Shown: one piece after another, positions 1 through 45,748 of the stretch
How the letters are laid out: each line of letters starts with the position of its first letter
Position numbering within the stretch: position 1 is the stretch's first letter
Assembly (NCBI GenBank): GCA_041559855.1
Contig: JBFFCR010000001.1
Location: 1-45,748, forward strand
Direction: 5' to 3'
From: Anaerolineae bacterium
Lineage (GTDB): Bacteria > Chloroflexota > Anaerolineae > JAAYZQ01
Length of the DNA: 45,748 nt
Notes under the pieces: model-generated
Told to the model about the DNA's origin: nothing
Seen by the model: the letters and a program-made list of their open reading frames with translations, nothing else
The model's database searches: none
Position numbers and translations under genes: made by a program

Positions 1-564
1 AATCTGATCCGCGAACACCTGGGTGACAGGAGCGCCGCCAACGAGCACTTTGACTTTGTCACGCAGACCGGCTTCTGTCAGAGCCTCGACAGTGGTGGTC
101 ATTGCCGGCATGGTCGTGGTCAGCAAAGCGGACATACCTACGATGTCAGCGCCATGCTCGCGAATGGCTTGAACAAACGTGGCTGCAGAGACGTCGGTGC
201 CCAGATCTATGAGTTCAAAGCCTGCACCTTCCATCATCATGCCCACCAGGTTCTTTCCAATGTCGTGCAGATCTCCGGACACTGTGCCGAGGATGACCTT
301 GCCAGATGAACTGATCTCGTCTTCGGCGAGATGGGGTTTGAGAATTACCATGGCGGCTTGCATAGCGCGCGCGGCGATCAGCATTTCGGGCACAAACATC
401 TCGCCCTGTTCGAAAAGCTGACCTACCTCGGCCATCGCTGCGATGCAACCCGAGTTCAGGATGTCGGTAGGAGCGAGGCCTTCCTCCAGCGCAGTTTGAA
501 CCAGGTCGGCCGCCCGGCTTGCGTCACCTTCGAAAACTGCTTTATAGATGGACTTGATGCTCAT
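1..564 (-). CDS. Cobalamin-binding corrinoid protein (MtaC/MtbC/MttC-like); C-terminus cut by the window edge
   Basis: This CDS is absent from the ORF track because it has no stop in the window. Minus-strand translation from the ATG (complement of 562-564) reads MSIKSIYKAVFEGDASRAADLVQTALEEGLAPTDILNSGCIAAMAEVGQLFEQGEMFVPEMLIAARAM, which is the helical B12 cap domain. It continues GKVILGTVSGDLHDIGKNLVGMMMEGAGFELIDLGTDV (DxHxxG cobalamin-binding motif) and then GMSALLTTTMP...KVLVGGAPV (Rossmann-like B12 domain). Its ATG overlaps the pfk stop as ATGA. Confidence 0.85.
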   Translation of the reverse strand, partial: MSIKSIYKAVFEGDASRAADLVQTALEEGLAPTDILNSGCIAAMAEVGQLFEQGEMFVPEMLIAARAMQAAMVILKPHLAEDEISSSGKVILGTVSGDLHDIGKNLVGMMMEGAGFELIDLGTDVSAATFVQAIREHGADIVGMSALLTTTMPAMTTTVEALTEAGLRDKVKVLVGGAPVTQVFADQI

Positions 565-2822
565 TCTGCTTCCTCCATGGGTATGTGATGGGCGACAGAG
601 GGGAGCGGTTGGGCCATGGTGCGCGCGATCTGCCGGAGCTGCAACCACCACTGATCTCTGGGACGCCTGGCTTCGCTTGCTGAGAGTCGCGGCAGATCCT
701 CCAGACCGGTAAAACTCACGCGTCCGGCCTGCAGGCCAATGGCTGCGGATGCTGGAGCGGGCTTGGTCGCTTCAGCGATCAGGAAGCTGATACTGCTCGC
801 GGCGAGGCGCGTAGCCTGGATGCGGTCGAAAGGAGAGGGATTGCCGCCTTGTTGCATGTGACCGAGTATCGCCTCACGCACATCAAAGAGGTTTCTTCCT
901 TCCTTTTCGAATACAGCGCACATGAATTGTGTGGTGTAGAGGGGATCAGCACGCTCGTTTCGGATCATGAGCCCCAGGCGCTTGCCCAGCTCAAAGCCTT
1001 GAGTCAGGTTGTCAACATCAGCTTGGAGATCGACGAGTGAGATGCTTTCCTCGGGTAAATAGACTCTCTCAGCTCCCGTTGCCAGGCCGGCGATCAGGGC
1101 CAGGTATCCGCAATCGCCACCCATGACCTGCACAACAAAGCATCGGCGAGAGGCAACTGCCGACTGCTTGATCATGTCGACAGCAGAGATGATGCAATTC
1201 AACGCCGTGTCTGCACCAATGCTCAACTGAGAGCCGGGCAGATTGTTGTCGATGGAGGCGGGTAGACAGACGATGGGAATGCTGAAGGTGGGGAACTCGT
1301 CGCGCTTGGCGAAGAGTTGATAGGCCGCCTGGTACCCATCCCAACCGCCAATCATGAGCAATCCGTCAACACGGTGTGTCTCGAGTTGCCGGGCGATAGC
1401 GTAAAAGTCTCTTCCTTGTGGCACGTGACGGTTGGTTCCCAACTCTGCACCGCCTCGTGAAACCCATCCAGTGACGCCCATCCAGGCCAGCTCCTCGAGC
1501 TCGCCTCTTGCGAGTCCCTGGAACCCGTTCCGAATGCCCAGCATTGTGTGGCCCTGATCCATGCCAAGCCGGACTGCTGCACGGACAGCGGTGTTCATGC
1601 CAGGCGCGGGTCCTCCACAGTGCAGCACTGCAATGCGCAACTGACGCTGACCGGGAGATGGCGCGTGGGGTTGCGCTCTGATAAGCGTGCGTAGGATGCG
1701 GAATGAGTCAGAGAAGCTGCCCCCGCGCATGGCCAAAGCTGTCTCGTAGTCGTGAGCGGCGATCACCTCCGCGACTCTTTGTGTCTCGGTCACACTCTCC
1801 ATAAGTGGAGAGGAAATGACGTCATGCTGGCGAATGCCGACCAGCAGTGGCTCCTTGGCCGCTCCAGCTGACAGGATCTCCTCAGTGGCGGCGTGACCCA
1901 GCACGGTGCTCATGTACCGGTCAAAGGCGCTGGGCGATCCGCCACGCTGCACATGGCCGAGGATTGTGATACGAACGTCCTCTCCTAGCCGTTCTTCGAG
2001 CACTTGCCTGACATGGCTGGAGGTTATGGGATTGCCATGGCGGTCCTGCGCGCCTTCTGCGACGATGACCGTGCTGTGGCGGCGGCCACTTGCTCTGCCC
2101 GCCTGAAGCCTCTGGCACATCACTGCTTCCCAGTCATCCACATCAGGAGGACTCTCCGGAATCAGCACCCAGTTCGAGCCTGTTGCTAGAGCACTCATCA
2201 GCGCGAGATAGCCACAGTGGCGGCCCATTACTTCGATGACAAAGGTTCGATGGTGGCTAGCAGCAGTGGTTGTGATGGCATCCACAGCCTCGATGATCCG
2301 GTGCAGGGCCGTGTCAGCGCCGATGGTCATGTCTGTACCAAACATATCATTGTCGATGGAGCCTACCAGCCCGACTATGGTCAGCTGGGGATGGGCATCA
2401 ACCTCTTGTTGGGTAAGCTTGCCCTCCTGCACTAGCTCGGAGAGTAGTTCAGGCCACTCTTGGCTAAAGATGCTGGCGCCGGTCAGGCTTCCGTCACCGC
2501 CGATCACAACCAGGCTATCGATGCCGCGAGACATCAGATTGCTAGCTGCCCGCCGTCTGCCCTCGCGGGTCCTGAACTCGGCGCAGCGAGCGGAACCAAT
2601 GGCGGTGCCTCCTCGCTGGAGGATGCCCCCAACGGCATCCCAAGTCATCTTGGCGATGCTTTTGCCCCCGTCCACCATGCCCTGATAGCCATCGTGAATG
2701 GCGTAAACGTCGGCACCATAGTTCAGGGCCGCGCGAACTACTGCGCGCACAGCGGCATTCATCCCCGGTGCGTCGCCACCGCTTGTGAGCACGCCTAGGC
2801 TTCTCGGATTGCTTTCAGCCAT
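561..2822 (-). CDS. pfk: ATP-dependent 6-phosphofructokinase, eukaryote-type tandem form (two fused PFK halves, 753 aa)
   Basis: The N-half has LGVLTSGGDAPGMNAAVRAV, VIGGDGSLTGA, GSIDNDMFGTDMTIGADTAL and EVMGRHCGYLAL. The C-half repeats the fold with IAVLHCGGPAPGMNTAVRAA, MIGGWDGYQAA, ASIDNNLPGSQLSIGADTALN and QVMGGDCGYLAL. I place the start at M17 of the track ORF (MAESNPRSLGVL), which is preceded by AAGGAAG 5 nt upstream. The track start at 2870 would overlap argF. Confidence 0.9.
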   Translation of the reverse strand: MAESNPRSLGVLTSGGDAPGMNAAVRAVVRAALNYGADVYAIHDGYQGMVDGGKSIAKMTWDAVGGILQRGGTAIGSARCAEFRTREGRRRAASNLMSRGIDSLVVIGGDGSLTGASIFSQEWPELLSELVQEGKLTQQEVDAHPQLTIVGLVGSIDNDMFGTDMTIGADTALHRIIEAVDAITTTAASHHRTFVIEVMGRHCGYLALMSALATGSNWVLIPESPPDVDDWEAVMCQRLQAGRASGRRHSTVIVAEGAQDRHGNPITSSHVRQVLEERLGEDVRITILGHVQRGGSPSAFDRYMSTVLGHAATEEILSAGAAKEPLLVGIRQHDVISSPLMESVTETQRVAEVIAAHDYETALAMRGGSFSDSFRILRTLIRAQPHAPSPGQRQLRIAVLHCGGPAPGMNTAVRAAVRLGMDQGHTMLGIRNGFQGLARGELEELAWMGVTGWVSRGGAELGTNRHVPQGRDFYAIARQLETHRVDGLLMIGGWDGYQAAYQLFAKRDEFPTFSIPIVCLPASIDNNLPGSQLSIGADTALNCIISAVDMIKQSAVASRRCFVVQVMGGDCGYLALIAGLATGAERVYLPEESISLVDLQADVDNLTQGFELGKRLGLMIRNERADPLYTTQFMCAVFEKEGRNLFDVREAILGHMQQGGNPSPFDRIQATRLAASSISFLIAEATKPAPASAAIGLQAGRVSFTGLEDLPRLSASEARRPRDQWWLQLRQIARTMAQPLPSVAHHIPMEEAE

Positions 2823-2866
2823 GTGTCTTCCTTTGGCGGGTTGGCAGAGTGGCAGGTGCTTGCGGA

Positions 2867-3868
2867 TCAATCTCCCAGTGTGGCGACCAGCACTGCTTTG
2901 ATGGTATGCAGGCGGTTCTCAGCTTGATCGAAAACGATCGAGTGCTCGGATTCGAATACTTCGTCTGTTACTTCCATGCCGTCGAGCCCAAATTTCCCGT
3001 AGATCTCCTCTCCGATCTTGGTTTCGCGATTGTGGAACGAGGGCAGACAATGCATGACCTTGACTGCTGGATTTCCCGTCATTCTGAGCGCGGACATGTT
3101 CACCTGGTAGGGTCGCAGCAAGTTGATGCGCTGCTCCCAGACAGAGTCGGGCTCGCCCATCGAGACCCAAACGTCGGTGTGAAGAAAGTCGACGTCTTTG
3201 ACCCCTTCAGTGACGTCGTCCGTCAGCAGAAGCTTCGCGCCAGTTGTCGCGGCTATGGCTTGGCATCTCTCCACGAGCTCCTCCTCAGGCCAGAGGTTGG
3301 GCGGCGCGCAGAGCCTGACGTTCATGCCCAGCTTGCATCCACCAACCATCAGTGAGTTGCCCATGTTGTTGCGCGCATCACCCACGTAGCAGTAGGAGAT
3401 CTCGGAGAGTGGCTTGGTGGCGTGTTCCTGCATGGTCAGCATGTCAGCCAAGACCTGGGTGGGGTGGAACTCATTGGTCAGGCCGTTCCAAACGGGCACC
3501 CCTGCGTACTGGGCCAGCTCCTCGACAATCTCCTGCCCAAAGCCACGATACTCGATGCCATCGAATATGCGGCCCAGGACGCGGGCGGTGTCTTTCATCG
3601 ATTCCTTGTGGCCAATCTGCGATCCACTTGGCCCGAGATAAGTCACATGAGCGCCCTGGTCGTAGGCGGCTACTTCGAATGCAACTCTTGTGCGGGTGGA
3701 CGACTTTTCAAAGATGAGGGCGATGTTCTTTCCCGCCAGTCGAGGTTGCTCATAGCCGCTGTACTTGGCTGCCTTGAGTTCAGCTGCTAGTTGGAGCAGG
3801 AACCGAATCTCCTCGGGCGTAAAGTCCAGCAACTTGACGAAGCTGCGATTGCGCAGGTTGAAGGCCAT
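2867..3868 (-). CDS. argF: Ornithine carbamoyltransferase
   Basis: The 333-aa product is near-colinear with enterobacterial ArgI/ArgF as I remember it: [98 protein letters not shown] and VMHCLPSFH. The start has a GGAGG Shine-Dalgarno. Confidence 0.95.
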
Positions 3869-3939
3869 AGTACCTCCTGTTCTACCTCCTTGGTGGAGAT
3901 TGGCGGTTGGCGGACAGCGACTGGCGCTATCTGCGGCCT

Positions 3940-3968
3940 AGTATACCTCAAGTCTGGTGCGAAGGCAA
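3940..3968 (-). promoter_or_regulatory. Sigma-70-like promoter for the argF-pfk-corrinoid protein unit (TTGCCT-17-TATACT)
   Basis: On the minus strand, TTGCCT lies at the complement of 3963-3968, followed by a 17-nt spacer and TATACT at the complement of 3940-3945. This is about 65 nt upstream of the argF ATG. Confidence 0.45.
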
Positions 3969-4131
3969 TATGGAGGCTGGGACCGGACAGCTCCGATGCG
4001 GGCTGTGGCTGCGGGGTACCATCTTTGCGCTCGCGAGGGGCGCGAGCCCGGGTGTCCAAGAGGTTACGGCTTTGAAGGTCGACGCAGTTTATTGCTGCAA
4101 CACAAGGCGAGACTAGGACGTTGGCGGCCTA

Positions 4132-7100
4132 TCACCTTGCCTGCCACACCACCTTGATCTGAGTTCCAGCGCCCAGCCGACTCTCGATGGCAAGGTTGGC
4201 GCCAATAGCTTGGGCGCGCTCACGGATGATACCCAACCCCAGGCGCTCAGAAGGAATGTGCGCCAGGTCAAAACCACGCCCGTCGTCGCTGATGCAAAGC
4301 CTGAGCTGAGGAGAGCTCGGGCGCTGCGCGCCGTTGTCGAGGCAATGTAGCAGCACCTCCACGCGACTTGCCTGGGCGTGTTTGACGACATTGTTCAACG
4401 CTTCCTGGGCGATGCGATAGAGCGCCACGTGAACCTCTTGCGGCAACGGGCAGAGATCGTCCACGGCGACCGTGACCGGAATCCCTGTCCGGCCCGCGAC
4501 AGCCTCTCCAAGCTGGCGCAAGAGGTCGCGGAGGTTGGCCTCAACCAGGGCCGCCGGACGCAACTCGAGGAGCAGGGTGCGCATTTCTGCCAGAGCGCCT
4601 CGGCTCAGTTGTCTCAGCTCGGCAAGGAGCTGACGTCCTTCCTCCTGGTCGCTCTCCCATAGGTCGGGGATGGCTTCAGCGATGAGACTCGCCGAGAAGA
4701 GGGTCTGGGTGACGGCATCGTGCAACTCGCGGGCCAGGCGTTGGCGCTCCTCCATTACAGCCAATCTTTGGGCCTGTTCGTACAGCCGAGAATTCTCAAC
4801 GGCAATAGCTGCCTGATTGGCCAATGACTGGAGCACGGTCAGATCGCTCTGATCAAAGGCGTCAAGGTGCTCGCTCTCTACGTTTATGACTCCGATGATC
4901 TGGTCTTGAACCTTCATCGGAACTGCAAGCTCGGAGCGCGTTTCCGTGGAAGTCACCTTCACGTAGCGCGGTTCCAGGGCCACATCGGGCACGATGAGCG
5001 GTTCGCCCCTGGCTGCTACCCAACCTGTGATGCTACCTTCGTTCAGAGGCAGCGAAAAGCTCTGGAATCCGTCCCCAAGAGCCCGGCTAGCTCTCGTCTT
5101 GAAGACCAGGGCCGATGTCTCTACGAGGCCGATCTCGACTAGATAGTAGTTGAATGCCCCTTGAATCAGCCGGGCAACCTGCTCTAGGAGCTCCGCCAAG
5201 GTAAGGCTCGACACTACATGGGTACCTACTTCGCTAATCACTCGGAACTGCTCGGCGCGACGCTGCTCTGCATCAAAGAGGCGTGCGTTCTCAATAGCAA
5301 CGGCCGCCTGATCGGCGAGTGACTGCAGGACAACGACATCGCTTGCGTCAAAGGCATTGAGGTGATTGCTCTGCACATCAAGCACGCCGATAATCCTGTC
5401 CTTGACAGCGATGGGCAGCGCCAGTTCCGAGCGTGTCCGACTACCCTCCATTGAGACATAACGTGGCTCCAAGCTCACGTCTGGCACCAGGAGCGGCTCC
5501 CGATGAGCTGCCACCCAGCCCGCGATGCCTTCTTTGCCGACCTTGAGTCGCTCCGGGCTGAACCGGAATCCAGGCTGCTTCCAAAGCTCGCCAGCACCCA
5601 CCTTGTAGACGGCAAAGCCGTCCTCGACCAGGGCGATCGCCACGTGGTCGTAGCCGAAACTGCGCTGAAGGAGCGAGGCAACCTGGTTAAGGACGCTGTC
5701 GACGTCTAGTAGTGATGTGATGCGGCGGCCAACCTGTCCGATGACGCGGAATTGCTCTGCACGGCGCTGTTCGGCCTTGAACAGGCGTGCGTTTTCTATG
5801 GCAGTCGCTGCCTGGTTGGCGAAGGCCACCAGCAGCTTCAGATCACGGCGGTTGAACTGATCGCGGCCCGCCAGCTTGTCGAGGAGTACCAAGCTGCCGA
5901 TGACCTGTCCCTTGGTTACCAAAGGCACTCCGGCGGCGTTTTGGATTGCCCTGCCGAGCGTCAACTCCAGTTCGGTCAGGCCTGGTTGGTTTACCCGATC
6001 GTCGCTCTTCGGATCGAGACAAATGGCCGGCTGGTTGTGACGGGCAATCCAGCCTGACAACCCACTATGCAGCGGCGTACGGGTGCCGATCACGCTCGCC
6101 ATGCTACCTACACAGGCCACTGCCTCGTCCTCACTCCGCTCCCAATCCACCAGGTTGAGTATGCCCCCATCTGCCTGGAAAAGCGCCGTCGCTTGCTCGG
6201 TGATCAGGTGCAGGAGCTCGTCGAGTTGCAGTGTACTGGCGACAGCGGTCGACGTTTCCTGCAGCGCGGTGATCTGGGCTAGGCGTTTCTGGGTGTCGGC
6301 ATATAGGCGGGCATTTTCGATAGCCACAGCCACTTGCCCGGCGATAGAGCTCAGCAGCTCCAGTTCCTGCTGGCCCTGGGACACGCAGCTGCACGTCATG
6401 ACGAATAGAGAGCCCAGGACTCTGCCCCTGGACACGAGCGGGGCGATAGCCAGAGATCGGTAGCCGTGATCTTTCACTGCCATGCGTGTCAAACGTTCGT
6501 CAGCGGCGAGATCGGCCACGAGGAGAGGCTCACCTGTCTGTATCACTCGGCCGGAAAAACCCTCCCCCACGGCAAGGTCATCGATGTTGCCCAGTAGCGA
6601 GTCCTCGATTCCTCGATGCGCCACTAGTCTAAGCATCCCCTGCTGGTTGGGGCTCTCCGGGCTGGCTTGTTGGAGCAGGTAAACGCCGCCTGCCTCACGC
6701 CCCATGACGTCGAGAGTCTTGTCAAGAGCACCATCCAGGATCTGTTCGAGATCCAGGGATGCGCTGACGACTTTGGCAATGGCGTTCAGAGTTGAGAGCT
6801 CCTCCGTCCGACTGGCAACCTGGTGCTCCAACGCCCGAGCCCGCTCCTCGACACTGTGCACGCGGAATCGGTAGGCGGCGACCGCAATGGCGACTACGCA
6901 CAGGGCTGCCAGCCCCCGGAACCACCAGGTTGCCCACACGGGTGGCACCACGGTGATCGACAGGGATGCGCCCGATTCGTTCCACACACCATCGGCGTTA
7001 GCCGCCTTGACGCGAAAGACATAGTCGCGCGGCGGCAAGTTGGTGTACGTGACAAAGCGCCGGTCACCGGCAGCGATCCAGTCATTGTCAAAGCCCTCAA

Positions 7101-9774
7101 GCTTGTAGGCGTACCTGACTCGGCCGGGCATTGCATAGTAGAGCGCGGCAAACTCGAAGGACACGACCTCATCTCGGTAGGACAGCCTGGCCGATTCCGC
7201 AACCTCGACAGAGCGCTGCAATACCGAATCGGTTCCCACCTCGACCGGCTGGTTTGCCACGAGTAATCCGGTGATATACACCGGTGGGGCGTACGGATCG
7301 TCCCAGATCTGGTCGGGGTAGAAGGCGTTGATGCCGTCGACACCCCCGAAGAACATCTCACCGTCGGGTGCAAGGTAGGCTGCCTGCGAGTTGAATTCGT
7401 TGCTCTGCAAACCCTCCAGGTAGGTGTAATTTCTGAAGGTGATGGTCTGCGGGTCGAATCGTGACAAGCCCTGGTTGGTACTCAGCCATAGGTGTACATC
7501 GGTTTCTGCCACTCGTTCTGGCAACACTGCATACACCACGTCATTAGGAAGGCCGTCTTGCTCCCGGTAGTGCGTCCATACACCGGTGGCGGGCTCGAGG
7601 CGTTGCAGGCCATCGCCGTTAGTGCCACACCACACGATGCCGCTTGGGTCCTCATAGACCCAGAGGATCCGTGCATCACTCAGGCTTTCTGGATTATCTG
7701 GGTCGTGGCGGTAGTGGACAAAGGTCTCGGTGGTAGGGTCAAAATGGTCAAGGCCGGTGCCAGTAGCTATCCACAGAGCCCTGTCTCTTCCTGAGAAGAT
7801 GCCCGAGATGACATTGTCGCCCAAGCTGTTGGTGTTGTCTGGGTTGGGTTCGTATTTGTGCACGACGTTACCAGTGCCTGGGTCAAAGCGTGCCAATCCG
7901 ATCCTGTGGAGGCCCAACCACAGATCATCTCCCTCACTGGCTGGGACAATAGCAGAGACGAGCCCAATCTGAGGCGCGACCCGAGGCAGGACGAGCGTGA
8001 ACTCGTAGTTGCTCCAGCCTGCAGGAACCCCTTTGTAGAGGCCCATGCCGGTGCCTACCCAGATCACGCCACCAGGGCCTTCGTGGACGGCGTAGGAGGT
8101 GACGTCGGGCAAGTTAGGATCGATCTCGTAGAAGGAGGATGTGCCGCTAATCCTATCCCAGCGATTCAGGCCAGCTCCAGTGGTAATCCACAAAAGCTGT
8201 GCATGGCCGGCGGCGTCGATCCCTGCCCTTGGAGCATAGATGCGAAAGACCGAGTCATTGCTTCCTCGCTCTTCCGGCGCGGTACCCACTGCGTGGTAAG
8301 GGAACTTTGTCCAAGTAGGATGGTAGAAGCTGATGCCGCCCATGTCGCTGCCCAGCCACATGCCACCCGAGTCATCTTCGTATATCGCGGTGACCGAGTC
8401 GCCACTGAGGGTGCGCGGATTGTCCGGATCGTGTGCATAGTGAGTGAAGCATTCCGTCTGCGGATCGTAGAGGTCGATGCCACCCGCGAAGGTGTGGATC
8501 CAGATAGTGCCCTGACGGTCTTGGTACATGTGCAACACGGCGTTGTGGCTAAGGCCGCAGCGGTCGTCTGGGTCGGCGGAAATGCGAACGATCTCGCCTG
8601 TCTCGGGATCAAGCCGCTCCAGTCCCAGGCGCTCGTAGGTGAGGTCCGGCCTGGCTTCCCCTGAGGCCACCCATAGGTTGCCCTCTTGATCCTCAAGCAG
8701 CGCTCGCACCGTGTTGCCGGAGAATGTGTTGGGATCCTCGGCACTGTAGGGATACGCTGTGAAGTGACCAGTTTCGCGATTGAATTGGTGTAAGCCACCG
8801 AACGTGGTCCCGATCCAGAGGCGCCCTGCTGTGTCCTCGTAGATCCTGGTGGCGTAGGGACTGCGCAGCGACCCGGGGTTGAGCGGTTCCCCGCCATCCG
8901 TGCTCTGGTAGGCATAGCGAACGAAGGATTGGCTATCAGGGTCGTAGCGCACGAGTCCCTCTCCTGTGCCAAACCAGAGGGTGCCGGTGCTATCCTCGTA
9001 TATGGTGTACACCTTGTTGTCGTGCTCGCTCGCTCTCGCTGGGTCGTCGAGGTCATCGCGGAAATAGACAAGGCGATCTGTTTCTGGGTCATACTGGACT
9101 AGGCCAGAACCGTATGTGCCGATCCATAGCCTGCCGACGCTGTCCCCGTAAACAGCACGGATGTTGAGCCCGCCCTGCCTATGGGGATCTTCTATTTTGA
9201 TCGGATAGCGCTGGAAACGATCCATGGCTGGATCGTACCGGTGGAGGACGGCGTCATCGGTGACGAACCAAAGGTTGTCCTCAGGGTCGCGATAGCAGTG
9301 CTGGACCCAGTTCGCGCTGAGGCTATGGGGATCATCGCGATCATGCTCATAGACCCGGAACTGGTACCCATCGTAGCGGTTCAGCCCATCCTGCGTCCCG
9401 AACCACATAAAGCCCCGGCTGTCCTGTGCAATGCAGTTGATCGTGCTTTGAGAGAGGCCATCCTCGATAGTGAGCTGCCGGAATTCTATGCGCCGGGCCG
9501 CGCCTTTGGGGTCTGCTCCTGTATCGAGTAGGGAGGAGACGCTGTGCCCAGCTAGGACAGCGTCGGGATTCGAGGCCGCTCCGATGCCGCCGGTGATGTT
9601 GCCGGAAGTGTCCGATGCGCAGCCTGACATCACGCCCACGACAAGTAGGGAGGCCGTCATCAACCAAGCCAGGCTCTCCTGAACACGCCGGCGCGCTATC
9701 AGTCTGCGACCCACCATTCTTCCCTCGATTGTGGACCTGTGGGTCCGATTCCTACGTCTGTCTGTCTTGATCAT
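4132..9774 (-). CDS. Giant sensor histidine kinase: lipoprotein-like signal, ~15 Reg_prop beta-propeller repeats, Y_Y_Y domain, TM helix, four tandem GAF domains, HisKA_3 (NarL-type) and HATPase_c
   Basis: The N-terminus reads LLVVGVMSGCASD. There are about 15 copies of the [LMIV]W[FILV]GTxxGLxx[YF]D signature, for example MWFGTQDGLNRYDG and LWIGTYGSGLVQYDP. A Y_Y_Y-like region reads VRYAYKLEGFDNDWI...YVFRVKAANADGVW. The TM helix is WWFRGLAALCVVAIAVAAYRF. Four GAF modules each end in A[VI]ENARL[FY]. The H-box is ERQRLARELHDAVTQTLF and the ATPase has ALNNVVKHA...DDGRGF...GLGI. An alternative start is M19 at 9720. Confidence 0.9.
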   Translation of the reverse strand: MIKTDRRRNRTHRSTIEGRMVGRRLIARRRVQESLAWLMTASLLVVGVMSGCASDTSGNITGGIGAASNPDAVLAGHSVSSLLDTGADPKGAARRIEFRQLTIEDGLSQSTINCIAQDSRGFMWFGTQDGLNRYDGYQFRVYEHDRDDPHSLSANWVQHCYRDPEDNLWFVTDDAVLHRYDPAMDRFQRYPIKIEDPHRQGGLNIRAVYGDSVGRLWIGTYGSGLVQYDPETDRLVYFRDDLDDPARASEHDNKVYTIYEDSTGTLWFGTGEGLVRYDPDSQSFVRYAYQSTDGGEPLNPGSLRSPYATRIYEDTAGRLWIGTTFGGLHQFNRETGHFTAYPYSAEDPNTFSGNTVRALLEDQEGNLWVASGEARPDLTYERLGLERLDPETGEIVRISADPDDRCGLSHNAVLHMYQDRQGTIWIHTFAGGIDLYDPQTECFTHYAHDPDNPRTLSGDSVTAIYEDDSGGMWLGSDMGGISFYHPTWTKFPYHAVGTAPEERGSNDSVFRIYAPRAGIDAAGHAQLLWITTGAGLNRWDRISGTSSFYEIDPNLPDVTSYAVHEGPGGVIWVGTGMGLYKGVPAGWSNYEFTLVLPRVAPQIGLVSAIVPASEGDDLWLGLHRIGLARFDPGTGNVVHKYEPNPDNTNSLGDNVISGIFSGRDRALWIATGTGLDHFDPTTETFVHYRHDPDNPESLSDARILWVYEDPSGIVWCGTNGDGLQRLEPATGVWTHYREQDGLPNDVVYAVLPERVAETDVHLWLSTNQGLSRFDPQTITFRNYTYLEGLQSNEFNSQAAYLAPDGEMFFGGVDGINAFYPDQIWDDPYAPPVYITGLLVANQPVEVGTDSVLQRSVEVAESARLSYRDEVVSFEFAALYYAMPGRVRYAYKLEGFDNDWIAAGDRRFVTYTNLPPRDYVFRVKAANADGVWNESGASLSITVVPPVWATWWFRGLAALCVVAIAVAAYRFRVHSVEERARALEHQVASRTEELSTLNAIAKVVSASLDLEQILDGALDKTLDVMGREAGGVYLLQQASPESPNQQGMLRLVAHRGIEDSLLGNIDDLAVGEGFSGRVIQTGEPLLVADLAADERLTRMAVKDHGYRSLAIAPLVSRGRVLGSLFVMTCSCVSQGQQELELLSSIAGQVAVAIENARLYADTQKRLAQITALQETSTAVASTLQLDELLHLITEQATALFQADGGILNLVDWERSEDEAVACVGSMASVIGTRTPLHSGLSGWIARHNQPAICLDPKSDDRVNQPGLTELELTLGRAIQNAAGVPLVTKGQVIGSLVLLDKLAGRDQFNRRDLKLLVAFANQAATAIENARLFKAEQRRAEQFRVIGQVGRRITSLLDVDSVLNQVASLLQRSFGYDHVAIALVEDGFAVYKVGAGELWKQPGFRFSPERLKVGKEGIAGWVAAHREPLLVPDVSLEPRYVSMEGSRTRSELALPIAVKDRIIGVLDVQSNHLNAFDASDVVVLQSLADQAAVAIENARLFDAEQRRAEQFRVISEVGTHVVSSLTLAELLEQVARLIQGAFNYYLVEIGLVETSALVFKTRASRALGDGFQSFSLPLNEGSITGWVAARGEPLIVPDVALEPRYVKVTSTETRSELAVPMKVQDQIIGVINVESEHLDAFDQSDLTVLQSLANQAAIAVENSRLYEQAQRLAVMEERQRLARELHDAVTQTLFSASLIAEAIPDLWESDQEEGRQLLAELRQLSRGALAEMRTLLLELRPAALVEANLRDLLRQLGEAVAGRTGIPVTVAVDDLCPLPQEVHVALYRIAQEALNNVVKHAQASRVEVLLHCLDNGAQRPSSPQLRLCISDDGRGFDLAHIPSERLGLGIIRERAQAIGANLAIESRLGAGTQIKVVWQAR

Positions 9775-10034
9775 CCTGTCACAACTTGCTCAAGCTGATG
9801 TTGACCCACATATGGTGGTGACCATTATATCACATTGCCGCCGGAAGCGCATTGGCCAGTGGTATAATCTCGTGTAGGCCACCTGGCCGATTTTCTGGCT
9901 GGCGGGGATTGGCGGTGTCCAAAGTCCAGCATCTCGATAGCGGTGCTGGCCAGCAAACGCGTCATTATGACTGGGAATAGACACTAGGGATTGTGGTTAG
10001 CCCCTAGCGATCGCCCTAGGGGTTGTGGTGTCGC

Positions 10035-10063
10035 TTGACACTTTTCAGTTCATGCATTATACT
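10035..10063 (+). promoter_or_regulatory. Near-consensus sigma-70 promoter (TTGACA-17-TATACT)
   Basis: TTGACA is at 10035-10040, followed by a 17-nt spacer and TATACT at 10058-10063. The predicted start site near 10070 leaves a leader of about 200 nt before the ATG at 10272. Confidence 0.5.
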
Positions 10064-10271
10064 TGGATCGAGTCTGCCGTTGGCTGTGCTTCAGCCAGCG
10101 TTGCACTGCTCGCTGGACCCTGCATGGGGTGCGTCGATAAGCCGTGGGAAAGGAATAGGAGACAGCCTGGCCTCTGCGTGGGGCTTTCAAACTCAGCACG
10201 CCTGACCGGTCGCCTGTGAGGGGTTCCCTTTCGCAGCGGGCGCTCGGTCTGGGGCTCGACTACCAACAGGG

Positions 10272-11048
10272 ATGATGCGTAAACTGCTTAATTGCGTGCT
10301 GGTCATCGTACTGGCGCCTCTGGTCTTTGGCTTCATCTATGACGGTGCTGCATACCTCGCTTCGGTGTTCACGCTGGATGCCACCAAGTGGTTTCTGGCA
10401 GGCACTGTCTTGTTCTTGCTCGTCTACCTCTTGTTTCTAAACAACAACATCGCGTTCATCGAGGACTTTTTGCACGAGTCGGAGCACGCTGTTGTCTCGT
10501 TCATCTTTACGCTCAAGCTTCCCTCACGAATGGAGATCGATCCGGTCAAGGGATCCAAGGTGCTGTTGCCCAAGAGGGGAGGGTGCCTAGTGGACCTGGC
10601 TCCCTACTACCTGCCCTTGCTCGCGGTTCCTCTGTTTGCAGTCAAAGCCTTGGTTGACCTTGCGTACTCGCTGTTCAAGGCGGGCCCGTCTCCGTATTTG
10701 GATGGGGCCTTTGACATGCTGATAGGCGCAGCATTCGTGTTTCACCTGTTGTGCACGCTCAGGGAGTACAGCACCATCCAGACGGACATAAAGAAGCCGG
10801 GATTGATCCCTTCTCTCGTTGCCGTCCTCTTCCTCAACTTTATGTTTCTGTTGCTTTGCGTGACAGTTGTCGTTGGCAGCTACACAGAGCTCCTGGAGTA
10901 TGCAAAGGCGGCGTTTTGGACGACCGTTGATGCCTATAAAGCCGCGTTCGAGTTCCTGAAGGCGAAGGCGCTGCCAACTATCGGCAAGCTGATCGAGGCC
11001 ATTGGCGATCGATTTTGCCGGACGTGTACTCCGACTCCCATTCCTTGA
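10272..11048 (+). CDS. Polytopic membrane protein of unknown function with an HExxH motif (possible membrane-embedded zinc metalloprotease-like protein)
   Basis: The 258-aa product has at least 5 hydrophobic helices, including VLVIVLAPLVFGFIY, FLAGTVLFLLVYLLFL, LAPYYLPLLAVPLFAV, MLIGAAFVFHLLC and LVAVLFLNFMFLLLCVTVVV. HESEH (HExxH) follows the second helix in FLHESEHAVVSF. I recognise no family beyond that. Confidence 0.7.
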   Translation: MMRKLLNCVLVIVLAPLVFGFIYDGAAYLASVFTLDATKWFLAGTVLFLLVYLLFLNNNIAFIEDFLHESEHAVVSFIFTLKLPSRMEIDPVKGSKVLLPKRGGCLVDLAPYYLPLLAVPLFAVKALVDLAYSLFKAGPSPYLDGAFDMLIGAAFVFHLLCTLREYSTIQTDIKKPGLIPSLVAVLFLNFMFLLLCVTVVVGSYTELLEYAKAAFWTTVDAYKAAFEFLKAKALPTIGKLIEAIGDRFCRTCTPTPIP

Positions 11049-11155
11049 GCTCGGGCAGCCGATCCGTTCATGGGTGCATCCCCTGGCCAGCCTCGGCGAT
11101 ACCTGTTCGTGCCCTGGAGCCAAGAAGCCGGCAGGAGACTCTGTTGCGTCAGCGA

Positions 11156-11707
11156 CTATGGCTCGAGTTGGAGGCTTTGGAGTGCACGCTCGCACCAGAG
11201 CAGGGCCAGTGCGCTGGGTCCGTCGGTGATTGCGCCCTCGCGTGCCATGCGCATGGCTTCCTCGACCGGTACGAGGCGCAGCTCCATCAGCTCGGTGGGC
11301 TCGCGGTGGGTTTCGCCAAGCTCCACACCCATGGCTAGGTAGACATAAGCGATCTCGTTGGAGATGCCATTGGAGGTGTAGAATTGGCCTAGGCAACTCA
11401 TGTCCGCTGCCGTACCGCCGATCTCCTCCAGCAACTCGCGGCGGGCGAGCGCTTCCGGTGTGAGGTCGGGGGAGAGGCCGCCCGCAGGTACCTCATAGCA
11501 CCAGTCATCGACGGTGTAGCGGTAGTTCCTGATGAGTGCGATCTGACCATCTGCCGTGACGGGCACAATCCAGACGGCGCCAGGGTGTTCGACGAGAGTG
11601 TATGTGAATTCGTGACCCTGTTGCGTACGTAGGCGGTCCTGACGCAGGCTGTACCAGCGGCTCTGCCAAAGGTACTTGCTGTCGAGCGTCTTCCAGGGAG
11701 TTGCCAT
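11156..11707 (-). CDS. NUDIX hydrolase (ADP-ribose pyrophosphatase-like)
   Basis: The Nudix box is GGLSPDLTPEALARRELLEEIGG, containing REUxEExG. The 183-aa size and layout are typical of NudF-like enzymes. Confidence 0.85.
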   Translation of the reverse strand: MATPWKTLDSKYLWQSRWYSLRQDRLRTQQGHEFTYTLVEHPGAVWIVPVTADGQIALIRNYRYTVDDWCYEVPAGGLSPDLTPEALARRELLEEIGGTAADMSCLGQFYTSNGISNEIAYVYLAMGVELGETHREPTELMELRLVPVEEAMRMAREGAITDGPSALALLWCERALQSLQLEP

Positions 11708-11771
11708 TCAAGAGCCTCAGTAGGAACGTCTCAGCACGCTCATAGTGAGCGCTTGCCCACGGCGCACGGAA

Positions 11772-12605
11772 TCAGTATTTGCGCACTATGGGGCGATAGG
11801 ATTGGGGAGAGCGACACTGGATGAGCTGAAGCTCCTCGCGTGTCTTGCGGACGGCATCCAGATCAATGGTTGCGACGGCATAGCCTTCAATCTCTTTGTC
11901 GATGGAGGCATAGACTTCGCCCCGCGGCCCGATTACCATGCTGTCGCCGAAGAACTGGTAGCTGTACTCCTCTCCAATGCGGTTGGCGGCAGCGACGTAG
12001 AGCGCGTTTTCAAGCGCGCGCGCTTGAACATACGTACGCCATTCGGCCATATGCCCCTCGCGTTCCTCGCCCGGGGCATGGCCCCAGTTGGCACATACGC
12101 ACAGCATCTGTGCTCCGTCGAGGGCGAGACAGCGGGCTGTCTCTGGGAAGGCCAGATCCCAGCCCAAAAGGATGCCGATCGGGCCGAAAGTGGTCTCAAA
12201 GACCGGCAGTCGATAGCCCGGGCGGAATGCCAAGCGTTCTTCTCCAGGCAAGTGAAGCTTGCGGTATTCGCCCAGGATCTCCCCGTCGGGACCGATGACG
12301 GCAGCAGCGTTGTAGATTGTGCTTTCCACCTTTTCCTTTGTGACCAGACCAAAGACGATGTGCGTCGAATAGTCCGCAGCTCGCTGCGCAAGGAGGTTGA
12401 CGGCCGGACCGGGCACGCGCTCGGCGACATCTGTGAAGCGAAGCCCAAGTTCATAGCCCGTAGTTGCCAGCTCTGGGAAGACAATCAGATTGACCTTTTG
12501 CTCGGAGCATATCTTGTCGACATACTTGCCCATGGCAATTAGGTTATCCTCGACCTTGCCCAACAGGGGATGCATCTGTACTACAGCAATGGTGATCTCT
12601 TGCAT
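11772..12605 (-). CDS. Carbon-nitrogen hydrolase (nitrilase superfamily) homologue with the nucleophile Cys position occupied by Gly
   Basis: The family layout is ITIAVVQMHPLLGKVEDNL, then LIVFPELATTGY (catalytic Glu) and YRKLHLPG (catalytic Lys). The motif GILLGWDLAFPE sits where the family has G..ICyD..FPE. The C-terminal part reads ARALENALYVAAANRIGEE...FFGDSMVIGPRGEV. The start has a GAGGAGG Shine-Dalgarno. Confidence 0.85.
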   Translation of the reverse strand: MQEITIAVVQMHPLLGKVEDNLIAMGKYVDKICSEQKVNLIVFPELATTGYELGLRFTDVAERVPGPAVNLLAQRAADYSTHIVFGLVTKEKVESTIYNAAAVIGPDGEILGEYRKLHLPGEERLAFRPGYRLPVFETTFGPIGILLGWDLAFPETARCLALDGAQMLCVCANWGHAPGEEREGHMAEWRTYVQARALENALYVAAANRIGEEYSYQFFGDSMVIGPRGEVYASIDKEIEGYAVATIDLDAVRKTREELQLIQCRSPQSYRPIVRKY

Positions 12606-12637
12606 CGTAAGTCCTCCTCAGAATTGTGGCTGCTGGA

Positions 12638-12666
12638 AGTATACCGCCAAAGCACCAATTCGTCAA
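12638..12666 (-). promoter_or_regulatory. Sigma-70-like promoter for the CN-hydrolase/NUDIX unit (TTGACG-17-TATACT)
   Basis: On the minus strand, TTGACG lies at the complement of 12661-12666, followed by a 17-nt spacer and TATACT at the complement of 12638-12643. This is about 30 nt upstream of the ATG at 12605. Confidence 0.55.
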
Positions 12667-12736
12667 CTGGCGCAGACGATAAGAACAAGAGTTCTATAGA
12701 GTTCTGTGTGGATTGCTATGCTCCAGGATGCGCCCT

Positions 12737-13597
12737 TTATGTCTGAACTTGGTGGAAAATCTCAAAAGAGACTAGTTCTATCCCGCACCTGTCGACACAC
12801 GCACGGACTTCAGGATGGGTGAGGAGCTTTAGCTCGGTCTCTCGTTCCTGTCTGTAGGTGCTGCTGGCCAGAGCCGGCCCAACGTATCCGGGGTGACACA
12901 TGAGCTCGCTTACGCCGTCAGGTAGGGTGTGCAGCAGGTGCAGGAGGTTGTCCAATGTTAGGGATTCGTGGCCGAAGAATGTGCTGATAAAGTGGTCTGG
13001 ATGAGCAAGCTGGCGAGCCTCAATCAGGGCGCTGTCTGTCACAATCATGCCCCGTACAAGGTCCTTAGGGAAACCCTCCAGGTAAGGAAGTGTGGAGACT
13101 GCCTGCTGGAAGTCAGTTTCGGGTGGGAACGGCATTCGAAGGGGGAGCCCAAGCTCAGCGGCAAGGTCGGCGTATACCTGAAAGAACGGCGGGTACAGGT
13201 GGACGAAGTGATGGCAATCTAGGTGGTCGGGCATGCGGCCGGCGCACGTGACAAAGCGTTCGACCTGGGCTCTGAATTCGGCATGAAGGTGGCTAGTCGA
13301 CGTTTCCTCGGCGCGCGCCCAGAGGTCGTGCTGGCTCAGGAAGAAACCATCACGATCCACCAGGCTCGAAATGGCCTCCGCTGGGAGAATCGGGCGCCAA
13401 ACTGAGAATACCAGATGCAGCCCCACGCCCAGATCCGTGCAGGCCACCGCCTCTTTGAGTTGAGAGTTGATCGAGGGTTGGCTGATCATCACCGTGGTGC
13501 TGGTGACTATGCCGGCTCTGTGGGCGTGGAGGATTCCACGCGAAACCCCTGGCGAGCGCCCGAAATCATCTGCGTTCACGATCAATTTCCTGCTCAT
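12737..13597 (-). CDS. YdjC/ChbG-family carbohydrate deacetylase
   Basis: The N-terminus MSRKLIVNADDFGRSPGVSRGILHAHRAGIVTSTTVM matches the YdjC signature (NADDFG...G.VTSTS.M). The product is 286 aa. Confidence 0.85.
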   Translation of the reverse strand: MSRKLIVNADDFGRSPGVSRGILHAHRAGIVTSTTVMISQPSINSQLKEAVACTDLGVGLHLVFSVWRPILPAEAISSLVDRDGFFLSQHDLWARAEETSTSHLHAEFRAQVERFVTCAGRMPDHLDCHHFVHLYPPFFQVYADLAAELGLPLRMPFPPETDFQQAVSTLPYLEGFPKDLVRGMIVTDSALIEARQLAHPDHFISTFFGHESLTLDNLLHLLHTLPDGVSELMCHPGYVGPALASSTYRQERETELKLLTHPEVRACVDRCGIELVSFEIFHQVQT

Positions 13598-13630
13598 TTG
13601 CCCCTCGTGATGAACGTCTGGACCTACACA

Positions 13631-13659
13631 ATTCTAGCCTGCGGCGTCCATGGTGTCAA
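13631..13659 (-). promoter_or_regulatory. Sigma-70-like promoter for the ydjC-like gene (TTGACA-17-TAGAAT)
   Basis: On the minus strand, TTGACA lies at the complement of 13654-13659, followed by a 17-nt spacer and TAGAAT at the complement of 13631-13636. A GAGGGG Shine-Dalgarno precedes the ATG at 13597. Confidence 0.55.
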
Positions 13660-13737
13660 GTTGCGCGGCCGTCGTTAGGCACCACGCTCTGATCGATGTT
13701 GTGGCCCCTCGTGCCAGCGGGGAGGCCCGTACCTGGT

Positions 13738-13766
13738 TTGACATCTCTGCAGACTTACGCTACAAT
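13738..13766 (+). promoter_or_regulatory. Sigma-70-like promoter for alaS (TTGACA-17-TACAAT)
   Basis: TTGACA is at 13738-13743, followed by a 17-nt spacer and TACAAT at 13761-13766. It lies inside the ORF-track N-terminal extension of alaS, which argues for the downstream ATG. Confidence 0.55.
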
Positions 13767-13874
13767 TGCCGCTTGAACCGACATGAATCATATGAGAAGC
13801 GTAAGCTCGGGCGATTGGGTGAGGAGAGCCGAACCTGTACTCCTTGCGCTCGACTTGATGAGGAACTACGAGCC

Positions 13875-16637
13875 ATGAAGAGAATGACTGGGGCTGGACT
13901 TCGACAGAGCTACCTTGACTTCTTCGCCAGCAAGGATCATGTGATTGTGCCCAGCGCACCGTTGGTGCCCATTGGTGATCCAACGCTGCTGCTCACAAAT
14001 GCGGGCATGAACCAGTTCAAGAACTACTTTCTGGGACGGGAGGAGCCTACGTACCGGCGCGTTGCTGATGCTCAGAAATGCATGAGGGTCTCGGGCCACC
14101 TCAACGACCTGGAGGAGGTTGGGTTCTCTCCGTACCACCACACCTTTTTCGAGATGATGGGCAACTGGTCGTTTGGCGACTACTACAAGAAGGAAGCTAT
14201 AGCTTGGGCATGGGAGCTGGTCACCCAGGTTTGGGGAATGGAGAAAGAGCGGCTCTGGGCTACAGTCTTTGAGGACGACGAAGGCGATCTGCCAATGGAT
14301 CAGGAGGCTCGCGGTCACTGGATCGGCGAGACCGCCATCGACGCCGATCACATACTGGCTTTTGGCCGGGAGGACAACTTCTGGTCGATGGGGGCTACGG
14401 GACCGTGTGGTCCATGCAGTGAGATCCACTATGACCGCGGGCCCGAGTACTGCAGCAGACCGCACGAGCCGGGGCACGTTTGCAACGTGAACGGGAATTG
14501 CGGCAGGTACGTTGAGTTCTGGAACCTGGTATTCATCCAGTACAACCGCGATGAGAATGGAGTACTGACAGAATTGCCCGAGAAACACATCGACACAGGT
14601 CTGGGGCTGGATCGGGTCACAGCCCTGTCGCAAGGTGTCCGGGCCAACTATGATACCGACCTCTTTGCTCCGATCATACACCGGGTTCAAGAGATGTTGG
14701 GGCATGATGACGAGACTGTGCGTGCGCAGATAGTGCCCTATCGTGTGATTGCAGACCATGGGCGCGCAATCACCTTTCTGGTCGGGGATGGTGTGATTCC
14801 GGGGAATGAGGGTCGCAACTATGTACTGCGCATGATCCTGCGTCGCGCGGCTCGTTTCGGGCGAAAGCTCGGGTTCACCGAGCCATTCTTGGGTGAGGTA
14901 GCCAAGGTTGTAATCTCGATCTTTGGCGACCACTATGAGGATCTACGCCGTAGGCAGGAATTCATCCTTAACGTAGTCCGCCAGGAGGAGGAGAGATTTC
15001 AGCGAACCTTGGACATCGGCCTTGACTTGCTTGACGATATCATGACGGCTCTTGAAGCGGATGGGGAGACAGTGATTGCTGGGGCCGATGCCTTTCGGCT
15101 CTATGACACGTTCGGCTTCCCGCTGGACCTGACGCGGGATGTAGCTGCTGAGCACGGCTTTGCTGTGGATGAGGAGGGCTTCCAGTGTGCGCTGGCGGAG
15201 CAACGGCAGCGCGGGAGGGACGCACAGCAGTTTGTCAGCCTGGACGCCAAGGAAGTAGAGCACTATGTCCGCCTGTTGGAGGAGCTGAAGGCAAGTGGGC
15301 GCCTCGGCCCTGATGGAGTTGAGCACCCGTACGATGAGTACCTTGAGCTGGAGACGGCAGTCGTAGCGATCTTGCGCGACGGGAAGAAGGTGAGCCAGGC
15401 GACCGAGGGCGATGAAGTGGAGATCGTGACGGCTGCTACCCCGTTGTACGTAGAAAGCGGCGGTCAGGTCTCAGACGTGGGTCTGCTGGCCCGTTACGAA
15501 GAGGGGCAGGATACTCCCCTGTGGGAGGTTGAGGTCAAGGGAATGCGGCAGCCAGTGCCCGGCTTGCTGGTGCACGAGGGGCTGGTGACCCGGGGCAAAG
15601 TGCGCTTGGGGGATCCGGTTTGGGCGGTGGTCGATGCAGCTCGCAGGATGGACATAGCCCGCAACCATACGGCAACACATCTCCTGCATAGCGAGTTACG
15701 GTACATCCTGGGCGAGCATGTGCAGCAGGCGGGCTCGCTCGTCGCGCCTGACAGATTGCGTTTTGACTTTACACACGGTGCGATGCTAACGCAGGACGAA
15801 ATTGATGCCGTGGAGCAGTCGGTGAATGATGCCATACTGGCCAACTACGCCTTGCGTGCCGAGTACGCTGGCTACCAGCAGGCGGTCACGCATGGCGCAA
15901 TGGCCTTGTTTGGTGAAAAGTACGGGGATAAAGTGCGCGTGATCAAGATAGGCGTGCCTGAGGAGCCGTTCAGCCAAGAGCTTTGCGGCGGCACGCACGT
16001 GCATCAGACCGGCGAAATCGGCCTGTTCCGTATCGTGTCTGAGGGCAGCGTGGGCGCGGGGGTGCGACGCATTGAGGCTGTGACCGGGCGAGCTGCACAG
16101 CATCTGGTCCAGCAACGGCTCGGAGTCCTGGACGCGGCTGCTGCCCACCTGGGTGCACCGGCTGAAGAGGTAGATCGCGCAGTCCTGCGTCTTCTTGGTG
16201 ACCTGCACAGCCGGCAGAAAGAGATCGGAGATCTGAGGCGCGAGCTTGCGCGGCTAGAGTTCGAGAAGCTGCTCAGCCAGGTGCGAGAGGTGGAAGGGGT
16301 GCAGGTGTTGGCTGCGCGCGTGCACGCAGTTGATGTTGAAACCCTCCGCGAGATGACTGATTGGCTGCGCACACAGCTGGGTTCGGCGGTTATTGTCCTA
16401 GGGGCAGTCATTGCCGAGAAACCGAGCTTTGTTGCGGCTGTCACGCCAGATCTTGTCGAGAAGGGACTGAAGGCGGGGGCAGTTATAGAGAAGGTCGCGC
16501 GCATTGTCGGGGGTGGGGGAGGTGGCAGGCCCACGTTGGCTCAGGCTGGGGGCCGCGATCCTCGCCGTCTTGATGAAGCCTTGGCTGTGGTTCCGGGCGT
16601 CATCAAGGACTTGGTGGTTGGCAAGGCAGTGGCTTGA
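13875..16637 (+). CDS. alaS: Alanine--tRNA ligase
   Basis: I place the start at MKRMTGAGLRQSYLDFFASKDHVIVPSAPLVP; an ATG at 13884 is also possible. Class II core motifs are LLLTNAGMNQFK and HHTFFEMMGNWSFGDYYK. Editing-domain motifs are HTATHLLH and CGGTHV. The C-terminal DHHA1-like part has GGGGGGRPTLAQAGG. Confidence 0.95.
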   Translation: MKRMTGAGLRQSYLDFFASKDHVIVPSAPLVPIGDPTLLLTNAGMNQFKNYFLGREEPTYRRVADAQKCMRVSGHLNDLEEVGFSPYHHTFFEMMGNWSFGDYYKKEAIAWAWELVTQVWGMEKERLWATVFEDDEGDLPMDQEARGHWIGETAIDADHILAFGREDNFWSMGATGPCGPCSEIHYDRGPEYCSRPHEPGHVCNVNGNCGRYVEFWNLVFIQYNRDENGVLTELPEKHIDTGLGLDRVTALSQGVRANYDTDLFAPIIHRVQEMLGHDDETVRAQIVPYRVIADHGRAITFLVGDGVIPGNEGRNYVLRMILRRAARFGRKLGFTEPFLGEVAKVVISIFGDHYEDLRRRQEFILNVVRQEEERFQRTLDIGLDLLDDIMTALEADGETVIAGADAFRLYDTFGFPLDLTRDVAAEHGFAVDEEGFQCALAEQRQRGRDAQQFVSLDAKEVEHYVRLLEELKASGRLGPDGVEHPYDEYLELETAVVAILRDGKKVSQATEGDEVEIVTAATPLYVESGGQVSDVGLLARYEEGQDTPLWEVEVKGMRQPVPGLLVHEGLVTRGKVRLGDPVWAVVDAARRMDIARNHTATHLLHSELRYILGEHVQQAGSLVAPDRLRFDFTHGAMLTQDEIDAVEQSVNDAILANYALRAEYAGYQQAVTHGAMALFGEKYGDKVRVIKIGVPEEPFSQELCGGTHVHQTGEIGLFRIVSEGSVGAGVRRIEAVTGRAAQHLVQQRLGVLDAAAAHLGAPAEEVDRAVLRLLGDLHSRQKEIGDLRRELARLEFEKLLSQVREVEGVQVLAARVHAVDVETLREMTDWLRTQLGSAVIVLGAVIAEKPSFVAAVTPDLVEKGLKAGAVIEKVARIVGGGGGGRPTLAQAGGRDPRRLDEALAVVPGVIKDLVVGKAVA

Positions 16638-17899
16638 GCGAAACGCGTGGGGGGAGGCTAGGTAAAGCAGTGTGGGACCGCAACAGCTACCATAGAGACC
16701 GCCACGCTTCAGAGCCTCCTGCAAGGTATGGCATTGTGGAGCCTGGGACGACGACTCTGCGTCTCTGTGTCGTGGACGTGGAGAACGGGCAGTCCACCAT
16801 CATGGGGTGGGCAGAGGGGCCTGGATGGGACGGACCTGGCGCAGGAACAGCATCGCTTGTAACGAACTGCGACGAGGCACTAGTTCAGGCGGAGCGAATG
16901 GCGCAGTCGTCTGGGACCAGGTGGCTGCTCCCGGATCAGCTTCTGGTGGGTCTGCCTGCTTCGCATCTTCGCGGCAGATCCTGGGCGGTCGTCCAGCAGC
17001 GTGCTCAGCCTGGCAGGGCCATTGACGAGGGCGAGCTAGAGGCGTTGCTCGAGCGGACCTTGCGCCTGGCAGTGAATCGACTTCTTAGTGATGAGCCTGG
17101 CGGCGGCGAGTGGTTGCTTGTCGATGCAACGCCAGTGGCGCTCACGGTGGATGGACATGGCGTTACCGACCCCATCGGGTTTCGCGGGGAGGAGCTGGGT
17201 GCCGTGATCTTTGCCGCTATGACTCGCGCTGAGATCGTCCAGACGTGGGGTGCAGTAGCAGAAGCACTGGAGTTCTCGACGCTCACACTGACCGCCACTC
17301 CCTTGGCCTTGGCGGCGAGTCTCCCCGTGGGGAGTGGAGTCTTGATTGATGTCGGTGGGGCGATGACCGAACTAGTCTGGTGTAGCGCCGGGCGGCCTGT
17401 GGTGATGGAGGCCCTGGCCGTTGGCGGTGATGCCCTGAGCAGTTCGCTGGCTCGGAAGTGGGGACTGACGGCTAGCGGAGCCGAGCGGCTCAAGCGGGCA
17501 TACAGCAGTCACGAACTCAGCGTGGATGCAGAAGCTCAGGTTCAGAGTGTGTTGTGGCCGACTCTTCTTGCCTGGCTGGAGGACGCCGAGGCTGCGTTGG
17601 CGCGTTTGAGTCATGATGAGCCCTTGCCTCAACAGCTCTTCCTGCTTGGTGGCGGGAGTGCTCTGCCTGAAATGGTTGACGCGGTGCGTTCACTGGCCTG
17701 GAGCCAAGAGTTGCGCTTCTCACGTTACCCTGAAGTAAGTTGCTTGCGCCCAGCCGATGTGCCCGGTGTTTTGAACCGCTCGAGCAGGGGCCGCGAGTTG
17801 GGCGACGTTCCTGCCCTTGCGCTGGCGTCCTGGGTCGCCCAACAGCAGCATGCAGCTGACCGGCCTGCGCGCATGCTGGCTGAGCTCTGCCAAAGCTAG
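16634..17899 (+). CDS. FtsA/PilM-like actin-fold ATPase (divergent)
   Basis: Actin-fold phosphate and adenosine motifs appear in the expected order: GIVEPGTTTLRLCVVDV (phosphate 1, with Asp replaced by Glu), LIDVGGAMTELV (phosphate 2), AVGGDALSSSLARKWGL..AERLKRAY, and LFLLGGGSALPEM (adenosine). The start is uncertain. A TTG at 16634 overlaps the alaS stop, and a GTG at 16670 follows GGGAGG. Confidence 0.7.
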   Translation: MSETRGGRLGKAVWDRNSYHRDRHASEPPARYGIVEPGTTTLRLCVVDVENGQSTIMGWAEGPGWDGPGAGTASLVTNCDEALVQAERMAQSSGTRWLLPDQLLVGLPASHLRGRSWAVVQQRAQPGRAIDEGELEALLERTLRLAVNRLLSDEPGGGEWLLVDATPVALTVDGHGVTDPIGFRGEELGAVIFAAMTRAEIVQTWGAVAEALEFSTLTLTATPLALAASLPVGSGVLIDVGGAMTELVWCSAGRPVVMEALAVGGDALSSSLARKWGLTASGAERLKRAYSSHELSVDAEAQVQSVLWPTLLAWLEDAEAALARLSHDEPLPQQLFLLGGGSALPEMVDAVRSLAWSQELRFSRYPEVSCLRPADVPGVLNRSSRGRELGDVPALALASWVAQQQHAADRPARMLAELCQS

Positions 17900-17934
17900 A
17901 GCCCATCATACAGTACGAGAGAGCTGAGACAAGA

Positions 17935-19467
17935 ATGCAACAGGTACTCTATCTGGAAACGGAAGACGATCTCCCGGCAATCCGTGAGTTGCTTGAAGGG
18001 GCGCAGGCAAAGCGAGTGGTGCTAGTAGTCCCCAAGGGTTCGCGATTGTTTAGGGAGCCACTCAGCCTGCGGATACTGCGTCGATACGCGAGTGACTTGG
18101 CCCTGGATGTGGCCCTCATCACTCGAGACAGCAGGACTCGACAGCTGGCCAAAGAAGAGGGGATTGCTGCTCTATCTTCCATGACGCGGGGACGAAGAGG
18201 TCGCTGGAGAAGCGGCTCGCCGAGGCGCTCGTCGGCTGAGCGAGCTGCGGTGGCACGCGTCGATGGACTGCGTTCTGGACGGGGGGACATAGGATATGGC
18301 GATGCCGTGATCCTCTGGACCGGGCGCGTTCTGGGCATTTTGCTGTTCGCATTCTTGCTGATCGTGGTTGCCGGGATGGCGATCCTGCTCGTGCCGGAAG
18401 CTGAGGTGACGTTGGTGCCATACCGAGAGGTGGTGGAGACGACCTTGGAGGTTACCGCCGATCCGGAGGTAGAGAAACCGAGTCTTGCCTCCTTGACGAT
18501 CCCTGCACGCATCGTAGAGACAGAGGTTGAGCAGACCGGCGAGGTATCAACGGTCAGCAAACGGGATGCACCGGATGCGCCAGCCACGGGTACCATCACT
18601 TTCATAAACCAGACGACTGACCCCCTGCAGATTCTGCCGGGGGCTGTCGTTCGCACTTCGACGGGGACAACGGTGCGTTTCAGGACTGTGACAACGGCCA
18701 CCCTTGAAGCTCTGGTTGGTGCGCGGGCCGATGCGGAGATCGAGGCTCTCGAGCCGGGACCAGTTGGCAATGTGGGCGATGCCACCATCACAGAGGTGGA
18801 AACTTCGGGGCTGCGGGGCAAGGTTCGCGTGATCAACGAGCTCCCAACTCAAGGTGGAGGGGTGAAGCAGGTCGGGGTGGTGACGCGAGCGGACATGGAC
18901 CGGCTCAAGGCTCAGCTATACCAGCAGCTGCAGCAACGGGCCTATGTAGAACTGCAGAATCAGCTCGGCGAGCAGGAGTTCCTGCCGCCGGAATCGATGA
19001 CTACCGAAATCATGGCTGAAGTCTATGATCAGTTTCTTGATGCTGAATCGGATGTGCTGCGCCTGCAGATGCGCATTCTAGCGACTGGGACTGCTGTGGA
19101 TCGGGCCAACGCAAACCTCTTGGCTTATGATGTGGTGAAGGAAAAGATATCGGTCACCTACGAATTGCAGCCGGAGGGTATTACCTACAGCCTGGATGAA
19201 GACAACGTGCGGATGCTCGGACGCAGCGTGATCATCGAGGTGACAGCCTCGGCCCCATTGGTCGTGAATGTTGACCCTGGCGAGGTTCGCTCTGCGGTGT
19301 CGGGTCTGACGGCTGACGAAGCCGTTGATGTGCTGGTCGAGAGATTCGCATTGGATCAGGATGCGCCCCCGGTCGTGGAAGTGAAGCCCGACTGGGTCGA
19401 GCGTTGGGAGTGGCTCGACCGGGTGCCGCTCCTCAAGTTTCGAATCCAGGTCGTGGTGTTGCAGTAG
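17935..19467 (+). CDS. Single-pass membrane protein with a small cytoplasmic N-domain, an Arg/Gly-rich linker and a large extracytoplasmic beta-rich domain (baseplate-J-like by recollection)
   Basis: The 510-aa product has an N-domain MQQVLYLETEDDLPAIRELLEGAQAKRVVLVVPKGSRLFREPLSLRIL..., a linker TRGRRGRWRSGSPRRS and a TM helix VLGILLFAFLLIVVAGMAILLV. The ectodomain contains ATGTITFINQTTDPLQILPGAVVRTSTGTTVRFRT...EPGPVGNVGDATITEV. This resembles proteins I remember being annotated as baseplate J/gp47-like in Chloroflexota and CPR genomes, but the label is unverified. Confidence 0.75.
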   Translation: MQQVLYLETEDDLPAIRELLEGAQAKRVVLVVPKGSRLFREPLSLRILRRYASDLALDVALITRDSRTRQLAKEEGIAALSSMTRGRRGRWRSGSPRRSSAERAAVARVDGLRSGRGDIGYGDAVILWTGRVLGILLFAFLLIVVAGMAILLVPEAEVTLVPYREVVETTLEVTADPEVEKPSLASLTIPARIVETEVEQTGEVSTVSKRDAPDAPATGTITFINQTTDPLQILPGAVVRTSTGTTVRFRTVTTATLEALVGARADAEIEALEPGPVGNVGDATITEVETSGLRGKVRVINELPTQGGGVKQVGVVTRADMDRLKAQLYQQLQQRAYVELQNQLGEQEFLPPESMTTEIMAEVYDQFLDAESDVLRLQMRILATGTAVDRANANLLAYDVVKEKISVTYELQPEGITYSLDEDNVRMLGRSVIIEVTASAPLVVNVDPGEVRSAVSGLTADEAVDVLVERFALDQDAPPVVEVKPDWVERWEWLDRVPLLKFRIQVVVLQ

Positions 19468-19944
19468 ATGAAGTTGCTGGCATTGGATGTTGGGGATCGA
19501 CGGGTCGGTGTTGCCGTGTCAGACTCCACTGGTCAGATCGCCACGCCATTGACTGTCATCCGCCGTCGATCGAAGGCAGAGGACTTTGGCAAGATTGTGC
19601 GCCTGATGCGGGAGCAAGGTGTCGAGGGCCTGGTGATCGGACTTCCGCTGAATGCTGATGGGAGTGCTGGACCGCAGGCTCAGCGCGTGGCGAGTTACGC
19701 CGCAGCTCTCACTGATGCACTTGTGCTTGAGCAACTGAGGGTCAATCTGATTCTGTGGGACGAACACGGGTCGACGCAGCGTGCTCAGGCGCTGATGATC
19801 GACGCAGGGCAGAGTGCCAAGAAGCGCCGGCAGCGAATTGACGCAGCGGCTGCGGCAGTCATCCTGCAGGACTATCTGGACGAGCAACTGCAGTCTGTTG
19901 CCGACGAACCGACAGTATCGGAAGACAGGGCGGTGGGCGGGTGA
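19468..19944 (+). CDS. ruvX: Holliday-junction-resolvase-like nuclease / pre-16S rRNA nuclease YqgF
   Basis: The sequence MKLLALDVGDRRVGVAVSDSTGQIATPLTVI...GLVIGLPLNADGSAGPQAQRV is the classic YqgF/RuvX signature. Its ATG directly abuts the upstream TAG. Confidence 0.9.
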   Translation: MKLLALDVGDRRVGVAVSDSTGQIATPLTVIRRRSKAEDFGKIVRLMREQGVEGLVIGLPLNADGSAGPQAQRVASYAAALTDALVLEQLRVNLILWDEHGSTQRAQALMIDAGQSAKKRRQRIDAAAAAVILQDYLDEQLQSVADEPTVSEDRAVGG

Positions 19945-19965
19945 TTAGGTAGAGGAGGTACCTAC

Positions 19966-21303
19966 TTGGAGTCATTACTACTTGATGCCCAGGCATGGGT
20001 GAGCGAACATCTTGACATTCTGATCAAGCTCGCAGTACCTGCGTGGATTGGCGCGCTCGTACTAATCCTCCTGGCTGAGGTCCGCTGGTTCCGACGCGTG
20101 ATCCCGGACTGGCTACGAAACCTGTCGCGCGTAGTGGCGTTGGCAGGCGCCATTGGCGTGGTGACTATGGCGATCCTGTTCGGCGGCGGCCTTGTGGCTA
20201 GTTCTCTACAAGCACGAGCCCAGGATGTGGAGGGGCCGAAGCTTGACATCTCGTTTGCCTCACCGAATGCGTTCCTTCTGAGTGCCTACCTTAGCATGCA
20301 CCAGGCAGAGCTGAACCAGGCAGTCAGCGATGATCCAACGCCGGTGACCTTTGTTGTAGAGCCCGGCGAGACGGCGACCGGTGTTGCAGCGCGATTGGCA
20401 GAAGATGGCCTGGTCGTCAACGGCGAGGTCTTTGGACGTTTCATGGCCTATCATGGGCTGGATGTGAGCCTGGAGGCGGGAACGTACACACTACGGCCTA
20501 ACATGACCATGCACGAGATCGCGGAGGCGTTGCAGCATGGTGGCGCGGATGCAGTGATGGTCACCATTCCCGAGGGCTGGCGGATGGAGCAAGTTGCATG
20601 GCTGCTGGAACAGCAAGGAGTGATGCGCGGTGACGATTTTCTGGCCTATGCGCGCACTGCCCTGTACAATTACCCCTGGCTGGCGAGTCGGCCGCTGGAC
20701 GCCACGCTGGAGGGGTTTCTGTTTCCGGATACATACGAGCTCCCTGCTGAAAGCACACCTGCCAACCTCGTCGATCTGATGTTGGCGACCTTCGACGCAC
20801 GCGTGGCACCCGAAATTGAGGGCAGGCTTGCCGGCAAGACGATATTTGATCTGAGCCTGAACGACTACCGACCGCTCACGCTGTTTGATGTGATCACACT
20901 GGCTTCGATCGTCGAGCGCGAGGCAGTGCTGGATGAGGAGAGGCCCATCATCGCCAGCGTGTACTTTAACCGGTTGGACCCAGCCCACAGGGAACAAGCG
21001 GCCTATTACCTCAGCTCTGATCCCACCATCCAGTACATCAAGGGTTTTGATGCGGCGACCGGTAGCTGGTGGAATCCAATGCAACCGGGTGAAGGTCAGA
21101 CTCTGGAGTCTCCATACAACACATTCAGAGTCCAGGGGTTACCTCCAGGCCCAATCTGTAGCCCCGGACTGGCATCGATATTGGCAGTTCTGAACCCGGC
21201 TGACACGAGTTACCTGTACTTCCATGCCATTGGAAACGGCGAGCACGTCTTTGCGTCTACTCTGGAAGAGCACATGAGAAACCAGGAGCAGTATGCGCCA
21301 TAG
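19966..21303 (+). CDS. mltG: Endolytic murein transglycosylase MltG (YceG family)
   Basis: The protein has an N-terminal TM, a LysM-like part, LASIVEREA (catalytic Glu region) and YNTFRVQGLPPGPICSPGLASILAVLNP. The TTG start at 19966 is supported by GAGGAGG at 19952-19958, 7 nt upstream. Confidence 0.9.
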   Translation: MESLLLDAQAWVSEHLDILIKLAVPAWIGALVLILLAEVRWFRRVIPDWLRNLSRVVALAGAIGVVTMAILFGGGLVASSLQARAQDVEGPKLDISFASPNAFLLSAYLSMHQAELNQAVSDDPTPVTFVVEPGETATGVAARLAEDGLVVNGEVFGRFMAYHGLDVSLEAGTYTLRPNMTMHEIAEALQHGGADAVMVTIPEGWRMEQVAWLLEQQGVMRGDDFLAYARTALYNYPWLASRPLDATLEGFLFPDTYELPAESTPANLVDLMLATFDARVAPEIEGRLAGKTIFDLSLNDYRPLTLFDVITLASIVEREAVLDEERPIIASVYFNRLDPAHREQAAYYLSSDPTIQYIKGFDAATGSWWNPMQPGEGQTLESPYNTFRVQGLPPGPICSPGLASILAVLNPADTSYLYFHAIGNGEHVFASTLEEHMRNQEQYAP

Positions 21304-21934
21304 TGGGCTCCATGCTGCTGCAGGGGTCGCTGCGAGACGTGCGCTGTGTGCCGCGTGTGTCGCGCTGTGTTGCCTGTTCCTGGTAGTCTCCTGTGGTTTT
21401 CCTGGAAGCGTGAAGCCAACGATCAAGTTGGGGCTGTCTGCACCATTCGAGGGGCTCTACCGGGACCTGGGCTATGAGGCCTTGTATTCTGTGCAGTTGG
21501 CAGTGCGCGAGCGCAACGCGACGGGCGGTGTAGCCCAGCGTTACCTGGTCGAGCTTGTGGCACTGAATGATGACGGCAAAGCCGAGAAGGCTGAGGAGCA
21601 GGCTCGAAAAATGGCGGTTGATCCTGGCGTGTTGGCTGTACTGGGGGGATGGTCGGAGGAAACTGCAGTGGCGGTTGGGGAGTACCAGCTGTTGCGGCTT
21701 CCGTTCCTCATGCCTGATGTAGACATAAGCCAAACACACATAGTGCACGTGCCTGATCCTGGCTTCGTGGACATGTACCGGATGCAGTCGGGGGGAGCGG
21801 ATCCGAGTGCCGCTGCAGCTTGGGCCTATTCAGCAGCCAACTACTTGCTGGATGCCATGGAGTTTGCGACGCTCTCTGACGGGCGCCCTACGCGCTCTGG
21901 TGTGCAGGCGGCGATGGAGTCGCGCTATTGGTGA
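21293..21934 (+). CDS. Short lipoprotein resembling a shrunken LivK-type (Peripla_BP_6) solute-binding protein
   Basis: The lipobox is LFLVVSCG. The sequence IKLGLSAPFEGLYRDLGYEALYSVQLAVRERNATGG...VELVALNDDGKAEKAEEQARKMAVDPGVLAVLGGWSEE matches the N-lobe of Leu/Ile/Val-type binding proteins. The product is only 213 aa, against about 380-400 aa for that family. An AGGAG Shine-Dalgarno is present and the gene overlaps the end of mltG by 11 nt. Confidence 0.6.
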   Translation: MRHSGLHAAAGVAARRALCAACVALCCLFLVVSCGFPGSVKPTIKLGLSAPFEGLYRDLGYEALYSVQLAVRERNATGGVAQRYLVELVALNDDGKAEKAEEQARKMAVDPGVLAVLGGWSEETAVAVGEYQLLRLPFLMPDVDISQTHIVHVPDPGFVDMYRMQSGGADPSAAAAWAYSAANYLLDAMEFATLSDGRPTRSGVQAAMESRYW

Positions 21935-21962
21935 ATGCCCTGGCGAAGGCGCGGGGGTGGCC

Positions 21963-23159
21963 ATGAGGATACTGATGTTTTCGTGGGAGTATCCTCCGCA
22001 CGTAGTCGGTGGGCTTGGCAAGCATGTGGAGGAACTCGTACCACCGTTGGGCGCTTTGCCAAACGTAGAGGTACATCTGGTTACGCCCCGTATGGGTGGG
22101 GGAGCGCCTGTGGAGCAGATGGGTCATGTCACGATCCACCGTGTGGAGTCCCCCCAGGTTGAGGCCGACTTTTATACCAGCGCATGGCAGACGAACCTTC
22201 GGCTCGAGGAGTATGCTCTTCACTTGTGGAGTGAAGCTGGCCCCTTTGACCTGATCCACGTGCATGATTGGTTGGTTGCGTTTGCTGGGGCAGCCTTCAA
22301 GCGGAGTTACAAGACGCCTTTGCTCAGTACGATCCATGCGACTGAGCGTGGGCGCGGCAGAGGTGTTCTGGCAAGCGAGCAAGCCAGGGCGATCCATCAC
22401 GTGGAGTGGTGGCTCAGCTTCGAGTCGTGGCGTGTCATTGCCTGCAGTGAGTACATGCGCGACGAGATCTTCAGCTACTTCGAATGCCCTCGCGACAAGA
22501 TAGTGGTCATTCCCAATGGCGTGGATACCGAACCCTTCGACAAGCTGGACGGGCATGATTTCTCGCGCTTTCGTAACATGTATGCCTTGCCCTCAGAGCA
22601 GATCGTTTTCTCTGTGGGCCGGGTGGTGTTTGAGAAGGGGCTGCATACCCTTCTCAAGGCAATGCCGGCTGTGTTGGCCCAGGAGCCGTCCGTAAAGATT
22701 GTACTCGCGGGCAAGGGGCCCGAGCTGGAGTCATTGCGGGCGCTTGCCTGGAGCTTGGGCGTAGGTGAGAAGGTTCTGTTCACCGGGTTCATTTCCGATG
22801 AGGATCGCAACAAGCTTTTCAAGATCGCCGACTGTGCTGTGTTCCCAAGCCTGTATGAGCCCTTTGGGATCGTTGCTCTTGAGGCAATGGCGGCCAAATG
22901 CCCGGTGGTGGTCAGTGAGGTTGGTGGGCTGCAGGATGTGGTGCAACACGGCGAGACGGGCATCACGGTAAATGCTGATGATCCAGACTCACTGGCCTGG
23001 GGCATTCTTCACACGCTTCAACATCCTGAGTGGGCTGCGAGCCGAGTGAGCAATGCCTACAGGGTAGTGCGAGAGGAGTACAACTGGGAGCGAATTGCAC
23101 AAAAGACGGCAGATGTCTACTCCCAGATCGTGTCGGAGGCCGCCCTGGTTGAGTGGTAG
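21963..23159 (+). CDS. Glycosyltransferase family 4 (GT-B, glycogen-synthase-like)
   Basis: I place the start at MRILMFSWEYPPHVVGGLGKHVEEL. Further motifs are HVHDWL, STIHATERG, and a C-terminal EPFGIVALEAMAAKCPVVVSEVGGLQDVVQHGETG (E-x7-E region). The track start at 21807 overlaps the preceding gene. Confidence 0.85.
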   Translation: MRILMFSWEYPPHVVGGLGKHVEELVPPLGALPNVEVHLVTPRMGGGAPVEQMGHVTIHRVESPQVEADFYTSAWQTNLRLEEYALHLWSEAGPFDLIHVHDWLVAFAGAAFKRSYKTPLLSTIHATERGRGRGVLASEQARAIHHVEWWLSFESWRVIACSEYMRDEIFSYFECPRDKIVVIPNGVDTEPFDKLDGHDFSRFRNMYALPSEQIVFSVGRVVFEKGLHTLLKAMPAVLAQEPSVKIVLAGKGPELESLRALAWSLGVGEKVLFTGFISDEDRNKLFKIADCAVFPSLYEPFGIVALEAMAAKCPVVVSEVGGLQDVVQHGETGITVNADDPDSLAWGILHTLQHPEWAASRVSNAYRVVREEYNWERIAQKTADVYSQIVSEAALVEW

Positions 23160-23188
23160 GATGTCGCTCCTTTGGTTATCAGCGCAAG

Positions 23189-24493
23189 TTAGCCCACGAT
23201 TTGGCGCAGGAGGGGAGGAGTGCCGACCTTTTCCTCGCTCCATTCATAGGCAGACAGGAGACGCTGGCGCGCCCCAGCGAGCTTTGCTTCGTCGTTGGCG
23301 TGGATGGTGAACAGTGGTTGCCCTGCCACGACGTGGTCGCCTGTCTTTGCCTGAAGGATGATGCCAACAGCGTGATCAATATGATCGCCCTTCTTTGCGC
23401 GGCCACCTCCCAAGAGCATTGAGGTCATTCCAACTTCCCGAGCGTTCACACCTGCAACATAGCCAGACCGGGGGGAGGGAATCACTCTCTGGTACCTCGC
23501 CGCAGGCAGCAGCTCGGGTTCGTCGACGCTTCTAAGGTCTCCATGCTGCGCCGCTATCCACTCGCGAAACTTGGAGAGCGCCTGGCGGCTGTCTAGCAGG
23601 CTTGCCAATCGCGCCTTCAAGTCAGCTGCGTCCTGAGCCTGGCCTGTGAGTTGAAGCATCTGGCTGCCTATGGTTAAACAGTGTTCCTGGAAGTCAGCGG
23701 GTCCATTGCCATTGAGGGTATCCAGAGCCTCTCGAAGCTCTAGCGCGTTTCCTACCGCCCGTCCGAGGGGCTGGTTCATGTCGGAAATCACAGCGCGAAC
23801 CCGGCGCCCCATGCGCTTTCCGATCTCGACCATCAAAGAGGCCAGAGCGTAGGCATCATCCTCCGTGCTCATAAAGGCCCCGTGCCCTACCTTAACATCC
23901 AACACAATCCCGGTTGCGCCAGCCGCGATCTTTTTGCTCATGATGGAACTGGCGATGAGGGGCAAGCTGCCCACTGTGGCCGTGACGTCGCGCAAGGCAT
24001 AGAGCTTGCCATCCGCAGGGGCCAGATCGCCGGACTGGCCCGAAACGACGATTCCGATGGCTGCCAGTTGGCTCCGAAAGTCCTGTTCGGTGAGATCTGA
24101 GGAAAAACCAGGGATCGACTCAAGCTTGTCAAGTGTGCCCCCTGTGAATCCCAACCCACGCCCTGACATCTTGCCGACGCAGATGCCTGCTGCTGCTACC
24201 AGTGGGGCAACCACGAGTGTCGTTTTGTCACCGACGCCGCCCGTTGAATGCTTGTCCGCTACAAACGGTGCAATGTCTTCGAGGTTGAGCTGTCTGCCTG
24301 AGCGTGCCATAGACATTGTGAGGTCAATAGTCTCTTGTCGATCCATCCCGCGCAGGAAGATGGCCATGAGCCAAGCAGCAACCTGGTAGTCTGGGATGGT
24401 GCCTTGGGTGCATCCTTGGACAAAGAAGTCGATCTCCTCGGCGCTCAGAGCCATGCCGTCCCGTTTCCGCGTTATGATGTCAACTGCTCGCAT
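23189..24493 (-). CDS. pdp: Pyrimidine-nucleoside (thymidine) phosphorylase
   Basis: I place the start at MRAVDIITRKRDGMALSAEEIDFFVQGCTQGTIPDYQVAAWLMAIFLRGM, with an AGGAGG Shine-Dalgarno. Other motifs are KHSTGGVGDKTTLVVAPL and SGRGLGFTGGTLDKLESIPGF. The product is 434 aa. Confidence 0.92.
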   Translation of the reverse strand: MRAVDIITRKRDGMALSAEEIDFFVQGCTQGTIPDYQVAAWLMAIFLRGMDRQETIDLTMSMARSGRQLNLEDIAPFVADKHSTGGVGDKTTLVVAPLVAAAGICVGKMSGRGLGFTGGTLDKLESIPGFSSDLTEQDFRSQLAAIGIVVSGQSGDLAPADGKLYALRDVTATVGSLPLIASSIMSKKIAAGATGIVLDVKVGHGAFMSTEDDAYALASLMVEIGKRMGRRVRAVISDMNQPLGRAVGNALELREALDTLNGNGPADFQEHCLTIGSQMLQLTGQAQDAADLKARLASLLDSRQALSKFREWIAAQHGDLRSVDEPELLPAARYQRVIPSPRSGYVAGVNAREVGMTSMLLGGGRAKKGDHIDHAVGIILQAKTGDHVVAGQPLFTIHANDEAKLAGARQRLLSAYEWSEEKVGTPPLLRQIVG

Positions 24494-24510
24494 GGTAACC
24501 TCCTGGCAGC

Positions 24511-24538
24511 AGTATAGCACAAAGCAGGCAATTGCAAA
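24511..24538 (-). promoter_or_regulatory. Candidate pdp promoter (TTTGCA-16-TATACT)
   Basis: On the minus strand, TTTGCA lies at the complement of 24533-24538 and TATACT at the complement of 24511-24516. Its -35 element overlaps the -35 of the divergent trmFO promoter. The predicted leader is very short and contains AGGAGG. Confidence 0.35.
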
Positions 24539-24561
24539 AGCCACATGGACTATGGTATAAT
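24532..24561 (+). promoter_or_regulatory. Sigma-70-like promoter for trmFO (TTGCAA-18-TATAAT with TGn extended -10)
   Basis: TTGCAA is at 24532-24537, followed by an 18-nt spacer and TGGTATAAT ending at 24561. This leaves a leader of about 140 nt before the ATG at 24709. Confidence 0.5.
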
Positions 24562-24708
24562 CTGCTGGTGAGCAGGCTACTGACAGATGGAATTCTGCTC
24601 GCAAACGGTGAGTTGTCGATTCGGTGTTGACGTGCCCAAGATGCGTGGGCCGGCCTAACAGGGGCGGGCAGTCAACTATCAACAAACTGCCCATGTAAGG
24701 GAGAGCGG

Positions 24709-26031
24709 ATGCCTGACCTGGAAGTCATAGGCGGCGGCTTGGCGGGAAGTGAGGCTGCGTGGCAGGCAGCTGAACGGGGGCTAACCGTGGCTCTCTACGA
24801 GATGCGGCCGCGGCAGACCACGCCCGCTCATGTTGGCGGCTCTTTGGCTGAGCTGGTCTGCTCAAACTCGCTGGGTTCCAACTTGACCGATCGCGCTCCT
24901 GGGTTATTGAAGGAGGAGCTACGCCGCCTGGGCTCGCTGGTGATCGAATGTGCTGATGCGACTGCAGTCCCTGCAGGAGGCGCTCTTGCGGTCGACCGTG
25001 AGGCGTTCGCGCAAATGGTGACCGCGCGTATCGCGGGGCACCCCCGCATCACGGTGCATCGACGGGAAGTGACAACCATCCCTCAGCGGATGGCAGTGGT
25101 TGTGGCCACAGGTCCCCTTACCTCTCCAGCACTTGCTGGCGGAATCGCCCAGTTGACGGGCTCTTCCTACCTTTACTTCTATGATGCGATGGCGCCCATT
25201 GTCGCGGCAGAGTCCATTGATATGTCAGTTGCTTTTCGGGCCAGTCGGTATGGTACTGAAGGGGAGGCAGGTGACTATATCAACTGCCCCATGAGTCAGT
25301 CCGAGTATGAGCAGTTTGTTGACGCGCTGCTAAGCGCCAAGACCATTCCTTTGCGTGACTTTGAGTTGGAGGATCCTCGCTTCTTTGAGGCTTGTCTGCC
25401 TGTTGAAGTGCTGGCTCGCCGGGGACAGAAAGCGCTGGCGTTTGGTCCCTTGAAGCCGGTCGGCTTGACAGACCCGCGCACGGGTCTGCGGCCCTACGCG
25501 GTTGTGCAGCTGCGCCAGGACAACCACTCAGCTACCCTATACAATCTTGTAGGTTTTCAGACCAACCTTGCGTGGGGCGAGCAGGAGCGAGTCTTCCGAC
25601 TTGTTCCGGGACTCGAGCGCGCAGAGTTCGTGCGTTTCGGACAAATGCATCGAAACACCTTCATCAATGCCCCGGCTTTGCTCTTGCCGACAATGCAGTA
25701 TCGGGAGAGAGCAGATCTCTTTTTCGCCGGACAGATCACGGGCACGGAGGGTTACGTGGGATCTGTGGCAGGCGGGTTTGTGGCTGGGGCAAATGCTGCT
25801 CGGCTGGCAATGGAACTTGCTCCAGTCTCTTTTCCCGAAACCACGATGATCGGAGCCCTTTGTAGCTATGTATCGAGAGCGGAGCCACGCGGATTTCAGC
25901 CGATGAAGGCCAACTTTGGCCTGTTACCCCCGCTTGCGCCCCCTGTGCGCAAGAAGCGAGAGCGCTATGCAGCCTATGCCCGGCGCGGCTTGGCTGATCT
26001 GGGCCACTTTATCGCTGCGCAATGCCTCTAG
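24709..26031 (+). CDS. trmFO: Methylenetetrahydrofolate--tRNA-(uracil54-C5)-methyltransferase (FADH2-oxidizing)
   Basis: The sequence [34 protein letters not shown]...[10 protein letters not shown]...[19 protein letters not shown] at 440 aa is a typical TrmFO/Gid layout. Confidence 0.92.
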
Positions 26032-26148
26032 CTCCCTCTCGGCCCTCCGCTACGCGCAACGCTACCAAGATTGGGAGCGCGATACTACCGTCTACTTTTC
26101 CTGTCGGCGTCTCGAGTGAAAGGGGCACGATTTTCCAGGAGATCGGCG

Positions 26149-26805
26149 ATGTCTTATGTGTTTATGAGAGTACTGGAATCAGCCCCGCACCGGTACGAGG
26201 CCGGGATGCGCCTACTGACCTTGGGGCGACTGGCAAAGGTGCGCCAGGATATCGCAGCGCAGGTGAACGCAGGTGACCGGGTCCTTGAAATTGGCTGTGG
26301 CACCGGCACTCTTGCCGTGCTGTTGGCGGAGAAGGGCGCTAGCGTGGTGGCTATTGACATCTACCCGGCGATGGTGCGCGCGACTTCGCGGCTTGTGCGC
26401 GAGGCTGGTTTGGACGAACTGGTCACGGTGGAAGAGATGGGCGCGGTTGACCTGGACACTGCCTTCGAAGACGCATCCTTCGATGTAGTGGTGAGCGCAC
26501 TAGTCTTTAGCGAGCTGTCCCAGGATGAGACAGAGTATACACTGCATGAGTGCTGGCGAATTCTGCGCCCCAGTGGCACTCTACTGATCGCTGACGAGGT
26601 GTTGCCATCGTCCGTGCTGGGCCGATTCGGAGCGCATCTCTTGAGGGTGCCCTTTGCTGTTGCAGCGTTCGTCCTGACTCAGACCACAACTCACCGAGTC
26701 GCTGGGCTGGAGGGGCTGGTCGCCAGGGCTGGTTTCCGAATTGTCAGAGTCGCTGCCTATCTGGCGGGCACGATGAAACTGATCGCTGGGGAGAAGGTAG
26801 CATGA
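26149..26805 (+). CDS. Class I SAM-dependent methyltransferase, partner of the HgcAB-like protein (CpaM-like by recollection)
   Basis: I place the start at MSYVFMRVLESAPHRYE, with AGGAGA 6 nt upstream. The SAM motif I is RVLEIGCGTGTLAVLLAEKGASVVAIDI, motif II is FDVVVSALVFSEL, and a later motif is LRPSGTLLIADE. Its stop overlaps the next ATG (ATGA at 26802-26805). Confidence 0.85.
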   Translation: MSYVFMRVLESAPHRYEAGMRLLTLGRLAKVRQDIAAQVNAGDRVLEIGCGTGTLAVLLAEKGASVVAIDIYPAMVRATSRLVREAGLDELVTVEEMGAVDLDTAFEDASFDVVVSALVFSELSQDETEYTLHECWRILRPSGTLLIADEVLPSSVLGRFGAHLLRVPFAVAAFVLTQTTTHRVAGLEGLVARAGFRIVRVAAYLAGTMKLIAGEKVA

Positions 26806-27935
26806 GTCGCATTGTCGATTGGCTGATGGCGATGACTCAGACGGTGTTTCGGCTGTTCCCGTTTCCGACACGCACTGGGTTACGTACTATCGGTTCGCCG
26901 GATCGTGATGCCCCGGTGCTTGTCACCTGCAATTTCGATCTGACAGTACGCCGTGTGATCAGGGCTCTGCAAGGGCTGGACTGCCATCTGCTGGTTGCTG
27001 ATAGCCGGGGCATCAATGTCTGGTGTGCAGCGGGCGGCGGCAAGCTTACGGCGCACTCGGTCAGCTCGGTTGTCAAGACAACTCGCATCGCCGAGAAAGT
27101 GAATCACCGGACGCTGATCTTACCACAGCTCTCTGCCCCGGGGATCGACATCGCGCGGGTCGAGGAGGAAACAGGTTGGCACTGCAGGTTCGGGCCCACT
27201 TATGCACAGGACATCCCGGCCTATTTGGGAGCGAATCTCTGCAAGACAGATGGCATGCGCCGGGTCACGTTCCCGCTGGCTGCACGGCTGGAGATGGCTG
27301 TGATGTGGGCGGGTTTGCTGTCCGTTCTAGTCGTGATCCCCGTTGCCATCGTCAATTGGCGCCTGCTGCCTGGTGTCCTGGCGATGATCTGGGGTTTCGC
27401 CCTCTTTCTGTTTGCGTTCTTTCGCCAGGTGTTGCGTTTTGCTCCTGGTCCCACCGGTCTGGCCAAGGTTTTGCTCTTGGGTTTGGTCGGGGCAGCAGGC
27501 GTGGTAGCTTACGGACTCGTGCCGGGCAATTGGTCAGCGGGTTCGATCGTGGGCTGGTGTCTGGGAATCGTGGGCGTGGCTCTAGTCCTGGGCTTTGATC
27601 TGGCAGGTACCAGTCCGCTCCTGGCAGGGGAGACGGTGGCCTACTATGCACGGAGATGGCCACAGGTACTCAAGCTCTGGGCTCTGATCGGCTACGACTT
27701 GGAGATGCCATTCACGTTGGCGGTGGATGGGGGGCAGTGCAATGGGTGCGGCGCGTGTGTAGAAGTGTGCCCCAAAGGGGTTTTCGAGCTATGCCGCTCG
27801 GGTGCTATGCTCAGGTCTCGGGTCTTGCACCTGAAGGAGTGCGTGCAGTGCACGGCATGTGTCAAGCAATGTCCTGAGCACGCGATTCTGGCCGAGCCTC
27901 CGATCAAGACATTCGAAGTGCTAGAGGCTGTGTGA
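26802..27935 (+). CDS. Fused HgcA-like corrinoid membrane protein plus HgcB-like 2x[4Fe-4S] ferredoxin (HgcAB-like fusion)
   Basis: The N-terminal ~150 aa read GSPDRDAPVLVTCNFDLTVRRVIRALQGLDCHLLVADSRGINVWCAAGGGKLT...HRTLILPQLSAPGIDIARVEEETGWHCRFGPTYAQDIPAYL...MRRVTFPLAARLE. This is colinear with the HgcA/CFeSP corrinoid domain and includes the NVWCAAG cap-helix Cys motif. Four to five hydrophobic helices follow at about aa 155-285. The C-terminus has CNGCGACVEVCP and CVQCTACVKQCP. Confidence 0.8.
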   Translation: MSRIVDWLMAMTQTVFRLFPFPTRTGLRTIGSPDRDAPVLVTCNFDLTVRRVIRALQGLDCHLLVADSRGINVWCAAGGGKLTAHSVSSVVKTTRIAEKVNHRTLILPQLSAPGIDIARVEEETGWHCRFGPTYAQDIPAYLGANLCKTDGMRRVTFPLAARLEMAVMWAGLLSVLVVIPVAIVNWRLLPGVLAMIWGFALFLFAFFRQVLRFAPGPTGLAKVLLLGLVGAAGVVAYGLVPGNWSAGSIVGWCLGIVGVALVLGFDLAGTSPLLAGETVAYYARRWPQVLKLWALIGYDLEMPFTLAVDGGQCNGCGACVEVCPKGVFELCRSGAMLRSRVLHLKECVQCTACVKQCPEHAILAEPPIKTFEVLEAV

Positions 27936-27990
27936 GGCTTTGCGCCGTCAAGCTTGGTTTCGCGCGCGGCGAAATACCCGAGAGGAACTT

Positions 27991-28956
27991 GTGGGCAAAG
28001 AGAGCGAGTATGTAGTCGAGACGAGCAACCTAACTCGAATCTTCAAGACCGCCAAGGCTGTTGACGGCCTCAGCCTTTCGGTGCGCCGTGGCGAGATCAT
28101 CGGTTTGGTGGGGCCTGACGGGGCGGGCAAGACGACGACCATTCGCATGTTGTGCGCTATCATGGATCCCACTGAAGGCTCGGCCCGTGTGGCAGGACTT
28201 GATACGGTCCGCGAGCCAGAGCGGATCAAGCGGCTCATCGGCTACATGGCGCAACGCTTCAACTTGTACGGCGATCTATCGGTGACAGAGAATCTCGATT
28301 TCTTTGCGGACGTTTTCCAGGTGCGCGGGCGTGAGCGACGCGAGCGTAAGGAACGGCTGCTTCGGTTTGCTCAACTCACCGAATTCGGAGCGCGACGGGC
28401 GGCCCATCTTTCAGGGGGCATGCAGAAGAAGCTGGCGTTAGCGTGTACGCTGATCCACCGGCCTGAGATCATTTTTCTGGATGAGCCCACGACCGGCGTG
28501 GACCCGGTCAGTCGCCGCGAGTTCTGGGACATTCTAGGCGAGCTGCACATGGAGGGCATCACGATCCTGGTTAGCACGCCGTATATGGACGAGGCGGAGC
28601 GTTGTTCCAGGGTCGCGCTGATGTATCAGGGGCGGATCATAGTCTGCGATGAACCGGAGCGGATCAAAGGCATGGTCGCTGGTGATCTGGTGGAGCTGAG
28701 GTCCTCCGATCTACGCCTCGCCGAGCAGATCGTGGCGGGGCTGGAGGGTGTCTTTGAGGTACAGACATACGGCGATCTCTTGCATGTGTTCGTCGATGAT
28801 CTGCCCTCGCGCCATTCATCGCTGGTGGCTGCCCTGGATGCTGCAGGTGTGCAAGTCATCGATCTACGGCAAACCCGACCGCGAATGGAGGAAGCCTTTG
28901 TATCGCTGGTGCGCAGGGAGATTGCGGCTGAGCAATCGGCTGGCGAGAGTGGGTAG
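27991..28956 (+). CDS. ABC transporter ATP-binding protein (ABC-2/DrrA/YbhF-type)
   Basis: Walker A is GLVGPDGAGKTTT, the signature is LSGGMQKKLALA and Walker B is IIFLDEPTTGVD. I prefer a GTG start at 27991 with AGAGGA upstream. The track TTG at 27940 is possible. Confidence 0.9.
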   Translation: MGKESEYVVETSNLTRIFKTAKAVDGLSLSVRRGEIIGLVGPDGAGKTTTIRMLCAIMDPTEGSARVAGLDTVREPERIKRLIGYMAQRFNLYGDLSVTENLDFFADVFQVRGRERRERKERLLRFAQLTEFGARRAAHLSGGMQKKLALACTLIHRPEIIFLDEPTTGVDPVSRREFWDILGELHMEGITILVSTPYMDEAERCSRVALMYQGRIIVCDEPERIKGMVAGDLVELRSSDLRLAEQIVAGLEGVFEVQTYGDLLHVFVDDLPSRHSSLVAALDAAGVQVIDLRQTRPRMEEAFVSLVRREIAAEQSAGESG

Positions 28957-28967
28957 GTGACGGTGAC

Positions 28968-29972
28968 TTGAAGGAAGAGAAGAGGAATCTCGAAGAGCAT
29001 ACTAGAGGCCACCAGGTATCGGTGAGTCAGCCTGCCATTCAGGTGTTAGAACTAACCAAGATCTTTGGCAGTTTCACGGCTGTGGATCGGGTGAGCTTCA
29101 TAGTGAACCGTGGGATGATCTTTGGCTTCCTTGGACCCAACGGCGCGGGAAAGACAACAACCATACGTATGCTGTTGGGATTGCTCAAGCCCACTTCGGG
29201 CGCGGCAAGCGTACTGGGCTTTGACATCGTGAGGCAGACCAATGAGATCAAGGGGCGTATCGGCTACATGTCCCAGCAGTTCAGTCTATACGATGATTTG
29301 ACGGTCGATGAGAATCTGAGCTTCTACGGTCGCACATATGGCGTGCGAAGATGGCGCTTGCAGGAACGGAAGAGATTCGTGCTGGAGACGGCTGGGTTGG
29401 TAGGGCGCGAACGAGAGCTGACACGGAACCTGTCAGGTGGATGGAAGCAGCGGCTGGCTTTGGGTACCGCGATCATCCATGAGCCGGAGATGCTATTCCT
29501 GGATGAGCCAACTGCTGGGATGGATCCTATCTCCCGCCGGGCCTTCTGGGATCTGCTTTATCATCTGGCCGACGCGGGTACGACCATTCTGGTCACCACC
29601 CACTATATGGACGAGGCGGAGCACTGCCAGCGCCTGGCCTTCATCCAGCGTGGGCGCATCGCCGTACAGGGCTCGCCGGCACTCATCAAAGAGACCAAGA
29701 TGCGCGGGGAAGTGTTGGAGATCGACTGCGGGGAACCGGCCACTGCGGTCCGGCTCCTTCGTGAGATGGGGGTCTTTGAGGAAGTGGCACTGTATGGGGC
29801 ACTGGTCCATGCGGTGGCCTTGGATGTAAGGGTGCTAAGGTCGGAGATTGCCGCTCAGCTTCAATCTGCGGGTGTGGAAGTGCGGACGATGGATGTCATT
29901 GCCCCGTCGCTGGAGGATGTGTTCATTTCGAGCGTGCGCGCACCATCAGGTCACAATGGATCAACGGCCTAG
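28968..29972 (+). CDS. ABC transporter ATP-binding protein (ABC-2/DrrA/YbhF-type), paralogue of the preceding gene
   Basis: Walker A is GFLGPNGAGKTTT, the signature is LSGGWKQRLALG and Walker B is MLFLDEPTAGMD. The exact start is uncertain: TTG at 28968 or a downstream GTG. Confidence 0.9.
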   Translation: MKEEKRNLEEHTRGHQVSVSQPAIQVLELTKIFGSFTAVDRVSFIVNRGMIFGFLGPNGAGKTTTIRMLLGLLKPTSGAASVLGFDIVRQTNEIKGRIGYMSQQFSLYDDLTVDENLSFYGRTYGVRRWRLQERKRFVLETAGLVGRERELTRNLSGGWKQRLALGTAIIHEPEMLFLDEPTAGMDPISRRAFWDLLYHLADAGTTILVTTHYMDEAEHCQRLAFIQRGRIAVQGSPALIKETKMRGEVLEIDCGEPATAVRLLREMGVFEEVALYGALVHAVALDVRVLRSEIAAQLQSAGVEVRTMDVIAPSLEDVFISSVRAPSGHNGSTA

Positions 29973-29991
29973 GACTGCGCCGGGGAGACTG

Positions 29992-31359
29992 ATGAAACGA
30001 CGAATTGTCATTGGGGCGGTGCTACTCGTAGTGGCAGCGATTGTTGTAGGGGGCTGGTGGTACGCAAGCCAAAACCCCTCGGCGTGCTCGTGGATTCGGA
30101 GCGAGTTCGAGAAAGCCATCGATGAACTTGGGCTGGGGCCCGAGCAAGAGACTCAGGAGATTGCAGCCTCAGGCTTTATAGAGGCCCAAAAGGTCTCGGT
30201 AAGTACTGATGTCGGAGGGCGCATCGTGGCTCTCTACGGCAGCGAGGGAGAGCAAGTAGGTCAGGGCGACGTGCTCGTGGAGTTGGATAGCTCGTTGCTG
30301 CTCGCTCAGATAGAGATGGCGGAGGCAGATCTTGAACTGGCAGAAGCCACGCTTGCTTTGGTGCAGGCTGGAGTACGGGATGAGACCCTGGCCCATGCAG
30401 AGGCCCAGGTTGCTCAGGCTGAAGCGGCACGAGAAGCGGCCCGAGTCGCGTGGTCGGACGCTCAGGCCATGCTCGCGAATCCCCAGGAACTGGAGCTAGC
30501 TATGACAGCTGCCCGGGCACAGGTAAGTGTGCTGAGTTTCCAAGTGCTACAAGCGCAAGCTGTGGCCAACTCAGCACAGGAGGGTCGCAATCTGTCGGAT
30601 GAGCTTCTCTCGATGCTGGAGAACTCGGCCCCGTTAGTGGCACCTGGTGTGCTGGCCGCCGCGGAGTATGAGCAGGCTTTGGCAACCTACAGGTCATGGG
30701 CCGCCTGGACCGGTGTTGATCAAGCTGAAGTGGCTCTTGAAGGGGCCAAACGGTATCTGGAAGAGCTGAATAGACAGAGAGTGGGTCCTCTTGATCTCGA
30801 GGCCGAGGCTCATGCGGCTGAGGCTCAATATGAGGTGGCAAATGCAGCTGTTGAACTGGCCGTGGCTCATCTGGAGGGTCTCAAGCTGGGCGCTAGCCCC
30901 GAGCAGATTGCGGCTGCTAAAGCGCAGGTTCAAGTGGCTCGCACCGGACTGGCGGCCCTCCAGGTGCAGCTGGCAAAGCTGACGCTGAAAGCACCCATCT
31001 CAGGCTTGGTGCTGGAATGCCCAGTGCATACAGGCGAGCTTGCTACGCCTGGAGTGCCGCTTGTGACCCTAGCCGACCTTGACGAGCTTACCCTTACCAT
31101 CTATGTCGCAGAGGATGAGGTGGGCAGGATCCAGTTGGGCCAGCCGGTCTCGGTTACAGTCGATGCCTACCCCGAACGTGTGTTTTCGGGAGCTGTCACC
31201 TGGATCTCTAACCAGGCAGAGTTCACGCCAAAGAACGTGCAGACACAGGAGGAGCGTGTGAGCATGGTGTTTGGCGTGGAGGTTGGGTTGCCAAATCCTG
31301 ATCATGCACTCAAACCAGGGATGCCGGCTGATGCGATCTTACCCGAGACGGCACGGTAG
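29992..31359 (+). CDS. HlyD/YbhG-family periplasmic adaptor (membrane fusion protein) with a long coiled-coil hairpin
   Basis: I place the start at MKRRIVIGAVLLVVAAIVVGGWWY (TM anchor), with GGGGAGA upstream. A lipoyl-like half reads GGRIVALYGSEGEQVGQGDVLVELD. A coiled coil of about 230 aa is rich in Ala, Glu and Gln. The C-terminal part reads APISGLVLE...FTPKNVQTQEERVSMVFGVEV...LKPGMPADA. Confidence 0.88.
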   Translation: MKRRIVIGAVLLVVAAIVVGGWWYASQNPSACSWIRSEFEKAIDELGLGPEQETQEIAASGFIEAQKVSVSTDVGGRIVALYGSEGEQVGQGDVLVELDSSLLLAQIEMAEADLELAEATLALVQAGVRDETLAHAEAQVAQAEAAREAARVAWSDAQAMLANPQELELAMTAARAQVSVLSFQVLQAQAVANSAQEGRNLSDELLSMLENSAPLVAPGVLAAAEYEQALATYRSWAAWTGVDQAEVALEGAKRYLEELNRQRVGPLDLEAEAHAAEAQYEVANAAVELAVAHLEGLKLGASPEQIAAAKAQVQVARTGLAALQVQLAKLTLKAPISGLVLECPVHTGELATPGVPLVTLADLDELTLTIYVAEDEVGRIQLGQPVSVTVDAYPERVFSGAVTWISNQAEFTPKNVQTQEERVSMVFGVEVGLPNPDHALKPGMPADAILPETAR

Positions 31360-31380
31360 TCAGAATATCGAGGACTATAC

Positions 31381-32721
31381 ATGAAACGTCGTATCATAGT
31401 CCTGCCGTTCCTCCTACTGATCGGCGCCGCAGTAGTTGGGGGTTGGTGGTGGGCTCGGGAATCACCTGAGCAGGCCACGCAGTTCCTGATAGCTGGTGGC
31501 CTTGAAGCCAACCGTGCGCAAGAGTTCATCGCGCTAATCGGTGGTGAGGCAGAAGCTAGCAAAAGTGACGTCTTGCTTGTCTCCGGATCCCTTGAGGGTG
31601 AGGAAGTCTGCATCGTGGCCGAGTTCGGTGGCCTGATCGTGGGCGCTTATGCTGATACAGGGGATGCGGTGGCGTCAGGGCAGGTGCTGGTCAAGATCGA
31701 CGAAAGCCTACTAAGAGCCCAATTGGCCGAGGCCGAGGCTGGTGTGGAGGTCGCCGAAGCGAATCTGGCTACTGTACGGGCTGGCACCCATCCTGCTGAG
31801 ATCATGGCCGCACGAGCAAGCCTGCATCAAGCTGTTGCGGAACGAGCCGCTGCCAGGATCGGTTGGGATGACGTTCAAGCGATTCTTGACAACCCCCAGG
31901 AGATCGAGGCCCAGCTGATCGAGGCGCAGACTGGTGCAGAGTTGGCGGCGGTGCAGATCGAGCAGGCCGAGGCTGAACTTGCACTGGCCATCGTCGAGCG
32001 GGACCAATACCGAGCTCGCGGGACGCTGGAGGAGAAGAAGCTGTATGCCATTTATGACTATCAGGTAGAGGCAGCCCAAGCGGCCTTGGACGGCGCAAAG
32101 GAGAACCTTGCAGGGGCAAGGAAGACCGCGGCGGCACTAGAGGCATTGCTGGCGAATCCACTGGCCCTCGTCAGCCAGGTTCACGAAGCGGAAGCCTTGT
32201 TCAACATTGCCGCTGCACATGTGGGGGTTGTAGCAGCGAGACTGCACGAATTAAGAGCAGAGGCATCGCCCGAGGCGGTGGCAGTGGCCGAAGCGCAGGT
32301 CTCACAGGCTCGAGCATCTGCAGCGCTGCTCCATGCGCAGATCGAGAAGATGACATTGCGTTCGCCGGTCGATGGTGTGGTGACCAGTTGCTCTGTGCAT
32401 CCTGGTGAAGCGGCTGTCTCTGGAATGACTCTATGCACCGTTGCGGTGCTAGACGAGGTAACCCTTACGATCTATATTTCCGAAGACGAGTTGAATCGCG
32501 TGTATTTGGGTCAGCGAGTCGAGGTTCAGGTGGACTCGTTCCCCGACCGGGCATTTTGGGGGACAATCTCCTATATCTCGCAGCAGGCAGAATTCACACC
32601 GAGGAACGTCCAGACGCGAGAGGCGAGGGTAAATATAGTGTTTGCAGTAAAGGTTCGCTTACCCAATCGAGAGCATCTCCTGAAGCCAGGGATGCCCGCG
32701 GATGCGGTCATTCGCCACTAG
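31381..32721 (+). CDS. HlyD/YbhG-family periplasmic adaptor, tandem paralogue
   Basis: The sequence MKRRIIVLPFLLLIGAAVVGGWWW...GQVLVKIDESLL...SPVDGVVTS...FTPRNVQTREARVNIVFAVKV...LKPGMPADA has the same architecture as the preceding gene. Confidence 0.88.
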   Translation: MKRRIIVLPFLLLIGAAVVGGWWWARESPEQATQFLIAGGLEANRAQEFIALIGGEAEASKSDVLLVSGSLEGEEVCIVAEFGGLIVGAYADTGDAVASGQVLVKIDESLLRAQLAEAEAGVEVAEANLATVRAGTHPAEIMAARASLHQAVAERAAARIGWDDVQAILDNPQEIEAQLIEAQTGAELAAVQIEQAEAELALAIVERDQYRARGTLEEKKLYAIYDYQVEAAQAALDGAKENLAGARKTAAALEALLANPLALVSQVHEAEALFNIAAAHVGVVAARLHELRAEASPEAVAVAEAQVSQARASAALLHAQIEKMTLRSPVDGVVTSCSVHPGEAAVSGMTLCTVAVLDEVTLTIYISEDELNRVYLGQRVEVQVDSFPDRAFWGTISYISQQAEFTPRNVQTREARVNIVFAVKVRLPNREHLLKPGMPADAVIRH

Positions 32722-32749
32722 AGACCTGCGGGGCGAGAGCCCAGTGAAC

Positions 32750-33019
32750 TTACTCGTCGTCCAGGTATTCCAGCTCGCCAGGATCCTGCAGAGACCCCTT
32801 GTGTTCAGTCAGCAGTTCCTTTGCATCGGCCGCATAGCTTTGCGGAACGAGTAGACGTACGCGACCGAGGCCGTCCACCGTGATGCCGTACACCAGGGTC
32901 GCCGCGTCGTATTTCAGAAGTACAGGTATGCCAGCTGCCTCAAGCTTGCTCTTGAATATCTGCGCAAGGTCCCAACCCTGGCACGCATGAATGCACACCA
33001 GATCATCATCTTTTGTCAC
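32750..33019 (-). CDS. DUF2007-like small protein (putative signal-transducing fold)
   Basis: The 89-aa product reads LVCIHACQGWDLAQIFKSKLEAAGIPVLL...RLLVPQSYAADAKELL, a pattern typical of DUF2007 as I recall it. Confidence 0.6.
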   Translation of the reverse strand: MTKDDDLVCIHACQGWDLAQIFKSKLEAAGIPVLLKYDAATLVYGITVDGLGRVRLLVPQSYAADAKELLTEHKGSLQDPGELEYLDDE

Positions 33020-33076
33020 AGTCTTGCCCCCTTTTTGCTAGTAACACACATGCCCTCGTTGCCAGAGTCCGACGGC

Positions 33077-33565
33077 CTAGAGCAGGAAAGAGATCATGGC
33101 TGCTGTAATCCGTGCAACGGCTGGGCTGATCATCAAGCCAACGCCGAGGACAACACCACTCAGCAATGCCGCTACCGCCAGGTTGCCCTTCCTCAGCTCC
33201 TCGATCTCATCGATCCCTCGGGTCAGGAAGGAGAAGATCAATAGCGCCAGGCCCAGAGCCAGGACGGCAAGAACCAGGCCGAGAGCAATCTGCAAAGCGC
33301 CCGTCGCCAATGCCCGTAGATAGACTTCCCGTCCTGCATCCCAGGCCGCCGGATCCACCGCCAACGCAGGGCGGAGGATGATGGCAACTGCGATGAGCGC
33401 GGACCCAAGTACAAGCCCGACCGCTACATTCGCTCTGCGCAGCTCTTCCGTCTCATCCAACCCTCGAGTGAACCACTGTAGGAAGTTGAAAGACAGAAAT
33501 GCAGCTACCGCGCTGAGTATGACCGCAACCACCAGTTGCGCAAGCCCCAACAGCAAAAGTACCAT
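33077..33565 (-). CDS. DUF350-family membrane protein (two tandem DUF350 repeats)
   Basis: The internal repeats are FLQWFTRGLDETEELRRANVAVGLVLGSALIAVAII and FSFLTRGIDEIEELRKGNLAVAALLSGVVLGVGLMI. I place the start at MVLLLLGL (33565), with AAGGAGG 4 nt upstream. Confidence 0.75.
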   Translation of the reverse strand: MVLLLLGLAQLVVAVILSAVAAFLSFNFLQWFTRGLDETEELRRANVAVGLVLGSALIAVAIILRPALAVDPAAWDAGREVYLRALATGALQIALGLVLAVLALGLALLIFSFLTRGIDEIEELRKGNLAVAALLSGVVLGVGLMISPAVARITAAMISFLL

Positions 33566-33609
33566 GTCGCCTCCTTGGACCCTGTCCTGTGGCAATAGCT
33601 TCCCTCACC

Positions 33610-33638
33610 AGTATAGCACACCGGAACGAAAATGGCAA
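33610..33638 (-). promoter_or_regulatory. Sigma-70-like promoter for the DUF350 gene (TTGCCA-17-TGcTATACT)
   Basis: On the minus strand, TTGCCA lies at the complement of 33633-33638, followed by a 17-nt spacer ending in TG and TATACT at the complement of 33610-33615. Confidence 0.55.
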
Positions 33639-33828
33639 TGGCAACACACGATGGCTGTTTGCCTCATGTCCGGAAAAGATCTTCGTATAACCATAGCGAC
33701 TGCGATATCTACTCTGCGACGAACCTCAACGACATAAAGTTATGCGAAGTTTGTTGTTGCTCGGCGGTGCAGCTTGCTCTGTTGACGCCTGTTCCTAGCT
33801 TTCCCGGAGTGAGTGCAGACAGTGATCT

Positions 33829-33857
33829 TTGACGGCAAACGCGTTCGGGGGTATACT
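33829..33857 (+). promoter_or_regulatory. Sigma-70-like promoter for the GH3 gene (TTGACG-17-TATACT), predicting a leaderless mRNA
   Basis: TTGACG is at 33829-33834, followed by a 17-nt spacer and TATACT at 33852-33857. The ATG at 33865 starts 8 nt after the -10 element and has no Shine-Dalgarno. Confidence 0.55.
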
Positions 33858-33864
33858 GTCGACC

Positions 33865-36840
33865 ATGAGAGTGAGAGGCAAGGGCGTGTATACGATCAAG
33901 AGTGGTTCCAATACCTGGACTGCTCGTGTTCTAAAGTGTGTGATGTTGCTAGGCATGTTTTCGCTTCTGGCTTTGCCCGGGCGCATCGATGCACTGATGC
34001 TAGCGATGACGCAATCCTCCTCAGCTGCCGACGAGGACCCATGGTTAGACGATACACTCGCTCACATGACAACAGCGGACAAGGTGGGCCAGCTGTTTTT
34101 GATTACCTTTCCTGGCAATGACATCGGCGCGGGTTCGGAGATTGCACAGCTTGTGCAAATACTGAGAGTTGGCGGGGTCATCCTCTCTCCGGAGAACGAG
34201 AATTTTGGGAACGGCGCTTTTGCTCCATCACAGGTTCTGTCATTGACTTCCGGGCTTCAGCAACTCGCGTTCAGCGAGTCATTTCCAGTCACGTACACCC
34301 TTAGTGTACCTATCACAGTGACCGTGCCGGTGGGGGAGACTCCGTCGCCCTCAGACCGTGAGACGATCACGGCAACGACCACCCTGACCTACACCGACGT
34401 TATCACACGTCCTCCACAGGGGATTCCATTGCTCACGGCCGTTCTGCAAGAGGGAAACGGGTATCCGTACACATCGTTGCGCGGTGGTTTCACGGACTTG
34501 CCCAGCAACATGGCGATTGGCGCGACGTGGAACGACGAGTATGCGCAGGCAATTGGCACGATAGTCGGCCAGGAACTGTGGGCAGTGGGGATCAATGTCC
34601 TTCTCGGACCATCGTTGGACGTACTTAGTGAGCCCCGACCAGGTCAGGGCGGCGACCTCGGTATCCGCGTGTTTGGCGGTGATCCCTATTGGGTCGGCCA
34701 GATGGGTCAAGCGTACGTCAGAGGTGTGCACCTAGGAAGCGACTGGCACGTGGCGACAGTGGCAAAACATTTGCCGGGATTGGGTGCAAGCGATCGGAGC
34801 CTGCAAGACGAAATAGCCACGGTAGACAAGTCTCTTCAGGATCTCAAGCTGATTGAGCTACCGCCGTTCTTTTCTGTGACCCATGGAGATCCGATCACTG
34901 ATACAACAGATGCGCTGATGACAGCTCATATTCGTTACAGGGGCTTCCAGGGCAGCATCCGATACGTCACACAGCCCATCAGTCTAAATGCACAGGGTCT
35001 ACAGGAAATCCTGGCCCAACCAGAGCTTGTTCCGTGGCGAGGGGCAGGGGGTGTGCTGGTGAGTGACTCGCTGGGATTGCCTGCAGTGCGACGTCACTAC
35101 TCGCCAGAGCTGGAGCAGTTCCCGCACAGGCAGATTGCGCTGGACGCTTTCATGGCAGGCAACGATCTACTGACGCTTTCACAGTTCTCGCTTAGTGATT
35201 CATGGGAGGATCATCTAGCGAACGTCACCGACACAGTCTTGTTCTTTCAAGCACGGTATGACGAGGACGAGACCTTCCGATCCCGTGTCGACCAGTCAGT
35301 GCGACGGATACTGACCCTCAAGCGGCGCATATGCAGAGAGTTTACGTTGGAGGGCTGTACAGGAAGCCTTGATGGTGACAGTGAGACCGGCGCTGCGAAT
35401 GGCACCGTGGCTCAGATCGCTCAGAACGCTGTGACCCTGCTGTATCCAGCGACTGAGGAGCTTGTTGTCCGTCTACCTCGGCCTCCACGCCAGGATGAGA
35501 GTATCCTGATCTTCACTGACAGCAGAGAGGCCCGCGAGTGTGACCGCTGCCTGCCCTTCTATTTGCTAAATCCTATGGCGCTGGAGGACACAATCCTGAA
35601 GCTGTATGGCCCCGAGGCCACCGGTCAGGTGGATCCGGAGCGGATCGAGTCACACAGTTTCGCTGAGCTACACGCTTTCTTGCAGTACGGGTCCCCTGAC
35701 CTGACGGCGATCCTTAGTGAAGCTGATTGGATAGTGTTCGCGATGCTCGACTATTCGCCTGAGGCCTACCCCAGCTCGATGGCGCTGAAAGAGTTCCTGC
35801 GAGAGTGGACGATCGGGCAAGCTACGCAGAATTTCATTGTCATGGCGCACGAGGCACCGTACTACCTTGACACCACGGAAGTGAGCAAACTGGGAGCATA
35901 TTACGGGCTGTACGGCAAGGGCCAAGCCTCTGTTGATTCGGCAGCACGCGTGCTATTTCATGAATACCTGCCCACTGGACTGTCGCCAGTGACTGTGGAC
36001 GGTGTGGGCTACGATCTTGGCAAGCAGCTCCTGCCAGATCCGGAGCAGATTATCTCAGTGCTCTGGGCGGACCAACCACCCGAGGTGGAAGGGACTCCGC
36101 AGGCCGTCAAGTTGGAGCTCGGAGACCCTCTCCGGCTTCGCACAAGTCTCATCCGTGACCGCAATGGGAACGCTGTGCCGGATGGAACACCTGTCACGTT
36201 CAACTATGTGTACGTGGACGAAGGACTGGGCGGACAGGTAGAAGCGATGACAGCGGATGGCATTGCTGAGGCAGTGCTCACGTTGGAGCATGCAGGAGTC
36301 CTGGAGATCAGAGCTACAAGCGATCCTGCGCAGAACTCACTGCCCTTGCAGGTGATAAACCAAGGCGAAACCACCGAGATCCTAACTCCCACGCCAACAC
36401 CAACTCCCACTTTCACACCGACTGCAACACCAACGCCCACCTCTACCCCGACTCCGACTCCAACCTTGACGCCCACGGCGACGCCAAGCCCAACCGCAGA
36501 ACCAGAGATACCTCCTCCCCCCGTGCCAGAGTCGCGCGTTCAGTGGGCAGACCTGATGTGGGCACTGGTAGGCGCAACGGCAGCAGGGGGACTGGTAGCA
36601 ATAGCAAGCAAAAACGCGCATGTGACGAGTCGCATGGTGAACCCAGCCTCGCGGGCGGCCTTGCTCAGTGGCGCCTGCGGGTTGGCTGGATACATCTACT
36701 ACGGCCTTGGGCTTCCGGGTAGTACTGTCATTGACGGGCTCGCGCCCGGTCTGCGTGGGCTGGTTGTGGGTTCTGCATGCGGGTTGGTACCGCTGCTCCT
36801 GGTCATGCCCTTCATCCGTCTGGGTGACAGAAACAGATGA
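33865..36840 (+). CDS. Glycoside hydrolase family 3 (NagZ/beta-hexosaminidase-like) exported enzyme with Pro/Thr linker and C-terminal multi-helix membrane anchor
   Basis: The signal-like N-terminus is VMLLGMFSLLALPG. GH3 motifs are DKVGQLFLITFPG, LRVGGVILSPEN, VAKHLPGLGASDR and GGVLVSDSLGLPAV. A large middle region is followed by the linker TPTPTPTPTFTPTATPTPTSTPTPTPTLTPTATPSPT and then three hydrophobic helices. The start at 33865 is chosen from the promoter geometry. Confidence 0.85.
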   Translation: MRVRGKGVYTIKSGSNTWTARVLKCVMLLGMFSLLALPGRIDALMLAMTQSSSAADEDPWLDDTLAHMTTADKVGQLFLITFPGNDIGAGSEIAQLVQILRVGGVILSPENENFGNGAFAPSQVLSLTSGLQQLAFSESFPVTYTLSVPITVTVPVGETPSPSDRETITATTTLTYTDVITRPPQGIPLLTAVLQEGNGYPYTSLRGGFTDLPSNMAIGATWNDEYAQAIGTIVGQELWAVGINVLLGPSLDVLSEPRPGQGGDLGIRVFGGDPYWVGQMGQAYVRGVHLGSDWHVATVAKHLPGLGASDRSLQDEIATVDKSLQDLKLIELPPFFSVTHGDPITDTTDALMTAHIRYRGFQGSIRYVTQPISLNAQGLQEILAQPELVPWRGAGGVLVSDSLGLPAVRRHYSPELEQFPHRQIALDAFMAGNDLLTLSQFSLSDSWEDHLANVTDTVLFFQARYDEDETFRSRVDQSVRRILTLKRRICREFTLEGCTGSLDGDSETGAANGTVAQIAQNAVTLLYPATEELVVRLPRPPRQDESILIFTDSREARECDRCLPFYLLNPMALEDTILKLYGPEATGQVDPERIESHSFAELHAFLQYGSPDLTAILSEADWIVFAMLDYSPEAYPSSMALKEFLREWTIGQATQNFIVMAHEAPYYLDTTEVSKLGAYYGLYGKGQASVDSAARVLFHEYLPTGLSPVTVDGVGYDLGKQLLPDPEQIISVLWADQPPEVEGTPQAVKLELGDPLRLRTSLIRDRNGNAVPDGTPVTFNYVYVDEGLGGQVEAMTADGIAEAVLTLEHAGVLEIRATSDPAQNSLPLQVINQGETTEILTPTPTPTPTFTPTATPTPTSTPTPTPTLTPTATPSPTAEPEIPPPPVPESRVQWADLMWALVGATAAGGLVAIASKNAHVTSRMVNPASRAALLSGACGLAGYIYYGLGLPGSTVIDGLAPGLRGLVVGSACGLVPLLLVMPFIRLGDRNR
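36385..36530 (+). repeat. Low-complexity Thr-Pro coding repeat (linker) inside the GH3 gene
   Basis: Imperfect ACN-CCN codon repeats encode (T/S/A)-P units, followed by PEIPPPPVP. Confidence 0.9.
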
Positions 36841-36846
36841 GATCTT

Positions 36847-37998
36847 TTACCGCTCCTCTTCTGCTGGGAGAGAGGTGTGCGTAGGCCTGGCAGTTGGTCT
36901 TGCCGTCGCTCTAGGTGTGAGACCGAATGATGGCGATGGCGTCCGAGTGTACGCAGGCACGATGGTCGCAGTGGGGGTGGCCGTAGAAGGCGGTAACGGA
37001 GGGATCGTGGATGGGCGGACGGTAACCAGGGAAGCGATCAGCAACATGGCGCCGACGATACTCAGCAAGACCCGGTTGGCGCTGACAAATCGCGAGACCG
37101 GAGCCTCGGGATCAAAGAGCAGCGAGACGGTACGACTCACGGGGCCTGGGGCCATGAGCGCCGACCGGAACTCGTCAATGCTGACAGGACGGTCGTCGGG
37201 ATGCATTGCCAGACTCCACAGGACAGCTTGATCGGTCTGAGAGGTCAGGGCTGGGTTCAGGCTGCGGAGGGACCGCAGCGCTTTGGGCTTGAGGAATCGC
37301 TGTTTTGCGTCTAGTGGTGGTTGGCCAGTCAACAGGTGATAGAGGGTTGCGCCCAGCGAGTAGATGTCAGAGCGGATGTCCGTGTGACCGGTATCGCCAC
37401 CATACTGCTCAAGCGGGATATACTGGACTGTACCACGTCCTTGGACAACAGTGATGGTCCGCTGATCGTCAGGGGAGAGGGTCTTTACGAGGCCAAAGTC
37501 GACCAGCTTGACTTTGCCCGCAGGTGTGATCTTGATGTTGGAGGGCTTGATATCGCGGTGCAGCACGGGGGGGTCTTGGGTATGCATGTAGTAGAGAGCG
37601 TCGCATAACTGGTCTGCCCATGCAAGGACCTGGCGCTCTGCGAGAGGATGTCCTTCGCGCACGGCAGCGGCCAGGATCTCTTTGAGATCCTGGCCCGGCA
37701 CGAAGTCCATTACCAAGTAATCGCGGTTGTCTTCGGAGAAGTAGTCAGACACTTTGGGCAGGTTGGGATGATCAAGACGCGCCAGGGTACTTGCTTCCTG
37801 ATAGAACTGCGCGCGGCTTTGTGCGAGTTCGTCTGGAGTGGCATCAAGATCGGGCAAGGCCTCCTTGACTGCACAGAAGCGACCTTGCAGCCGGAGATCC
37901 TCAGCGCGATAGGTGGCACCCATGCCGCCGCGACCGACCAGTTCGATGATCTTGTATCGTTCACGCAGGACCGTATCTGGCGTACGCGTTTGCGCCAA
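36847..37998 (-). CDS. Hanks-type Ser/Thr protein kinase, single-pass membrane, with a short Pro/Thr-rich extracellular tail
   Basis: Kinase motifs are [15 protein letters not shown] (Lys), [11 protein letters not shown] and DFGLVK. The TM helix is [18 protein letters not shown] and the tail is [21 protein letters not shown].... The TTG start is supported by AAGGAG 8 nt upstream. Confidence 0.9.
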
Positions 37999-38067
37999 TG
38001 CGCTGGCTCCTTGGCAACTTATTCGACAAGACGGGGCAGGTAGGTCGCCCCGTCTGCGTGCATGCCT

Positions 38068-38096
38068 AGCTTAGCGTAGAATCAGTATCTTGTCAA
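38068..38096 (-). promoter_or_regulatory. Sigma-70-like promoter for the Ser/Thr kinase (TTGACA-17-TAAGCT)
   Basis: On the minus strand, TTGACA lies at the complement of 38091-38096, followed by a 17-nt spacer and TAAGCT at the complement of 38068-38073. The -35 element sits inside the 17-bp palindrome. Confidence 0.5.
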
Positions 38097-38104
38097 GGAC
38101 AAGA
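38088..38104. promoter_or_regulatory. Perfect 7-3-7 palindrome TCTTGTC-AAG-GACAAGA (candidate operator)
   Basis: I read this directly from the sequence. It lies between the divergent Ser/Thr kinase and FHA-wHTH genes. GACAAGACG recurs at 38025-38033. Confidence 0.5.
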
Positions 38105-38176
38105 CGCTAAACAGGCAGGGGACGCCAGCGAGGCGTTTGAAAGCGTGCAGGCCAACTATCAGGTCTGCGTAGTATT

Positions 38177-38872
38177 ATGGGAGGCAAACTAGTGCTTGCT
38201 GAAACGGCCATGTTGCTGGTGATGGAAGGAGCTGAACCTGGCAAGCGCATCTTTCTTGACAAGCCAGTGTTGCTCATCGGGCGAGATGAGGAGAAGTGCG
38301 ATCTGGTCATTGCGGACCGGCAGGTATCACGGCACCACGCTCTCATATCCCTGGAGAACGATGGCTATGTACTCAAGGACCTCGGCTCGAAGAACGGCAC
38401 CTTTGTCAACGGCAAGGAAATCGAGGGCCCACATGCCCTACAGGACGCAGATGAAATACAAATTGCCTACTGCTGCAAAATGGCTTTTGTGGGGGCCGAT
38501 GCAACTGCTCCTGTCATCCTCGAGGATCGGACTCACGGACTGCGTATGGATGTGGAGAGCAAACGAGTGTGGATAGCAGACAAGGAATTGGATCCGCCAC
38601 TGTCGCTGTCTCAGTATCGGTTGCTCGAACTGCTTTACGACGAACCTGGAAGAGTCTATAGTCGCGACGAGGTGGTACAAGCAGTCTGGCCTGAAGACGA
38701 TCGGGATGGAATATCCGAACAGGCAATCGACGCAATGGCTAGGAGGCTGAGGGAACGCCTGGCGGAAGTCGATGAAGATGTGCAATACGTGATCACTGTG
38801 CGAGGGCACGGTTTCCGGCTGGAAAATGCGATAAAGCAGCCCGTCGGAACCGCCAGATCAACCCCTGACTGA
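38177..38872 (+). CDS. FHA domain fused to an OmpR/PhoB-type winged-helix DNA-binding domain (no receiver domain)
   Basis: The FHA part reads LLIGRDEEKCDLVIADRQVSRHHALISLENDGYVLKDLGSKNGTFVNGKEI. The wHTH part reads LSLSQYRLLELLYDEPGRVYSRDEVVQAVWPED...EQAIDAMARRLRERL...YVITVRGHGFRL. The start is uncertain: ATG at 38177, GTG at 38192 (7 nt after GGGAGG) or ATG at 38210. Confidence 0.85.
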   Translation: MGGKLVLAETAMLLVMEGAEPGKRIFLDKPVLLIGRDEEKCDLVIADRQVSRHHALISLENDGYVLKDLGSKNGTFVNGKEIEGPHALQDADEIQIAYCCKMAFVGADATAPVILEDRTHGLRMDVESKRVWIADKELDPPLSLSQYRLLELLYDEPGRVYSRDEVVQAVWPEDDRDGISEQAIDAMARRLRERLAEVDEDVQYVITVRGHGFRLENAIKQPVGTARSTPD

Positions 38873-40207
38873 GCCAGCCTGCTCGCGAATCTCGGAAAGG
38901 CGTCTGGCAAGCTCCACGCGCCCGCTCCCCGTCAGATCGTTTTCGATCAGCTCCATGAACTCGAGCATCCGATCGTCAATCCTCTCCCGATTCGCCTCAA
39001 GCAGGTCTCGGGTACCATCTGGGTACTCGGCAGTCAGTAGGCTATTGATGAACTGGACCTCGGGCGGCTGGCCCTCTTGGATCAGCCTCATCAAGAGATC
39101 TCCCAGTTGATTCAGCTTCTGCACCCTTTCGGCATTGCCCTGCTGCTCGGCAGCTTGAAGGTTCTGTGCGACGGCGTCCAGGAAGAGCTCGTCAATCTGC
39201 CCGATGTGTGAGCGCACTGACTCCTCAAGATCATCACTATCGAGCACCTGCATCAGGAGTTGATTGGCCTGTTCTCTCGCGCGCTGTATTTCGGCATCCA
39301 CCTCAGCGGTCAAATCGAGAACGCGCTCGCGCAACGCCCTGAGCCTGCCTGCACGCTCTGTATTGCAGGCCTCTTCTTCTGCCTCGATACGCTCGGTCAG
39401 TTGCTGGTAAAAGACATAGTCAATGACAGGGCGAGCAAAGGCAACCATGGTGTCAACCTTGATCTCCTCACCCGCCTCGGTAGCCTCGATTAGCTTCTCC
39501 AATAGCCCCTCACGGGAGGTTTCCGCCCCAAGTTCCCGGATGGCATCTTCACGGACTGCGACCTCACGACCAGTCGCAGTCCACTCGAGCAGTTGCCCTC
39601 GTAACTCAAGAAGTTGCCGCACAGCCTCCTCCTGTGCGTTTGCCTGGGCGCGATCGATGTTGAGTGTGAGGAGCTCGAAGAACTCGTAGTCGAGCTGATC
39701 GCCGCTATCCTGTACGATTGCGCGACGCGAATCCTCTGACTGCGCACGCAAGAGGCGATCGAGGAGGTCAACCTTGGCCATTTGGGCTTCCAGCATCTCC
39801 GGCGTGATTCCATCCGCCTGGAGAACGGCCTCGACCATCCCCTCGAAACGGAGAAAGCTCTGAGGACGGAGCAGGTAGCCCCTGCGCCCCTCAGGAGGGA
39901 GTGAGGACATCACACGATTGGTGAGATCGCCAATGATGCGCTGCTGCTCCACATCAGGCAACCCCAATTCAGCAGGCACAAAGGTGAAAAGCAACTCCTT
40001 GTGTGGATCGTGGTACACTAGAGGAAGGCTCAGCATACCAGCATGACCGCACTGAGGACAGACAGCGACATTAAGCCTTCCCGCAAGGAACATGGCCTTG
40101 GCTTCAGGAACTTGGCCGACATCGATAATCGACAGCACGGGACTCACAAAGCGGTTGCTACAGCTTGGGCAGGTGACAGGGACTGTCTGATACGCAGGCG
40201 TATTCAA
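38858..40207 (-). CDS. CpXC-domain protein with a long acidic helical C-terminal region
   Basis: The N-terminus VTCPSCSNRFVSPVLSIIDVG...VAVCPQCGHAGMLSLPLVYHDPHKELLFTFVP contains two CxxC pairs in a CpXC-like arrangement. About 330 aa of Glu/Leu/Arg-rich helix follow. I prefer a TTG start at 40207 with AAAGGA upstream, after the upstream stop at 40221. The track ATG at 40273 would overlap the PHP gene by 53 nt. Confidence 0.7.
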   Translation of the reverse strand: MNTPAYQTVPVTCPSCSNRFVSPVLSIIDVGQVPEAKAMFLAGRLNVAVCPQCGHAGMLSLPLVYHDPHKELLFTFVPAELGLPDVEQQRIIGDLTNRVMSSLPPEGRRGYLLRPQSFLRFEGMVEAVLQADGITPEMLEAQMAKVDLLDRLLRAQSEDSRRAIVQDSGDQLDYEFFELLTLNIDRAQANAQEEAVRQLLELRGQLLEWTATGREVAVREDAIRELGAETSREGLLEKLIEATEAGEEIKVDTMVAFARPVIDYVFYQQLTERIEAEEEACNTERAGRLRALRERVLDLTAEVDAEIQRAREQANQLLMQVLDSDDLEESVRSHIGQIDELFLDAVAQNLQAAEQQGNAERVQKLNQLGDLLMRLIQEGQPPEVQFINSLLTAEYPDGTRDLLEANRERIDDRMLEFMELIENDLTGSGRVELARRLSEIREQAGSVRG

Positions 40208-40220
40208 GGTGCGGGTCCTT

Positions 40221-40910
40221 TCAGGTGATTCTTGCAGAGGTTCGGAGGGCGCGCGACACCAGATTCCATGCATTCGAGACTAGTGCCGTCTCCGCTTCAT
40301 CAGGCGTGAGACCAGCGCCCAAGGCCACGAGTCGGGCAAGGGCCTGGTCCAGAAAGTCTGCGGGGGTGTGCGCATCGGTATTTACTACGAGTCTTACACC
40401 CACAGCTCGGGCAACCCGAGCAACATGGCCGTTGGTGATGTTGTGCCCCCCGCGCGCCGTCAGTTCTAGTGTTATGCCGTTCGCGGCAGCGAGACTAGCC
40501 TCTTCCTCGGTGATGAAGCCAGGGTGGGCCAGAACGTCTACATCCAGGCACTCAACGGCGGCCCTGTTGGTTCCGGGCGCCACGGGCTCTACCGGCGATT
40601 CGCCATGCACAACGACCAGGCAGGCCCCAAGTGCACGAGCGCGCCGCGCCAACTCAGGGATCTGATCAGGAGGCACATGCGTGAGCTCGACGCCGGGGAT
40701 GAGGGTCACGCTGAATCCGAGAGCATCTTTGCGAGAAAAGCGCGTGAGTTTCGCAATCAGACTGTCCAGATTGGAACCATCGGCGTGGTCCGTGATGGCC
40801 AGTGCCCCATATCCGAGCACTTCCACGCGGCGCAGCATTTCGCTGGGCAGTAGGGCACCATCACTGAAGAATGAATGAGTGTGCAGATCTACACGCTTTT
40901 CCTTGTCCAT
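40221..40910 (-). CDS. PHP-domain (histidinol-phosphatase-like) metal-dependent phosphoesterase
   Basis: PHP His/Asp motifs appear in order in MDKEKRVDLHTHSFFSDGALLPSEML...ALAITDHAD...VVVHGESP...VLAHPG...VNTDAHTP. Confidence 0.85.
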   Translation of the reverse strand: MDKEKRVDLHTHSFFSDGALLPSEMLRRVEVLGYGALAITDHADGSNLDSLIAKLTRFSRKDALGFSVTLIPGVELTHVPPDQIPELARRARALGACLVVVHGESPVEPVAPGTNRAAVECLDVDVLAHPGFITEEEASLAAANGITLELTARGGHNITNGHVARVARAVGVRLVVNTDAHTPADFLDQALARLVALGAGLTPDEAETALVSNAWNLVSRALRTSARIT

Positions 40911-40919
40911 GGCGCGGCA

Positions 40920-40948
40920 AGTTTAGGCCAGAAGATCCGATCTGTCAA
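40920..40948 (-). promoter_or_regulatory. Sigma-70-like promoter for the PHP/CpXC unit (TTGACA-17-TAAACT), leaderless or near-leaderless
   Basis: On the minus strand, TTGACA lies at the complement of 40943-40948, followed by a 17-nt spacer and TAAACT at the complement of 40920-40925. The ATG at 40910 begins 10 nt after the -10 element and has no Shine-Dalgarno (tgccgcgcc). Confidence 0.5.
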
Positions 40949-41019
40949 GTTGCAGTAAGGACCAGGTAGCCCATGAGGAGAGGATGCCACGGCCAGGGCG
41001 AGACCTTTGCGCACGGGTC

Positions 41020-42528
41020 CTACCCTGGCACCGTCGACCCAATGAACGCTGCGAGGTCGCCCTTGAGCGCGGCGAGGGATCCTTCATGTATGTACATCAT
41101 GTGGCCCGCTTCATAGTGCTTCATTGATACGTTTTCCCGCAAGCTCTTGTCCAGTTGCATATGATCGAAAGTGTAGCGAGTGGCAAGATACGGAGTGGCC
41201 AGATCGTAGTAGCCGTTGGCTACAAAGACACGGAGGAACGGGTTCTTGGACATGGCTTGGCGAAGCGTCTCCGCCACATTGACGTACTGGTTCTGATGCT
41301 CCCCATAGCTCCACGGGCGGACCCTGTCTGTGAGGATCTCGTAGGGCAGGTCACTCTCGAAGCCTAGTTCTACACGTACGTAGTCGTTCAGGGTAGCTGT
41401 GTACGCACCCTGGATGGTGGCATAACTGGGATCGTATTCGTAATGCTCCCCTGCAGCATCGCGGTCGACGCCTGTGAATCGGGTGTCAAGGCGTCCGACC
41501 GTTCGACGCTTATCACGTAGAAGCTCTTTGACGAATCTGCCAATCCTGATCCTGAGATTTGTCCGCTCCACATACTCTCGGGACAGCCCGGTGTAATGCG
41601 CAATCCTGTCGGCGATCTTTTCACGTTCGTCATCGGGGAGCGAGTCTCCCTGCATCATGGCCAACGCATAGTCACCCAGTGCAAAGGCCTCCGCCTCTGC
41701 CAAGCACGCGAACAGGTCTCTCTGCTGCAGGTCTTCCGCAAGTTTGCGATGGTACCAAGCAGTTGCCGTATAGGTCGGTAGGAAGAGGATGTGTGGCAGA
41801 TCATTGCCAGGGGTGAAGCTGATTGTCTGGAAATCGAGGACCGTCGATATCAGCATGATGCCATTTAGGTACAGGCCATGTCGATCCTGAAGGTAGCCGG
41901 ATAACCCGGCCGCCCGCGTCGTCCCGTAGCTCTCGCCGATTAAGAACTTGGGAGATGACCAGCGTTGAAAGCGTGTTGCATACAGTCGGACGAAATCGCC
42001 TACAGCTTCTATGTCTCTCTTAAAGTCGTGGAATCGAGATGCCTTCTCGCCCTCGACGGCTCGGCTGTATCCCGTGCTGACGGGGTCTATGAACACCAGG
42101 TCGGTGACATCCAAGAGGGAGTGGAGATTGTCCTCCAGCCTGTAGGGCGGAGGCAGAGGCTGATCGCTTGTGTCAGTCACTCGCACGCGACGAGGTCCAA
42201 GAAGACCCAGGTGCAACCAGACGGAAGACGATCCCGGACCCCCGTTGAAAGAAAACGTGATCGGGCGGTTACTCACAGACGCCGGCTCCTCCGCATCCGC
42301 GTCGTAGGTTTTTGTGTAGGATACGAAAAAGATGGAGGCTTGGGGCTTCTCACCCTCTGTTGTCTTATCCTCCGACTCAGCTTCCTCTGTCAGGACCATC
42401 GTGCCGGCCCGAGCCACATAGTTGATGCGTTGGCCACCGATTTCGACAGTGTGTCGCGTCTCTGACAACTGATCTGTCGGTGCGGCGCCGGTGGTCTCCT
42501 TTTTGGATTCGTTTTCCTGTGCCATCAC
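41020..42528 (-). CDS. Peptidase S10 family serine carboxypeptidase
   Basis: Motifs are ITFSFNGGPGSSSVWLHLGLLGP, FLIGESYGTTRA (nucleophile Ser) and a C-terminal HYEAGHMMY (catalytic His region). The product is 502 aa. Confidence 0.85.
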   Translation of the reverse strand: MMAQENESKKETTGAAPTDQLSETRHTVEIGGQRINYVARAGTMVLTEEAESEDKTTEGEKPQASIFFVSYTKTYDADAEEPASVSNRPITFSFNGGPGSSSVWLHLGLLGPRRVRVTDTSDQPLPPPYRLEDNLHSLLDVTDLVFIDPVSTGYSRAVEGEKASRFHDFKRDIEAVGDFVRLYATRFQRWSSPKFLIGESYGTTRAAGLSGYLQDRHGLYLNGIMLISTVLDFQTISFTPGNDLPHILFLPTYTATAWYHRKLAEDLQQRDLFACLAEAEAFALGDYALAMMQGDSLPDDEREKIADRIAHYTGLSREYVERTNLRIRIGRFVKELLRDKRRTVGRLDTRFTGVDRDAAGEHYEYDPSYATIQGAYTATLNDYVRVELGFESDLPYEILTDRVRPWSYGEHQNQYVNVAETLRQAMSKNPFLRVFVANGYYDLATPYLATRYTFDHMQLDKSLRENVSMKHYEAGHMMYIHEGSLAALKGDLAAFIGSTVPG

Positions 42529-42629
42529 GCCCTCCCCGTTCTATGTCAGGTTCTACCGATCTTGGCAGAGCAACAGAGAAGCGGACTTGTCGCGCTCGCT
42601 AGGATCTGTACGGCCCTATACACGCAACG

Positions 42630-44747
42630 TCACGCTGTGGGTACCGCCGGGAGGGTGAAGTAGAACTCGCAGCCCTCACCCGGATGTCCACTGCTCTCAA
42701 CGCCAACCTGCCCCCCTAATCGCTTCACGATTCGCTGAACTATAGACAGGCCCAGGCCATGGCCGTGGGCACGCACCTCGTGGAGCCGCTCAAAAGGGGT
42801 AAACAGGCGTGCCTGCTCCTCGGCAGAAAGACCCGGTCCGTTGTCGCGCACCCAGAACCGGATCCAGCCGTCAGCATGAACGGTCGAGCCCAGCTCGGCT
42901 ATGGGCGGATCACCGCCGTACTTTAGGGCGTTGTTCACATAGTTGACCCAAACTGCCTCGACCCAAGGGCCATATCCCATGGCCACCGGCCACTGGTCAG
43001 GTAACACGATTTCTGCTTGGTGTTCCTCAATCAAGTGCAGCAGACGGCCCCGAGCTTCAGCTACGATCCGTCCCATTTCCAAGGGGTGCATTTCCAACTT
43101 GCCCATCCCACGCACGCTGGACAGTAGCAACAACTCATCGATGATGGAGGCCATCTTGCCGGCGTTGCGCGTGATGACATCCAGGAAGTCTACACGCACC
43201 TCTTCCCGCAATGCTGCGTAGTTGCGTTTGAGGACGTCGGCATAGCCGACGACAGAGCTAACCGGGTTCTTCAGATCGTGGGCTACGGTGTGCGCGAACG
43301 CATCCAACTCGGCATTTCGCGCCTCCAACTCCCCCGTATGCTGCCTCAATATCTCCTCTGCCTGTACCCGCTCGGTAAGCTCCTTCTGAACACGCTCGTA
43401 CAGTCTTGCTTGGCGGATTGTCACTGCCAGCGAGGCCGCTACTTCCACGGCAATGGCAATGTGCTCTGCCGTAAACGCTCTCGGTTCAGTCGCCTCCAAG
43501 ATCAGTGTACCCACGAGCTCCGATTGGATGAACAAAGGCACCGCCACATAGGAACGCACACCTTCTTCGAACAGAGAGCTCTGCAGTAGCGTTCTCGAAG
43601 GCACGGCACCGAGATCCTCGCAGCCTTGAACCAGGCCTGTGCCCAGGGGACGTTCCTCGAGTACCTCCTGATAGGCCTCTACATCCGTTGCTGTGCTGGC
43701 TTCGGTGCTGTAGGCTGCGGCCAGCAGGCTGGTCTGGCCGTTCTCTCCAAAGGACAGCACCATGACGCGCCAGGAGGGAATCAGTCTCCTAAGCCGGGAT
43801 ATGGCTGCCACAGCCACCGTCTCAGGCAATTGGGCGGCCAGAACAGACTGATCAATCTCGTGCAGTATCTCCAGGCGGTCCATGTAGTTGCGCAGCGCTT
43901 CCTCAGCTCGTTTTCGCTCTGTGATGTCCTCCTTTATGGCGACAAAGTGGCTCATTCGTCCGGTCGGATCGGTTACAGGGGCGATCGATGTCTGCTCCCA
44001 ATAGAGTGAGCCGTCTTTGCGCCTGTTCTGGAACTCGCCATGCCATTGCTCTCCTGAGGAGATAGTCTCCCAAAGGTCCTTGTAGAAGGCGTCACTCTGT
44101 AAACCGGACTTGAGAATACTAGGATTCTTGCCCAGGACCTCGCTGGTCGAGTAGCCAGTCACTTCTGTAAACTTGGGGTTTACATACTCGATGCTTCCTT
44201 TCAGGTCGGTGATCACAACAATGTTGGCGCTCTGCTCAATGGCATATGAGAACTTGGCCAACTGAGTGCTCGTTTCCTCAAAGCGACGTTGATATTCCCG
44301 CAATAGCTCCTCGGTGAGCACATAGTCACTGATGTCTTCGATGATGCCCTGGATCGTGACAGGTCCACACTGACAGCCGACCACCGGGATCAGGCACAGG
44401 CGCAGGTAGGCGCTCTTTCCCTGTGCGCTGACGAAAGGCCGGTCTTCGGTGATCACCTCACCTGACTCCAGGCACCGCTGCACATCATCAGCAATGCCTG
44501 CTTCGATGAAGGGCTGAAAGCTCATCATGTTGATGTTGCCTGTTGCTTCGGCAGACGAGATTCCCAGCATCGACAACAGGGCTGGATTTGCCTCGAGCAG
44601 ATCACCTTTAGAGTTCAGCGCAAAAACACCCTGAGGCAGGCTTTCCAGGAGGAGTTCGTACCTGTCTGCTAGTCCGGCTTCCGTGTCTCCAACGATTCCA
44701 GCCCCAGTCTTGGGAGAGTTTGTAGGCATGGCCTCTATCCTTTGCAT
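42630..44747 (-). CDS. PAS/PAC-PAS-GAF sensor histidine kinase (HisKA + HATPase_c)
   Basis: The PAS/PAC part reads NPKFTEVTGYSTSEVLGKNPSILKSG...WHGEFQNRRKDGSLYWEQTSIAPV. A GAF-like region follows. The H-box is FAHTVAHDLKNPV and the ATPase has NNALKYG...DNGPGL...GHGLGLSIV. I moved the start to M38 (44747), or possibly M44 (44729), because the predicted promoter lies inside the track extension. Confidence 0.88.
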   Translation of the reverse strand: MQRIEAMPTNSPKTGAGIVGDTEAGLADRYELLLESLPQGVFALNSKGDLLEANPALLSMLGISSAEATGNINMMSFQPFIEAGIADDVQRCLESGEVITEDRPFVSAQGKSAYLRLCLIPVVGCQCGPVTIQGIIEDISDYVLTEELLREYQRRFEETSTQLAKFSYAIEQSANIVVITDLKGSIEYVNPKFTEVTGYSTSEVLGKNPSILKSGLQSDAFYKDLWETISSGEQWHGEFQNRRKDGSLYWEQTSIAPVTDPTGRMSHFVAIKEDITERKRAEEALRNYMDRLEILHEIDQSVLAAQLPETVAVAAISRLRRLIPSWRVMVLSFGENGQTSLLAAAYSTEASTATDVEAYQEVLEERPLGTGLVQGCEDLGAVPSRTLLQSSLFEEGVRSYVAVPLFIQSELVGTLILEATEPRAFTAEHIAIAVEVAASLAVTIRQARLYERVQKELTERVQAEEILRQHTGELEARNAELDAFAHTVAHDLKNPVSSVVGYADVLKRNYAALREEVRVDFLDVITRNAGKMASIIDELLLLSSVRGMGKLEMHPLEMGRIVAEARGRLLHLIEEHQAEIVLPDQWPVAMGYGPWVEAVWVNYVNNALKYGGDPPIAELGSTVHADGWIRFWVRDNGPGLSAEEQARLFTPFERLHEVRAHGHGLGLSIVQRIVKRLGGQVGVESSGHPGEGCEFYFTLPAVPTA

Positions 44748-44784
44748 AGCTCCAGCGTGCGCTCGTTCGCGCTTCGCATATACC

Positions 44785-44813
44785 AGTATATAACCACTGG
44801 GCTGGCCCGTCAA
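44785..44813 (-). promoter_or_regulatory. Sigma-70-like promoter for the PAS-GAF kinase (TTGACG-17-TATACT)
   Basis: On the minus strand, TTGACG lies at the complement of 44808-44813, followed by a 17-nt spacer and TATACT at the complement of 44785-44790. Confidence 0.55.
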
Positions 44814-44900
44814 GATGTGCGTGCTCCCGTTGCACGAATGAGCATACGCCCACTGCATTCATGCGGGAAGCGGTGGTGATCGCGGGCAAGGATCGAGCTC

Positions 44901-44929
44901 TTGACAGAAGGCTGGACAGCGACTACAAT
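44901..44929 (+). promoter_or_regulatory. Sigma-70-like promoter for the HD-domain gene (TTGACA-17-TACAAT)
   Basis: TTGACA is at 44901-44906, followed by a 17-nt spacer and TACAAT at 44924-44929. It lies inside the track ORF extension that begins at 44861. Confidence 0.55.
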
Positions 44930-45010
44930 TACCGGCGTCCGCGTCGTTGTGGGAAGAAGCTACGCCCGGCAGCGCAACTCGAATGCCGTCTTCAAGTCGA
45001 GGGTATCTGT

Positions 45011-45592
45011 ATGGAAGAGACCTATGAGGCATGCATTGCTCTGGGACGCCGATACGGATTCGAAGAGGAGCATAGTCGCCAAGATGCCCGTCTGGCGGTA
45101 CGCCTGTTCGATCTCACGGCGGATCTGCACCAGCTGGAAAGTGAGTATCGGGATCTGCTGTTCTGCGCTGGCCTGTTGCATGACATCGGCTATGCTGAGG
45201 GGTATATGGGCCACCACAAGACGGCCTATCGACTGATCATGGCAGCTGACTTCCCTGGTCTGTCGGAGCGTGACAAACGGATCATCGCGAACGTAGCCCG
45301 TTACCATCGCGGTGCATTGCCCAAGCTCTTGCACAAAGGCTTTGCGGCCCTGGATCCTGACGATCGGGAGCTTGTTGAGGTGCTGGGCGCGCTGCTCCGA
45401 CTGGCTGACGGTTTGGATCGCGGCCACGCGTGCGCCGTCCACGATCTAGACGCGTGGCTTGACGGAGACCGGCTAGTGGTGCTCGTGGACTGCCCATTTG
45501 GGTGTGGCTCGGAGGTCTGGGCAGGCGAGAAGAAAGGTCGCTTCCTTGGTCAAGTCCTTGACGTTCGTGTGGCTGTGCGCGAGCGCCTCTAA
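45011..45592 (+). CDS. HD-domain protein (Ppx/GppA C-terminal HD-like)
   Basis: I place the start at MEETYEACIALGRRYGFEEEHSRQDARLAVRLFD. Further sequence reads LLFCAGLLHDIGYAEGYMGHHKTAYRLI...RIIANVARYHRGALPK. This is typical of the HD module that follows the Ppx/GppA ATPase domains, here standing alone. Confidence 0.75.
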   Translation: MEETYEACIALGRRYGFEEEHSRQDARLAVRLFDLTADLHQLESEYRDLLFCAGLLHDIGYAEGYMGHHKTAYRLIMAADFPGLSERDKRIIANVARYHRGALPKLLHKGFAALDPDDRELVEVLGALLRLADGLDRGHACAVHDLDAWLDGDRLVVLVDCPFGCGSEVWAGEKKGRFLGQVLDVRVAVRERL

Positions 45593-45612
45593 ATGTTGAG
45601 GGCCGGAGCGAA

Positions 45613-45641
45613 TTGCCATATCATCCCTTCTATGGTACACT
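45613..45641 (+). promoter_or_regulatory. Sigma-70-like promoter for the buk-like gene (TTGCCA-17-TACACT)
   Basis: TTGCCA is at 45613-45618, followed by a 17-nt spacer and TACACT at 45636-45641. Confidence 0.5.
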
Positions 45642-45688
45642 GGTCCACGTCGAACGCGCCCGCAACGGGGCACGCGCAGAGGAGACAC

Positions 45689-45748
45689 ATGCACCGCCTG
45701 CTAGTCATCAACCCAGGTTCAACATCAACCAAGGTTGCCGTCTATGAA
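45689..45748 (+). CDS. buk: Butyrate kinase-like (ASKHA acyl-kinase), N-terminal 20 codons only
   Basis: MHRLLVINPGSTSTKVAVYE follows an AGAGGAG Shine-Dalgarno. The INPGSTSTK motif is the butyrate-kinase form of the phosphate-1 motif; acetate kinases usually have LNCGSSS. The fragment is very short. Confidence 0.6.
   Translation, partial: MHRLLVINPGSTSTKVAVYE

Follow-up and report, generated by a model that had tools for sequence, protein, structure and literature searches.

What the HgcAB lineage does for its hosts has long been a question in mercury biogeochemistry. In the true mercury methylase (curated models NF040863 for HgcA and NF040864 for HgcB; Pseudodesulfovibrio mercurii ND132), HgcA has a corrinoid-binding domain of the CFeSP type, with a G-I-N-V-W-C cap helix, and a membrane domain, and its 2x[4Fe-4S] ferredoxin partner HgcB is encoded by a separate downstream gene. 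In 2024, SAM was shown to be the methyl donor of the purified enzyme (Zheng 2024; PMC11588087): Co(I) of HgcAB is methylated by SAM and not by methyl-THF (Kd 33 uM, k 0.15 s-1), and no separate methyltransferase is required. The cap-helix Cys is a thiolate ligand of methyl-Co(III), the HgcB clusters are an electron relay, and HgcB Cys73 and the C-terminal Cys pair of HgcB are needed for mercury methylation (PMC11588087). The Hg-MATE protocol defines true HgcA by the motif N(V/I)WC(A/S)(A/G/S)GK (PMC10087281). A sister family in which HgcA-like and HgcB-like parts are fused has also been described, and is normally set aside as a non-methylating paralog; as the initial annotation of the locus studied here had stated, the hosts tested, P. 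furiosus and M. methylutens, yielded no methylmercury (PMC4646819, PMC5893877, PMC10087281).

More distant systems also bear comparison with the pair described here, which consists of an HgcAB-like fusion protein and a SAM-dependent methyltransferase, CpaM. In CFeSP (large subunit AcsC/CdhE; PDB 2h9a, 4djd, 2ycl), a separate methyltransferase, MeTr, similarly loads Co(I), and an Fe-S cluster serves for re-reduction, but the donor is methyl-H4folate via the TIM-barrel MeTr, whereas we propose SAM via a Rossmann methyltransferase. The MetH reactivation module and class B radical-SAM enzymes such as TsrM transfer CH3+ from SAM to Co(I) to form methyl-Co(III), and need a low-potential electron donor, as in the cycle that we propose below; however, their SAM-binding folds (the MetH activation domain and the radical-SAM barrel) differ from that of CpaM, and they have no Cys lower ligand, membrane domain or class I Rossmann methyltransferase (PMC11588087).

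The window that we analyzed is a stretch of 45,748 nucleotides from an Anaerolineae bacterium (contig JBFFCR010000001.1 of assembly GCA_041559855.1). It contains two overlapping genes (Table 1) whose identities as CpaM and HgcAB-like fusion are essentially certain. The upstream product matches NF043040, an NCBIfam hypothetical equivalog for the corrinoid protein-associated methyltransferase CpaM, with 268.9 bits (cutoff 180, E=2.6e-80, profile positions 1-216 of 216), and the downstream product matches NF043039, HgcAB-like fusion, with 385 bits (cutoff 285, E=4.5e-115, profile positions 3-349 of 350). These matches are far beyond chance, and they bear out both family names, which the initial annotation had already given. 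The window pair typifies a widespread two-gene module that already has family names and curated models, and it is unexceptional as a member of that known family. We found no occurrence of the phrase "corrinoid protein-associated methyltransferase" or of the NF accession numbers in the papers of the literature collection searched. All the peptides quoted in the annotation (PVLVTCNFDLTVRRV, LLVADSRGINVWCAAGGGK, LILPQLSAPGI, FGPTYAQDIPAYL, MRRVTFPL and VLEIGCGTGTL) are present in the translations, and the overlap it described between the methyltransferase stop and the start of the 377-aa ORF can be read directly in the sequence; this overlap may mean that translation of the two genes is coupled.

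Table 1. The CpaM/HgcAB-like module of the window and its features.
Feature	Position (nt)	Strand	Basis
cpaM, 218-aa class I SAM-dependent methyltransferase	26149..26805	+	NF043040, Pfam, gene call, AF2 model
HgcAB-like fusion gene, 377 aa	26802..27935	+	NF043039; AF2 model; ORF
Shine-Dalgarno-like AGGAG, 7 nt 5' of cpaM start	26137..26141	+	consensus resemblance only
ATGA, fusion ATG 26802-26804 / cpaM TGA 26803-26805	26802..26805	+	sequence
Corrinoid-binding CFeSP/HgcA-type Rossmann domain, ~aa 20-155	26859..27266	+	Pfam, PDB, Foldseek
Cap-helix motif G70-I-N-V-W-C75-A-A-G-G-G-K81	27009..27044	+	Cys75 codon TGT = 27024-27026
Membrane domain, four TM helices, ~aa 160-270	27279..27611	+	hydropathy, AF2 helices
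HgcB-like 2x[4Fe-4S] ferredoxin domain, aa 305-366	27714..27899	+	Fer4 family matches
Cluster motifs of ferredoxin domain	27738-27773 and 27840-27875	+	sequence
Two DrrA-type ABC ATPase and two HlyD-family adaptor genes	27991..32721	+	NCBIfam/Pfam; context only

Lower-scoring matches of the 377-aa protein agree with this assignment and with the earlier placement of its N-terminal domain in the HgcA/CFeSP corrinoid family. The protein scores 162 bits with the true HgcA model (cutoff 275), 46.6 bits with the HgcB model (cutoff 99), and 94.5 bits with NF003195, the model of the CFeSP large subunit or acetyl-CoA decarbonylase-synthase gamma subunit (cutoff 306), for which only profile positions 321-446 of 450 are matched. 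Pfam CdhD matches aa 20-141 (profile positions 265-386 of 387, E=1.2e-19), and Fer4, Fer4_9 and Fer4_7 match aa 308-362. Corrinoid domain, TM domain and two-cluster ferredoxin are united in one chain, which is the HgcAB-like fusion architecture and, as had been noted, differs from the separate true proteins.

Sequence and fold searches of PDB structures give the same picture as the profile models for the corrinoid domain. CFeSP large subunits (2h9a and 4djd) match aa 20-147 with E~1e-12. The AF2 model of the fusion protein (pLDDT 76.7, pTM 0.75) is at pLDDT ~90 in the corrinoid domain and low (50) in the cap-helix segment, as expected of a cofactor-contacting stretch modelled without its cofactor. 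Its best Foldseek match is the HgcAB model 9a0b (HgcA, 9a0b_A, E 3e-11), followed by CFeSP large subunits, on which the B12 Rossmann domain superposes with an rmsd of 2.1-2.2 A over ~133 columns (4djd_C and 2h9a_A). Only the C-terminal B12 domain of CFeSP aligns in these PDB matches; the N-terminal [4Fe-4S] and TIM-barrel domains are absent from the fusion protein, which is membrane-anchored whereas CFeSP is soluble and heterodimeric.

The cap-helix Cys, to which the initial annotation had drawn attention, is conserved in every family sequence compared. G70, N72, W74 and C75 are invariant in 39 diverse representatives (27-53% identity), and Cys75 is also invariant across 76 locus-derived sequences. 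In CFeSP this position is a Thr (in SVLTAWAAGK), and the cobalt therefore lacks a ligand from the protein. Across the fusion family the motif reads GINVWCAAxGG[H/Y/F][L/F]T, compared to GINVWCAAGK.TF in true HgcA; that is, true HgcA continues as AAGK and the fusion family as AAGGG(K/H/Y/F). The window protein reads G-G-G-K after NVWCAA, rather than GKG, as first described, and its NVWCAAGG fails the Hg-MATE motif. In a neighbor-joining tree of the corrinoid domain (135-column alignment, 300 bootstraps), in which the position of the CFeSP outgroup is not settled, a split that holds the true-HgcA loci and leaves out the window sequence is recovered in 298 of the 300 bootstraps.

Four to five TM helices had been proposed to follow this domain. 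Four is the number that stands: hydropathy peaks lie at ~175, 197, 232 and 258, in agreement with AF2 helices at 159-205, 207-213, 220-239 and 246-269. True HgcA differs in having five, and this distinction mostly holds for the families, with four peaks in 56 of the 75 family loci and five in all 5 true HgcA proteins. Counts of K+R (positive-inside) favor an N-in/C-in topology, by which CpaM and the two cofactor domains would all face the cytoplasm. The TM domain ends in a conserved D266-x-x-G269-T-S-P but is otherwise poorly conserved (among the 39 representatives, only R162 and G269 are nearly invariant), and it therefore gives no clue to a substrate site. Some relatives have an N-terminal extension of ~140 aa; we considered whether this is a degenerate CpaM and rejected the idea, as the extension is hydrophobic with extra TM helices.

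Both CxxCxxCxxxCP clusters reported for the ferredoxin domain are present, as C313/316/319/323-P324 and C347/350/353/357-P358, and C313, C319, C323, P324, C347, C350, C353 and C357 are invariant in the 39 representatives. An extra, non-conserved C332 (in FELC) sits between them. The C-terminus (...AEPPIKTFEVLEAV) has no Cys after the second cluster motif, as had been observed. Equivalents of the Cys73 and C-terminal CysCys of true HgcB are absent from the window protein, and the 39 representatives show no conserved extra Cys.

Model matches (NF043040 and Pfam Methyltransf_25/11) and the predicted fold agree with the earlier identification of the upstream gene as a class I SAM methyltransferase. 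The AF2 model of CpaM (pLDDT 87, pTM 0.85) shows a Rossmann methyltransferase in which residues 156-177 form a long helix. Conserved positions in the family are M6, L9, E10, Y16, G19, GCGTG49-53, D70, S121-E122, G143, D149-E150, P168, Q178 and T181. Its fold neighbors are generic small-molecule methyltransferases (TleD, MitM, RebM, Coq5, UbiG, PE N-methyltransferase and natural-product types), and we found no class I methyltransferase acting on a protein-bound corrinoid among its PDB matches. After its own family, the best models are UbiE/MenG and ArsM-type, at 55-65 bits, far below their cutoffs. CpaM shares its fold and SAM motifs with the UbiE/MenG/Coq5 and ArsM types, but it is set apart from them by two segments of its own, and by the corrinoid protein that adjoins it or is fused to it in the sampled loci. 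One segment is the motif M-x-x-L-E-x-x-P-x-R-Y-D-x-G, the most conserved N-terminal stretch, which is modelled at pLDDT 41, as expected of a segment that becomes ordered on a partner. The other is an inserted hydrophobic helix, R-x-P-L...T-Y-x-L-T-Q-T-T-T (residues 156-181), which is conserved and lies in the usual substrate-lid region. The only conserved Cys of the CpaM family is that of the GCGTG SAM motif, and the As(III) site formed by the Cys triad of ArsM is therefore missing.

To survey the family, we gathered related loci with a 17-sequence alignment sharing GINVWCAA, a pattern that also draws true HgcA and so provides a control. The adjacency seen in the window proved to be general: CpaM lies upstream on the same strand in 74 of the 75 family loci, and all 7 loci found by starting from CpaM have a CdhD+Fer4 gene that begins between 4 nt overlapping and 15 nt downstream. 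The exception is locus L039, with no CpaM within 13 kb. In contrast to this obligatory partnership, none of six control loci of the true-HgcA clade has CpaM. The family loci come from 12 phyla or more, Asgard archaea and cultured Thermococcales among them; the pair is present in Chloroflexota, Myxococcota, Desulfobacterota, Acidobacteriota, Actinomycetota, Planctomycetota, Gemmatimonadota, Gammaproteobacteria, Heimdall- and Bathyarchaeota, Thermoplasmata and others. The window arrangement, with CpaM followed by a fusion of the HgcA-like (A) and HgcB-like (B) parts, occurs in 55 loci, where the first aligned residue of the fusion lies -21 to +33 nt from the CpaM stop (113 nt in one). Two sampled loci carry an insert of 1.2-1.8 kb between CpaM and the corrinoid protein. 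Fusions of the three parts occur in all permutations: in 15 of the 75 loci CpaM is itself joined to the HgcA-like part, triple fusions included, through linkers of just ~21 aa. The arrangement CpaM~A followed by a separate B is seen in 12-15 loci–for example, a 541-aa ORF and then an 83-aa ferredoxin ORF in L052–and CpaM~A~B in L010 and L062 (629 aa). The triple fusions P0129, P0133, P0147, P0148, P0159 and P0207 pass both curated cutoffs. By neighborhood clustering of the 75 loci we found no third conserved gene beside the module; TetR genes are neighbors in 15 loci, ABC ATPases in 9 and ArsR in 6. The pair is an isolated two-gene module amid very different neighborhoods.

The family is broad, and a dedicated SAM methyltransferase accompanies nearly every member, to the extent that the genes have fused repeatedly. 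We propose that the pair may be a self-contained, membrane-anchored, three-module methyl-transfer enzyme, a reading on which we are evenly divided, chiefly over the CpaM step. By homology to HgcB, whose role has been shown for true HgcAB, the C-terminal ferredoxin domain would take low-potential electrons and reduce the corrinoid cobalt to Co(I). CpaM would bind SAM and offer the methyl to Co(I), so that methyl-Co(III) and SAH are formed, with Cys75 of the cap helix as the putative lower axial thiolate ligand; we infer this transfer from gene fusion, adjacency and the SAM dependence of true HgcAB. The Cys-ligated methyl-Co(III) might then donate its methyl group, in carbanion or radical form, to an acceptor on the cytoplasmic side of the membrane. 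The electrophilic methyl of SAM would in this way be converted via Co(I) to a carbanion- or radical-type methyl. By analogy, a relay from SAM to Co(I) to an acceptor, which the initial annotation had put forward as a possibility, is supported by direct experimental precedent in true HgcAB (PMC11588087). With slightly more doubt than belief, we further suggest that CpaM may be the first class I Rossmann SAM methyltransferase to act on a protein-bound corrinoid cobalt, and the pair a widespread, polarity-inverting, non-mercury methylase. If CpaM does act on corrinoid cobalt, the family would be a natural and tractable model for the origin and first role of the mercury methylase lineage. Since SAM is the donor of true HgcAB, the pair offers a defined, mercury-free system for SAM-to-cobalt transfer, and it is also suited to the study of Cys-on corrinoid chemistry and to the search for the native acceptor.

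Fusion and adjacency show functional coupling, but not which reaction CpaM catalyzes. Gene fusion is also common between enzymes that act in succession in a pathway. True HgcAB works in vitro without a helper, so the HgcA-like domain might likewise use SAM itself, and CpaM could act elsewhere, as a small-molecule methyltransferase on another position of the same substrate or product. A lipid-soluble or quinone-like compound at the membrane is one example of such a substrate. The resemblance of CpaM to UbiE/MenG, ArsM, Coq5, UbiG and PE N-methyltransferase, its helix insertion in the lid region, and the TetR-type regulators that adjoin the module all fit two consecutive enzymes of this kind. 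However, the isolated pair brings no other conserved pathway genes with it, its sister family of true HgcAB is entirely without CpaM, and no candidate substrate-binding thiols or His/Tyr base could be singled out in CpaM. We consider this alternative unlikely, though of some weight.

The remaining alternatives concern the acceptor, which is probably not Hg(II) because the mercury-handling cysteines of HgcB are absent and cultured fusion carriers made no methylmercury. That the protein is nonetheless a fused genuine mercury methylase whose activity was missed in culture is extremely improbable. It does have the cap-helix Cys, the TM domain and the two-cluster ferredoxin, and Podar et al. point out that a lack of methylmercury in P. 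furiosus need not mean an incapable enzyme (PMC4646819), but its HgcA and HgcB scores are below the curated cutoffs, it lacks the defining NVWCAAGK-type motif, and true HgcA splits away in the tree. A different metal or metalloid (As, Sb, Sn, Pb, Te or Se) as acceptor, in a detoxification or volatilization device, would alter only the final step and is compatible with the relay; we regard it as quite improbable. Cys-on methyl-corrinoids are proposed to be carbanion or radical methyl donors, which would suit electrophilic metals (PMC11588087), and ArsR/SmtB-type regulators with Cys-rich, metal-site-like motifs adjoin the module in L025, L039, L045, L046 and Thermococcus atlanticus, just as true hgcAB is sometimes linked to ArsR and ars genes (PMC7438021; bioRxiv 10.1101/2022.10.17.512643). 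HMA-type P1B ATPases are nearby in L022, L063, L082 and L087, and the module of a KSB1 genome is flanked by genes for an ArsP permease, a second methyltransferase and AhpD/CMD. Nevertheless, any metal-related neighbor is found in just ~10% of loci (a raw share, with no background rate), the window module lies amid housekeeping genes (TrmFO, pyrimidine-nucleoside phosphorylase, AlaRS and PFK), and neither protein has a conserved soft-metal Cys pair besides Cys75 and the Fe-S ligands.

We see nothing unusual in the window copy of the module, which is an ordinary chromosomal one from a MAG of Anaerolineae type; a tblastn search of a plasmid collection gave no match to it. We found no riboswitch or other Rfam RNA family within the window, nor any Rfam family 5' of the module in 12 related loci. 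A scan of positions 25900-28200 found no sigma-70-like promoter; its two terminator-like sites are both within coding sequence and at chance level, with none between the fusion gene and the ABC/HlyD run that begins 55 nt past it on the same strand. We set these downstream genes aside and do not count them as part of the system, because neighborhood clustering found no third conserved gene and ABC ATPases are near the module in so few loci. The cpaM start is the ATG at 26149-26151, and an independent gene call on record GCA_041562475.1 likewise gives 218 aa from this ATG. A sequence identical to the 377-aa fusion protein is already in NCBI (P0001).

The two genes of the pair fall into two curated families. 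CpaM, the SAM methyltransferase, matches NCBIfam profile NF043040 ('corrinoid protein-associated methyltransferase CpaM') over its full length with a score of 268.9 bits (curated cutoff 180), and the 377-aa protein downstream matches NF043039 ('HgcAB-like fusion protein') with 385 bits (cutoff 285). The latter scores below the curated cutoffs of the models for true HgcA (162 bits versus 275), HgcB (46.6 versus 99) and CFeSP gamma (94.5 versus 306). The family names that the initial annotation had proposed for both proteins are therefore correct, and the fusion protein cannot be counted as a true HgcA. The locus belongs, as an ordinary member, to a family that already has a curated name, and the window itself is thus not novel. 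Public databases contain the exact fusion protein and >2,000 relatives, some of them named 'HgcAB-like fusion protein [Anaerolineae bacterium]', and our search of 50%-identity representatives gave 1,859 matches at E ≤ 1e-3. What we add to the literature that we found is the near-universal and reciprocal linkage to CpaM, three permutations of gene fusion, a logic of four versus five transmembrane (TM) helices, the lack of any conserved thiol besides Cys75 (the cap-helix cysteine), and a cultured host for experiments.

Features of the window and of related loci (L numbers)
Locus	Feature	Position	Strand	Remark
Window	AGGAG	26137-26141	+	7 nt ahead of CpaM ATG; read in the DNA
Window	CpaM, 218 aa	26149-26805	+	ATG start from NCBI gene call (GCA_041562475.1, contig JBFEXT010000001.1)
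Window	HgcAB-like fusion ORF, 377 aa	26802-27935	+	ORF list
Window	Two DrrA-type ABC ATPase and two HlyD-family adaptor genes	27991-32721	+	55 nt past the fusion gene
Window	510-aa ORF	17935-19467	+	Between FtsA-like gene and ruvX
Window	Sensor histidine kinase, 1,879 aa	4132-9774	-	Reg_prop repeats, Y_Y_Y, at least 4 GAF, HisKA_3, HATPase_c
L004 (Dehalococcoidia)	c-di-AMP riboswitch, 99.6 bits	4208-4342	+	~170 nt downstream of the fusion gene
L045 (Thermoanaerobaculales)	Two tandem CpaM + HgcAB-like pairs	616-2291; 3864-5572		ArsR-type gene directly upstream of the first
L052	83-aa ferredoxin ORF	6860-7111		Three-Cys first Fe-S motif
L080 (Verrucomicrobiota)	HgcA-like ORF	5980-6975		No CpaM
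L082 (Thermococcus atlanticus JCM16138, cultured isolate)	ArsR-type HTH_5, HMA P-type ATPase, 67-aa ORF, CpaM, HgcAB-like, DUF302	3213-8424 (CpaM + HgcAB-like pair 6001-7807)		
L083 (candidate division KSB1)	Two AhpD/CMD-domain genes and GAF protein upstream of the module	2205-7165		Downstream, opposite strand: second UbiE-like methyltransferase and ArsP_1 permease

In its longest form the ORF upstream of the fusion gene begins at TTG 26071, and the gene call places the CpaM start at the later ATG. Reading the DNA, we found that the ATG of the fusion gene (26802-26804) shares bases with the CpaM stop codon TGA (26803-26805). This observation of an overlapping pair is confirmed and its interpretation is supported. 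Every peptide string cited for it occurs in the translations, both CxxCxxCxxxCP motifs are present (C313-P324 and C347-P358, with a single non-conserved cysteine, C332, between them), and the C-terminus of the fusion protein has no cysteine. Of the 'four to five' TM helices proposed earlier, four are upheld and a fifth is not, with hydropathy peaks near residues 175, 197, 232 and 258. The helices of an AlphaFold2 (AF2) model agree with this layout, and the distribution of charges indicates a cytoplasmic location for both ends. We found no Rfam family in the window and no promoter-like or intergenic terminator-like site around the module (25900-28200).

Pfam matches in the fusion protein are limited to the C-terminal (B12-binding) part of CdhD and to Fer4 domains, and a sequence search of solved structures matched CFeSP large subunits alone, in which the Thr of SVLTAWAAGK aligns with Cys75. 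When we searched a PDB library with the AF2 model (built from 63 homologues; pLDDT 76.7, pTM 0.75), the first fold match was the deposited HgcAB model 9a0b (E = 3e-11, 297 columns), followed by CFeSP large subunits at ~2.1 Å rmsd over ~133 residues.

Across 39 representatives of the fusion family (27-53% identity), the invariant residues are G70, N72, W74, C75, G131, P132, seven Fe-S cysteines and P324. C316 is not invariant; the window protein has all four cysteines of the first motif, and a subgroup (P0137, P0145, P0153, P0158, P0172, P0173 and P0220 of our representative library) has only three, as C-x5-6-C-x3-C-P, which suggests a site-differentiated or 3Fe cluster. In this subgroup the conserved C-terminal tail is often longer. 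Beyond Cys75 and the Fe-S ligands, no other cysteine is conserved in the 39 representatives, which leaves the fusion family with no equivalent of the HgcB cysteines that handle Hg. Another subgroup (P0171, P0188, P0196, P0225, P0193, P0217 and others) carries a strongly hydrophobic N-terminal extension of ~140 aa with 3-4 predicted TM helices, which matches no Pfam or NCBIfam model and is not similar to CpaM.

The family differs from true HgcA in its cap motif (GINVWCAAxGG[H/Y/F][L/F]T versus GINVWCAAGK.TF) and in its hydrophobic peaks, which number five in true HgcA (5/5 loci) and mostly four in the fusion family (56/75). With four TM helices the chain ends up back on the cytoplasmic side, so that a fusion to the ferredoxin domain becomes possible. 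Neighbor-joining of the corrinoid domain set the true-HgcA loci apart as a separate split in 298 of 300 bootstraps, with the window protein outside it, which agrees with the two clades described by Lin et al. (bioRxiv 10.1101/2022.11.21.517362). L080 groups with true HgcA (298/300 bootstraps) and has a ferredoxin part in the same stop-to-stop frame, with only two hydrophobic peaks detected; this locus represents either a fused true HgcAB or an artefact of the assembly.

A scan for GINVWCAA in one genome per species (GTDB) found the motif in at least 599 species, and we took the best 80 loci for analysis. Their hosts include bacteria (Chloroflexota, Myxococcota, Desulfobacterota, Acidobacteriota, Gemmatimonadota, Actinomycetota, Planctomycetota, Verrucomicrobiota and Gammaproteobacteria) and archaea (Heimdallarchaeota, Bathyarchaeota and Thermoplasmata), among others. 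Using HMMs built in this analysis, we sorted these loci and the window into 75 members of the family and 6 of the true-HgcA clade. CpaM lies upstream on the same strand in 74 of the 75 family loci, so the adjacency is conserved, and at none of the 6 true-HgcA loci. It is a separate adjacent gene in 55 (CpaM stop to first aligned fusion residue -21 to +33 nt, with one at 113 nt) and shares one ORF with the HgcA-like part in 15. In L043 it overlaps the HgcA-like ORF in another reading frame, an arrangement suggestive of a frameshifted fused gene; two loci have an insert of 1.2-1.8 kb between CpaM and the corrinoid gene, one has a CpaM truncated by the contig end, and only L039 lacks it. The CpaM-HgcA-like fusions are genuine: in L052, a fused ORF of 541 aa that keeps a fifth hydrophobic helix is followed 5 nt later by the ferredoxin ORF, L062 encodes a 629-aa triple fusion, and six proteins of 582-644 aa in the representative library pass both curated cutoffs. 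In the reciprocal direction, a CpaM profile search found 2,624 proteins, and the gene after CpaM encodes a CdhD+Fer4 protein in 7/7 long contigs examined, one of them from cultured T. atlanticus JCM16138.

Conserved positions in CpaM comprise the N-terminal M-x-x-L-E-x-x-P-x-R-Y-D-x-G, motif I (GCGTG), D70, S121-E122, G143, D149-E150, R166-x-P168 and L-T-Q-T-T-T. No cysteine is conserved outside motif I, so there is no ArsM-type site. Its AF2 model (pLDDT 87, pTM 0.85) has the Rossmann methyltransferase fold, with residues 156-177 forming a long helix, and its fold neighbors are generic small-molecule methyltransferases; the N-terminus is highly conserved yet modeled with low confidence.

In purified true HgcAB, methyl-Co(III) forms from Co(I) with SAM and not methyl-THF as methyl donor, the conserved cysteine is the thiolate lower ligand, and the HgcB clusters relay electrons (Zheng et al. 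2024, PMC11588087). By homology, a cobalt cycle of this kind is expected of the window fusion protein. Since CpaM is near-obligatory and repeatedly fused, the simplest role for it is that of a SAM-binding module that would hand the methyl group to Co(I), and we give this reading about an even chance. In the main alternative, which we consider rather doubtful, the corrinoid domain would use SAM directly, as in HgcAB, and CpaM would methylate the substrate or product.

Mercury is a highly improbable acceptor, because the fusion protein has neither the motif nor the score of a true HgcA, lacks the HgcB cysteines and lies outside the split of true-HgcA loci, and because no MeHg was formed by P. 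furiosus, whose fused gene is AAL80853, or by M. methylutens (PMC4646819, PMC5893877, PMC10087281). Another metal or metalloid is a lead, its one line of support being ~10% of the neighborhoods. No third conserved gene accompanies CpaM and the fusion gene across the 75 family loci, where neighbors include TetR (15), ABC ATPase (9), ArsR-type (5-6) and HMA ATPase (4) genes. The gene row of L082 is metal-resistance-like.

In the window, the module is surrounded by genes with housekeeping roles (TrmFO, pyrimidine-nucleoside phosphorylase, AlaRS, RuvX, YceG, PFK and OTCase) and by sensor kinases. No ABC permease gene is visible between the fusion gene and the strand switch at ~33077, and because most family loci lack the ABC/HlyD arrangement, we do not count these genes in the system. 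For the 510-aa ORF, Pfam gave no match at E ≤ 1e-5, and precomputed annotation offers only a weak Baseplate_J match. The riboswitch in L004 presumably controls the next gene.

Follow-up and report, generated by a model that had tools for sequence, protein, structure and literature searches.

In E. coli, the ybhGFSR operon is regulated by CecR. The cecR/ybiH-ybhGFSR locus is built from the same parts as the locus family described here, namely a TetR regulator, HlyD adaptor(s), two NBDs and separate ABC-2 (PF12698) permeases. NBD2 of YbhF was reported to be catalytically degenerate (PMC13739795). Fused HgcAB proteins are known from other organisms: in Pyrococcus furiosus Q8U2U9, a CdhD-like corrinoid domain (cap-helix Cys) is joined to transmembrane helices and a tail that carries 2x[4Fe-4S], and the tested organisms with fused HgcAB made no methylmercury (PMC10087281; bioRxiv 10.1101/2022.11.21.517362, citing Podar 2015, Gilmour 2018). 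No description of a CpaM partner of fused HgcAB, or of its link to an ABC-2/HlyD exporter, was found in the literature, including these two sources.

The window (the whole stretch of 45,748 nucleotides analysed here, contig C1 of an Anaerolineae MAG) contains six co-directional genes at 26149-32721 (ORF layout). The cluster and its flanks are as follows:

24709-26031, + strand: trmFO (NF003739, 647 bits), left flank of the deletion
26032-26148, no strand: deletion scar (trmFO-cpaM spacer), 117 nt standing in for ~3.6 kb (TetR1-permA-permB)
26149-26805, + strand: CpaM, corrinoid protein-associated class-I SAM methyltransferase (NF043040)
26802-27935, + strand: HgcAB-like fusion (NF043039)
27940 (or 27991)-28956, + strand: ABC1, ABC ATPase of the DrrA type, H-loop degenerate (ABC_tran + DrrA1-3_C)
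28968 (or 29022)-29972, + strand: ABC2, ABC ATPase of the DrrA type, H-loop canonical (ABC_tran + DrrA1-3_C)
29992-31359, + strand: HlyD1, membrane-anchored periplasmic-adaptor-type (MFP) protein (HlyD_D23, HlyD_3)
31381-32721, + strand: HlyD2, second adaptor paralogue (HlyD_D23, HlyD_3, AF2 model)
32750-33595, - strand: convergent right flank, comprising a DUF2007-like gene (32750-33019) and a double-DUF350 membrane protein (33077-33595) (Pfam)

The CpaM and HgcAB-like frames overlap at ATGA (spacing -4). The gap from HgcAB-like to ABC1 is 4 or 55 nt and that from ABC1 to ABC2 is 11 or 65 nt, depending on the start chosen for each ATPase (27991 and 29022 in the annotation of the sister MAGs); gaps of 19 nt and 21 nt precede HlyD1 and HlyD2, respectively. 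The convergent gene ends (32750) 28 nt after HlyD2, and the same right-flank gene pair follows HlyD2 in eight other genomes. This layout agrees with the earlier note, which had described the six genes, their spacing and the convergent gene. Scanning 24600-33900 for promoters and terminators revealed nothing promoter-like between trmFO and cpaM, and no terminator within the cluster was convincing.

The lack of an ABC-2 permease, first noticed for the interval, holds for the whole window: family searches gave no ABC-2 permease match among its large ORFs, and a whole-genome scan with PF12698 gave none on this contig. A TetR regulator is also absent from the window. The earlier note had proposed that the permeases are encoded elsewhere or, alternatively, that the ATPases use a non-canonical membrane partner in a new, permease-less architecture.

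Orthologous clusters normally carry both permeases and TetR, and the idea of a new architecture was not borne out. In at least ten related Anaerolineae genomes, the region directly upstream encodes two or three ABC-2 permeases along with TetR regulators, and the full family locus reads TetR1-permA-permB-(TetR2-permC)-CpaM-HgcAB-like-ABC1-ABC2-HlyD1-HlyD2. In seven genomes, permC directly precedes CpaM-HgcAB-like-ABC1-ABC2-HlyD1-HlyD2, with TetR1-permA-permB also present where the contig reaches. The permA-permB pair is upstream in two genomes (G006 and the same-genus relative G001), and two others have different arrangements that still include permeases. The module also occurs free of HgcAB-like, as TetR2-permC-ABC1-ABC2-HlyD1-HlyD2 in six genomes and as permC-ABC1-ABC2-HlyD1-HlyD2 in one more.

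The origin of the permease-less state was traced by comparison with G001. There (contig C125) the order is TrmFO-TetR-permA-permB-CpaM-HgcAB-like, whereas in the window TrmFO is followed by 117 nt and CpaM. The two trmFO genes are 83% identical, DNA homology to G001 covers 24705-26000 (blastn), positions 1869-5470 of locus L154 have no counterpart in the window (blastn), and ~26069-26121 is what is left of permB, its 3' end (~50 nt, stop codon included; alignments A1 and A2). TetR1, permA and permB (except for its last ~50 nt) were removed here by a lineage-specific deletion of ~3.6 kb, so that cpaM now lies 117 nt behind trmFO. An assembly artefact was considered for this junction and rejected, because five same-species contigs that were assembled independently, in separate MAGs (99.8% identical, 16-21 kb), run collinearly across it. 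The same gene spacing was found in two shorter sister contigs; 26038-26104 is unusually polymorphic within the species. Because the permeases were deleted here, their absence does not point to a novel transporter type. After the loss of TetR1, the cluster would probably be expressed by read-through from trmFO, or be otherwise derepressed.

We therefore regard the interval as probably what is left, the 3' two-thirds, of a YbhGFSR-like ABC-2 exporter operon under TetR control, in which CpaM/HgcAB-like is embedded, from which the permeases were deleted and which now uses an orphan permease pair. It is improbable that the orthologous permeases were instead translocated and lie on sequence absent from the assembly. 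The MAG is fragmented and incomplete enough to leave room for this (608 contigs, many of them < 3 kb; 85.7% complete, 4.1 Mb), but the site that holds the permeases in the same-genus relative is unbroken here, with a deletion scar, and a separate event would be needed, of which no relative shows an example. The cluster permeases are ~80% identical between relatives, while nothing in the 4.1 Mb exceeds 43% identity to them; no orthologue is present in the assembly.

The genome search for orphan ABC-2 permease pairs, proposed in the earlier note, found one, on contig C506. An orphan pair of this kind is present in 20/23 genomes of the family, convergent with an FGGY kinase, and none of the eight loci examined has an ATPase or HlyD gene next to it (the nearest ABC ATPase is ~4 kb off, in G006). 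C506 is cut inside orphA, and it is by synteny with relatives that the pair is taken to be an orphan here. The C506 permeases were rejected as the missing cluster permeases: they match these at only 39-42%, the best value in the genome, against ~80% among relatives, and they are orthologues of a separate pair in G001 (contig C33, 76-82%). Contig C146 ends with a TetR gene, an ATPase gene and 11 N-terminal aa of a permease; C506 was rejected as its continuation, since the orphan pairs of G001 and of seven further genomes have no adjoining ATPase. The proposal that permeases are encoded elsewhere is thus plausible in the form of the orphan pair, and improbable for orthologues of the cluster permeases. 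Judged by gene content, the pair on C506 would most likely be the partner in trans of ABC1/ABC2, whose heterodimer would now dock onto permeases that are conserved family-wide without an ATPase of their own.

Both ATPases have ABC_tran and DrrA1-3_C domains (Pfam), in agreement with their earlier assignment to the ABC-2/DrrA type, though their best NCBIfam match, the DrrA subfamily TIGR01188, is at ~270 bits under the cut-off of 312. The Walker A, Walker B and signature (LSGG) motifs are intact in both. The H-loop of ABC2 is canonical; that of ABC1 reads STPYMDEAE, with a His-to-Pro substitution found in 24/24 orthologues, and the ABC1-ABC2 tandem is kept in 45/61 related genomes. The two proteins may form an asymmetric NBD heterodimer, with ABC1 as the degenerate and ABC2 as the canonical partner.

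The state of these genes bears on whether the pump still works. The deletion may have recently killed it, leaving a functionless relic in which four transporter genes have yet to degrade and only CpaM/HgcAB-like is in use. We consider this unlikely. Such a relic would fit the loss of the cluster's own permeases, the lack of a detected promoter upstream, and the within-species changes in ABC2, HlyD1 and HlyD2 (7 non-synonymous versus 6 synonymous, tiny numbers). On the other hand, the surviving six genes are free of stops, the ATPase motifs are intact, and ABC1, ABC2, HlyD1 and HlyD2 are full length here and in five long sister contigs, the shorter contigs agreeing where they reach. Tajima relative-rate tests against the permease-keeping G001, with five outgroups, gave no significant acceleration for ABC2 and HlyD1. 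If the deletion is recent, intact frames and unaccelerated rates could be uninformative about function. Two further observations count against a relic: the independent lineage G020, in which a precise 1.13-kb deletion removed permC, likewise keeps an intact permease-less cluster and retained only the orphan pair, and that pair, present family-wide without its own ATPase, is an obvious partner. The repeated precise loss of operon permeases with retention of the orphan pair suggests that several permease sets can be interchangeable partners of a single ATPase heterodimer.

CpaM scored 268.9 bits against NF043040 (cut-off 180) and the HgcAB-like protein 385 bits against NF043039 (cut-off 285). 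The latter is a single protein in which a CdhD-type corrinoid domain is joined to four transmembrane helices and a ferredoxin tail of the 2x[4Fe-4S] type, with Pfam matches to CdhD and Fer4 and two CX2CX2CX3C Fe-S motifs, the same architecture as Q8U2U9. It differs from true mercury-methylating HgcA/HgcB in the HgcA equivalog score (NF040863, 162 bits versus a cut-off of 275), in its cap-helix motif, NVWCAAGGGK, which has two extra Gly compared with the canonical N(V/I)WC(A/S)(A/G/S)GK (motif list of PMC10087281), and in having no separate HgcB, the ferredoxin being fused; its NF040864 score is also below threshold (46.6 bits versus 99). Among 80 loci from many phyla, CpaM is directly upstream of the HgcAB-like gene in most.

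As had been noted earlier, the interval encodes no polytopic membrane protein besides HgcAB-like: hydropathy gave it four strong transmembrane segments, at 166-267, and each adaptor one N-terminal anchor. This, and its position next to ABC1 in several genomes, could favour its membrane domain as the partner of the ATPases, which would couple methylation and export physically with no ABC-2 permease involved. The comparative evidence makes such a channel extremely improbable. At least ten relatives have two or three canonical permeases at the same locus as the orthologue, many relatives have the exporter with permeases and without HgcAB-like, and the permease-less state arose secondarily, by deletion. 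Moreover, the CpaM/HgcAB-like pair stands without any ABC genes in 71/73 loci of other phyla, and the membrane region has four strong segments, not six, and showed no similarity to permease or ABC-2 families in a Pfam search. The non-canonical partner of the earlier note thus finds no support. HgcAB-like would rather be a membrane-bound corrinoid/Fe-S methyltransferase component acting with CpaM. With a derived deletion in one species, the puzzle of a permease-less exporter dissolves, and the HgcAB-like membrane domain should not be annotated as a channel.

The linkage between pair and exporter, which the earlier note had made a matter of synteny in other genomes, stood within this family: in at least 9/13 related genomes with a true HgcAB-like gene, this gene is in or beside the exporter operon. 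Outside Anaerolineae the linkage is essentially absent (2/73 loci in other phyla). The embedding of CpaM/HgcAB-like in a YbhGFSR-like exporter operon, in one Anaerolineae family and a few genomes of other families, is mildly new. At least five arrangements occur, across several families: the pair is flanked by ABC1 on one side and by permC or permB on the other, separates permB from TetR2-permC, lies upstream of permA or, at two loci, stands two genes from a differently ordered exporter. We raise tentatively, as a possibility rather than an expectation, that methylation and efflux are functionally coupled in Anaerolineae: the CpaM/HgcAB-like module would methylate a toxic substrate, perhaps a metalloid or a xenobiotic, at the membrane, and the TetR-controlled ABC-2/HlyD exporter would remove the product. 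Under such coupling, the different arrangements would reflect selection for linkage and not one accidental insertion. If true, this would be the first lead on what fused HgcAB-like proteins do. The conserved embedding of these widespread proteins in a TetR-regulated efflux operon of Anaerolineae is in itself a concrete clue to function, and the TetR or ArsR regulator frequently found upstream of the pair in other phyla is another.

The adaptors, which share ~41% identity, match HlyD_D23 and HlyD_3 (Pfam), and precomputed Pfam matches include Beta-barrel_YknX. The long coiled coils attributed to them earlier are supported by the AF2 model of HlyD2 (pLDDT 77.8), in which helices form a hairpin region across residues 109-322. 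Its top PDB matches were EmrA (4tko), EmrAB-TolC (8zar) and MacA (3fpp), with E values of 1e-19 to 1e-17 for EmrA/MacA, and Spr0693 (5xu0) was also among the structural matches. The TolC-type outer-membrane factor PF02321 had no match in this genome or in 21/22 relatives, and was matched in seven diderm genomes used as control. The two EmrA-like adaptors would have their anchors in the cytoplasmic membrane, in a cell that appears to lack a TolC-type factor.

HlyD/MFP adaptors without an outer-membrane channel are likewise found in the monoderm systems YknWXYZ of B. subtilis and Spr0693-0694-0695 of S. pneumoniae; these differ in having MacB-type (FtsX) permeases and a single adaptor, whereas the present family has ABC-2 permeases and two adaptors. 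As to YbhGFSR, PRK03598 (YbhG) is the best NCBIfam match of both adaptors (157-166 bits, under the cut-off of 393), and in each system one NBD is apparently degenerate, here through the His-to-Pro change in the ABC1 H-loop. Unlike in YbhGFSR, the scores are under equivalog cut-offs, the lineage has no TolC/OEP, and the window has lost its own permeases and TetR by deletion. The NBDs are two separate genes and not fused, the two adaptors are ~450 aa long with a hairpin of EmrA length, and the family gene order is permeases-ATPases-adaptors, with up to three permeases and a distant orphan pair. Finally, in contrast to YbhGFSR, the operon has the CpaM/HgcAB-like pair embedded in it.

The locus at 26149-32721 derives by deletion from a TetR-regulated ABC-2/MFP exporter operon carrying a CpaM/HgcAB-like gene pair. 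The six plus-strand ORFs described in the earlier note are present, and are followed by a convergent pair of genes:

26149-26805, + strand: CpaM (NF043040, 269 bits against a cut-off of 180)
26802-27935, + strand: HgcAB-like fusion (NF043039, 385 bits against a cut-off of 285)
27940-28956, + strand (start at 27991 in the calls of the sister assemblies): ABC1, DrrA-type ATPase (ABC_tran and DrrA1-3_C)
28968-29972, + strand (or from 29022): ABC2, DrrA-type ATPase (ABC_tran and DrrA1-3_C)
29992-31359, + strand: HlyD1, HlyD-family adaptor (nearest model PRK03598, YbhG, under cut-off)
31381-32721, + strand: HlyD2, HlyD-family adaptor (nearest model PRK03598, YbhG, under cut-off)
32750-33595, - strand: DUF2007-like small protein and double-DUF350 membrane protein, convergent, 28 nt past HlyD2

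The CpaM and HgcAB-like genes overlap by 4 nt, and the true HgcA model scored only 162 bits on the fusion (cut-off 275). The reported lack of an ABC-2 permease in the interval was confirmed and extends to the large ORFs of the whole 45.7-kb window; a PF12698 scan of the whole genome gave 23 matches, none of them on the window's contig. The fusion is also, as had been stated, the only polytopic protein of the cluster (four strong transmembrane segments by hydropathy, one anchor in each adaptor). The long adaptor coiled coils were recovered in the AF2 model of HlyD2 (pLDDT 77.8), which is helical over residues 109-322. Because EmrA and MacA are its best structural matches, the hairpin, as modelled, is genuine, though its type is already known. 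The DUF2007-like and double-DUF350 genes are kept in this convergent position in at least eight family genomes and could form one functional neighbourhood with the cluster.

Neighbourhoods of 10-20 kb around the ABC1-ABC2-HlyD tandem were compared in relatives. The tandem is kept in 45 of 61 genomes of the class (60 relatives were searched with ABC2). The base module, TetR2-permC-ABC1-ABC2-HlyD1-HlyD2 (perm, ABC-2 permease), was found in G014, G017, G011, G003, G009 and G037, with the order permC-ABC1-ABC2-HlyD1-HlyD2 in G035; in G027 and G040 the module is extended on its upstream side by TetR1-permA-permB. Genomes of the family to which the window belongs have CpaM-HgcAB-like between the permeases and ABC1, after permC (G013, G012, G007, G021, G004, G010, G002) or after permB (G006, G001). 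The pair lies between permB and TetR2-permC in G028 and upstream of permA in G041, and at two loci (L053, L054) a CpaM::HgcA fusion is located two genes from TetR-ATPase-perm-perm-ATPase-HlyD. Within the family, the proposed synteny of the ABC/HlyD genes with the pair was upheld: among 13 related genomes whose HgcAB-like gene scores above cut-off, at least 9 have it in the exporter operon, and in G040 and G043 a gene of a different HgcAB-like clade lies outside it. The operon permeases of relatives are bona fide PF12698 proteins; orthologous loci normally carry these canonical permeases together with TetR, and the absence of permeases here is a derived state.

The same comparison bears on the suggestion that the HgcAB-like transmembrane domain replaces the permease as a non-canonical membrane partner. 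This reading is highly improbable and unsupported, because the fusion and the permeases coexist in relatives and each module occurs alone: the exporter is found without the fusion, and 71 of 73 loci of other phyla have the CpaM/HgcAB-like pair but no ABC genes.

Further genes accompany the pair in some genomes. An additional class-I SAM methyltransferase, whose N-terminus is short and hydrophobic, is located between HgcAB-like and ABC1 in G013 (L137 7255-7917) and G006 (L141 ~4581-5216), and just upstream of ABC1 on a short G019 contig (L153 ~278-733). In G007, a 679-aa protein with no Pfam matches lies between HgcAB-like and ABC1. In two Anaerolineales MAGs (L053 9248-10870, L054 6190-7812), an in-frame fusion (540 aa) links CpaM to an HgcA-like corrinoid/transmembrane protein that has no ferredoxin tail; between this fusion and the exporter lie patatin and TetR genes in L053 and, in L054, a patatin gene together with one resembling F420H2-dependent quinone reductases.

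The deletion was delimited against contig C125 of the same-genus relative G001, where the order is TrmFO (83% identical to the window's)-TetR-permA-permB-CpaM-HgcAB-like. The DNA matches on the left of the break (window 24705-26000, G001 573-1868) and on the right (window 26148-27909, G001 5471-7229), and the 3.6 kb of G001 between both blocks have no counterpart in the window. The 117-nt spacer retains ~50 nt aligning to the final codons and the stop codon of permB of G001, G006 and G002. Contigs of seven further MAG assemblies, and one from Logan, encode an identical HgcAB-like protein. Five long sister contigs run collinear across the junction, with 99.8% identity over 16-21 kb, and two shorter ones have the same gene spacing as the window; therefore, the deletion is no artefact and is fixed in the population that was sampled. 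Loss of TetR1 would probably derepress the cluster or tie its expression to trmFO.

The non-coding scar at 26038-26104 shows 17 differing positions and one indel relative to five same-species MAG contigs, a local divergence of ~25% against ~99.8% identity elsewhere over 21 kb.

A second, independent and precise deletion (1.13 kb) removed permC from G020, relative to its congener G014:

L151 (G020) 8970-9012, against L139 (G014) 7760-8891: permC deletion, between TetR2 and ABC1

G020 keeps an intact TetR2-ABC1-ABC2-HlyD1-HlyD2, with an orphan permease pair as its only permeases. No permC orthologue was found in G000, G001, G006 or G020.

The genome of the window is a MAG, 85.7% complete and in 608 contigs, which leaves some room for operon permeases hidden in unassembled sequence; we consider this improbable. 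Operon permeases are ~80% identical between genera (G001 and G013), and their best match in the window's genome, on contig C506, reaches 39-43%. This identity is too low for an operon permease orthologue, and C506 was rejected as such; it is the orthologue of a separate pair on G001:C33 (76-82%). The search for an orphan ABC-2 permease pair in this genome thus yielded one, C506 (orphA/orphB):

C506 1-1960: orphan ABC-2 pair, window's genome
L172 (G001:C33) 1047-3306: orphan ABC-2 pair, same-genus relative
L173-L180: orphan ABC-2 pair, other loci

The pair is convergent with an FGGY sugar kinase gene and was found in 20 of 23 family genomes. At the eight loci examined, no ABC ATPase or HlyD gene adjoins the pair; the closest ATPase, in G006, is ~4 kb off on the opposite strand. 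Judging from gene content, ABC1 and ABC2 most likely energise the orphA/orphB permeases in trans, with HlyD1 and HlyD2 most likely the adaptors of this system.

Alternatively, the transporter genes could be a recently inactivated relic, which we hold to be unlikely. The surviving genes have uninterrupted reading frames in the window as in all five long sister contigs, with the same gene calls in the shorter ones as far as they extend, the ATPase motifs are intact, and no rate acceleration of ABC2 or HlyD1 was detected when the window was set against G001 in Tajima relative-rate tests with five outgroups. The H-loop of ABC1 (residues 213-218) carries Pro in place of His (STPYMDEAE) in 24 of 24 orthologues examined, and the His is kept in ABC2 (TTHYMDEAE). 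This pattern points to an obligate asymmetric heterodimer and implies one degenerate ATP site. TolC/OEP proteins (PF02321) were found neither in the window's genome nor in 21 of 22 relatives (the exception being one short G012 contig), which agrees with an envelope lacking an outer-membrane channel, even though the adaptors are EmrA-like, and with HlyD1 and HlyD2 operating as in monoderms and not in a TolC-type tripartite pump.

An HgcAB-like scan over GTDB species genomes returned 80 loci (L001-L080) from many phyla. CpaM is directly 5' of the fusion in most of them, and ABC/HlyD genes follow the pair in a few Anaerolineae loci only. The gene just upstream of the pair is TetR in 9, ArsR-type in 4 and DsbA/thioredoxin in 3 of 74 cases, with no pattern of recurring downstream neighbours; the TetR/ArsR recurrence fits an inducible, detoxification-like role of the pair. 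Two CpaM/HgcAB-like pairs stand in tandem in a Thermoanaerobaculales MAG (L044 613-2282 and 3867-5566).

Fused HgcAB proteins are known, and the tested organisms were reported not to methylate Hg (PMC10087281; bioRxiv 10.1101/2022.11.21.517362). The literature search found no description of their CpaM partner or of a linkage to an exporter. The deletion accounts for the "permease-less ABC system", and the conserved embedding of the pair in an Anaerolineae efflux operon is a modestly new, testable clue. The exporter itself belongs to the YbhGFSR type as a variant, and the putative asymmetric heterodimer of ABC1 and ABC2 resembles the arrangement that has been proposed for E. coli YbhF and its two NBDs (PMC13739795).
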